A stretch of DNA of 64,000 nucleotides, from contig NC_083288.1 in the NCBI RefSeq assembly GCF_963506605.1, forward strand, positions 33,294,001 to 33,358,000, in the 5' to 3' direction. The notes beneath the pieces were generated by a model that was given only the letters and a program-made list of their open reading frames with translations, was not told the origin of the DNA and did not search any database. The DNA comes from Zootoca vivipara (taxonomy: Eukaryota). This document shows, piece after piece, positions 1 through 64,000 of this stretch. Numbering within the stretch: position 1 is the first letter of the stretch; every line of letters begins with the position of its first letter. The translations under genes and the position numbers were made by a program.

Positions 1-374
1 TGATGGGGATGGAGAAGCTCCTTCAGGTATACAGCACGGAGGCCATTTAGGGCTTTAAAGGTCAGCACCAACACTTTGAATTGTGCTCAGAAATGTACTG
101 GGAGCCAATGCAGATCTCTGAGGACCGGTGTTATATGATCTCGGCGGCCACTCCCAGTCACCAGTCTAGCTACCACATTCTGGATTAATTGCAGTTTCCA
201 AGTCACCTTCAAAGGTAGCCCCACACAAAGCGCATTGCAGTAGTCCAAGCGGGAGATAACTAGAGCATGCACCACTCTGGCGAGACAGTCTGTGGGCAGG
301 TAGGGTCTCAGCCTGCATTCCAGATGGAGTTGGTAGACAGTTGCCCTGGACACAGAATTAACCTGTGCCTCCAT
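1..374 (-). mobile_element. L2-clade LINE fragment (ORF2 C-terminal region) in the protease intron
   Basis: Minus-strand translation HALVISRLDYCNAL..GLP..LQLIQN..ARLVT..DHITPVLRDLHWLPV is the typical L2/CR1-group post-RT region. Confidence 0.85.
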
Positions 375-450
375 GGTTCTTCAGGAGCACAGTAACCCCA
401 TAATAATGGTTGGCTGCACTGATCTTCCCAACAGGCTGCTTTCGACTCAC

Positions 451-619
451 CCTTCAAAGCAATGGGCAGCTGTCACCACCCACTGGGATGAGATCAGGCT
501 TCCACCGCACACATGTAGCCTGTTCCTTCGGATGCTGACGGTCCACGGCCATTCCCCTTCATCAGCTTCCTGCCACCCAATTAAACGAGCGGTGTGCTTC
601 ACTTCAGGCTGGCCGCAGT
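451..619 (-). CDS. PRSS27-like (marapsin/testisin/tryptase cluster) S1 serine protease: exon with propeptide, activation site and catalytic His; gene continues beyond the left edge
   Basis: Encodes [52 protein letters not shown] (WPW, CGGSLI and TAAHC motifs); acceptor ccctgcag (ag at 621-620), donor GG|gtgagt at 450. Confidence 0.88.
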
Positions 620-718
620 CTGCAGGGATGAACCAGGAGCAGTCAGAGGGGGAGGGAGCAAAGCTAATATTGGTGAACACCAGCCCCATGTAGCTATGGA
701 CTCACATATCCTCCTCAC

Positions 719-745
719 CTTGTTGAGCAGAATTTTTATTGGTAC
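719..745 (-). CDS. 27-nt micro-exon of the serine protease (between signal peptide and propeptide)
   Basis: ccttttgcag|GTACCAATAAAAATTCTGCTCAACAAG|gtgagg; phase 1-1 and in frame with the next exon; a short exon 2 is typical of this protease cluster. The signal-peptide exon was not located. Confidence 0.65.
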
Positions 746-858
746 CTGCAAAAGGAAAGGAGACAGGAGTCAAGAAGGCAAGGTGGGAAATTGTGAGCAT
801 TAAGGTGGAGCAGTGGTGGCTGGTCCCCATTGGGACTGATAGGGTGGGAAGCAAGAAG

Positions 859-880
859 GCCAACAGTAGGTGGCGCCAGA
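859..880 (+). promoter_or_regulatory. Candidate CTCF site
   Basis: CAACAGTAGGTGGCGCCAG resembles the CTCF core CCASYAGRKGGCRS; motif match only. Confidence 0.45.
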
Positions 881-1451
881 GCTGGCAGAGCCAACTAATT
901 TTAATTTTGCCCCCATCCTCCTCCCTACTGAGTTCTACAAGGGGCAACACCAAGACTAAAGAGGAGAAAGCTGCCAGTTAGTGCTACCTTCAGGACTAGA
1001 AACAAGGAAGGGGGAATGAGACTTTGTGCTGACTATCAGGCAAGGGCTTTTTCCACCTGGCTTGCCCCACTCCAGCTCAGGGGATGCTGGGAGCTTTCAG
1101 AATGGAGCTGCTACCACAGGCATTATGTGTGTCTTGTGATGAACAGAGTGGAAGACTATGGGTCACGGGGGTGGGGAGAGAGTGTGAGTGAATTCAAACA
1201 TGCTTAGTTCATTTTTGGTTGTTAATTTGCTAATGTTGTTAATATTGCTTTGTGGATGTTGAGTGCTGTAGTGCTTTGAATTTTATAATATGCCTTTTAT
1301 TGTGGTTGTTTAGCCTCTTTTTTTAGTTGTTTTGTTAATAGTGTTTTACAGAAGGCGGTTATTTTGCTGATTATTTGTCATTATTTACTGATGACTTGTT
1401 AATTATTTTATATGATTTATGTTGTAATTCGGATGTTCTATTATGTTATTG

Positions 1452-2011
1452 TTAATTAATTAAAAGACGCCTGCTTCTTGGGAGAAAAGCGATGATAAAC
1501 CTAGACAGCATCTCAAAAAGCAGAGACATTACCTTGTTGACAAAGATCCGTACAGTTAAAGCTATGGTTTTCCCAGTAGTGATGTATGGAAGTGAGAGCT
1601 GGACCACAAAGAAGGCTGATTGCCAGAGAATTGGTGCTTTTGAATTGTGGTGCTGGCGGAGACTCTTGAGAGTCCCACGGTCTGCAAAAAGATCAAACCT
1701 ATCCATTCTGGAGGAAATCAACCCTGAGTGCTCAATGGAAGGCCAGATTCTGAAGCTGAGGCTCAAATACTTTGGTCACCTCTTGAGAAGAGGACTTTCT
1801 GGGGGGGAAAACCTCTGATGTTGGTTAAGATTGAGGGCACAAGAAGAAGGGGACAACAGAGGACAAGCTGGTTGGACAATGTTATAGAAGCGACCAACAT
1901 GAATTTGACTAAACTCCGGGAGGCACTGGAAGACATGAGTGCCTGGCGTGCTCTGGTCCATGGGGTCACCAAGAGTCGGACACAACTAATTGACTAAACA
2001 ACAACAACAAC
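1452..2011 (+). mobile_element. BovB (RTE-clade) LINE, 5'-truncated
   Basis: Peptide SRDITLLTKIRTVKAMVFPVVMYGSESWT..AFELWCWRRLLRVP; (CAA)n tail; 12-bp TSD ATTATGTTATTG at 1440-1451 and 2012-2023. Confidence 0.92.
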
Positions 2012-2418
2012 ATTATGTTATTGATATTTATTGTTTGTAAGCCACTTTGTGACTCGTGTGAATGAAAAGTGGCATAGGAACTGAGGAAGGGAGGAGGCAG
2101 GCAGCTGGGGTTTGCTTGAGGGCAGACTGATGTGATGGATAGCCTCCATGGAGATGAGCCCACAGGAATGCCAAGCCTGGTCTATGGTGGTGTGGCCATG
2201 TGAAGAGCATGACAGAGCAAGCCACTAAAAAGCCACAAATGGCCAAAAGTAGTTACCTTGGGTAGCTTCTAACACTGCAATGAATCTGCCTCTGGGGTGT
2301 TGATAAGAAACATCTTCTGAGTTCTGTAGCACAGAAATAGGTGCACGGAGGAAATCCAAACCTCCCAAAAGACGTTGAAAGGCAGACCATGTTTTGGTCC
2401 AGCTAAGAACTAGCCACA

Positions 2419-2812
2419 CGCCGAAGAATTGATGCTTTTGAATTATGGTGCTGGAGGAGACTCTTGAGAGTTCCATGGACTGCAAGAAGATCAAACCTAT
2501 CCATTCTTAACGAAATCAGCCCTGAGTGCTCACTGGAAGGACAGATCCTGAAGCTGAGGCTCCAATACTATGGCCACCTCATGAGAAGAGAAGACTCCCT
2601 GGAAAAGACCCTGATGTTGGGAAAGATTGAGGGCACAAGGAGAAGGGGACGACAGAGGACGAGATGGTTGGACAGTGTTCTCGAAGCTACAAACATGAGT
2701 TTGACCAAACTGCGGGAGGCAGTGCAAGACAGGAGTGCCTGGCGTGCTATGGTCCATGGGGTCATGACATGAAGAGTCAGACACGACTAAACGACTAAAC
2801 AACAACAACAAC
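2419..2812 (+). mobile_element. BovB (RTE-clade) LINE, 5'-truncated
   Basis: LRVPWTARRSNLSIL..LKLRLQYYGHLMRREDSLEKTLMLGKIEG; (CAA)n tail; perfect 14-bp TSD AAGAACTAGCCACA at 2405-2418 and 2813-2826. Confidence 0.93.
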
Positions 2813-4763
2813 AAGAACTAGCCACAGGGCTGATCATACAGTACCAGAAAACAGAATTCAAGTCCTCCCACATTCCAGACTCTGGGCTCCGAATACACAA
2901 AGACATCTCTTCTCAATCACACATTTCCCCACGTTAAAATTGCCAGCCAGATTCTGGCAGGGTCCCAGTGCCTTTGATTTCTGATTGCAAGGGGTCGACA
3001 AGTGAAATCTTCCCCAATATTGCATCTCCAAGAGAAAAGCAACCCATCTGAATGTTTGCATAAGATGCAGTGGGTCTGGCAAGGGCAAAAAGTGCCCCCG
3101 GAGCAGAGAATATAGTTTAGGTATTTGGGGCCCTGGATCTCATTTCTCAAGCCCCCTTAATTCCCACCAAACTTTCATCCAATCTACTAACACAACTGCT
3201 TTAAGAGCTAGAGTCCGCACCTAGGAATCTGCATATCCCCTGGCTTCTAGGGCCTCTTGCTATGACCCACTGTCCTCTCAGTTAAAGTACCCTTGCCCTT
3301 TTGCTTCTTCCACTTTGTATCCCAACCCCAATTCCCACCACCACCACCAAGAGAATCTAGGAGTCCTGGATCATTCCTTCCCAAAAACGAGCAAAATTGG
3401 CAGCTCAGATGGGACACACAATGGCTGCCATGCCTGGGGAGGGGGAGAGAGAACAGGGGTAGCTCTCAGATTCCCAGGGGACCACACACACAAATATACA
3501 CCCCTCCTGATGCCTCACCTCTCAGCAACACGAGGAGGAGCACAATCTGGGAAGAGCAGAAACTCAGCATGGTCCGGGCAGCCCTGGATCATCCAACTCT
3601 GATGCCAACCAGAGAAGAGACTGCTGGGCTCGGCTACTTAATCCAAGCAACCTTTGCAGGATCCGTGCACCAGGGAAGGAGCACATCCAAGAGCTGGTGG
3701 TTATTGTCCCGGTGGAGTCTGCTTAGCTGTTCTTTCAGCATCTACCACCCCATTCACGATATTTATTTGCAGAAATTTCTACACCACCAATAATGAAAAA
3801 AAGTATAATGTTGGTGAACAGCATAAAACAAACAATAAAATATGACAGTAATAATACTGACCTATCTCATAGGTGGTTTTTTTTTTAGGAGAAATGAGGT
3901 ACAGTAATATAGAATTTGGGGGAATAATATAATATTTGGAGGAATGAGACAATACAGAATTTGGGGGGTGGCTTCTGATCACAGGTTGTGGTCTGCCCTG
4001 CCTTCTGTTTAGGCCAGCGAAGCACAGCCGCTGTGCTACAAAACCCAACAGGTAAATGATCTTCAGCTCTGCCTGTAGTAGCACCCAGTGTAAACTCAAC
4101 CACCATCCCATCTCCTCCCAGGCTTTATCCACATCGCATCCCTAAAGTTGTCAAGGCCCCCAGCACCCCAAAGCCTGAAGGGCAAGAGGGTGGGGCTTGT
4201 GGTGTCATGATGAGGCAGAGCCACATGATGTCACAAAGTTGTAAACCCCTGAAAGTCAAAACTCTGCTATAAGGTAACAGCAGCAGAGAATGGGGTAGAC
4301 GAATTTGTCATTTCAGTTTCTCTCCATTTTTGCTTTTCCCAGTCATTACACATTCCCTCCTCAAAAATGCACATTTCTCCTAATATTTGTATAGTTGTGC
4401 ACAATTGTTCCTAGTAGAGGCATTTTTTGCAAGCAAAACCCCCTTAACAGAATGCATTTTTGTACATTATTTTCACTAATACACACATTTTTGTATATGC
4501 ACATTCTTTTGAAGAGCTGCATCTGACTATTCAGGCAAGTGGAATTTTCAAAGGAGACAGCTGTGTTCCTATTCACATATTGGTTCAGAAACTTCAATTC
4601 ATTCATTTTTAACCTATCCTTGTTACAGGTTGCTGCTGAAACTCTTATTCCCATTCCAAGCAACTGACACACACAGGATATTAGGGAAACTTATGCCAGT
4701 TCCTTTTGGAGGGTTTACCACTGCTACTGACCCACTCATGGGGGCTATGAGGTCAATTTAGTA

Positions 4764-4813
4764 TCTGTAAGCTGCCTTGAGTCCCATCAGTGAAAAAGGT
4801 GGGGTATTAATAA

Positions 4814-4851
<38 letters not shown>

Positions 4852-4952
4852 GTTATGCCAGGTTACTGTTCAAACTGAATTGAGGATGCATAAGAGGAGG
4901 TTGGACTAGATGACCCCCAGAGTCCCTTCCAACTCTACAAGTATGTGATTCT
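4764..4952 (+). repeat. L2-type 3' end with (ATT)n microsatellite, followed by a CR1 3' tail
   Basis: tgtaagctgccttgag..(att)n, then ggttggactagatgacccc..cccttccaactcta..gattct. Confidence 0.55.
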
Positions 4953-6419
4953 TTGATCTCTTCCTGCATATTTTCTTCTGTCACACATGCAATACACTTC
5001 CTTTTGTCACCATTTCCAAGCTACTTGAATCAGGAGTGTCAACTTGGTCCCACGACTGTGGGTGCCCAGGGCCCTGGGTGCCATGCAGCGTGCATGGCCT
5101 TGGCACCGAAATTTGTGGGTGACAGGTCCCTTCATGGAGAATTTTGTGGGTGCTCGGGGCCCCGGGGCCCCAGTGAGTTGGCACTTACGACTTGAACCAC
5201 TCCCAAGTCCAATCTTTATTCCTAACAAACAAAACAATATAGCTGCTTCAAACCAAAATGGATTAAGTGTGGGTGGAGGAATGGAATGGAATGGAGTGGT
5301 GGGGCAGGACAGGGCATGGTGGCCTGAACACCCCACCCCACCTCCCACTGGTCAAATAAAATATTGATTGGACAACATAGTGCCTGCTGGCCCCTGGTGG
5401 CGAGACGTGGAGGCACATGCAGATATGCCTAGCAGCCATTTGGTCCCATTGCCCAACTTCACTGTACTGTATACTTCAAAAGAGTCAATAATTTGTACTA
5501 TTTTGGACTCTGGAAGGTGGCCTCGTGGCTATGACATCAGCCTGATGAACTCCCCCCCCCCCCCCGCTTCATATATCATTTTGCCTGATGAAGAGCTCTG
5601 CGGAACCCGAAAGCTTGCCACGCTTCTGTGGCATTTGATTTAATAATGTATTAAGATTTTAGAGGAGTGTGGTTCCTCATGGGGCAACATGGCTACTTTT
5701 GTTTGTTTGTGTTTACAGAACTTGGTTGTATTTGTATGCAGATTAACATTTTCAAAACATTTTCCCAACATTTCTCCAGGTGTTTTCAAATGTACACTTT
5801 GTTGAACCTTGAGCCCTAAATTTAGGCTCAGTACTGTGATTGGGAGCTTAAACTGGTTTGTTAAGCAGGGTCCTGTGCAGCTCCCTGGCTGGGGTTCCTC
5901 CTAGGCTAGAGGAAAAGAGGACGTTGATACTGTACATACAACACAACAGTAATAGCAATTTCCCAGTCACCCGGACAATAGGGAGAAGCAAGTGCAAATT
6001 TCACATGGGATCACAGAGCGTACATGTCAGGAAGATGGCCTTTTCCTGACCTGCAAGGTTTACACACGCAAGCTTGTGGCAAGGGGAGAGGTTGTGCACA
6101 GGTGTTAGGGAATCCTCACCTCCCTGCAGTCTTAACTGACCACACCTTGGAATAATCCCTTATCATTGCGACTCCAGTAATCTTGTCCTTTCTACCTGTA
6201 GTTGTCAGATTATGGCCACGTGTAAATGAAAGGATGCATTTTGTAAGGCATAAAAATCGCACAGGGACTCCATAGGTCTCCTCCACAAGCAGTAATGAAT
6301 GAGTAAAGGATTTGTGCAAAGAGAAGAGCCTCTTTTGTCCAGCCAGCATCCAAACTGTCAGTTGGCTGCCGTTATGAGTGAGCTATGGCCACTATAGAGT
6401 CCATGAAACACAATGCTAC

Positions 6420-7147
6420 AAAATGGTGGTCCTTCCAAGAAGCGGGGGGGGGGAGTCCTTCTCAAGATGGCAGCAGCCTCAGCCCACAGTTACATAACGA
6501 TCCTTGCACTTGACCACCTCACCCCAGTGGTCGTTGGGAGAGCCTCCCTTGGCTCAGGGGTGCGGAAACGACCTTCCTAAGATGGCTCCCGGCGATCGCC
6601 GTTTCTATCCTTCCTACGGTAGTACGGCTTGCTGTCAAGGCTTAAACAGGGTTAAAATACCAGAGATAAGGAGAGCAGAGAGACGCAGGAGCCTTGACAG
6701 ACGGATAGCATGACGGCAACCTTTGACCTCCCCCAAACTGCCGGAAGCAAGCCCCCGCGCTGCCGCCTCATAAAATGGGGCTTGGGAAGAGAGGAGAACT
6801 ACCTATGTGCGGAGAACCTTCTCAGCATGGCTGCGTTTGAGCGCGCCCTTCGCAAGATGGCGGCGATTCCTGTCATAACCCGCCTGCCTGCCCCGCCCGC
6901 ACCACCACTACTCTCCGCTCTCTCTTTTATCTCTATGGTTCCTCCTCGAGCGTCCCTTTGACTTAGTTGTCTATGGTCTTCCGCACCCAATTGAAAGCCG
7001 CCGAGCGCTCCCGAAGCGCATGCGCCGCGCCGCTCCTCCCGTCGAACCCGGCTGGGCTGTCCTGAGGTTGCGGTGCATGTTGGGATACTGGGGGTTCTGC
7101 TGCTTTTTCCTCTCTGGGGGGTCTGGGCTGAGGTTGCGGCTGCAGAG

Positions 7148-7150
<3 letters not shown>
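6420..7150 (+). promoter_or_regulatory. ELOB: ELOB CpG-island promoter and 5' UTR
   Basis: CpG-rich; YY1 CAAGATGGCGGC 6853-6864 plus further AAGATGGC motifs near 6465 and 6579; NRF1 palindrome GCGCATGCGC 7016-7025; ETS CCGGAAG near 6741. Confidence 0.75.
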
Positions 7151-12383
<5,233 letters not shown>

Positions 12384-12607
12384 GAGGCCAGATGGCGACA
12401 GAGCGAGCTGCACAACCCGTGGCACCCCTTCCCCACCACCCACTCCCTCCCTCAACCCTCCAGCGTGGAGAGAGACATGGCACTGTCCCACCCCTCCAAT
12501 CCAGATCCCCCTTTTACTCCGCCCCTCTCTATACAAGACCACACCTCCTTCCAAGCCCCTCCCCACTCATCAAACAGAGCAATGTTTTCATTTTTGGTTT
12601 TGGAAAC

Positions 12608-12613
12608 AATAAA
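12608..12613 (+). terminator. ELOB: ELOB polyadenylation signal
   Basis: AATAAA ~225 nt after the stop, followed by a U/GU-rich downstream element. Confidence 0.75.
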
Positions 12614-12939
12614 AGTTCAGCTGGTTTTTTTTTCCCCTTGTCTTGTGTTGTGGGCCTGTGCTATGAAACACAAAAAGAACCCTGTTTTCAGGGACTGGGA
12701 TCATGTCAGGACAACTAGCGAAAGTTTATGCCACACTGAATTTGTGGTGGTCTTTGAGATTCCAGCAAGCAGAGTCTTGCGAGACCTTAAAGACTGCAGG
12801 CTCCCACTCTGGAATTTGTTGTTTAAAATGCTCTTCTAAGCCCCGGGGTAAGTATATTGTCACCGAACAAATGTTAATAGCCATCTCCCATCATGCTGGT
12901 GGGAACTTGAGTCCAACAACACCTTTTTTATTATTGGAT

Positions 12940-13605
12940 TATCACAATGCACTGCCCTTGAAGATGATTCAGAAACTAAACTAGCCCAAAATACAGCAGC
13001 CAGAAACTGACTTGGGTTCTGCTTGGATCTCATATGTTGCCAGTTCATTTCTGGGGCCAATTCAAGGTGCTCACATTCATGTGTGAAGCCCTAATGCAGG
13101 CATCCCCAAACTGCGGCCCTCCAGATGTTTTGGCCTACAACTCCCCTGATCCCTAGCTAGCAGGACCAGTGGTCAGGGAAGATGGGAATTGTCTGAAACA
13201 TCTGGAGGGCCGAAGTTTGGGGATGCCTGCCCTAATGACTCAGGCCCCAGCTACATGAAAGACCACCTCCTTCCCTACAGACCCTCTCGAGTGCTAAGAG
13301 AGGCAGAGGGACCATCTTGGTAGTTCCTCTGCCCTCAAGAGGCTTGTGAAGCAGTAGCTCAGGAGAAAGCATTTTCTATGGCAGCCCTTTAGTTGCGGAA
13401 CTCCAGACACAGGCATTTATGGCACGTTTATTTTTGTTTCTGGTAACTGCAACTCTTCACCCTGGCTTTTGACATTTAAGGTGTATATTTTTAGAACCCA
13501 CCTTAATTCTGTAGTGGTAATTTGTTTTAAACTGTTTGTAGAAATGTGTTTTGATGTTGTAACCCACCTTGTGGCCCCGAGGTAAATAAAGGGTGGGAAA
13601 TAAAT
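12940..13605 (+). mobile_element. Degenerate L2 LINE 3' part, interrupted by a MITE
   Basis: Remnants of L2 C-terminal coding sequence (..aatacagcagccaga..ccagttcatttctggg..caattcaaggtgct) and an L2-type 3' end. Confidence 0.6.
13097..13229. mobile_element. hAT-type MITE
   Basis: TIRs CAGGCATCCCCAAACT / AGTTTGGGGATGCCTG; 8-bp TSD CCCTAATG at 13089-13096 and 13230-13237. Confidence 0.9.
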
Positions 13606-13698
13606 TTTGACCAAACTGCAGGAGGCAGTGGAAGACAGGAGTGCCTGGCGTGCTCTGGTCCATGGGGTCACGAAGAGTCGGACACGACTAAACAACAA
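13606..13698 (+). mobile_element. BovB 3' terminus
   Basis: Near-identical to the 3' end of the 2419-2812 copy, ending gactaaacaacaa. Confidence 0.85.
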
Positions 13699-14704
13699 AT
13701 AAATTGTAACATCTTGGCCACAAGTTCCCCATCCTTCATCTACAGTGAAACCATAAGCTGGGTAAACTGCCATAGTTCCATCATTCTCAAAGGACCTGGG
13801 AATGATGTTTTAGCAAGGGAGCTAGGCATAGCTAAGGGCTTACCTGTAATCCATCTGGTATAGCATTTAAAATTACAGTAAGCCTGCAACACACACGGAA
13901 GTTGCATTCCAATGATCCCGCCTAAACCCAAAATCACGTATAGCCAAAACACATGTGTACAATGGTAGGTAAGATTGCCAAAGTTCCCCCACCCAGACAC
14001 CCAGCCTTTTTCGGCTCCCTTTTTACTTTTCCTTGCCAAGTGCACAAAGCTAAAGATAAATGTGTGTAAGTTGCAGGGTGACACTACTTGGAGAAAGCCT
14101 TGTTTTAAGATCTTTCAGCGCGGCTAGTTCCCAAAACTTTCAAGGATATTCTTCATGGTCTTCAAGCCGCACATTTTGTTCCCCAGCCACTGGACCTTTA
14201 TTCAAAAAATTGAAATAAAACGGCAGTTTTGAAAGTGGAAGTGGACCTCTAGATGGCACTAGATTCCCATCAGCCATCCAGCATAATCAATGGTCAGGGA
14301 TGACAAGAGTTGCCATTCAACATCTGGAGGGCCCCAGATTTTTCTTCCCTAAGGGTATTGGTTTTTAATTTACTGGTCTTTTAAGATTTCACAAGGCTTT
14401 GCTGATTTTGATGGAGCAGACTAACGCAGCAAAACCCTTTGCAGCTCGTTAAAGGGTTCCTACCACAGAGCATTATTATCTCTTTGCAAGTCCATGGGGT
14501 TCCTTGTTAGTATTTCATACAGCCTCAAATTCTGTCCCATTTAACTTACCTGAATGTGTAGATCACCTCTGCACTGAGCTCCTAGCAGTGCACTAAAAGC
14601 TATTATTCTTTTTCTGATCGGGAGGCACCTTGGGGTAGCACCCCCTTTCTTTGTAGAGTATGTATGTGGAGTGCTAAAATAGCTGCAAGGTAAGAAAAGA
14701 GGCT

Positions 14705-15060
14705 GGTGACGCAGGTGGCGCTGTGGGTTAAACCACAGAGCCTAGGGCTTGCCGATCAGAAGGTCGGCGGTTCGAATCCCCACAACGGAATGAGCTCCCG
14801 TTGTTCAGTCCCAGCTCCTGCCCACCTAGCAGTTGAAAAGCACGTCAAAGTACAAGTAGATAAATAGTTACCGCTCCAATGGGAAGGTAAATGGCATTTC
14901 CTTGCGCTGTTCTGGTTCACCAGAAACGGCTTAGTCATGCTGGCCACATGACCCAGAAGCTGTACGCCGGCTCGCTCGGCCAGTAAAGCGAGATGAGTGC
15001 CGCAACCCCAGAGTCGGCCGCAACTGGACCTAACGGTCAGGGGTACCTTTACCTTTACCT
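14705..15060 (+). mobile_element. Sauria SINE, full length
   Basis: tRNA-derived head (gtggcgctgtgg..ggttcgaatcc), typical body, (ACCTTT)n tail; TSD TAAGAAA(A/G)GAGGCT at 14691-14704 and 15061-15074. Confidence 0.92.
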
Positions 15061-15236
15061 TAAGAAAGGAGGCTATTAAAAGTACCCATCTAAAGCATGG
15101 CCGGAAAGCAATCTCATCTGTGTTAGGCTCTCTCATTTCAGACCCAGCAGATTTGCAAGAATGGATTCCTATTCAAGTATATGCCATTCAATGTGCTTAA
15201 AAGAACAGCTCTTGCTTTATTTTTTTAAAAAAAATT

Positions 15237-15372
15237 CATAGAATCGTAGAGTTGGAAGGGACACAGAGGGTCATTTAGTCCAGCCCCCTGCAATGCAGGA
15301 ATCTTTTTGCCCAATGTGGGGCTGGACCCCACAACCTTGAGATCAAGAGTCTCATGCTCTACTAACTGAGTT
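15237..15372 (-). mobile_element. tRNA-Lys-derived SINE with CR1-type 3' tail
   Basis: Reverse complement ctcagttagtagagcatgagactcttgatctcaaggttgtggg..ccacattgggc resembles tRNA-Lys(CTT) and is fused to gattcctgcattgcaggggg..cccttccaactctacgattctatg. Confidence 0.8.
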
Positions 15373-16048
15373 ACAGGTGAAACTTGGAAAATGAAAAATG
15401 CATTTATTTCAGTAATGCAGCTTACTATTTTTTTTTTACAAATGCTGTCTTTTGGAAATTCCACAGTAATAAAACAAATAGTTACAATAATACAAAAATA
15501 AACATCGCTATTACATTTCATTAATTACATTCCATTTAAAATTGACCCGCCTAATGACAAATAATTACAATTACAACAAATAAAGGCTTGACATATCTTG
15601 CTTCGCATGTCATGCATCTATCTCATATATTGGTTTCACCTTTTAAGTTGCGTTACTGAAAAAAATGCACTTTTCGACGATATTCTAATTTTCCCAAGTT
15701 ACACCTGTATATTTGCACATACACTCTTTCCACATCTGGCACTGAACATCTGGAGAGAAGGATTCAGGATACTATTCGGACGGGGGTCTTTTGTGGAGCA
15801 ATTTCATGACAGAAATCTACTCCTAAACAAACATGTTAATGTGGCTGGGTAGATTGGTGGTAGCCTTAACCAACTGTCCTGTTGTCACTGAAGGTGTATA
15901 TCGGGGATGGGGAACTAGGCCACGGGTTGTTGGACTACAAATTCCATCATCCCTGACCATGATCAAGCTGGGTGGGAGCTGATGGGGCATATCTTCCCTA
16001 TCCCTAGATTATGTGTTGGGAGGCAGAGAAGAGAAGGTTTCTACAGCC

Positions 16049-16086
16049 CTCGCTTTCACTTCCAGGGCTCGCTTTCACTTCCAGGG
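16049..16086. promoter_or_regulatory. 19-bp tandem duplication; each unit carries an ETS-IRF composite element (EICE)
   Basis: (CTCGCTTTCACTTCCAGGG)x2; the reverse complement contains GGAAGTGAAA. Confidence 0.55.
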
Positions 16087-17525
16087 GGTAGAAGCCTAAG
16101 TCATACATAGGAGGAACAAACCACCAGGTGGTGTTAGAACAGTTTTAAAAGCAAAAGATGGTTGGGGAGTCATTTTGAGGCGTGCTGATCTAGAAGCTGG
16201 ATTCAAACCGCCAAGCCTTGTCAAGAACGTCAAGTTGTTATCTCTTGCCTCAGCCAACCATCCTATGACACCTCACGGACTTGTTGAAGAGATTAAAAAA
16301 TAACAACTATGTATGCTGACTGCATTAAAATAGAGGGATCAAGCAGAGGGGATAGGAGTGATTCAAAGCAGGGGACGTTGGTGAGAAATACAAACTTTGT
16401 TTTTAGATGATGTGTGTTGTTGCACACTAGCTTAAAAGAGACATTACCTGCTTCGTGAATGAAGGGAGAGTTGCCCCTTTCAAGGTGGCATTAACCAGAT
16501 CCAAGTTTTGTAACTGGTTTTTTTAATTAAAAATTGTCCAATTAAACAGGGCCATGTTGTCACTGAATTGGCAGTGTTTGTTTTTTATCAGTTGTGGCTG
16601 CAATCCTGTGCGTGCTCACCTGGGAGGAAGTCCCACAGAAATCAATGAGGCTTCCTTCGGAGTAGATTTATATAGAATTGCACTGCAAACCTTGAAGCCC
16701 CAATTCACCCTTCCTCCGAGGAGCTTAGTGCGGTGTGCATGGCTCCTCCCCCTGCCGTTTTAATCCTCGTAACAATCCTTCGAGGTAGGTGAGGCTGAGA
16801 GACGATCCCTGGCCTCTTTCTGTGAGCTTTAGGATTGACTGGGGATTTGAACTCTGGTCTCCCCAGTCTTAAGTCAATCAATAGTTCCTCCAGGGGGCCA
16901 ATGAACTACAGCTCCCATCAGCAATTACCACTGGCACTTGCTGGCTGGACTGATGGGAGTCTGTCAAAATCTGAAAATATTTTTTTTAAAAAAAAATAAT
17001 AGTAAAAAAGCAATTTTTCTTTTAAAAAAAAGAAGAAGAGAGGGGGGCTTTAATGATTGCAAGTGCAGAAGTGAAGGGTAACATTGACTCCACATGAACT
17101 GACACAAAATTAGCAAGTGCATTTTTATATTTCAAATGCCAAGTTTCTGGTTTGTAGCATCTCCGCCCGAGTTAACAAGTTCCCTTGCAGCGCTGCCGTC
17201 GGTTGGGAGACCATGTGGTTGACTTCATGCAACGAGGCATGTGGGTAGAAGACGTTGGTTTGGTTTCGAATCAACCATGTCACGGAACAGCTAAGATGGG
17301 AGAACAACGTCCCGGTTGGGTGGCAGCAGTTTACTGTAACAGTCGGTGTCTGTGCGAAGGGGAGACTCACCACAAATGGTTAGCATGGTCTGGGCCCCTG
17401 TGCTAATGTCTTTTAAAGGCACAGCTGCGTGACCAAGCTGTGTGACAAGAAGCTGCAGTCCTCGTGCGACTCTGAAATCCTTCAAGTATACATTACTGAG
17501 TTATGTATCCAGGCTTACTTGGGAG

Positions 17526-17745
17526 AAGGGTTGCCATAAGTCCAGGATTTTCCGGAAATATCCAGAATACTGCAGTTGGCAACAGTGTCCTGGTGGAAAT
17601 CGGTAACAAATGTCTTGGAAAAAACAGGCATATGGCAGTCCATGTCGTCAGTGCTGTTTTTGCCGATTTCCCATAAAAATAGCTCAAGAAAAGCTCAACA
17701 CCTTTTTTTGTCCGTAGTTTCACTGTTTGAAATATGGCAACCCCT
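17526..17745. mobile_element. hAT-type MITE nested in an older short palindromic repeat
   Basis: TIRs AGGGTTGCCATA / TATGGCAACCC; 8-bp TSD CTTGGGAG at 17518-17525 and 17746-17753. Confidence 0.8.
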
Positions 17746-18489
17746 CTTGGGAGTAAACCTCATTTAACACAGTGGGCTTGTTTGAGTAAACCAGTTACAG
17801 GATTGGAGTGTACAACTGCAATAGGCTTTCAAGCCAAATTTATCCTGTGTATTCACAGTAGCGTTGTAGAAGCATGGGATTTCGTTCTGGGAATCTCTGC
17901 TTTTGGGGTTCCCCCCCACCCCCAATAAAAGCAAATATCGGGTCCTTAAGGTTACAAAAGTAAATGGTGAAAAGTCATGGGTGATGCTTGCTGCAATATT
18001 TTACCGATAAATATTTCCAGTTGTTATGGAGCTAGATGTTGGTACTGGGTGTTGCTCCTTGCCCTTCCTCAGGCCTAGCAGATAAAATTATGTCTAAACA
18101 AATGCATGCAAATGTAGTTAATGAATTCAAGTTGCATAATTCACCTATTCTTGAGCAGAAGTAAACCCACGTGGCCACAGCAGAGTGGGATTTAGCAAAA
18201 TTCAGGCAATAAGCTACACTAAAATGATAATCCTATACACAGTGTCACTGCTCCAACACCCTACTGACAGGGCAGGATGACTCAAGAAACAAACAAAAAA
18301 AGTCTATGCTGCACAGGGCTGCACATATCCAGTTCACAAAAATAATATGCTTTTCAGACTCTTTTCGAATTCCTATGCATCAAACGTTTGGTGGAAAATA
18401 TTTTTCATCTACATTGTATCTTCCCCACCCTTAATGACATTTTGATCTGGGGGACGTTAGCACATCCTCAGTACTAAATTGCTCTTAGG

Positions 18490-19760
18490 GTCCAGTGTCA
18501 CCACCCACAACCATTTTCTGGAGGAGTCTGAATTTTTAGGACTTCTAGCTTGCGGAACCCAACGCCTTCTTTGACATATAAAGTGACACCACCTCCAGTA
18601 CATCTTTTATCTTCTGTGCCCACGGGTCCTCTCCATTCTACCAGGTTTCTATGGTACCTACTATAATGATGCCACCCTGTAAGACTCCAGTTCATCCATC
18701 TTGGCTCAGAGGCTTCTAGTATTACCATGAAAAAACCACTTGTATACAGTATCCTTCTTCATAGAATCACAGAATTGTAGAGCTGGAAGGTAAATTAGTC
18801 CAAGCCCCTGCTACGCAGGAATATCAACTAAAGCATCTATGACAGATGGCCATCCGACCTCTGCTTTAAAAAACCCAAGGAAGGAGACTAGACTGCTGTT
18901 GGTTGCCTAGAATTGCATTAGCCTTTTTTGCTGCTGCATCACACTGTTGACTCATGTTCAGTTTATGGTCTACTCAGATCCCTAGATCGTTTTCACATGT
19001 ACTGCTGGAGAGCCAGGTGTCCCCCATCTTTTTGCAGCTGGTTATTTCTGCCTATGTGCAGAACCTTACATTTGTCTCTATTGGAATTCATTTTGTTAGT
19101 TTGGGCCCAGTTCTCCAATCTAGTCATGAATCCCTATTCTGTTTTCTGCTACCGCTCCCAGGTTGGTGTCATCTGCAAATTTGATGAGCATCCCCTCAAT
19201 TCCTTCATCCAAGTCATTTATAAAGACATTGAACAACAACAGGACCAGGCAGAACCTTGTGGCACCCCGCGTGTCACTTTTCCTAGGACGACAAGGAACC
19301 ATTAGTGAGTACTCTTTGGGCTCAATTAACCAGCTACAAATCAGCTTAACAGTAACCTTGTCCAGCCCACATTTTACCAGCTTCTCTGCAATAAGATAAT
19401 GGAGGACTTTGTAAAAAGCCAGATTTAAATCAATATACACTACGTACACAGCATTGCCCTGATCCACCCAGCTTGTAACTCTATCAAAAAAAAGATGAGA
19501 TGTCTGGCATGACTTGTTTTTGAGAAATCCATGCTGGGTCTTAGTATTCACAGCATCCTTTTCTAAGTGCTTACCAACTGACTGTTTTATCTGTATTAGC
19601 ACCTTTCCTGGTATCAGTGTCAAGCTAAGCAGTTGGTAGTTACCTGGGTCTTCTCCCCGGACTCCCACACCCCTTTTTGAAGATGGGGACAACTTCAGTT
19701 CGCCTCCAGTCCACATGGACCTCACCCCATCTCCAATAATTATCATAGATTATAGACAGA
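18490..19760 (-). mobile_element. CR1 LINE fragments (degenerate endonuclease piece 18490-18730; 3' tail plus RT 18760-19760)
   Basis: GGGVTLYVKE; PGNY..SLT.IPGKV; QHGFLKNKSCQT; FNVFINDLDEGIEGMLIKFADDTNLG; frameshifted. Confidence 0.88.
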
Positions 19761-20112
19761 GGCTTTGAGTGCCTTTGGAACTTGCAGTTCGCCCCATGGT
19801 GTTTTGCTCTTTCCGAATTGCTATCCTGTGTCCCTTGCCCTTGCCATGGCTTCTTCTACACCTCCCCCATTAAAATGTGCATCACTTTTATCACATTCAT
19901 CCCAAGGGGAAATGTGTTCCAAACTGGACCCACAGTTCCTGTCAGCTTCCCCACCCCACCTCCACCCCACCCCCAAAAATCATAGATCTGCAATTGTATT
20001 TCTGTGCTTATCACCCAAGTTTGATCAGGATGCTTTAAATTTTCTGAGCCTCCAAACACAGCATTGTACCGATTAGCAAACTGCTGTCACCACAATTTAT
20101 TATCCCCCTTGA

Positions 20113-20261
20113 GAGGTTATGGGCTCTCTTTCCTTGCAGGTTTTCGAAACAGAGGCTGGATGGCCATCTGTCATGGCTGCTTTAGTTGAGATTCCTGCAT
20201 TTCAGGTGATTGGATTAGATGACTCTGGAGGCCCCTTCCCACTCTACAATTCTATGATTCT
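20113..20261 (+). mobile_element. CR1 3' tail
   Basis: cagaggctggatggccatctgtca..gattcctgcat..ctctacaattctatgattct. Confidence 0.75.
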
Positions 20262-20289
20262 CAGAATCCACTGCAAATTCTCAGGGTGC

Positions 20290-20770
20290 AATCTGTAGTG
20301 CGGTTCAATCTCTCGCTCGCTTTTCACACGCTCGAGATCCAGCTGCGGGTGCTGGGGAGGGAGGGGGAAGAGATGCAAGCACGAAATGGAGATGCACAGC
20401 AGGCAGAACGCCAGGAAAGTTTCAGAACAGGTCACTGAGTCTAAAACGCTAACAGGTGACAACTGCCCATCCCCCCACAAGCACATAACTGAACGTCTTC
20501 CTGCAAGTAGCCGAAGCCACAGGCCGACCACATCCTGCCTCACAAAAATGGCGCCAAAGGCCTCGCCCTCCCCTCCCCCTCCGCCCTTGGTGTGTTTCTG
20601 CCCATATAAGGCAATCAATGCAGCGCTACAGCTTGCCCCACAGCCTACCATGGGAAGTCAAAGCTCAGCAGCCTAGCAACAGCTCAAGTCTGCCCCACTT
20701 GGTGGCCAGAAGGTGTGGGGAGGAAGAATCTAGTCGGTAGGTCGGAGCGAGGAGGAAAGGGAGGTGCAGG
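20290..20770. promoter_or_regulatory. CpG-enriched orphan regulatory element (YY1, CArG, CTCF-like)
   Basis: AAAATGGCGCC near 20545, CArG box CCATATAAGG 20602-20611, CTCF-like motif on minus strand 20689-20709. Confidence 0.45.
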
Positions 20771-21839
20771 TCTGGGAACTGGGACTCCTGGTTTTCTCTG
20801 CAGGAAATTTTGTGAAGCTAGGAGTTGAGGTTCTCTGAGAAAGGAGAGCTTCAGGAGAAGAGAGTAAGAATGAAGGAAGGGTTCAGACTTCTGCTTTCTT
20901 TAAAACTAGTATACATGCCCAGCTCTGCAAGGGAAGGGTTAGAGAAGGAGCAAGTAGGGGGGGGTGAATGACCCAGGATGACTATAGAATTCAGTAGGCT
21001 TGCACACGCAGAACCGTCATGCTCATCTCAAAACCAACGGCCCCCCCACACACACACCCCTTGCCAGCGGCCCCTTATCGCTCGGAGAAGATCAGTTCTG
21101 TCGGATAAGGGTGGGTCCTTCCTGTCTCATGAGGTTAAAAAGAAAAGAAAAAGCTACTGAGATGGTGGCAGCAAATCTGCCTTCAAATGATGAAACAGCC
21201 ACCTCCTTCTCCAGGGCAAAAGCAAGCCGAAGAAATGCGCAAACAAAAGCTGGTAATTGGGTGGTGTTCAAAGAAAAACCCCTCCACCTAACTTTGACTG
21301 CTCCATCTTGAAGAAGTAGCAAATTTTCCTCCATTCCCTGCTTTTCTGACCCATTCTGGCTCAAATACTATATGTGTTGGAACCTGCCCAGAGTGGCTGG
21401 GGGAACCCAGCAGGATGGGCAGGGTATAAATATGATGATGATGATGATGATGATGCTTTAGAAGACACACACACACATGTCCTTTTTTCAAAAGCTGCAC
21501 CTTACTCCAGCATTTTTTATTATTATTTTTGCTTTAACCACCGCCCCCCTGGAGTTTTTTGTGCCTTGTGCCTTGAACTGGGTAGCCATATTTATTCTGT
21601 CCTTGAAAAGGGGCTCATGGCCATTGATCATCTGAGTCCTTTATTTATTTATTTAGTTAGGTTTTTTGGGGGGGTTTTGTTTTTTTTTAAAAAAAAAAAC
21701 ACCTTCCCATCTTTGTGGCACTAGCCTTAGGAGGCAACTTCTCATTAGACTCATTTCACAGATGAGAACTGAAGCAAAGAGAGAGTGACTTGCCCAAGGG
21801 CACAGTGCGAATCCTAGGAGGGTTGGGGGGATCTTAGAT

Positions 21840-22078
21840 CAGGGGTCAGCAACCTTTTTCAGCCGTGGGCCAGTCTACTGTCCCTCAGACCATGTGGTGA
21901 GCCGGACTATTTTTTTGGGGGGGGGGGGAATGAACGAATTCCTATGCCCCACAAATAACCCAGAGATGCTTTTACATTCTACTCATGTAAAAGCACACTG
22001 ATTCCCAGACCATCCGTGGACCAGATTTAGAAGGTGATTGAGCCGCATCCAGCCCACGGGCCTTAGGTTGCCTACCCA
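21840..22078. mobile_element. hAT-type non-autonomous DNA transposon
   Basis: CAGGGGTCAGCAACCT ... AGGTTGCCTACCC imperfect TIRs. Confidence 0.7.
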
Positions 22079-22841
22079 TCCTCGTTCAGGTCTCTTGCCT
22101 ATGGGGCCACTCCAGCCTTGGGCTCTTAAATCCTCCAGATATACACCTTTATATACAATATCCCAGCTGCACTTCTTTTTCCCCCAAAAAAAACCCTGAA
22201 ATTGCTTCTCTGAGGAGAGGGGGGGAGGAATGTTTCTAAGAAAACGATGAAACTGCAGCTGGCTCTGGTGACAGTCCCAGCGACAAGTATGCAGGGAGTT
22301 GAAGTCCCTTCACCCACACCCACCCCAACATTCACTCACTTTCTCAGGTTTTGATTTGAGCCCTTGCTGAGACCACTCTGCCCTACCCGCCCCACACTGG
22401 CCTGCCCCCCCCCCCAAGTTTTGAGAGAATGGGGAAGTGAAGGGAACGGTATAACTGGAGAGGAAGCAGGTGGGGTTTCTGATGGGGATGGGGAGGCTTA
22501 CAAAGGCAGGCCTTTTTTAGCTCAGCCAATAAAGCAGAAATTTGAAATCCTGGGGGGCTATGCACCCATGACATCTCCCACCCGGGTTGAGAGGCTCAAG
22601 TGGTAACTGCAGCGTTAGCCCTAGAGACAAACTCCTAAGAAGAGCCCGCTGGGAAGCTTTTGGATTCATTAGAAAAGTGCCTCCAGCAACATTGTGCAGC
22701 TTTTAATGTTAAATTATTTTCATACATATATCCCAATAAAAATGACTTTAGAAGAGGTATTCTTAACCCCCCCCCTCCCAATCTTCAGCGCAACAGGAAA
22801 TGGGGCCCCAGGAAAAGTATTGTGGGCATCAAATAACAGTA

Positions 22842-23029
22842 CAGTGGTACTTCGGTTTAAGTACACAATTGGTTCAGGAAGTCTGTACTTAACCTGAAGC
22901 GTACTTAACCTGAAGTGAACTTTCTCGTTGAAAGTAATGGAGAGTGGATTAATCCGTTCCAGACAGGTCCGCGGAGTACTTAAACTGAAAGTACTCAAAC
23001 TGAAACGTACTTAAACCAAGATATGACTG
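22842..23029. mobile_element. Tc1/mariner (Tigger-like) MITE
   Basis: TA|CAGTGGTACTTCGGTTTAAGTAC ... GTACTTAAACCAAGATATGACTG|TA. Confidence 0.75.
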
Positions 23030-24957
23030 TACTTGCTGTTCGGAAAAAGCTGGTTTTCTTCATACGCAAATTAATGCAGACTCAATTAATCCGTATCAGC
23101 TTGATGACTCATTGGCAAAGTTACCGTATCCATTTCAATTTACTTACAAGAAATTCTTAATAAAATAAGAAATGTTTCTTTCGTCAGATGCAGTCCTACT
23201 CTTAAGTCCTGCCTGTTATGCAACACAGTCAGCCTCTTTATGGGGCCTGCTCTTTCTCAGCAGCCTGAAGTTAAGCAAGTGGTGCTTTCCCCATCATTGT
23301 ATCTGAAGGCTGTGGGAAAAGCCTCAGTTGCTAAATGCCAGGATGCTTTAAGGACACACTAGGACAAAAAAAATTGAGGGGGGGGGCACGAGAGAGACAC
23401 TCTGAGAATGCCCTCCCCTAAATTCTCTATCATTTATGCTGTGGTAAAAAAGGGGAGGCAAGTGAATTGTGGGGTGGGAGATTTGTCAGGGTTGAAGACC
23501 AAATTCTAAAACAATTTCATGTTCTAAAACAGGCATGTACCTGAGGTAAAATTGCCTTCAAACAACCAAACTGGGCAGCCAAACCTTAAAACTAGAAGAG
23601 CTTCACCTCCCTGCCCCACAAATCCCCCAACACTTTTTGGGAGCCAATAGGCTGCAAAATGACTAGCACAGATGGCAAGGGAAGGTTAATAACATGGCAG
23701 AGTGGGGAGACTTGCCATTTTTGTGACCTTTTGTGGCAGGCTGCTGCTAGACATTCACCTGCTCTTTAGAAAACAGGGTCAACAAGGCTGCTGAGGCAGC
23801 GACAGCCGCAGGGAACAGCAGCAGTCAGTGCTGGGTCAATAAGGATGAGAGTGGAGGAGATGGCAACCCTGATGGGATCCACCTAAGGGGACAAGATGAG
23901 AGATCAGAAACTAGAGGCCTCTTCCCTAGTTAAATCCAGCCCTTTGAGGGGTCTGATATGCCGCCAGCAGCACTAGTTGCCTACAGAGAGGTGTGACGGG
24001 AAAGGCAAATGTGGGCAACGGGACTAGCTGGGGATGGACCCTGACTCACCAGCCTCCCTCCCTCTATGTGCCCCCTAACAAAGGGGACTATCTTAATGGG
24101 GCTGCTTCTAGGTTTTTTGGGGGGTCCCTGGGGAAAGGACCCTCTGGAGGACCCCCTCATCCACCACTGGGACCTGGTGGGTTTATCTGGCAATGGAGAC
24201 AGCAGCATGTCTCCAGCAGTGCCGGGCAGCTGAGTCAAGCCTCCATTTTAGTTTCTCACAATGCCCCCAATGTGGCATCACTACAGAGCACTGTAGGATA
24301 TTTAAATGGTGGCTACACTCAGCTCCCCACCGCACCCCAGAAGCATTGTCTGGAGTGCCAGGCCAACATGTTTTTGTTTTCTTAAACAGGGAACAAAGGC
24401 ATGTGTCCGCAATGGACGCTACCGAGATGTTGTGAACTCAACAGCTCCCTAAGGACACCAGGTGTTGAAACTCACCCAACTGTTTAATACCGTTTAGCCT
24501 GATGGTGCCTGCTTTGAATGGCAGCAGCTCTCTCCTGAGTCCCAGGGCAGAGGTCATTTCCAACATCCACTACCTCAGAGATGGGGAGCCTTTGGTCCTC
24601 CAGGTGTTACTGGGCTTAAGCTCCCATCAGCCCCAACCAGTATGGCCAACAGTCAAGCATGATGGGAGTTGGACCACTGCAATGCCAAGAGGACCACAGG
24701 TCCATCCTTGTTACGAGGTCCTTTCAACTGGAGACGGCAGAGTTTGGATCTGGGACCTTCAGAATGCTCTACCACTGAGTTATAGTCTCTCTTCCCAAAG
24801 TAGAGGCTCAGAAGCAAAGATGAACCAGATGATATCAAACTGCAGACTGCTTTTAACGTAAAGTGGTTGAGGAAACAGGAGGGTTACAAGGCTTACAACT
24901 GCTTAGCTCGTTTTTGTCCTCCTTGCTAGGTCCACCAACTTCGCTCATGTTAAAATA

Positions 24958-24989
<32 letters not shown>
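24958..24989. repeat. (CA)n microsatellite
   Basis: Direct read. Confidence 0.95.
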
Positions 24990-24991
<2 letters not shown>

Positions 24992-27900
24992 CGCAAATAA
25001 GCCTCTCTTCCTAAGCCCCCTCTCCCCAATTCTTAAGCAGCTGTGTGACAGGATTGTGACCTTGGGCTGTTGCCATGTGGGTACAGCAAAGGCCTTACTG
25101 AGCAAAGGAGACTGTGAATTTGAGGGGAAGGGGGAGGAGCCTGAGCAAGGCAGACTACGCATGAGACAAGAGACAGACCGATGTGCGAGCCTGCCTTTGC
25201 TTTTCCTCTCTCAGGCTCTGGGCAGGATGTGGTTGCCCCGTCTCTCTTCTGACAAATGTTTCTGGGTCTCTGCAGTTCCCTCTCCCAGGCTAAGCTGAAA
25301 CTCCCTGCAAAGAGGGGAGAACACAAGCATATAGGGCAGGGTGACCTAATATGTGTCAAGAACAGAAGTGCCTGCTGACAGAGCCATCTAGCCAGGAAGA
25401 AGTTTCTAGAAAGCTTCCAGGCCGGGCATAAAGGCAACAGGTCTTCCTCACTGTTGACACATCCTGCTGGCACACACACAGCAGCAGTCATTAACTGGCA
25501 TGGACTTATATCTCCGTCCATGGAGATTCTGTTTACCCATCACCACCGCTCTATGAATTGGGGCTGTTCTGAATCTCCTGCCAATCAGATTGAGAGTGCC
25601 TCCAAATTATTGTGTTGAAGGGGGACAAAGAAACAAACTTTATTTCCCAGGTGGACAGTACAAATTTCATTAGCCTCTGTCCTATCTAATCTAGAGAAAC
25701 ACAACACTCTAGCCTTCTTCATACCGCAAGTCTAAATAATGGAATTTGCTCCCAGAGAAGGCAAGAGACTGACAAAAACTTGGGTGGGTTCCAAAGAGAA
25801 TTAAACAGATTCGTGCATAATAAGGCTACCAATGGCTACTAGCTACAATGGCTATGTTCTCCCTCCACTGTCATAGGCAGCATGCTTCTGAAGACCAGCT
25901 GCTGGGGAGAAGCTGTTACACTCAGGTCCTTCTTGCAGATTGCCTGTAGGCATCTGGTTGGCTATTGTGAGAGGATGCTAGACCCCCTCCTTAACACCTG
26001 CATACTCCCCACTGCCCCAAGGTCTGACGAAGCCCTTGGCAAGTTCCACTTGTTCCCTCTGATAGCAAATTCTGTCACCCCGGTAGGACTAGCGGTTCTT
26101 CAAGTCAAGTTGGGACCCACTGCTAACCGCCAGCAGACCCTAATGCTTCTCCTTCTTCCTACTGCCAAGCAGCAGAACCTCTGCTCAGCTTACACTTTCC
26201 CTCTGAGTGGCAAGACAGACATGTGCCAGAGGCACAAGACAGGAAAGTGGGCAGCCGAACAGTGGGGAGTGAAGAAAACACTCTACCTCGACATGTACTC
26301 TCCAAGTGGTGATACAGAAATGGCCCAGAGGTAGGAGGCAGGGCAGCAGAACAGTAGGGAGTGAATAATGAGTGCTTCTCAAGAGAGGGGGACAGAGAAC
26401 ACCTCACCCAAGCCAGTTCCTCCAGAAAAAAAAATGCCTGAAGTTGACATTAGACCTCAAGACAGCAGAGGGGTGAAGCAGACCCACCCAAAAAGCACAG
26501 CAGGTTCTGGAGAACACATGCTAGATACACTTTTAAAAACATTGGACATGGGAACCAATTTAACATGCATGTCTGTTTATCATGTAGCGCAGGGCTGGGG
26601 AACCCTCGACCCTCCAGCTGCTGCTGAACTACATCTCCCATCAGCCCCAGCCAGGGTGGCCAATAGTCAAGGCCAATGGGAACATGCATTGTTCCTCTTC
26701 TCCATTTTCTCCTCACGACAACCCTGTGAGGGCTGTTAGACTGAGACAGAGCAATTGGCCCATGGTAACTCAGCCAGCTAGCTTCAAGGCTGAGTGGGTG
26801 TTAAAAATGAGGAAGCCCCCATGCAAATCTTAACACTTGAATCCCCACTTCATGTGGGATTTGTCCCTAGATACTTTTCAGACAGACGAATACATTTTCT
26901 AATCATGTTGTTATTTTTTAATTTTTATAATTATGTCATCTCTCTTTGAACACATAACTGGAAAAGCAGGCTGTTATTATTATTAATTTTTTTAAAATGA
27001 TGACTCGATACAAGTCACTGTCAGCCAGCCATCACACCCAAGAGTTTGCCAAATAGCCATAGCTTGGTGGTAGAGCTGAAGGTTTAACCCCTGGCAACTC
27101 CAAATAAGCCAGGAAAGACTCTTGTCTGAAATCTTAGGCAAGAGTGTTGCTGCCAGTAGGTGTAGATCACGGGTAGCTATGCTACGGCTCACCAGCTATT
27201 GCTGGCATGATTTTCCATCGCTACTTTGGAAAGTAACTGATGAGGGACACAACAATAAAAAAAGATTGACAGCAAAAATCATACCCTTGTTTTCACGGTT
27301 GATTTTCCTAATGCTTCTTTGTACTATTTCTTGAGAACAGCACACAGTGTTTACTTCCTACCTCAGAACAGGAAAATGCATAGAGGAGAGTGACAAAAAG
27401 GACTGGCAAAAGAGCAATTCATAAAACTGATTGCCTAATTCAAGTAATTATTTAATAGGGGTCAGGGGGTTGCTACAGTAGTACATGAACTCGTGAATTG
27501 GACTGAAACAAGTGACTGAGGAGAAAGCAGGGGAATGCCACCAACAGCACTTGGTAAAGAGAGAAGACAAATGAGTCTTAAAACCAAAGTAAGGCGACAT
27601 TCTACTTAACCAGTACTTCACTCATTTTTAGAACTCACTACTGCAAAATGGTGTGTGGGGTTGGTCAACCATTTCTGTGGCTTCCACAAAGAAAGAAATA
27701 ACCCAGTGATGATTAATCAAGGTGGCCGAGGCACCTAGCCAAGGAGTTTCCAAACTTTGCAATTTAGTCAGAAGAATAAAATCTCAGGTCCTGGAAAACC
27801 TCCCATTTAAGGCCTCTGCAACAGAGATTCCCAAACGTTGTCATGATTCGTTTCCACAATATGCAGCTGGGAGCAGTTTGATTCTGCTTTTAGCATTTAA

Positions 27901-29459
27901 AACCTTAAACAACTTGGGATCAGGCTACCTAAAGGGTTACCTCACCCCATATATCCCTGCCCAACAACTATGCTCCTCAAATGGTGTATTTAGTTTGTCC
28001 TAGAAACTGGGCTTTTGGTGTGGCCAACTCCAGCATCAATTCCCAACTTCATGATGTTTGGGTGCCTACTGAAGATATCTTTGTTTAACATCTTTGTTTA
28101 AGGCTTTCCATAAGAACCTGTAGGAATGGTTTCATTGCTTTCAGAGCCTGCAAGAACGGTTTTGTTTTTAGAATTTGTATTTTTTTGTGTTTTGTTTTTG
28201 TCTTGTTGCACACAATGGCCTCAGGCTGTAAAGTTGTTTTTATACATATGTAAAAGTAAGAATAAGAATTCAGAGGTAGAACCCTTTGCTTTGTATGAAG
28301 AAGGTTCTGTGTTCAATCTATGGATTTAACCATTTTAGAAGGATCAGGTGGCAAGCAATGGAAAAGACCCCTGCCCGAGACCCTGGATAGCTGTTGCCAG
28401 TCAGAGTAGACAAAACTGGGCTAGGCGGACTTTCTATGTTCTTTCTATGTTCTCATGTTGGTGGGGAAATGTTTAATTCCTCTTGCTGCAGAGCTATGGT
28501 CTGCTGCTGCTGCTGTCCGGATACCATAATTTTCATTTCCCCGGGGGTGGATTTTGCTTCTGGGCACCAAGAAATGGAAGTGACAGAAGCCTTTTCTCTC
28601 AGCTAGCCATAGCTCAGAAAATGGAATCACCCATGGTGCGTAGACCCTCCAGCCCTGCTAGATCAGCCCATTTAATTCAGCACCCTGCTTCCCAGGTATC
28701 AGCTAGATGTCTCTTGGAAGGTGCCCACAGGAAGGTACTGAAGGCAATAGTCCTCACCTGTTGTTGCCTCCTGGTGGCTGGAATTTAGTGGCCAACTGCT
28801 TGAGGTAAGGGGAAGGAAGTTCCACACAGGCACCAGCATGCCACCAAATGCCCACCGAGCTTCTCCAACCAGCCATAAAGCCTGACCTCACCATCCTTAA
28901 TCCCTGCACTTTTCTCAGTTGGTCACAGCAGTAGACAGTTGGGGCCACGTGTTCTTATTACACTGCAAATGCCTCGGGAAGGGCAAAACCTTACTCTTGC
29001 TTTGGGGAAAAGAAGTAGAAAAACAGAGGTCCCAAATGCCTCAATACCTGACCATACTTTCTACTGCTTTCTGATGCAAGAAATGAATGGGTGCTTCTAG
29101 TTGTTAAAGGGTGAACATTTCAGCTTCTGCAAGCATCATTTCTTGGCTTGCCTAAAATGAAATAAATAAATAACCCCTTCTCCTCATCAGATAAGATGTC
29201 CTGGTAAGCTCTGAAAGCAACAGTGAGGGAAGACTGACTAATGTTATGTTGCCTAGGGGATGCGGGGTGTTTGTGTGAGTCTAGTTGCTGATTTCACTGA
29301 AGAAGCCAAGACAGGCCTAGAGAATCTCCATTCTCAATTGAGTGGTGGAACTGCAGTCTCTCCACTTCCTAATCCATTCAGCACACATGCATCATGGGAA
29401 ACACAAAGTTGTACAATGCACAACAACAACAACACACACACCTTTAGCAGAGCAATCCC

Positions 29460-29620
29460 TGACAAAACTTCCGGCCGGATTCCAATACCGTTCTTGCTCA
29501 TAAAGCAAGTTAAAGCAGGGAATTAGCCGGAATACAGACTCCCAAATTGTAGTTTCATGAGAAACTTACCGAGCTGGGCTTGGTGCCCACGTTTACCACA
29601 GAGAAGAGCACTTCCTCCTT
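29460..29620. promoter_or_regulatory. Candidate haematopoietic enhancer (ETS, RUNX and PU.1 motifs)
   Basis: ACTTCCGG 29467-29474, ACCACA 29595-29600, CACTTCCTC (PU.1 GAGGAAGTG) 29609-29617; motif evidence only. Confidence 0.35.
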
Positions 29621-31493
29621 AGAAAACGGAACTAGGGAGAACCTGGAATCATGTAATGAGATCTCATTGAATATGGGAGCAAAGCAGGGGTGGGAGAGGG
29701 AGGGGGTGTGCTTTTCCAGAAAGGGTGGTGGTCGAGGAGGAGGAGAGATGAGATATTGGAGTTCCAAGATCAGACCTCCCATAGCTTGACATTTATTTTG
29801 AAAAGGGGCCCCCAAGTTGGATTGGGGTGAGTATTTATGAGAGTCAGTGTGGAACAGTGCCAAGTGTTTAACAAGGCTTGGGATGGCTGGGCTCAAGTCC
29901 CCACTCAGCCACAAAGCTCTCTGGGTAGGCACTATCTCATCCTAGTCTACCTCACAGGGCTATTGCAAGAACAAAATGGGGATGGGGGTGTACAGTGGTC
30001 CAAGCTCTCTGGAGGGAGGGGTGGCATAATTTTTTTATAACAGATATAATAGTTTTGTAACTACTGTTAGTTTAGTGTACTATTACTGACTCCAATGTTG
30101 TTTTGTGATTGTTCTCTATCTTTTGAACCTTCAGGGGTGGAAAGGCAAGATATGTATTGCTTAGGCAAGTCAACCAAGTATATTACTCATTGAGTACAAT
30201 AGATAATCGGCTCTCTGCCACCTACACTATCTTTTTGCACATACCTGTCCCCTAGCTAGTATTCTGCACAGGTCTCAAGATGGGAGAGCCTTAGGCTTCT
30301 AGGGGGAAGAAGGCATCCCTGAAGGCACGCTCTTCCATTGTCTCCCAAGACAGATGGATGCCAGCAAAAACATGGGATCAAGTCTGCCAGATAAGCTGAT
30401 TTAGTCCTGCCCCCTACACCCAACACTGGCTAGCCAGGTGCCTCAAGGCCTATTGGGGGGATGGCTTTAAATGATTATTAGACAATTTAATGAAGGATAA
30501 GACTGTCAATGGCTACTATCAGTTGGTAGCAACTGCAGGTGGGCAGAGTGCTACTGCACTCAGATTCTGCTTGCAGTCTTGCCATGGGCATCTGGTTGGA
30601 GTAGATGGGCCATTGACCTACTCCAGAAAGCTCTCCTTGTTTTATTCAGGGAAATCTCTGATAACCATGCCAATTATGCCACCTTCAAACCAACAGAACG
30701 TTTTAGTGGATATATTTCTGCACATTATGCCTGCAGAAAAAAATGTGAGGTATGGTCCACAGATTTTACACAACCCAAGTTGAAGGGGGGGGGGGGAGAG
30801 TGTTCCAGCAATTATGACACCTTCCAGCTGTCACATATCTAGTCTTCTATCTCAGCCAACTTATTTTTCCAGTGCCCCCACACTTTCCAAAACCTTTACA
30901 AATGCACTACTCCCACCTCCAAAACTGTGTGATTTCGAATTGTAACAGGTTGGGTTAGGGTTGTATTCAGAATTAGGTGCAGACATGTATTAAAGAGTAG
31001 GCTCCCACATTATAGCACGTCACAAGCAGATGGCAGGAAGAATTAAAAAGAAGCATCTGCTAGAGAGGTCTGCCTAGTAAAAGGAAGCCATCATCTCAGG
31101 ATTTGAGGGGGGAGCAGCATTCACCATTCCTATTCCCTTGCATCCAGTTTTCCCCGAGCCACTGCTTTTCTGTCTCTCCCTGCTCCCCAGAGAGTCCTGG
31201 AATTCTCCAGAAGCCTTATCATGGTTACTCAATGAGAAGTGTGGAAGAGTTGCTCAAAAGAGAGCTTGCCCATCTCAGACATTTGCACGTTGTAAGCTGT
31301 CTCATGTAAATAAAATTGAATTGAAGTTCCTTATATCAGGTTAGCCTCTTTGTCCACCTGTTATCAGGGCGGGTGTCAAGAGAAGAGCAGAATTAACTCA
31401 CACGGTGGCAGTGAAGTTAACTCTCTTTAGTCAAAGAAACCAAACAGCTCAGGAGGCCAAGCTTAGTGAATATAATAATGCTTCCATGTAGAT

Positions 31494-31629
31494 CAGGCAT
31501 CCCCAAACTGCGGCCCTCCAGATGTTTTGGCCTACAACTCCCATGATCCCTAGCTAACAGGACCATTGGTCTGGGCAGATGGGAATTGTAGTCCAAAACA
31601 TCTGGAGGGCCGAAGTTTGGGGGTGCCTG
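31494..31629. mobile_element. hAT-type MITE (same family as 13097-13229)
   Basis: Near-identical to the 13097 copy; 8-bp TSD ATGTAGAT at 31486-31493 and 31630-31637. Confidence 0.9.
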
Positions 31630-31879
31630 ATGTAGATCTTGCCCCAGTGAGGCATTTGTGACGACTGAAGTTCCCTAAATCTCCTCCTCCTGGATCCTTC
31701 CTAAGCAATCCAAATCTCAGGCACCTTGTCTATCTTTGCTCTGTCCTCTTCCTACCTCTTCAGGTTCTGGGAGACCAGCAGGGAGGGCAGCTGGTTGCAA
31801 CAGGAGAAGGAGATGCTCTGGCTTCTCCAGCAGCCTGCCTTGGCTCTGCCTCTTGACTCCCCTCCTCTCCAGCCTTTTA

Positions 31880-32131
31880 CAGTGGTACCTTGGTTTAAGA
31901 ACAGCTTAGTTTATGAACAACTTTGATTAAGAACACTGCAAACCCAGAAGTAGGTGTTTTGGTTTGTGAACTTTGCCTTGGAAGCAGAATATGTTCCGCT
32001 TCCTGTTGAGTGTATTCCATTTGTAAATTGAGTCCCCTGCTGCTATGGGAAAGCATGCTTTGGTTTAATAATGCTTTTGTTTAAGAACAGACTTCCGGTA
32101 CGGATTAAGTTCGTAAACCAAGGTACCACTG
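31880..32131. mobile_element. Tc1/mariner (Tigger-like) MITE
   Basis: TA|CAGTGGTACCTTGGTTTA ... TAAACCAAGGTACCACTG|TA. Confidence 0.88.
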
Positions 32132-33330
32132 TATTCTGAACTGCTCTCTGCCACAGACTCTTCCTGCTCACTAAACCCTCTTTATCTCCCAACACCTCCT
32201 CCTCCCAGTCTGCTCCCTCTTCTCCCTCTGACTACTCATCGTGGTCCCACAACCAATCCCCTGGCTCAGCCTTCTTCCCTTGGGATTTCTCCAATTCGTG
32301 CCTCAGACCACTCCTCTGCATCCAGCCAGTCCATGACACGAGTTGACTCTCCGGAGTCTGAGGCACTGAACCTGGAACCTTCAGTGTACAGTTTATGCAC
32401 TCCACCACTGAGCTGTGATCCTTACCAATGAGCCAGGGCCTTGCATGAACCAAGAGGAGTGGCTAACCTGTGGCTGTCCAGATCTTGATGGTCTACTACA
32501 ACCCCCAGCATGCCAGGGATGCTGGCCATGCTGCCTGCAGCTGATCAGCAAAGCAGCTTGCTTCCCCTGCCTTAGAACATCCATGGGACTCCATAGCAGA
32601 TTTGCAAGAGCTCTTGGCAGAAAGGGTCTGAAAAACAACATTTAAAGGCCACTAGTGGGGTACTTTTGACCCTCCGGATGTTGCCGAACAACAGCTTCCA
32701 ACAGTCTCTACAAGGCCAATGGCAGTAGCTGGAGGGACAAAAGTTCCCATACCTGCTGTAGGCATGCAGAGATCTGAAAAGGAAGGAGACCAGAAAGAAA
32801 ATACAAGGGGAAAGAAACCAAAAGAAAAAGTTGAGACATACAGGATGGGAGAGGGTAGGAACAAGAGGCCTCTTCCAAAACCATGGCAATATCATGAAAA
32901 ATTATCACTGGGCTCTAAGGAAAGCTGCATGGGGGTGTAGTGGTGGGGGAGAGCAAGGCAGGATATAGGATTGCTCAACAAAAAAGTTGCACAGAGTTTG
33001 TTTTTCTCTGTCAACTGAATTGCAGTCAAAACAACTCCTCATTCCAACAGGTTACCTGGAAATTTGATATAGGAACCTAGGAGTTTGATTATATCCCTCT
33101 CCAGATCTATCCAAGGCTGGTAGCTAAATATATGGTTGCATACCATAGCCTGGGCATACACAAACTCACATGCAGAAGTTAGTGTGCGAGGAGTATTTAT
33201 ACACACACATAATTATTCAAGGCAAGATACAGAAGTAGAATAAGCACAGTACCAAAAGGCACCATGAAACATATCCCAGCTGCAAAACTAACACAGTTGT
33301 AACCTAACACTACTGGAAGAGGAAAGACTT

Positions 33331-33893
33331 AGAATCATAGAATCATAGGAGTTGGAAGAGACCACAAGGGCCATCCAGTCCAACCCCCTGCCAAGCAGGA
33401 AACACCATCAAAGCATTCCTGACATATGGCTGTCAAGCCTCTGCTTAAAGACCTCCAAAGAAGGAGACTCCACCACACTCCTTGGTAGCAAATTCCACTG
33501 CCGAACAGCTCTTACTGTCAGGAAGTTCTTCCTAATGTTTAGGTGGAATCTTCTTTCTCGTAGCTTGAATCCATTGCTCTGTGTCCGCTTCTCTGGAGCA
33601 GCAGAAAACAACCTTTCTCCCTCCTCCATATGACATCCTTTTATATATTTGAACATGGCTATCATATCACCCCTTAACCTTCTCTTCTCCAGGCTAAACA
33701 TACCCAGCTCCCTAAGCCGTTCCTCATAAGGCATCGTTTCCAGGCCTTTGACCATTTTGGTTGCCCTCTTCTGGACACGTTCCAGCTTGTCAGTATCCTT
33801 CTTGAACTGTGGTGCCCAGAACTGGACACAGTACTCCAGGTGAGGTCTGACCAGAGCAGAATACAGTGGTACTATTACTTCCCTAGATCTAGA
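33331..33893 (-). mobile_element. Young CR1 LINE 3' fragment
   Basis: Open ORF2 end [54 protein letters not shown]; ATTCTATG-type tail. Confidence 0.92.
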
Positions 33894-35099
33894 TTCTGCA
33901 ATTCACTAAGAGCTTCTCAAAAGCCATTGGGCAGAAGTTTAACATTACCACAATCATTACACAAATAGAAGGGCTTATCCTAAATAAGAACATCTCGACT
34001 CACAGAGGGTCAGGTGGGGGGAGAGAAATAGAGATGGGACCCAGTGTGGACGTCTAAGAAGCATGTTCCATAGCATGGATTCCATTACAGAAAAAACTCT
34101 GCCTACACCTCAGCATAGCTTATTTGCACTACTTCGAAAAGTGCATTTGCAAAGCAGCGCACATGTGCACGCCCAGCACAAATTAGCACGCAGGCACTTT
34201 GTGAATGAGGAAGAGTATTGTGAGCTAGCACAAGTTCTCACTTCAGGGCCCTTATGAGATAACCTGGGGCAGCTTTCAGCGAGCCCTAGAGGATTTGGAT
34301 TACGGTTCCCATCAGCTCCAGCCTGCGTTGTTGTCGAAAGCCTACATAGGACACCAGACTAGCAAAGGCTAACTTAAGGTAAGAAAGGGAGCGCTTTAAG
34401 CAATCTCATTTGCTCTCCCCATCTAGTAATGAGCTATTCAGTGAGACAGAAGTGTGGTGAGGAATGTTAGCAAGCAACAACATCCAGAAACCCTTGTGGG
34501 GAAACCCTGAGTTGACTGTATTGCCTCCCAAAACCATAAAACAGACAATCACTCATACACACCATCCAACTTCTAGGCCAAGCCCAAAGGTCCTGTCTAT
34601 TTTAGTTTTGATGAGTGGGTTAGGAGCACAGCAGCAGATTTGCCCCTCTTTTGGCAACTTCCACACCCCTCAAGTTAGCTTTGCTTTAGGCATTTGAAGA
34701 GGGCCAGACACACACTTGCGAGAGGGTCAGAGCATGTGCACAGGAAAACCTGCATTTGAACACTGCATGGGTGAAAGAGCCCAGCCAACTGTTCCATGCC
34801 AAGGTCAGCCTTCGCTAAGCACTCATTCATATAAAGCACCCAATAGCACAGTCGTAGCTCCATGTCCCCAAACACAGCCCTGAAAGGGCCCCAGAGGTGC
34901 CTCCCCTTTCCAGCACCACCACCCCCAAAAAAGAAAGGGCTCAAGAGAAATTTGTTTCGGTTCCGTAGGATGTTTCTATAGTCAGGCCTTTGTTCCACAT
35001 GTACACACCCTGAGCTTTACCAGAGGATGCAGGTGTCTGCGGGCCCCCCGGGACCCTTCTGCCCCCTTCGCTTTGCTGGAGGCAGACCTAGCCAGGAGC

Positions 35100-35370
35100 T
35101 GCCCCCACAAACAGATCAACCACAGCTCCTTGGTGCATCAGGTGGGAGGGGTGTGCAAGACTCAGGACAGGAGGGGGGGGGAGTGTTTGCAATTTCCTGC
35201 CCCAGTTCGAGGAGAGAGGCCTCTTGTCGTTTCCTGTGGTTTGGGGCAGGGAGGGGAGAGATAGCAAACAGTCATGTGATTATCTCTCTCCCCAAGTGGG
35301 AGGAGACACAAGGCGGGCTTGGTGTGGCAAGGCGTCTATAAATGGGCCAAGCACCGGCACTTCCATCTCT
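35100..35370 (+). promoter_or_regulatory. Candidate TATA promoter of the miR-142 primary transcript
   Basis: RUNX AACCACA 35118-35124, ETS/RUNX composite TTCCTGTGGTTT 35231-35242, GC box near 35312, TATAAA 35337-35342, ETS CACTTCC 35358-35364; inference from motifs. Confidence 0.4.
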
Positions 35371-37707
35371 TGACTTCAGCTGGCGACTGGTCTCCCCGGC
35401 AGGCCTGGCAGATTGCAAGCAACCCAAGAGGTAGACTCCTGTGGGCTGACAGGATCCCTGGGCGGGGAGTTGGGAAGAGCGGGGCTACTTGACTGAAGAG
35501 TCCTGGGTTCTAGCTGTGAATGCAGGAGGGCAGGAAAGGGCTGTGCAATAAGAGATAAGGCGAATGAGGCTCTTGGAGAGAGCACGCTGCATCCGTATGC
35601 TGGGTGGGTGTTACGCTCTAGGACTCCCGGAGTTGTATCATCCTGTCTAGGAAGGAATAAGAGGAAGAATGAGGCTGGTGTTTGGGAGATGGAAGGATGG
35701 GGATCTGGGCCAAAGCTAATCTTAGTCCGTCTTCTTGTTTGAAGAACAAAACATGTATTTTTAAAGAGGGGCCTGAGGAATTGGGAGCATGCAGGGGTCT
35801 TCATCGGCATATACGCTATTAGTCCTAACTCCCCACCCCCCTCCTAAACAGGCTTAGACTGGGAAGTAAGAATAGGGAAGTTCCGAAAGATGTCACACGG
35901 GTGGCTTATGCAAAGAGGAAATATGGCGGCTGTGCACAGTCAGTGGGTACACATTCATGCTTATTCAGGCCCTTCACTGAAAGGGCGCTGTGAAATTTCA
36001 ACATGCCTGCCCTCTACTGATAGGAAAAAAGATGAACACCTCTGTTCAAGCAAGCAACAGTTGGTTGAACTTGAAGCCATTTTCCTAACCTGTCCTCCTC
36101 CTCTCTCTGCTTTTTAGGGCAGTTCCTTTCTATTGCAGAAATGTGTGGAGTTTGGCAGGAATGCCCGTCCCAGCACCATTTGACCACAAGAGTCTCTTCG
36201 ATGAAACATGAGCTGGTCTGGGATCATTGCCTGGAGGTCTTGGAGGACAGTTCCACTGCCATCGTGAATCTCGTTCCAAGAAAAGTCTATGGACCAAAGC
36301 AGTTGGTAAGATACGGGACATGGAGATCCTTTCCCCACTTTTGGAATCTAACTGGGGTTTTTTTTAGGTTACAGTATTTTCCATTTTAGAGCATGTGCAT
36401 AGTGAAGATAAGGCCTCCTTCATGCTGTGCCCAAGATGTACTTACAAGCAGTGCTCAGAAGGAAAGCCGGGGGGAATTTTGCATAAAGGTGTTCAGGGTT
36501 GTGGGGCAAGTAACTAATGTATGAAGGATTCTGTCTTAACCCCAAACAGGAACTTGCATGAAAGGCGGGGGAGAGAAAGTAAGAGATAGAAAACAAGAAA
36601 GGCAAGAGATACAGAGTATAGATCAGCCTTCGCCAACCTAGTGCCCGCCATCTAGGCAAATGAAAGCAAACAGACTCCTAATGTCCCCTGAATACCAGTC
36701 ACTATATTAAAAAACAAAACCTCATTAAGTTTTCTGTTAAACCAAATGGGTTGCATCCAACTAAGTTCTAATCAGAGTAGACCCACTGAAATTAATGAAC
36801 CTAAATTAGTCATGCTAATTAAATTCAATGTGTTTGCCATGTGTAGGACTAACATTGGATACAACAACCCCCGCTATTGTGGAAGGAAGTTTCCAACTAT
36901 TTCTTTGTTGCTCTCTTGAAATCAAAGGTATAGCCACATATTATTGCATTAAACTTAACAAATCATTTTGCATCTATAATGGGGAAAGTCTGACAGTGCA
37001 GTCCTATGTGTGTGTACTTAGAAGAAAGTCTCATTAAGTTTAATGGGCCTTATTGCCAGATACATGGGCGCAGGATTGCATCCTAAAGATTATGAGCAGT
37101 CTAATTCTTTGCCTGTTCAACTCAGAGTAAGTCCCAACTGCATTCAGTGGGGCTTACACCAAAATTACATAAACACATGATTGCCATCAAATTGAACAGA
37201 AAGCTAAACATAGACACAGCCATTTTATGCTGCTTATTACTGAACAGACGCTACAATACTATGGAATTTTACTCAGGAGTAAGTCCCACTGAAATCAGCG
37301 CGGCTTACTTCGAAGTAAACCTGCATAGAATTGGGTTCCAAGTAAGTGGTTCTTAAGGCCTGTTTACGCATTAATAGTTTTATCTGTTTAATCTTAGTTG
37401 AATCTATTTATCCTGCCAATTTATAGCAATATTTCCTTAAATTTCCTTAACTTATAAGACAATTATATGCAGGTATATTAAAAGGAAACCATTACACTGT
37501 ATATAAATGGGTAAATTGTTCTATTGGTTGGGTTAAAAAAACCACCAACACTCCTGAGTTGCCAAGTTTGCTGCAGTTAAGTTGCCTAGTTCTTTTAGAA
37601 CTGAAACACTACAAGACTAAGCCATTTCCACAAAACCTGTAGTTTATTTGAGATAAAACCTAGAATAAATTTTCCCACCCCAGCCTATTCTCAAGATAGT
37701 TTTGCAG

Positions 37708-37797
37708 CATAGCTGCCAAGTTATCCCTTTTTTTCAGGGATTTTCCATTATGCTGAATAGGCTTCCTCGCGAGAAAAGGGAAAACTTGGCAGCTATG
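37708..37797. mobile_element. 90-bp hAT-type MITE
   Basis: 15-bp perfect TIR CATAGCTGCCAAGTT / AACTTGGCAGCTATG; 8-bp TSD TTTTGCAG on both sides. Confidence 0.9.
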
Positions 37798-40360
37798 TTT
37801 TGCAGAACATGAGCCCCTCTCAGAGTGCTATACATGGCTGGGCCCTGTGTTCAATAAGGTGCATTACAACCAAACTTCCTGACTTTGTAGCCTACCTGAA
37901 GCTGCAAATCCTGTATGGGAAAGGAGGTTCCAAGAATTCTGCTCAGTGTCAGTGGCCCTTTTTCCCAACCTTCACCTCTTTGCTCTACTAAGATCTACCA
38001 GGGTGAAAAGCAAGGTCTCGTTGTACCCCAATTCTGCAGAATTCTCTCAATTAAGAGACCTGCCAAAACTTCACATTATAATTTTTTTTTAAAGGACAGT
38101 ACTTAAAACATTTTTATTTTAAAAAAATTATGCTTTGATTAGAAATACAATGGTTGTTTTAATGGGCTTGGGATTGCAGCTTTGTCCCTTGGGGATTGGG
38201 AAGGAGACAAAATACTTTTTAAAAATACACTTTCCTTTTCCTTATGGTAGCCTATATGGGCAGAGATCTAAGGAGTTACTTTGCCTCATGGAATGCATCT
38301 GTACTGACCTAGTTTTACATTTTAACACTTGCCGCTCACGCGCGAGCACACACACAAGATCCACCGGCATTACATTTGTCTCGCCCATTAAACTGGCACA
38401 CAGCCTGCTAATCACTTGCATGTTTCTAGCAAGGAGGCAATTATTAGATGTATTCAAATTATTCAACCATGCAACTAGCTGGCACCAACTAGTTTCATGA
38501 GCTATTGGATCCTAGCCTTGAAAACCTTTAAATGTTTATAATTCTGATAATCAGTGGTGTGTGCGGTACAAAAAACCAGAACTATAGCTAACCCACATGT
38601 AAAATTGAAATTAAATGATCATAATATTTGGGGGGACCGGCTTTAAGAACAACAATAATTTGATATATAGTTATAGAAAGCCTCTACCCAGACCATTTTC
38701 TCAGTCTTCAAGGCCAATTGCTCATCTCTCTTAAATTTCATCAGAAATAGCAGAGACCTACTCCAGACTTGACAACATTTCTTTCTTTAACTCTCTCAGG
38801 AAAACATAAGATTTTTGGTTAAGGGGTTAAATACTAAAAAAAAAAAAAGCAATGCCAAAAAATTTCCCCTCAGCTAGTTTTATTAAAATGCTCTACTTAG
38901 TTCCCTATTCAGTTTGTCACCACTAGTGAAAAATGGTTGCGCTTTTCTCATAAAGCCACAGGAACAGGCAGTAAGTAACCTCTAATACAATGACCCCCAG
39001 TAAACTACCCTCTAAATTTAAACATGTGAGACAGAAGTTATAGCAAAGCAGAACATAGGATCTGAAGCAGCGAGGGAAACTATCTGGCAATCTTTTAGTT
39101 GAGTTATGGAGTTTCAAGTAGGGTACCTGGGTTTTGCCCTCCGCTCATACGCTGGGTGAACCAGAACACATATATTTTTATTATCAATTCTCAGAGCCAG
39201 CGAAGTCAGAGGTGGCTGGGAGTCAGATCCTCTGTTCCAAACTTTCCCAGACTTATTTGCCATTATGATTATGAATAGGTGAGTTACTCTCAATGTGCCC
39301 AGCACTTTAAAGAGCAGCAACTAAAATGCCAGTCCCTGCCCCAAGGAGGTTACAATCTAATATCTGACAAAGGGAAGGGCTGAGAGTGAACAAATGAAAA
39401 ATATGTATCTGGCTTATTTGTACACACTTAGCTCTAAGATATGGGGATAAAGGGACCGTGCCAAATGCGTCACAAACAATGCGGGTTTTGAGGAGTGATT
39501 TGATAGAAGGGGTGGGGATGGGGACTTCTCATAGTTGTGCTGGGAAGAGAATTCCAAGCACAAGAGACAGCAAAGGGGAAGGGTAGAAATTGGATTATGG
39601 TAGCAAGAGTCCTCTGGGTGGTGGGATAAAAGAGGATGAACACAGAGGCATTTGCTCTGCCAATGCTTTGTGTTCCCCTTTTACTTTGGGCTCAGAACAT
39701 CCCTGTAGGAGAAAGAGGGCAGGCTGAGGGCATCAGCAGCATGCCATCAATTGCCACATGAACTGGGTTCTCATTTGCCCTTTCTTCAAAGGCAGCCAGC
39801 TCCAATGACCAACTGAAAATCCGAACCATGTGCACTCGTTTTTGTTTCTTTCAGGTTTTTATCTGTGCATATGCCTTAAATGAAATTTTACCTTTCTGCA
39901 GAAAAAGAAAGGCAGGCCCCTTTTCCAAAGACAATGAAAGGAACCAGGCATGGAAGGAGAAGAAGGATAAAGGCAAGTAAGTATTTTGCAGGTGTAAAGG
40001 AGCTTTTAAATATTTACTACACTATTTTGCTGAACATGCAAGATTTGAGTCTCCTTCAGTTTTGTTCTCCGCTTCCTAATGCAGAATAAAGCCTTATGTA
40101 GTCTGTGAGCCCTATGGGAAAGGAAGAACGTTTTTTAATTCTGTAAAAACTGCTGTCTCACCCAAAACCCACAAGGCAGGGTAAGTCAAACCTCCCCTCC
40201 TGCTAGTATCTCTCTGTTATTTCACAACCAGGGAGCTGCCAGCGGGCGGGCGCAGGGGAGATTAAACGGGGTGGGCAGGGGTGGCGACCAGCTCACAAAC
40301 AGCCAGCGACAGATGAAGAAGACGCCAAGACCAACCCATGACCAGCAGCTGCACTTTATG

Positions 40361-40449
40361 GACAGTGGACTCATCCATAAAGTAGAAAGCACTACTAAAC
40401 GCTCGTGTCCAAGTGTAGTGTTTCCTACTTTATGGATGAGTGTACTGTG
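40361..40449 (+). ncRNA. MIR142: microRNA miR-142 family precursor (probable paralogue of mammalian MIR142)
   Basis: 5p arm CATAAAGTAGAAAGCACTACT (40376-40396) and 3p arm TGTAGTGTTTCCTACTTTATGGA (40414-40436) match canonical miR-142-5p/3p exactly; paired lower stem ACAGTGGACTCATCC / GGATGAGTGTACTGT; CNNC (CAAC) at 40452-40455. Confidence 0.97.
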
Positions 40450-42422
40450 AGCAACGGAGGCAACAAGGAGGAGCAGAGACTGGCACAGAACCAGGGAAAG
40501 GGTGGAGGGGAGGGGAAGGCGGAAATGCCACGTGGCCATCCACAGGAGGGCATCATGGTTGAACACACACACACACAGTCTTAGCCAGACTGTCACTCAA
40601 TTACAGACACATCTCTTTCCCCAAAATATAGTACATGACACTCCCAACAATAATGCTTGTAACATGTGACTCATAACTAAATCTAAGTAGGAGGTAGGGG
40701 TGGAGGACAAGACCTGGGGGGAAGGGCCCATTTATTGGCACCAACTAAGGGTGCTAAGAAGTTATTCTGCCAATACCCCCTTACCAACTTTGCTAAAATC
40801 TGTGCATGATACCGGTACCTTCTACCCTGCCACATACCCCTACCTGAATATGCTTTTAGAAAGTGGAAGGGTTTGGGAATTTGCTGGGGGCAGAGTAGGG
40901 GGTGAGTAAAATATCAGAATTCCACGATGCTTGGTACATGTGCATGGAAGCTGCCCATACATGTGCAAACACCCCATGACCAACATACCTTTAAAGACCT
41001 TCGTTGTTTGGGTAACTGTCTGAAGGTCACTAGCTGTGAATATGTGCTTGAAAGGAGAGGGGACAGGTATTACAGGATGTACTGTATGACCACTTGCATC
41101 ACGAAAATAAACTTTCAACACAGTTGCATCTTTGTACTTATTTCACAAGGGTGGGGGAAGCTGTGCTTGGGAGAGAAGAAACAGGAGCAGAATTTCACAA
41201 GTGTATCTCATTTTTAAATTTTCACTTAAGAATCAGCACTACAAACTTTGCCAACCAATGCCATAATTTTTTTGGCTTGGCTCCAGAGCAAGTCACTCCA
41301 ATTCTGATGAAATCAGTGTGGAAAGTTACTCATGAGCTAGTGACATCCTATTGGTTTCATTGTGAACGAAGTTCAATCAACTTACTCTGGATTCAAACCG
41401 TTACATGCAACCAATCCACTAATCCATGTACAGCTGAAAGCATCCTACTACTAAAGCAAATTCACAGCATCACCGCATGATACAGGCGAACGGGCACAAA
41501 AAATGAATCAGGCAACACAGAACCAAACTCTGGGGGTATTCTGCTCATCACTGCAAATCTCATGCAGTGAGATTCTTACTTTCCGTTTAAAACCTGTAGT
41601 CTAAGGCAGGAGTTTCCAAACTGGTCAACAAGCTTCATTCCACATTGTGACACTGGATTTGTGGTTTAGGATGGGGGACAGCACATTCATCACATTAAAT
41701 ATTAACACTGGTTCTTAATTGTATTTTATTGTTTCTCGTACAGTACTTATATTACAACCTGAATTTTATGGAATTCAGATTGTAATACAATATATAAGAA
41801 ATTAAAGCAACTGTAAAAATACCTTTAAAAATAAGCATTTGGCACAGTGCATTACAGCTGCTATGGCAGGCAGAAAAATAATTAAGTAGTCTGCCACGAT
41901 CCTAAGCAACTATCAAATGGTCCATGGGGATAAACACTTGGGAACCACTGGTCAAAGGCAAATTAATGGAAAAACAGGGTAAAATCAAGGTGGCAGTTGC
42001 AAGTAAGGCATGGACAGGGAATCTGCAGCCCTTCGGATGTTTCTGGACTAAACTCCCATCAGCCCACATTGCTAAGGTTGACAGGAGTTGGGAGTCCAAT
42101 GAAAACATCTAGTGGGTCACAGGTTTCCGAATTCTGTAACAAAAGGATCAGAAAACAGGAAGGGGGAGTATATTACCAGAAGGGCTGAGAGGAATATTCT
42201 ATTCCACCATTTTGAATCTCAGTCTTAAGATATTGCACTCAGCACTCCCACACTGACTTTGGAGCTACTTATGCCCTGAAACCCAGGCCAGGAATTTCCT
42301 GCCATCGGCTCCTGAAGGGACCCTCAATTGGCCAGAGCTGGGTTGGGACAGCCACCCGCCACCCATTCTTCTGGGGTTTATGAAGACCTGTCTGTCCCAT
42401 GAGAAGGCAGAAGTGAAGACTA

Positions 42423-42626
42423 GTGTTTTCTTAAGCCAAATGATGGCTTACACTTACAAGTGTTTTCTTCAGCCAAATTATGGTCCCTTCCAAAGCTTGA
42501 CAGAAGTTTCCTGGCCTAATAATAATAATAATAATAATAAATTATTATAAATTATTATTAGGCCAGGAAACTTCTGCTGTCAAGCTTTGGAAGGGACCAT
42601 CATTTGGCTTAAGAAAACACTTGTAA
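42423..42626. repeat. Long inverted repeat with AT-rich (AAT)n/(ATT)n centre
   Basis: Arm 42454-~42526 is the reverse complement of ~42551-42626 with few differences; partial third copy at 42423-42446. Confidence 0.9.
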
Positions 42627-42759
42627 TTTCAGAGTTTCAAACCATGACAGGTGCCTTGATTTGTTACCATGGCACTTATTATACACACACTTATTTGGTT
42701 TATAATATAGAATTCCGTAAGTTAAGACCTCTCTGAACCCAGAAATAACTCCTTCACAG

Positions 42760-43994
42760 TGGCAAATATCCCCTTTTTAGAGACAGTGGCAGCAGCCCAG
42801 CCTTGGGTCCATTCCAGTCTGGCTTTGGACCTGATCACTGCCTTGGTTGCCCTAGTTGATTGCATCTGTCACAAGAGAGATATGGAGAGCAGTGTGATTT
42901 TGCTCATTCTCCTCAATCACCCAGCTGCTTTTGCTGCTGCTGACCACAGTATCCTTCTAGAGATGGGGGACACCATGCTTCAGGGGTTCCACTCCTAGTT
43001 CCAGGGCCATTTCCAGAAAGTACTTATAAGAGGCGACTGTTCAACACCCTGCAAGTTGTATTGTGGTATCCCACAGGGTTCCATATGGTTCCCTCCCCCA
43101 TGCTACTTCACATCTGTATGAAGGCTTTGGGAGCTGTCGTCAGGTAATTTGGAGTGAAGTGCCATAAATATGCAGATGATACCAGCACTCGCTCTCTCCG
43201 TGTGTGTGGTTCATCTGAATCAGGAGCAGTGGTTGAGGTACTGGACTGGTGCTTGGAGGCGGGGATGGGCTAGATGTGGACTAGTAAACTAAAGCTGAAT
43301 CCTGGAAAGACCAAGATGATGTTATGTGTCTCGAGTTCTCATGCCCGGGAGGTAGAGATGGCCTGGCCTAGACAGGGTTACCCTCCCTTGGAAGGAGCAG
43401 GTCCACAGATTGGCAATGTTCCTGAATTCAACCCTATCACTGGAGACTCAATTGAGTTGGGGGGGGGGCTAGGAGTGCCTTTTTCCAGCTACAGCTGGTT
43501 CACCAGTTATGACCCCTTTCGACTAAAACTTGGGACATTGCACTCCATGCTCTGCTAACTGGCTGCCCTTGGATACTACCCAAAAACTCCAAGTGGCACC
43601 AAATGCAGCAGCCAGATTACTGGCTGGGGTTCTATTTAGATCTCACATAACCCCATTTCAAAACAGCTACACCGGTTGCCAGTTCATTTCCAGGCCCAAT
43701 TCAAGGTGTTCACAGTAGTGTTTAAAGCGCTAAATAACTGGCCCCCAATACCTGAATGGCTTCCTCCTTCCCTACACGCGCTGTCAGAAGTGAAGATCAG
43801 CAAAGTGGAGTCATACTATTTGTTCTACCGCCATCAGAAGCTCAGGGTGGTGATGGCCCTGGAGAGCATTCTCTGTGCAGCCTCTGAATTGTGGAACTCC
43901 CTTCCCACAGAGATGAGTCTGATTACTTCATTATATAGCTTTTAGTGAATGCTGAAAGGTCACCTCCTTACCCTGGCACTACGAACACACACAC

Positions 43995-44025
<31 letters not shown>

Positions 44026-44130
44026 CCAAACAAACATGGAGTCATTTCCAACCCTAGAATTCTATGATTCTTTGTTTTTAACATTGTGCTTTAATTGTGG
44101 TAACCTGCCCTGAGACCCGAGTGTGAAAGG
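42760..44130 (+). mobile_element. Degenerate L2 LINE (RT domain to 3' end)
   Basis: G(I)PQGS (ggtatcccacagggttcc), KYADDT near 43167, KLKLNPGKT, LQVAPNAAARLL..HITP; many stops and frameshifts. Confidence 0.85.
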
Positions 44131-46267
44131 AGGAGGAGGAGGAAGAAGAAGAAGTTGGCAAAACACACTGCTTTCTGTTTCATTCTGAAAAGCACAGCTC
44201 ATTTTAAACTTCACTGGCACAGCGGAGGAAAATGAAAGAGCAACTGAACTGCACACAGCAGGTGAGAAGGGGGGAGGCAATAGGAAGGAAACTTAACATT
44301 TTAGATTGGGGTGGGCAGAAGGATCTTCCCTCCCACCCCGACAAGTCCTTAGCTGAGGCCACAGCTAGCCTGTGAGCTCAAGGGGGCTTAGGCCTTGTAT
44401 CTCCAAAGTACATAGATATTTTCAAAAAAATTCTGCTGGCATGGAAGGTATTTCAAGTGTTACATATTCGTTTGGGATGTGGCATCACAAAGGAGAGGTG
44501 GAGCAGGAGTGAAGAGGCCTTTGGAGATGACTTGGTTGAGAGCCACAAATGATAAAAGGAGGTTAGAAGGCACAAGGACAAAATAAACTGTGCATGCTTA
44601 GTCTAGAGGGGGAAATCAATGGGAAATAAAATGCTTTTCTTTATCTAGGAAGGAGACAGGAGAGGCATTGATTGGCTAGCTGCAAGTTGGCAATTTGAGG
44701 CTTGTCACAAGTTGCCCCAGAAGCAGGATTACCATGAAAGAGCAAAACAAACAACCATGTTCATAGTATAGGGAAGCAAATTTAGGAGACGTGTTTAGCA
44801 ACAGCTCTCTCAAGACTAATGAAGCTCAACAAAGCACAAGATCTTGAGAGGCAGGGCAGGGGGGAAAGGGAGCATCGTTTGGGGTATGCACCCTTTTTTA
44901 AAAAAAGAAAAGAAAAAGCAGGTTGAAAAGAATAATAAAGGGGAAGAGGGTGGTGGTTTTAAGTGGCCAGGACAAGAGGGTACACAATCTGAACAGATGC
45001 ACTGGCAAGAAATGCATTTTCCTTTGTAAAGCAAAACCAAAACACACACTAGCCTGTGCAACAGCAGACTCTAGCGACTATTATTAGGCATGACAGCAGT
45101 GCTATTTCCTCCTCCACCACCATCCCATCTCACCCTTCCAACACATTTACACAAAAAAATCTTAACGCGCTCTCTCTTTTCAGTCAAGGAATGGGTTTAA
45201 GGGAATTTAATTTGTGATATAAGTAAAAGTTACAGAAAACTTTGAGAACCAAATAACTGAGAGGACCTGAACCATGTTACGGCTGCAAGGAAGGAAAACT
45301 CACTAGGCAAAAACAGTTCTGGCAACCATCTGGATCCAATACAAGCAGTCAGGATACAAATATATGTGGATTCCTATTTCACTGTAATCAACATATTATA
45401 CACCTATATCAAATTTTGCAACTGAATCCACAAGAGAGAAAGCGAATCCTAATGTTTCCCATGTCTGCAACACTGGGTACCTCTTGTTTCTTACACTCTT
45501 ACTAAATTTTCAAGAGTGCCCTATTTTTTGTCAGGCACGTTTGAGAACTTGCTCCAAAATGAATTTGTCTTCCATAATGAGATGCAATGCCTTTACTACT
45601 TTTCCTTTAGAAATTTTGGGCTCTCACTCTTTCCTCTCTGTTATCAATCATACTTTCCTACTAAAGGGTCCATCGAACAGAGCCTCATCAGAGTCCCCTT
45701 TGCAACCAACATGGCAGAGAACGGAGCTGGTCCTTTCCTGCTGTGGTCCTGACACTCTAAGTATTTTGCCCAGCAAAGCCAACTAAGAGTACATATTTAC
45801 AGGCTACTACAAAGAAGTATCTTCACTTGAGTCTTGAATTTTCTACCTGGTTGCCTGGCTTCGCCAGAGTATTTCTTTTTTAAAAAGAGGGTGTGTAGAA
45901 TTACTTATTGTTACTCAATGTTACTCTTGCTATTTATAGCCACCTTGACTATAAGAAAAGGGCAAAGAATATAGTTTCTAACTAAATCTTAAAATCCACT
46001 TTAGAAATATGCTGTTGGCTGTCACCACGTGGTAACTGAATGGTTCAACTCTCAGAACCTGGAAGGTGGCTTTATAAAGTGGGAGGGCCAATGTACTAAT
46101 TAATGTACTAAAAAATAACGCACTTAAGACACAGAACTGTGATTTCAAGACAAAGCAGAATAAAAAACCTCCACATGTAACAGAGGTCTTCTTTGACAAG
46201 CCAACACCACAGAAGAGGCAGAGAAAATCTCAGGGATTCAACAACAATTTCTGCATTTCATAAGTTT

Positions 46268-46273
46268 TTTATT
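46268..46273 (-). terminator. SRRM2: SRRM2 distal polyadenylation signal
   Basis: AATAAA on the minus strand ~1.06 kb after the stop; a second AATAAA lies at 46890-46895. Confidence 0.7.
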
Positions 46274-47334
46274 TGACAGAAAAAATCTCCTTGCTGTACA
46301 TATCAAAAAAAATTAAATGCTTTTAAGAAATATGAAGAAACTTCTGTTCCCATCCCTCCCTGATTTAGGGTTTCTCGGCTTCTTTCCAGCAGAATTTCTC
46401 TCACCTTCCCTTGTAAAATGCCTGTCTGCCCCCTTTCCAGTCCCTATCTTGACCCCTCCTGACCTGGCTCAGCTGATCAATATGAAAGAGTCTGCTTTGA
46501 GGGAAGGATAAAAAGGGAAAAGAGCACCGCATTATTAAAATCTGTTTGTTTTGGGGGGTGGAAATGGTCTAATGCTCAAATTGTGCCACCATCAGATGTC
46601 ATCCCCAATGTTGCAGGCTACAAGCAACACCTCATTTCTCCCAAAAAGTTTGCTTGCAGTTCTCCTGAACCACTGGGTCACAGAAGGAAAGCTTCTGAAT
46701 ATTCAGCAGGAGCCCCCCACCCCGGCTCTGAAAACTAGGGGATCCCCAAGGCCAACCTGCCCTCCTTCCCCATTTTTTTCTACAACCCTCCACCATTACA
46801 GAGAGGGGTGCCTGAGAAACACTAAATCAAACAGATTAGCTCACATTTATCTCCCTACTCCCCACCCGCCCACCCTTTTTGTGTTTTCTTTTATTTAAAC
46901 CTTTTATGTCTAAATCAACAAAAAGGAGACCCCTCTCTCAAAACACAGAAGTAAAGATTTTAGCTGTAAAACGCACAGAAAAAACGCTCACAAGAGAGAG
47001 AGAGAAAAAAAATCAAATGAACATCACCAACTGTTGGGAAGAGGAAGAAGAGGAGCGCAGAGACGGCGGATCCTGGTGGGTGCTGAGCAGAGATGTCCAG
47101 GGAGGGGAATGTAGCTGCCGACAAATGATGGGCAATAAAGACAGGGACAGTGAAGAAAAAACTAATGAGAATAAAAAGCCAATGGCAAATGAAGAGGGGC
47201 CCCCCACGCAAACACACTGGCTTCCAGTGGGCTTCAGGAGGCAGGGGGCTCCCACCTGGGACAGCACTGTGGGAGGCTGGGGTGGTGCAGTCTGTGGTTG
47301 CAAGGGCAAGGGCTTTCCAGATTCTCCAAGACGC

Positions 47335-50300
47335 TTAGGGGGACCTGGAAGGGGGCAAAGAGAGGAGAAATTAACAAGCTTAGCTCCCAGGATGGGCTAC
47401 CACCCGAATTTCCCAGCCTAGGGGCAGGCCACTTGCCCCAAGCACTTGCAGTCACTCCAGAGTATACTGCAACTTTTTCTCCATTTTCTACATCACCTTA
47501 AGGAAACATGGCCATTTGGACACCAGTAGTACAGAGTGAAAAATGTTGTGAGGGAGAAGGGAAAGCTTCACAATGCCCACTGGAGAGGCTCCAGACAGCC
47601 TAATGTATCTGCAAGCCATTAGGGAATGAGGCAGGAAAGAGTCCACAACCCCCAAATAGAAAAACCCACAGAAGGCCTGCTTCTGAAGACAGGCATCTAT
47701 ACAATGAGCCAGCCCAAGCCCACCTTCAGCACACTTCTTGCCCCCCTCCCCCAGGAAAGCACTTGGGACCATGACATCACACACCAGGAAGCAAAAGAGG
47801 CTGCAGTAACAACCTCCACCTATTTGTAATACTTTCTACCTGTGTGATGGTTTTAACAGTCAGCTGCTCTGGGGGTCAATCTTGGTTTGAATGTGAGGTG
47901 AAGCAAATATTCCCCATACAGTGATGTCAGAAAGGTCTACTCAATGTTCTTTCAATTTGTTTACTAACATTACTAGAAGGAAACCTCCCATCCAGGAAGT
48001 TACAGAGTCTGACCTACTCAACTTCCACTGAATTACAGTGCAGCTGCACCATGTGCTTTTCCAGCCATCCTATGACACGATTCTGTAACTCAACTGCAAA
48101 GATCAGCAGGAACATGGAGCAGAGCGTTTTCTGGGACACTACACCCAAGGCCATTCACTTAAGAGCAGAGGGGAGGAGCTGCAGCCCCAGTGACAAAGGT
48201 GGCCCTCTAGAGCATCTTTATCTGGCCCTTGGACCTCCTCCTAGGCCACACCCAGAGCCAGGCTCTGTGCTTTTACCTGACTGGAATGTGTGTCCTTAAA
48301 CTATTACAGTTCATCTTGCTTGCCTGAATGGAGGATAGAGAAACAGGGAAAAGGGGCTCTATGTAGAAACCTGTTCTTACAGGCTGCTTTTTGTCAATAA
48401 TTCAAATCTGGAGTTGCTGGGGTTTATGCTGAATTACTGCTCTTTATGAGCTGTCATATTTTATAAGCCACCTTGAATACTGTCAGAAACCAAGCACATA
48501 CTACCTTGAAGTTCTGCGGCGGGGGACTCGAGGGCTGGGGGAATTGCGTCGACGTTTCCGGCCTGGAGACCTGCTGATGCTTCGTCTGTTTCTCTGCGAG
48601 GACCTGTCCCTGGACCTGTCCCTGGACAAGCAAAAGAAGGCATGAAGCTGTTCCAAGTTATCTTAACTCCAATTTTCACATATCCTTCCCTATTCCAAAC
48701 AGATCCCTAGCCACCGCCTCCCTGCCTCACAATCCCAACATGGTGAGAAGGGAGGCTCAGGTACCTACCTGCGTCGGTCCCTTGGAGCTGAAGGCAGCTG
48801 GACCGGAGGGGATACCCGGCGGCGTTCTGCAGGGGAGTAGCTGAGGGAACGTGAATCACGCAGCGAGTCAATAGGCTTCCGGGGACTGCGTGACCTGAAG
48901 GAAGAGAGAGAAGATGGGCTGCTTAGAGTGCATTCACCACACTTGGTCCTTCAGCTATAGGAGAAGAAAAAGAACTTGTGTGATCATTTTCCAGCAAAAT
49001 GCTGGACAAGAGTAAAGCATGGACACACCCCTAGGCTATACCCAGAGCTAAATACCCATGCACTCGTACTACATGCAGAGTTCAGAATCCTTTCATTTTT
49101 AAGACATTTCCAATTCAGTACTAGTTCCATATTTTGGGAGCCCACACATAAGATTCTCTGTGTCCTCATTCTTTTCACTGACATCACTTGCAGGTCAGGG
49201 AGAGAAGCAAGCAAGCAAGCAAGCAAGCAATGCAGCAGCAGCAGGTGCCACACCATTTTCCTTGCTGTTGCCATAACTCATGCAGTCAATCTGGGCCAAA
49301 GGGTGGGTAAGCAAATGGTTACGGGTAAGTAGGGTCAGCAGACTCTCTGCAAAGGGTCCCCTGCTTGCCCCCCATCAGGCCAAGCCCCAATGCTGGAGTT
49401 GTTTGAATCCTTAAAGCTGCAAAGGCAGGCTACAGTATGTGCAGGAAATGCCTGGCAAGATCTCAGTCGGGTGGAGACTAAGCAAGCTTTCTAGTGCAAA
49501 GGACTTCGGAGCCCAGCAGAAATCCGGGCCGCTAACAGTGGCTTTCAAGAAGAGGTTGGTGCAAAGCAAGCAAACAGATTCCAGATTCCTTAACAGAAAC
49601 ATGAAAGCTGCCTTATACAGAGCCAGATCACTGTTCCATGTAGCTCAGTCCTGTCTACACCAGGGATGAGGAACCTGTGATGCTCCAGATGTTGTTGGAC
49701 CACAACTCCCATCAGCCTCGGGGAACATGGCCAATTATCAGGGATGTCCAACATCTGGAGAGCCACAGGTTCCCTATTCCTAGGCATCAATGATTGGCAG
49801 CAGCTCTCCAGTACTTCAAACAGGGGCCTACTACCTGGAGATGCCAGTGGCACAAGAGTAAGCCTCCCTACTACCACCCACCCACACAATCAGGCCCAAA
49901 GTTTTCTGCACCTTTGTTGCCCACCTGCAACACTTGGGGGTTTTGGCATTCTGCTACACATGCTCTTTTTACATCATTTTCACTAGCAATGTGGTGCCAA
50001 CAGCTACCCTAATTAAAGAGTTGGAAGAACAGAGAACAGTCCCACAGGATACAACAGTCATGTAGGAGGAAGGGGCTGGCCCACCCCTATACTAAAATTA
50101 AGCCCCTGCCAATAGGTCATGGAATCATTCCATTGCAGCAGATTATCAGCTCTTTCACCAATAACCAATAATAATACTTACTTCCTCTTCTCTGGAGACG
50201 GCTTCTTTTTGGGGACCACTTTGGCTGGTACCTGGGATCCAGTCTTAGGCGACGAGGGTGAAGCAGAGGAGGAGGATGATGAAGATGAGGAGGAGGCAGA

Positions 50301-53300
50301 GGAGGAGGAGGAGGATGTGGAGGAGGAGGAAGAGGAAGAGGAGGAAGAGCTGCTGCTGGAACTGCTGGAGCTCTGAGAACGGCGCTTACGTTTGCCCACT
50401 TCCAAAGGCTGCTCATCACGGTTAGCCTCCTTCAGCACTGGACTTGGTGGCCTGGGAAGGGAGAAGAGAAAATGAAGGATAGTATCAAGTTCAAACACAC
50501 AGGGCAATTGTATTAAAAGGAATAAGAGAGGTATTGGTGGGTTATTTCTAGAATCACCATTTTTGTTTCTTTGCCAAGGGAAACTGATACACCAACCTTT
50601 GGATCATGGTGTTTATTGGAAAGGTCCTGGAGGCTAGCTGCCTTAGCCCTTTACATTTCTGTTATCAGAATGGTTGCTGCTGTTCCCACCACACCAGAAA
50701 ACATTAAAGGCTTCTACGTACATTGGCCTACTGCTACATCACAATGGTTATATCACTCAAGGGGCCAGTGTTCTTAGATCAATGCAAAATCATCACCTTC
50801 AGTAGGAACAGCAACCTCACTAGTAAGACAATGTCAAAGGAGGTCATCATTCCTGCTGAAGTTCAAAACTCAGAACAGTATTTTGATTAGTGATTCTAAT
50901 GATCAGCCTCCTCCATCTCAACTCTTGCTTCCTCTTCCCATTCTCCAGTTCCCTAATGCCTTGTTTTCTAGTTCTATCACCCCAAACCATGGCAAAAGGA
51001 AGTATGAAAAGTACAGTGAACTAGAATCTTGGGGAAAGAATCAAAGGATGTTCACAAACCTAGCCACATGTATTTCATGTGTACAAAAACATGCTCTGCA
51101 AGGGAGCCCTGCATTTGGTTTCACCAGGTGTGCTTTAAAGGAGCAAAAGACTTGCATGGGGCCTGCAGTGCAGATTTAGAGCCCAAATTCCATGTGCCTT
51201 CCTGCTACAAAGACGCAGTGAAGTGAAACAAGGTTAGCCTCTGGTGGACAAAGGCCACCATTACAGTTTTTAAAACCATTTCAGCTAACATGAAGAACTT
51301 TATGAGATCTTTAAAAACTAAGAGGTAAAGTTCTCACCCTCATTTGGTAGATTTAAGTGTCAGAATACAGTGGGGAGAGAAGCCATGAAAAGCAAAAGGA
51401 TTTCTATGCCAAGCTTAAGAAACATACAAGATATGGACACTGGCCACCCACAAGCAGAATCTGGGATAGCTTAGCTATACAGGTCATGTTATGCCCTTTT
51501 TGCTTAAGGAAGCCTCTCATCTGGACACCTATTGGCATCTAGATTTGAGAGAGGACCAGCTGAAAAGGGGATGGCAAACATACATCCTTGTACCTTTCTC
51601 AAGCCTAGTTTCTGTGCTAAGGAATGGAGATGCCTTTATGCCCCTCCAATGGCCAGCATACAAACACAGGTTACCAGCTTCTTAATAACTTCTGACAGCT
51701 TATTTTCAAGGCTGATATTCGTACCAAGACACACGACAGTGGTTAATTTAGCTCACCAAAGCGAGGAGGATTCAATTATTAGCTGGCGCTTATCTTGTTA
51801 TATTGGGGCAGCCAACCCCTGACCTGAAGAGCTGATGCAACCACCCAAGGAAGTTTTTCTGGCCTCCAAAACCCCACCAATGCTGGAGATGTAAATCTTC
51901 CTCTCCTCAGCCATCAGGCTGGAGTGGAGAGAGGAAAATTACCAGCTGAGGTGGTGTGGGTGGGGGGAAATACCTACTACTGACAATCCGTGCCCAAACA
52001 GTTGACCAAGAGTGAAGGCACGCCTCAGGCCACAAAAGGTTAGCAACCAGTTGAGCTTTGCATAAAAATCTTACAGAGAATAATATCTCTTGGTTTTCAT
52101 GGTCTTAGCTATTTTGCACTCTCAGCCTGCATAGAAGAACACACACTTCAAGTATCAGATGAAATGGATCTTGTCCCAAAAAAATTCATGCTATAATGTG
52201 AGTCTTTCAAGGTGCTACAAAACTCCCTTTTCCGGAGTGGAAGGCACAATGTGGAGTTGTACAGTGGCGGAGATGGTTGGAAAACAAGGCACAAAGGGTT
52301 AGAGGTTAGGATAACTTGAGTAAATACAGCAGAACAGGTGATCTAGAAGTGAAGACAAGATGCAAGATACCAGTAGCTTCATATAAGACAGGCATGAGCA
52401 GTGATTACTAGCAACTTAAGAGAGCGAGAAGGTGTGTGGGGGAGAGAAATATAGACTCTTACTGTTTTGGTACAATCTCCGCCTCAAGGTCTTTTGCCGG
52501 CTGATCCGGGGGGATGGACTCAGATGAGCTGGATTCAGAATCCGAATCAGAAGACGATGAGGAAGAGGAGGAGGAGGAGGAAGAGGAAGTGGTGGAAGAA
52601 GCAGATGAACTTCTCTTCACCTTTGAAGCAGCAGAGGGTGGTGGAGAGGGGACAGCCAGTTGTGGGGCAGTAGAACAGCTGCTCCTGGTGTTCTCCTCCA
52701 TGGCAACAGAAGCCAGCTGTGGCTCAGCCTCCAGGGTGGGGAGGCGCCCTGCAGGCCTCTCTGCTACTTTTCCTTCAGATACAAACTCCTCTTCTTTGGG
52801 GGCTGGGGCTAGCACAGAAACCAGGGCTGGCAAGGGGCTGGAGGACTCAGAGGAGGACGACGATGACCGAGCTTTAACAGGAGAAGGGGAGTCTGCATGG
52901 GAACTGCTTCTCCCTGACAAAGGAGCACCAGCAGCTGTTTCATCCCTAATTGTGGAAGGATGAAAGACCTGACTCCTATCTCCAGGGCTGTCTCGGACAG
53001 TCGTGGAACCGCCATTCTTTGACACGGCAGATGGAGCAGGAGACAAGGCCTTTCGAGCTATGGGAGAGTCCTCACATGGTGGAGTTGGAGTGCGAGGGAT
53101 GGCAGTGTTGCTTTTGCTGTGCCATAGCGAGGGTGCTGATGACTTCTCCTGGGTGTCAGACTTAGGGTATTTCTCCAGCACAGGAGGAGAGCGGGATTTC
53201 CTTCCTGGAGAGGTGCAGATTTCTCGGGAGCCTGATCTGGAATGCTTCCTCACAGGAGACGACCGAAAATCAGGAGACACTCTGGACCCAGTGCTTTTGT

Positions 53301-56300
53301 AGCTTGCTGTTATTCGTGGGGCATCTAATCTGGGAGGTGAACGGGATGCATTCCGGCTGGTAGCACTCCGTTGTGGTGACAGCCTAGACATCTCTCTCCG
53401 TGCTGGTGATCGGGAATGGCCTCTGCGAGGTGAGGCGACTGAGCGCTCACCCTTCCATGTGAAGCGAGATTTGTCTTGACGGGAAGGGGATCTTGAGCAG
53501 CTTCGGCCTGGGGATGAGATGGACCTTTCCCGCCGTAATGAGCCCCGAGACTTGTCTCGCCGCCTGGAGAGCGAACGGGAGCGACTCCTCCATGACAGAG
53601 AGCCAGATCTTCCCCGTCGCAAGGAGGTTCGAGGTCGGTTGTCACAGTGAGATGACGATTCAGATCTACGTGGATGCATGCTGGTGTTCGACCTCTGCCT
53701 TGAGCGCGATCTAGACCTCTGTCTCAGAGGTGTTCTAGATTTCCGTCTCGGGCTCAATGGTGACATAGATCTCCGTCTTCTTGTAATTGGTGTTCTAGAC
53801 TTCTCTCTGGCTCGTGGAGATGAACCAGACCTTCGACGTCGTGGTGGGGTTCTAGATTTTATTCTGGGTCTTGGGGAGGATCCAGATCTGCGACGGCGGC
53901 GAGGTGGGGTTCTGGACTTCATTCGTGGTCTTGGGGATGAACCAGACCTGCGTCGCCTTGGTGGGGTTCTGGACTTCATTCGTGGTCTTGGAGATGATCC
54001 AGACCTACGTCGTCTGGGGGGTGTCCTGGACTTCACTCTGGGCCTTGGTGGTGACCCAGACCTACCACGCTTTGGTGGAGTTCTGGATTTTGCTCTAGGT
54101 CTGGGTGGAGACCTTGATGTCCTGCGTCTTACAGGTGTCCTTGATTTTACTGACGGTCTGGGAGGTGACGGAGATCTGCTTACAGATTTTTCTTTTCGTT
54201 CTGGTGAAGACTCTGAACTGCTCTCACTGTTGTGTATTCTTGGCTTCTCTTTAACCTCTGAATACGACCCTGACCTGCTCCTCCAAGGTGCATCTCTGAG
54301 TGCCTCTTTCTTCTCTACAGGATAAACCTTCAAAGTCTCACTTGCTTCTGGAGAAGCTCCAGGTCTGTTGTGCTTTGCAACAGCTGGAAGTGTGCTGTTG
54401 TCTGGTTCTGGAGATGAATCTGACCTGCTGTGTGCTGGCGATGATACAGATTTGCTCTTGTTGACTGAAAGTGTTGCAGAGCGACTCAGTCGTGGAGGTG
54501 ATCGAGATTTATTGTCTTCTGGAGAAGATGTTGATGAAGAGGAGGAGGAAGAGGAGGAAGAGGAGGAGGAGGAAGAAGAGGAGGAGGAAGAAGAGGAAGA
54601 TCCAGATCTACTTCGCCTTGATGGAATCTTTGACTCTGTGAGTACTGATGACCCAGGCTGGCCTTGACTTGGTGGAGACTTCAATTTCTCTTTCCCAGGG
54701 GGAGATGAATCTAATTTACTTTTCTGGAATGGTGATGCAGCTCCCTCCATTACTGCCAATGATTTGTTGTGCCTTGCAGGTGACCCAGATTTTGACTTTA
54801 TTTCTTGGGACTTATTTTGTTTTGGGGGAGATCTGGATTTGCCATTTAGTTCAGGAGATGATCTGGACCCACTTCTCCTCATAGGTGATCTAGACTTCTC
54901 TCTCACTGCTGGAGGGGAGAGCCCAGGTCTGACCTGAATCAACGGTGATGTGACTTTCTTTGTCTCAGGAGAGTACTTCAACTTGCTCCTGGAAGGAGAT
55001 TTAGATTGCTCCTTGACCAATGGGGAGGAACCAGATCTGCTTCGCCTTGCTGGTGATCTGGATTTCTTCAACTCCAAAGAGCCGGTTGTACATTTTCCCA
55101 GTGGTGAAGTGGATTCCTTCTTCAGTTCCAAAGATGATCCAAATGTAGTTCGTCTTGGAGGAGAAAGAGATTTCTCCCTCAAAGCTGGAGGTGATCCAGA
55201 CAAGCTCTGCCTTCGGACTGGTGATCTAGGCTTCTCTTTTGCTGCTAAAGACCTTCCAGATCGGCTTCGCTGCAACGGGGGTGTAGACTTTGGTTCTGGA
55301 GAGGTTGTTCGTCTTGGAGGGGATATTGAGTTTTCTTTTGTTGATGACTGAGAGGAACCAGACCGGTCTCGTCTTGGAGATGATCTTAATTCCTTCTGCA
55401 GCCCTGGAGAGGACCCTGACTTGGTTTTCACCTCTGGAGAAGACTCAGACCTGTTTCGCCTTCTGGAGGATCCAGACCTGCTACGTCTTACAGGTGAGTT
55501 AGATTGGCTTCTTCTGGAAGACATTTTAGTTTTCTCTTCAACTGCTGAAGAATCCTCAAACTTCTTTGTATGTCTTGGAGATGAACCAGATCTGCTCCTT
55601 GAGGACATGCTAGATTTATTTTTGACTGCTGGAGGTGTCCTGGATTGACTTCGCCTTTCTGGTGATCTGGATTTCTTTTTTGGTGTTGAAGAACCAGACC
55701 TGCTTTGCCGTGGAGATAACCTGGACTTCGTTTTCAGCCTGGGTGAAGAACTAGAGCGACTGTGCCGTGATGGTGTTCTTGATTTTTTCTTCCTTGACCT
55801 TGGAGATGAACCTGAACGACTTCTTCTAGGAGACAACTGTGATTTCTTCTTTGCCTTTGGAAGTGATCCAGATCGACTGCGCCGGGGAGAAACACGTAAT
55901 CTGCTCCTTGATTCAGGAGATGAGCCAGACTGGCTACGCCGCAAAGGTTTTCTGGACCTCTCTCTCATTTGGGGGGAGGAACCAGATCGGCTTCTTCTTG
56001 AAGAAATTCTGGAGGCCTTCCGATCCGGAGATGACACAGACCTACTTCGCCTTGCTGAAATTAACGACTTCTCTCTCCTTGGTGAAGAGCTTGACCTCCC
56101 TCTCCTGGGAGGGGTTCTGGTTCTAGATCGCCCTCTTCTGGGTGGAGTTCTGGATCGAGACCTTGCTCGTCTGGGTGGAGTTCTGGATCGAGATCGGCCC
56201 CTTCTTGGTGGGGTTCTTGAACGTGACCTCCCTCTTCTTGGTGGGGTTCTTGACCTGCCCCATCTCCCACTATTTCTGCTTCTAGACCAGCCATGCCTTT

Positions 56301-59300
56301 GGGGAGTTCTAGAACGAGACCAGCCACGCCTCTGAGGTGTCCGTGATCGGCCCCATCTAGGAGGACTTCGTGAGCGTGACCTGCCCCACCGCTGGGGTGT
56401 TCTTGACCGGCCCCGCCACTGAGGGCTGCGAGAACGGATCCTTCTCGGAGGAGTACGTGAACGGGATCGAGCACGTCTCTGAGCCGAGCGAGACCTTCCC
56501 CTCCTTGGAGGTGTGCGTGATCTGCCTCTCTTAGCTGGGGTGCGTGACCGAGATCTACCTCTTCGAGCAATGGGTGTTTGGGAGAGAGATCTATCCCTCC
56601 GACTGGTCCTTGACTTGTTGCCCCTGGCTGGAGGGGTGCCCGATAATTCACGACGAGATGTGACCTTGGCAGCCTGCTTTTGCCCAGAGCGGGAGACTTC
56701 AGGGGATGAGCTAGACCTCTCTCTCTGTGCGGAGGTCTTCTCTTTGCCTTGCCTTTTAGGAGGCTCCTCTGGAGAAGAGCTACGGGAAACTGGGGCTGGC
56801 TTGGTTGCTGGGGAAGGAGAGGAGGAGGAAGAAGAAGAGGAGCAGCTACCACTCTCTGAAGGAGAACAAGAGCGCTGAGGTGGAGAGCCATCGGGTGAGC
56901 CCTTCCTCAACTTTATCTCACTGGCTTTAGAAGTAGGAGATGAGGCAGCTGCCAGATTCTCCTTCTTGTCAGTCGATGATTTAGCCTTGGATAGTAGAGT
57001 CCCATTATGATCCTCTGTCTGCTTCTTAGGGGGTGGGGAGACACTCTCCTTCGAGGAGGGATGCTTCTGCCCCGAGACTCTTTCCCGAGAAGGATCACTT
57101 GGCATTGGAGAGCGATGCTTGAACCTTGAATCCCGCTCAAATGATGGAGAGGATTTCCGATCCCCATGCCGAGCAGACTTCCTCTCCTTCTCTCTTTCCT
57201 TCTCTCTGGCAGGAGATAAAGAAGGGCTGCCAGAGCGCTGGCGGGTCTCACGTACTGGAGAATGCTTGGACATAGTTTTCTGGACAACAGGAAATTTAAA
57301 AAAAAAAACTGTTAGTATTACAACCCCGACTCCATGATTTTTCTCCTACAAATATAATCAAGTCCTGCTGAAATCCCTAAGGAATCTCTGTTGCAAGTCA
57401 CTAAAGTATAATCCCGTACCTCCCGCTTTTCTCTGCTTTCTCGAGGGCTTGGGCTCCTGCCCCGCCGGACAGGCTCAGGAGAAGATGAGCGTGTTCTCTC
57501 TGGCAGATTCTTGGAAATTGCCTCAGTTTCCCCTTGTTTACGTGAAGGTGCTGAGGGAGACTTGCTCTGTCGCCTTAAGGGGGCCCGCTTCTGGGCTATG
57601 GTGCTACCTGACCTGTAGATGATAAATAACTATCAGAGACTTGAAATGTGAGTTAGTCTGAAATCTGGTTTCAAGAACACTGGATTGGGTGAGGAAGGAA
57701 TAGAGGGAACTTTGGATCTCCATCCCAAAGCCGTACCTGCTACAGGAAGCATCTGAAGAGGAAGAATCATCTGGGGATGAGGAACGATCCCGTCGGCCTT
57801 TCTGAGATGCGGACTCACTAGTGGACCTAAGAGAGTTAGAAATGTGAGCAGAAAGGATGCAAAAAAAAGACCACCTTTAGCAAGGAGGGATCTTGGTAGT
57901 GGCAAGAAAAACATGATTTTTACCTCCTGCGTTTCTTTTCCTTAGACTTGTGTTTGCTCTTGGGACTTGGGGACCTGGAAAAAGACATTTGTTTTCAAAC
58001 ATTCTGGAAACATTGCACAGCCATTATTTCTATCTCAATTCCTATAGTACCCACTGCAGAACATCCCTGTCCCTAGGAATAACCAAGAAGCTATTATTAA
58101 ACAGATGTCCCTAAAACACCGCCACACAATTCATAACAAAGAGATCAATGCAACATGTGGCTAGTAATGTTGGATGTAGTTGTGGGACAATCAGATTCAA
58201 GTCACCACTCAACAATGAAAATCACAGGGTATCCTCTGAGAACTCACAATTTCTCAGTTCTGATTGGTTGAGAATACAAGCAGAGTAAAATCAGAATTGC
58301 ACTCTCTATACCCAAATGCATTTTTAAAATGTTAAGACTCACCTGTGCTTTCTTTTCTTTGACTCTGACCTACAAAAAAGAAACAGGGTCTTACATACTT
58401 CAGCTTATTGCCGGTCACCTAACAACATAATAGTATGCCCAGAAACCTTGATACTGGATGAAAAGTGATGACTTCCCTCCACCCCAGTCCTACACACGAT
58501 GCTTTCAGACAGAGAATTTCTGACAAGAGATAGCTGCATATAGGGTGAGAAAGGCCCCAAACTCTACATCACGCAACTTCTTTTGTAGGGAAAAACAAGA
58601 CAACCGTATCCCACAGAAAGCAAGAGGTCTGTTCTCTCATGCACACTTGAAGACAAACCAGAAGCTACTTAGGAAACACTGAAAATAACCATCAGATGAA
58701 GAGATAAAGATTCTAAAGCCCAGTCTATCACACTAAACCAGCCTGTCTCTCCCAAGACAGCCCCTTACCTGTGTTTCTTTTTCTTTGAACTTTTCTTCCT
58801 CTCCCTCCGAGAAGGTGATCTGCTCTCAGATCTTGAAGAGACAAATGAAAGGGACATATTACATGTGGTAAGGAGTAAGGGAGACCCACACATCCCAGAT
58901 CCCTTACTCTCTCCCCTCACTAATGCACCCCACCTAGTCAAACTCAAACTGACTCCCTCTTCTCGCCACATCTCACCACTGCCTTTGCTCATTCACCCAC
59001 CTGCCTCTGTCTTTCTTCTTTTTCTTCTTCTTCTGTTTTGGGGACGGTGAGCGGGAGCTGCTAGACTCTTTAACAAGACTGGGAAAACACAGAGAAATGG
59101 TGAAAAACCAACTCCCAAACAGGCTCCAAAATAACGGCTCTCCCTTCCTTCTTTCCTCTCCCCATTCCTCCCAACACATCCCCAAGCAGGCAACTAGGCT
59201 GCCAAATTCTCAAGTTTAGGGGCATTAGCATGCACACCACAAAAGGAATATTAGGGAGTCCCAGTATCGTTAACAACCCTTACAAAAAATATGTCAAAAC

Positions 59301-61813
59301 TACAGCAAACTCATGTCAAAATACAAATCAGATTTTTTAATGCATATATATTTAATAAAGGTATCATCTGATGTAATCTTACCCCAAGGCAAGGCTTGTA
59401 TTATATAGTACAGTAAACGTCAAACAACTTTTATCAAGTAATATCTATTTCTTAAACAAAAAAATACAGTAACTTGATTCCCAATCCATGTAAAGCGACA
59501 GGAGCTCAACTGAGGTAAGCACAACCATGTCTACCTCCCCAACTTCTATCTTTTCTTTCCTCAGCAAGGATGCCCACATACCTGTACTGCTTTTGCTGTT
59601 CCTGCTGTTGCTTAGCTGCTGCTGCAGCTGCAGCTGCCGCTGCCTCCTTAGCCCTGCGGTTGGGGTCAAAGGAGCTGCCATCCACATAGTTGTCACTAAT
59701 TCCAAAGGCAGCTCTGAGCCTCTCGTTCTTCTTTTCATTGGCCTCAGCCAGCTGATGGGTCTCTGTGACACTGGAGAAGAACAGAAATAGTTACTACAGG
59801 GGAAACCTGAGGTTATGAGGCAAGCCCGAGGGAAGTATGGGAAGAGCAACAAGCCCCACAGGGAAGGGAAAGGAGGTGGGGCGCTAATAAATCAGAACCA
59901 AAATCCACCAAGGTGCCTTACTTACGTCGGCTTCTGCTGCTGTTCCCCCTCCTTGACCACTGCTACATCCTTCTCCAAAAGCATCATCCGAAAAGTGGCT
60001 ACCTTTTCCTGGATCTCCCCTTCTCCATACCTGGGTTGAGAACACCAGAAAATATTTTACAAGGCTTACCAGATGGGCCCCATAAACAAGGCAACCAGTC
60101 TCTAATGAGGTAGTAGGCAGTGCTGCTAAGGGACATGAATCATAACAGATTGAAAACACAGACTACTTCTATCTAGCACAGCATAGTACTTATGACTTAA
60201 ATGTAAACCAAAGACTTAAGCACACACACACACACAATCATGACCTAGCTAAGTGTCTTTCTACGAACCACTATTCTCTCAGCCTCAACCTCCCTGAGAT
60301 CTGCAATTTAGAGATAATATTACAATAACTGTGCATAGGAGAATCATCATTATCAATAAAGCATTTGACTAGAACTTCAAAGTATTTTATAAAAAGCTAA
60401 GCAACATTGTTACTACCCCCCAAAAGGAATAATTTTCTACTACAAATGAAAATGTCATCTTCACTCCTGGAATCCAGCAAAACAAAATTGACAAATTTAA
60501 CTTTTCTTGCAATACACATAAAATTGATTCAACACCTACTAAATGTAAAGTAACTTCACTCTGCTTGTTTTTCCTATAAATAAGTTAATACTACATATAT
60601 TGTACCTGAAGCACTTCTGAACAAGTCCCACTGAAACCAACAGGCAGCAAGCGGCCAGTGCCACAACGCATATGTACATCTAGCATGTATAGTTTATGAC
60701 ATGATTTCTCATATTTTCAACTCGAGGCAGCCAAAAATTAATGATGTCCTCCCATCACAAAATGGTAATATATATAGGCGGTTTGGTACTATCAGCAGGC
60801 AATTACTGACATCTAATCAATATTTAGAAATTACTAAATTCTTTGCCAAAGCATTTTCCTTGTGAGAATGAGGTCCATAGTTTAACTTTCCTCAAGCATA
60901 GTAGACATTTACTCAGGAGGTACTAAGACTCAGCCCCCCTATTGACTACTCCAGAGAATTGACAGATCCTGAGGCTCACTTTAAGTAGAGAAAGAAGGCT
61001 TTTCCCCCACTCCCAAGCACCTCTCATAAGTATTTTTACCCATTTCATGTAAATTCTTCTCCCATTCACCTTTCATGCTCAACTTGTGCCTCATTCCCCC
61101 ACCCTACCCTACCCTCGAGCCTGGTCCTTGAACATGTTCACTTATTCTTCCCATTTCAGTTTTCCTCTTTACTCCTAGTTTATTTATACCTGTATTATTA
61201 ATCATAAATATGTAACTTTCAAATTTCCTTCAACACCTACTCTCACCCTTTGCCCTTAGAGGAAGCACAGCTTTTCCTTCCTCACCCCTGCTTCCTAACT
61301 TTGTCTACCTTCCATCATTGCTGTGGTAAGAAATCAGAGTAATTGGTCAGTTACCAAGACCAATGTTGCCAACAAATGAAGGCAGAAATCCCAGGTGCAA
61401 TGCCACATACCCCACCTTCCCAAATCCCACATACCCCACCTTCCCATACCCCACCTTCTTCCACAATTGCTATCAGCCTTATTCATTCAACAGCTGTCAC
61501 TGTCTCCATGCTTATTTTCAGCCCACATTGTTATATCCCAATTGTTATATTCCCTATTGCCTGCTACAACCTACCCCTGCTCTTCCATGAGTTCAGCCAA
61601 CTCTAAGCATTTCAGCTCAACCTTCCGCTTGCGCTCGTGGTCCAGGATGTCCTGGTTGGGTTTTTTAACCAGGGATGACTCCAGCTTCCTCAACTCCTCT
61701 TCTGACTTGTAGTCAGTGCGATCTTTCTTGTGGCGCACGGCCGAGAGGTTGCGCTGCACGTAACCGTTGGTGCCGCTGCCCCGGGGAGTGGGGAGTCCTA
61801 TCCCATTGTACAT
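47335..61813 (-). CDS. SRRM2: Serine/arginine repetitive matrix protein 2 (SRm300), complete, 14 coding exons, ~2124 aa
   Basis: N-terminus MYNGIGLPTPRGSGTNGYVQRNLS plus cwf21 domain. Exons 61575-61813, 59926-60030, 59582-59770, 59001-59078, 58769-58831, 58343-58369, 57924-57974, 57737-57826, 57420-57612, 52463-57279, 50182-50451, 48769-48894, 48505-48621 and 47335-47344 are all GT-AG, sum to 6375 nt and stay in frame. C-terminus SPRKPIDSLRDSRSLSYSP..RSP*. Confidence 0.96.
52463..57279 (-). CDS. SRRM2: SRRM2 giant exon (4817 nt) encoding the RS-rich disordered region
   Basis: 1604-aa open frame with RSRSRTP and SGSSP repeats; gtccag|AAAACT acceptor, CA|gtaaga donor. Confidence 0.96.
61402..61458. 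repeat. Short tandem repeat, three copies of CATACCCCACCTTC
   Basis: Direct read in SRRM2 intron 2. Confidence 0.7.
61575..61813 (-). CDS. SRRM2: SRRM2 first coding exon (exon 2 starts at 61850)
   Basis: MYNGIGLPTPRGSGTNGYVQRNLSAVRHKK..ILDHERKRKVELKCLELAELMEEQG. Confidence 0.96.
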
Positions 61814-63109
61814 GGCGCTCACAGGCTAGCACCAATGGTGCCTCTAATGCCTACAGAAAAAAACAGATGGTGTATGGCTAGAAGCAGAGGCAAAAGAGCA
61901 ACTGGCAGCTTCTGCCAACATTTTCCAAATACCAGGATGGACCCATGCCTCTCCACAATCAAGACTGAAAATATAAATGCACAGAAGAAATACACAGAAA
62001 TCATGTGGTGCAACATGCTTCCCACAAATTATGTACTTATGATGACTCCAACCTGAATCTAGTGCCAAACACCCCCTCACACATACACTTTCCTTTCTTC
62101 TCACTTTGCCCCATTAATGCTCCCTATGCATCTTCAAATTTACTCATCAAAGTCTCCCTTATTGCATTTCAGGCTCCCCTTCCCCTCATCTTCAAATTCT
62201 ATCTGCTCCCCCAGAGAAGTGACTCACCTGCAGCCTCTTACCTACATCTTTCCTGTTCAACACTTTTCCCTTCATGAATCTCCCAGAAACCTGATTCCCC
62301 CCCCCCACCTGCTCTCAGAATTTGCTTGAATTTACTCATCGCACCCCCTAGAGAGCAGCGACGATAACAAAACTCTGGAGCCTTAACTTCCACTCTACTG
62401 AACCCCTCTTCCTATTTTTACATTTTACACAAATACAACCCTATCCTTTGTTCCCAACCCCACCAGTTTCAAGCCCCCAGCTAAGGCTACAATCCTGCTC
62501 ATTATCTGGGAGCTCAGTCGGACTTACCTCTGAGCAAAAAAATAAACCTGCACACGATTGGCCTGCAACACTCTCCTCCTCCCTCCCTCACTATCCCGTT
62601 TGATCCTCGGCCATAAACGGCTGAAACTCCAGCCCGATATTTCCCCAATCTGGCTCCAACAACCCCATTAACCTCCTTTGAAGGACTGAACTCCCAGTCT
62701 TGTTATAACCTCCCCAGTCTCTATGAGGTTTCTAACCGGCTTAAAGGCCTGCGCCCCACCACCACATGGACCCACAACCTGGCTACGAGCAAATCATTCC
62801 TATATTCCCCACCCCCAAAAAGGCCTTGACAGCCATCTCTGTAGCAGTTTCAAGCCCCACCCCTACCCCCTACTAGGCCTTTCCTCCCTCCCCAGGAATA
62901 TCCACACACACACACCTCTACCTATTAGGCCGATTCACCTCAAGGCCTGATGAGACCCTCCCTCTGCCCGCACCCCAGCACTCAACCCAACACCCGCCCA
63001 CGCATGCACCGCATCCATGACGCGCGCCCGCGGGCCCCCTCCCCAAACCCTCTCCTCCCTCCCCCTGCGCGACTCCCGAGGACGGGCCGCCCCGGAGTAG
63101 GCCTCTCAC

Positions 63110-63300
63110 CCGCCTCCCTCGCGCTGCTCAGGGAGGCCGCTCTCTCTGCCTGCGCCACTCTCTCGCTCTCTCTCTCTCTCGCGCTCCCTCACCCGACGCA
63201 GCAGCAGCAGCCGCGGCGCAGGCGAAGGGTGAAGGGGAGGAGGGGGAAAGGAGGAGGAGAAGCGGAACCGCCCCCCTTCCCGTCCAATTCGCTCCCGTCT
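63110..63300 (-). other. SRRM2: SRRM2 non-coding exon 1 (5' end approximate)
   Basis: Lies in the CpG island; donor GG|gtgaga at 63109. Confidence 0.7.
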
Positions 63301-63900
63301 GTCCCTCTCCTCGCCCGCGGGGTTATGGGAAACATAGTCCTTTCGCGACCAAGACCCTGACGCCAATAGTCTCCGAGGCATGGAAAAGACTACAAGTCCC
63401 GGCATGCATCGCAAGCAGCGCGAAGGTCGGACGCCATTTTCTAAAGCGCTCTGGGGAGAGGAATAGAGATGAGGGGGGAGGCTGTTTCAGGAAGACTTTG
63501 CCCCTGCGGGTGGATTTTCCTTTCGCTCTCACCCTCACTTTTTTCCCTCTCTCTCTCGTACAGCAGTCACATCGAGGCGCGACGCACTTCGGGAGGCACC
63601 GCTAGTGGTGCGTGAGGGAGCGCGGACAGGACGAGACGAGACGGATCCGTCCCTCCCGTCAGCCACCGCGCGTTCCCAAATTAGAGAGCAGAGGGGTGGA
63701 ATCCAGAGTAGAAAGCCAAGTCTCGCGAGATTTCATTTTGTAAACCCGCGTTGCGTCTATCGTGACGCAAAATGTTAGGCGCGTGGTTCGCGTGCCTTCG
63801 AAGCATGCTGGGAACTGTAGTTCAGTTGTTCCCATTGCACCATAGCACCCGCACACACTCCTCCTACAAGTGAGACAACAACTTCCAGAATGAATTGCGA
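63300..63900. promoter_or_regulatory. SRRM2: SRRM2 CpG-island promoter (bidirectional-type motif set)
   Basis: ZNF143/SBS motifs GACTACAAGTCCCGGCATGC near 63388-63408 and on the minus strand near 63323-63340 and 63803-63821; YY1 CGCCATTTT 63432-63440; TCTCGCGAGA (BANP/ZBTB33 motif) 63721-63730. Confidence 0.8.
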
Positions 63901-64000
63901 GCTGATGTTGCTGCATTTTGTTTCCCGTTTCTCCTCAGAAAGAGGAAAGAATGGGGAATTTTATTCCTAGAGGGACTTTCCATAAAGCCCAAAGTGAAAG

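What the first reader, a model, noticed from the sequence alone, without database searches (positions are those of the whole stretch)
40361..40449. Intact miR-142 hairpin between ELOB and SRRM2: a miR-142 locus non-syntenic with mammalian MIR142
Seen in sequence: both mature arms are identical to canonical miR-142-5p/3p, with a full stem and a CNNC motif. The loop (AAACGCTCGTGTCCAAG) differs from the human loop as I recall it (AACAGCACTGGAGGG) and looks closer to the teleost mir-142a loop. Established: human MIR142 lies at 17q22 near TSPOAP1/SUPT4H1, while SRRM2/ELOB lie at 16p13.3 with no miR-142; miR-142 is a major haematopoietic miRNA. Inference: this is a second, probably whole-genome-duplication-derived paralogue retained in squamates and lost in eutherians. 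It may already be listed as a Mir-142 paralogue in MirGeneDB; I cannot check that.
Basis: partly seen in the sequence, partly recalled or inferred. Interest (0 to 1): 0.85.

Follow-up and report, generated by a model that had tools for sequence, protein, structure and literature searches.

The report
miR-142 gene between ELOB and SRRM2
This is a real, intact copy of the blood-cell microRNA miR-142 lying between the ELOB and SRRM2 genes of a reptile-like genome, most likely the second, duplication-derived miR-142 gene that microRNA catalogues already record and that humans have lost, so it is sound but largely ordinary.

Summary
Window 40363-40448 (+) is a full-length mir-142 precursor: Rfam RF01896 scores 97.4 bits (gathering 57, E 1e-19). 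Both arms match the family consensus, the stem runs about 34 positions (-53 kcal/mol, z -5.75), and a CNNC lies 16 nt past the 3p end. Only the loop differs. The neighbours are confirmed too: a trypsin-like exon, ELOB (+), about 34 kb with no visible coding gene, then SRRM2 (-). The hairpin lies about 28 kb past ELOB and about 6 kb past the SRRM2 3' end.

Peterson et al. 2022 (PMC8789304) list two Mir-142 paralogues in the jawed-vertebrate ancestor. Human and elephant shark keep one; coelacanth and alligator keep both.

I could not show that this locus is that second paralogue. The same paper puts Mir-142 on linkage group G, but human 16p13.3 genes on group H.

Interest is low to moderate.

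The parts
40363..40448 (+). mir-142 precursor hairpin (pre-miRNA plus basal stem)
   Evidence: Rfam RF01896, 97.4 bits, E 1.2e-19, full model 1-85. Fold -53.2 kcal/mol, z -5.75. Inverted repeat I2, 34-nt arms.
40376..40396 (+). miR-142-5p arm
   Evidence: Identical to the Rfam family consensus over the whole arm (alignment). Coordinates read.
40397..40413 (+). terminal loop AAACGCTCGTGTCCAAG, diverged from the family consensus; contains a UGU
   Evidence: Sequence. Few matches to the consensus loop in the alignment.
40414..40436 (+). miR-142-3p arm
   Evidence: Identical to the Rfam family consensus over the whole arm. Coordinates read.
40452..40455 (+). CNNC motif (CAAC), 16 nt downstream of the 3p end
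   Evidence: Read. That this position is the one that favours Drosha processing is from my own knowledge of the published motif.
10392..12380 (+). ELOB (elongin B) coding exons: 10392-10526, 11250-11354, 12267-12380
   Evidence: Exon 2 is 100% identical to elongin-B of snakes, a lizard, turtles and alligators. Ubiquitin-family match. Exon-by-exon comparison.
48504..61813 (-). SRRM2: N-terminal cwf21 exon 61574-61813, giant Ser/Arg exon 52459-57273, 3' exons 50181-50603, 48768-48950, 48504-48662
   Evidence: N-terminal exon matches PDB chain 5mqf_S (Serine/arginine repetitive matrix protein 2), E 8e-36. Pfam cwf21 and a weak SRRM_C match. Translations.
450..701 (-). exon of a trypsin-like serine protease gene on the far side of ELOB
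   Evidence: Pfam Trypsin PF00089, E 1.3e-14. Translation.

Best explanation
The feature is a functional, independently transcribed miR-142 gene in the tail-to-tail gap between ELOB (+) and SRRM2 (-).

Proposed mechanism:
1. RNA polymerase II makes a non-coding primary transcript on the + strand.
2. Drosha/DGCR8 recognises the roughly 34-position stem and cuts about 13-14 nt above its base, at 40375/40376 and after 40436, helped by the downstream CNNC.
3. Dicer removes the 17-nt loop.
4. Both arms are loaded into Argonaute as miR-142-5p and miR-142-3p.

Both arms match the canonical family sequence, so the gene would repress the same targets as mammalian miR-142, presumably in blood and immune cells.

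In evolutionary terms it is most likely the second (beta-subgenome) Mir-142 paralogue. That paralogue arose in the early vertebrate genome duplications, is catalogued in MirGeneDB (Mir-142-P2 in release 2.1), and has been lost in human.

Shown here: the hairpin, arm identity, stem geometry, the CNNC motif, and the gene neighbours.
Inferred: transcription, processing, tissue, and equivalence with the catalogued paralogue.
For: -: full-length Rfam mir-142 match at 97.4 bits, with both arms identical to the consensus.
- one long stem, z -5.75 against shuffles.
- CNNC at +16; loop differs from the consensus while the arms do not. That is the pattern left by selection on the mature products.
- the neighbours are a trypsin-like gene, ELOB and SRRM2.
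- no coding gene was seen between 12.4 and 46 kb, only LINE fragments. The hairpin is therefore intergenic.
- 2 kb on each side of the hairpin has no other copy in the window, so it is not inside a repeat family.
- no A-rich tail downstream, so no sign of a retrocopy.
- (PMC8789304): two Mir-142 paralogues in the gnathostome ancestor; human keeps one; alligator shows reads from both.
- the human gene carries a paralogue suffix in MirGeneDB.
Against:
- No scan of the rest of this genome was possible.
- Peterson et al. place Mir-142 on linkage group G, yet place NTHL1, MPG and SLX4 on group H 1-alpha. These genes flank SRRM2/ELOB on human 16p13.3 (positions from my own knowledge). A simple reading of this locus as the group-G beta copy is therefore not confirmed.
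- Simakov et al. state that the beta copies of groups G and H are labelled '2' arbitrarily, so the published label carries little positional information.
Confidence: 0.6

Rival explanations
1. The gene is the only miR-142 gene of this genome. The lineage lost the copy syntenic with mammalian MIR142 and kept the other one, a reciprocal loss relative to mammals. The mechanism is the same as in the best explanation, but this locus would carry the whole miR-142 function.
For: - Both arms are unchanged from the consensus. Peterson et al. report that beta copies tend to accumulate changes in the mature sequence and to be expressed at lower levels.
- In SuppFile5 a Mir-142 row appears only for alligator. 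None appears for Anolis, turtle, chicken or frog. I read that as those species having one Mir-142 gene in MirGeneDB 2.1.
Against: - The rest of this genome could not be searched.
- The window's species is not identified beyond a sauropsid-like ELOB.
- The single Anolis gene may equally be the alpha copy.
- My reading of the missing table row is an inference about how the table was built.
Confidence: 0.25
2. The gene is a lineage-specific relocation or DNA-level duplication of the ordinary (alpha) miR-142 gene into the ELOB-SRRM2 gap. It would then not be an ancient genome-duplication paralogue.
For: - The flanking human genes belong to linkage group H 1-alpha in Peterson's table, while Mir-142 is on group G.
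- The gap is large (about 34 kb) and full of LINE fragments, so it has taken up foreign DNA.
Against: - The loop shares few positions with the family consensus while the arms are identical. That fits a long separate history better than a recent copy.
- No poly(A) tail or flanking direct repeats were seen.
- A second ancient paralogue is independently documented.
Confidence: 0.12
3. The hairpin is a silent relic: it is conserved in sequence but is no longer transcribed or processed.
For: - No RNA evidence could be obtained.
- No listed holder of the stretch is on record as RNA.
- No CpG island or clear promoter motif lies upstream.
Against: - An unexpressed hairpin would not keep 44 arm positions, a stem of about 34 positions and the CNNC intact while its loop diverged.
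- Mammalian miR-142 promoters are also not CpG islands (own knowledge).
- Several runs guessed to be RNA hold 7-29% of the 6-kb stretch's words. Their kind and the part they hold are unknown.
Confidence: 0.03

Closest known systems
Human MIR142 (hsa-mir-142; Hsa-Mir-142-P2 in MirGeneDB 3.0, Mir-142-P1 in 2.1), chromosome 17
   Same: Same Rfam family. Both mature arms are identical to the family consensus, with the same stem architecture and 3' flank. The expected products and targets are therefore the same.
   Different: - The loop differs.
- Three basal-stem positions differ from the consensus, and at least one turns a mismatch into a pair.
- The neighbours are entirely different: ELOB/SRRM2 here, against chromosome 17 in human.
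- Zebrafish mir-142a shares the chromosome 17 synteny.
The second gnathostome Mir-142 paralogue of MirGeneDB (Mir-142-P2 in release 2.1, subgenome 2-beta; present in coelacanth and alligator)
   Same: It is a second Mir-142 gene outside the human-type locus, absent from human.
   Different: Equivalence is not shown. I found no coordinates or sequences of that paralogue in the searchable literature. Its published linkage group (G) differs from the one given for human 16p13.3 genes (H 1-alpha). I infer that it is named Mir-142-P4 in MirGeneDB 3.0; a search for that name found no paper.
Zebrafish mir-142a / mir-142b and Xenopus mir-142-1 / -2 (miRBase)
   Same: They are examples of vertebrates annotated with two mir-142 genes. 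Zebrafish a and b are both targeted in published mutants.
   Different: Zebrafish mir-142a is the human-syntenic copy. I found no location for mir-142b. The Xenopus names are from my memory only.

Membership tests
mir-142 microRNA precursor family (Rfam RF01896 / MirGeneDB MIR-142) | Covariance-model score above the curated gathering score over the full model | tested here: met
   97.4 bits against 57, model positions 1-85 of 85, E 1.2e-19.
mir-142 microRNA precursor family (Rfam RF01896 / MirGeneDB MIR-142) | Mature 5p and 3p sequences, seeds included, match the family | tested here: met
   Every arm position equals the consensus in the alignment: 5p 40376-40396, 3p 40414-40436.
mir-142 microRNA precursor family (Rfam RF01896 / MirGeneDB MIR-142) | Imperfect hairpin with a stem of about 35 bp that places the arms opposite each other | tested here: met
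   MFE structure has 6+17+9 pairs and two 1-nt internal loops, -53.2 kcal/mol, z -5.75.
mir-142 microRNA precursor family (Rfam RF01896 / MirGeneDB MIR-142) | Reads from both arms with homogeneous 5' ends and 2-nt 3' overhangs (MirGeneDB annotation criteria) | not testable with these tools
Beta-subgenome Mir-142 paralogue (MirGeneDB 2.1 Mir-142-P2) | Lies outside the locus syntenic with human MIR142 | tested here: met
   The window shows a trypsin-like gene, ELOB and SRRM2 around the hairpin. The human gene is on chromosome 17.
Beta-subgenome Mir-142 paralogue (MirGeneDB 2.1 Mir-142-P2) | Lies on the beta copy of chordate linkage group G | tested here: inconclusive
   Mir-142 is listed on CLG G. 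NTHL1, MPG and SLX4 of human 16p13.3 are listed on CLG H 1-alpha. ELOB and SRRM2 themselves are not listed, and the beta labels of G and H are arbitrary.
Beta-subgenome Mir-142 paralogue (MirGeneDB 2.1 Mir-142-P2) | Orthologous by position or sequence to the second Mir-142 gene of alligator or coelacanth | not testable with these tools
No vertebrate genome collection is on hand, and no sequences or coordinates were found in the papers.
Beta-subgenome Mir-142 paralogue (MirGeneDB 2.1 Mir-142-P2) | Whether it coexists with, or has replaced, the alpha copy in the same genome | not testable with these tools
   Only this 64-kb window is available. Scan notes for this genome do not mention SUPT4H1 or TSPOAP1.

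The most novel reading that the evidence does not exclude
This lineage (apparently a squamate) may have lost the miR-142 gene that mammals and zebrafish keep (mir-142a), as I recall birds do too. It would then run its whole miR-142 function from the other genome-duplication copy, now sitting between ELOB and SRRM2 among genes of a different ancestral linkage group. That would be a reciprocal loss of an essential blood-cell microRNA and a case where a 'beta' copy won.
Probability: 0.25. Interest if true: 0.5.

Novelty: already known. Interest (0 to 1): 0.3.

Why it matters
miR-142 is a master microRNA of blood and immune cells. Its gene history shows how duplicated regulators are sorted after the vertebrate genome duplications.

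The existence of a second paralogue lost in human is already published, so the present locus mainly adds a well-defined address: the ELOB-SRRM2 tail-to-tail gap. If it proves to be the only copy in squamates, it would run against the published trend that beta-subgenome microRNA copies are the ones that decay. It would also matter to anyone using lizard or snake blood-cell miRNA data.

The mismatch between the linkage group published for Mir-142 (G) and that of the human 16p13.3 neighbours (H) is a small, checkable point for people who reconstruct ancestral vertebrate chromosomes.

Tried and rejected
Steps that gave no result:
- **RNA and DNA reads.** There is therefore no evidence on expression, ends or a second copy.
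- **SRRM2 giant exon search**. Nothing scored among 8000 low-complexity candidates.
- **cwf21 exon against protein representatives**. It found many relatives but gave no genomic context.
- **Paper searches.** 'Mir-142-P4' gave 0 papers. mir-142 + SRRM2 + synteny gave 0. Species-prefixed names gave nothing on location.
- **Supplements.** Those of Simakov 2020 and Nakatani 2021 hold no SRRM2, ELOB, SUPT4H1 or NTHL1 by name. The hagfish genome paper has no Mir-142.

Readings considered and rejected:
- **Host protein-coding gene.** None was seen between 12.4 and 46 kb.
- **Hairpin inside a repeat.** The flanks are unique in the window.
- **Retrocopy.** No tail or target-site repeats were seen.
- **Promoter motifs upstream.** Nothing convincing was found, and such matches would prove little.

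Left out on purpose:
- A pattern scan of metagenome contigs with the 5p arm. It would mostly return unlabelled mammalian, possibly human, host contamination.
- Joining the ELOB or SRRM2 exons into spliced models. Exons were searched one by one by reference.

Two kinds of within-window computation still covered them: the repeat scan and a regex script on the window file. One search left them out.

Full report
**What is there**

Rfam's covariance models were run over the whole window. They give one strong non-coding RNA hit: mir-142 (RF01896) at 40363-40448 on the + strand. The score is 97.4 bits against a gathering score of 57, E 1.2e-19, and the match covers the full model (positions 1-85 of 85). 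The reverse strand scores 73.2 bits, which is usual for a near-palindromic hairpin. The + strand is the better match and is the one whose arms read as the known products.

In the printed alignment every position of both arms equals the family consensus. Only three positions of the basal 5' stem and most of the loop differ.

From the sequence:
- 5p arm: 40376-40396
- loop AAACGCTCGTGTCCAAG: 40397-40413
- 3p arm: 40414-40436
- CAAC: 40452-40455, 16 nt after the 3p end. From my own knowledge of the published motif, this is where a CNNC helps Drosha processing.

Folding 40340-40470 gives a single stem of 6+17+9 pairs with two one-nucleotide internal loops. The energy is -53.2 kcal/mol against -31.8 +/- 3.7 for shuffles (z -5.75; 0 of 200 shuffles fold as well). 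The 5p arm starts 13-14 nt above the base of the stem. From my own knowledge, this geometry is what Drosha measures.

**Surroundings**

- ELOB lies on the + strand, with coding exons at 10392-10526, 11250-11354 and 12267-12380. Exon 2 is 100% identical to elongin-B of several snakes, a cordylid lizard, turtles and alligators. It gives a ubiquitin-family match.
- Exon-by-exon comparison puts squamate sequences marginally on top. ELOB is too conserved to name the taxon.
- SRRM2 lies on the - strand. Its N-terminal exon (61574-61813) matches the SRRM2 chain of human spliceosome structures at E 8e-36 and Pfam cwf21.
- The 1604-codon Ser/Arg exon is 52459-57273. Three further 3' exons run down to 48504, the last with a weak SRRM_C match.
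- Candidate poly(A) signals for SRRM2 lie at about 46.3 and 46.9 kb.
- At the left edge, 450-701 (-) is an exon of a trypsin-like protease.

The order is therefore protease gene, ELOB, a gap, then SRRM2, with ELOB and SRRM2 tail to tail. To my knowledge this is the arrangement at human 16p13.3, except that the human gap is very short.

Here the gap is about 34 kb. In it I saw no coding gene, only LINE fragments such as the reverse-transcriptase piece at 19120-19746. The hairpin sits about 28 kb beyond ELOB and about 6 kb beyond the SRRM2 3' end, on the ELOB strand. Two kilobases on each side of it have no other copy in the window. No A-rich tail or flanking direct repeats suggest a retrocopy.

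**How it most likely works**

The gene is probably an intergenic microRNA gene with its own non-coding primary transcript. Drosha/DGCR8 would crop the hairpin at the base of the arms, Dicer would remove the loop, and both arms would enter Argonaute. Both arms are canonical, so the targets should be those of miR-142 elsewhere.

Intact arms, an intact stem and a flanking motif combined with a diverged loop are what selection on the mature products leaves behind. That argues against a dead relic. Transcription, processing and tissue of expression are inferred, not shown.

**Comparison with what is known**

- The human gene is on chromosome 17 (PMC13435480). Zebrafish mir-142a on chromosome 5 shares that synteny (PMC3528674). 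The present address is therefore non-syntenic with it.
- The idea of a second paralogue is not new. In Peterson et al. 2022 (PMC8789304), SuppFile3 lists Mir-142 as one ancestral gene on chordate linkage group G, with P1 on subgenome 2-alpha and P2 on 2-beta.
- In that file both paralogues are counted in the last common gnathostome and in the coelacanth. Only the 2-alpha one is counted in human and elephant shark.
- SuppFile5 gives read counts for both in alligator, 23 and 114.
- The human gene accordingly carries a paralogue suffix in MirGeneDB: P1 in release 2.1 (PMC9404528) and P2 in release 3.0 (PMC13435480).
- I infer that release 3.0 renamed the pair P2/P4 to follow its subgenome scheme. 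A search for 'Mir-142-P4' found no paper.

**What remains open**

I could not show that this locus is the catalogued second paralogue. The same paper's SuppFile1 assigns NTHL1, MPG and SLX4 to linkage group H, subgenome 1-alpha, not to G. To my knowledge these genes lie on either side of SRRM2/ELOB on human 16p13.3.

Several points soften this mismatch:
- ELOB and SRRM2 themselves are not in that table.
- Simakov et al. 2020 say that the beta copies of groups G and H are labelled '2' arbitrarily.
- The same table gives TBX6 as group G. I recall TBX6 at 16p11.2, so human 16p may carry both groups, and an old fusion with reshuffling could reconcile the two assignments.

This is my reasoning, not a result.

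SuppFile5 has a Mir-142 row only for alligator. None appears for Anolis, turtle, chicken or frog. I read this as one Mir-142 gene in those species. If the lizard gene is the one seen here, the lineage would have kept the 'other' copy and lost the human-type one. I give that a quarter chance.

There is therefore no read evidence.
A within-window repeat scan and a regex script did cover them.
- No vertebrate genome collection is on hand.
- Exons of ELOB and SRRM2 were searched singly by reference.
- The scan's earlier notes hold nothing on miR-142, SUPT4H1 or TSPOAP1 in this genome.

**Verdict**

This is a genuine, intact and very probably functional miR-142 gene at a well-defined non-mammalian address. 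It is most likely the already catalogued second paralogue (0.6). The main live alternative is that it is the sole copy of this lineage (0.25). A lineage-specific relocation (0.12) and a silent relic (0.03) are less likely. In kind it is already known. Interest is 0.3.

Noticed in passing
window 15316-15373 (-): Partial tRNA-like match (Rfam tRNA, 31 bits, model positions 8-63 only) inside a non-coding stretch. It is probably the head of a tRNA-derived SINE rather than a tRNA gene.
   Followed up: no
window 42419-42626: Nested inverted repeats about 2 kb downstream of the hairpin: 53-nt arms at 94%, 28-nt arms at 96%, and 26-nt arms at 100% around an (AAT)n-like core. This looks like a small palindromic transposon or foldback element. 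One arm is the only repeat hit of the hairpin's flanks.
   Followed up: partly
window 1456-1994 (+), 2407-2769 (+), 33411-33902 (-), 19120-19746 (-): LINE fragments. 19120-19746 matches Pfam RVT_1. The two pieces near 1.5-2.8 kb share a C-terminal motif (…GTRRRGRQRTRWLD…AWRA.VHGV…) that I recall from Bov-B/RTE-type LINEs, which would fit a squamate genome. None of these pieces matched Pfam at E 0.01.
   Followed up: partly
window 12400-46900: The ELOB-SRRM2 tail-to-tail gap is about 34 kb here, with no coding gene seen. As far as I recall, the two genes nearly abut in human. The gap may hold the microRNA's own promoter and host transcript.
   Followed up: partly
window 6000-8000 and 62000-64000: These are the only CpG-rich stretches of the window (CpG observed/expected 0.5 and 0.7). 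They fit the promoters of ELOB and SRRM2. There is none near the hairpin (0.2-0.3 at 38-42 kb).
   Followed up: no
runs X13, X16-X20: Several runs guessed to be RNA, from organism A and from a second species label (organism C), hold 7-29% of the sampled words of 37400-43399. This might reflect a transcript from the stretch. Their kind is a guess, and which part they hold could not be seen.
   Followed up: no
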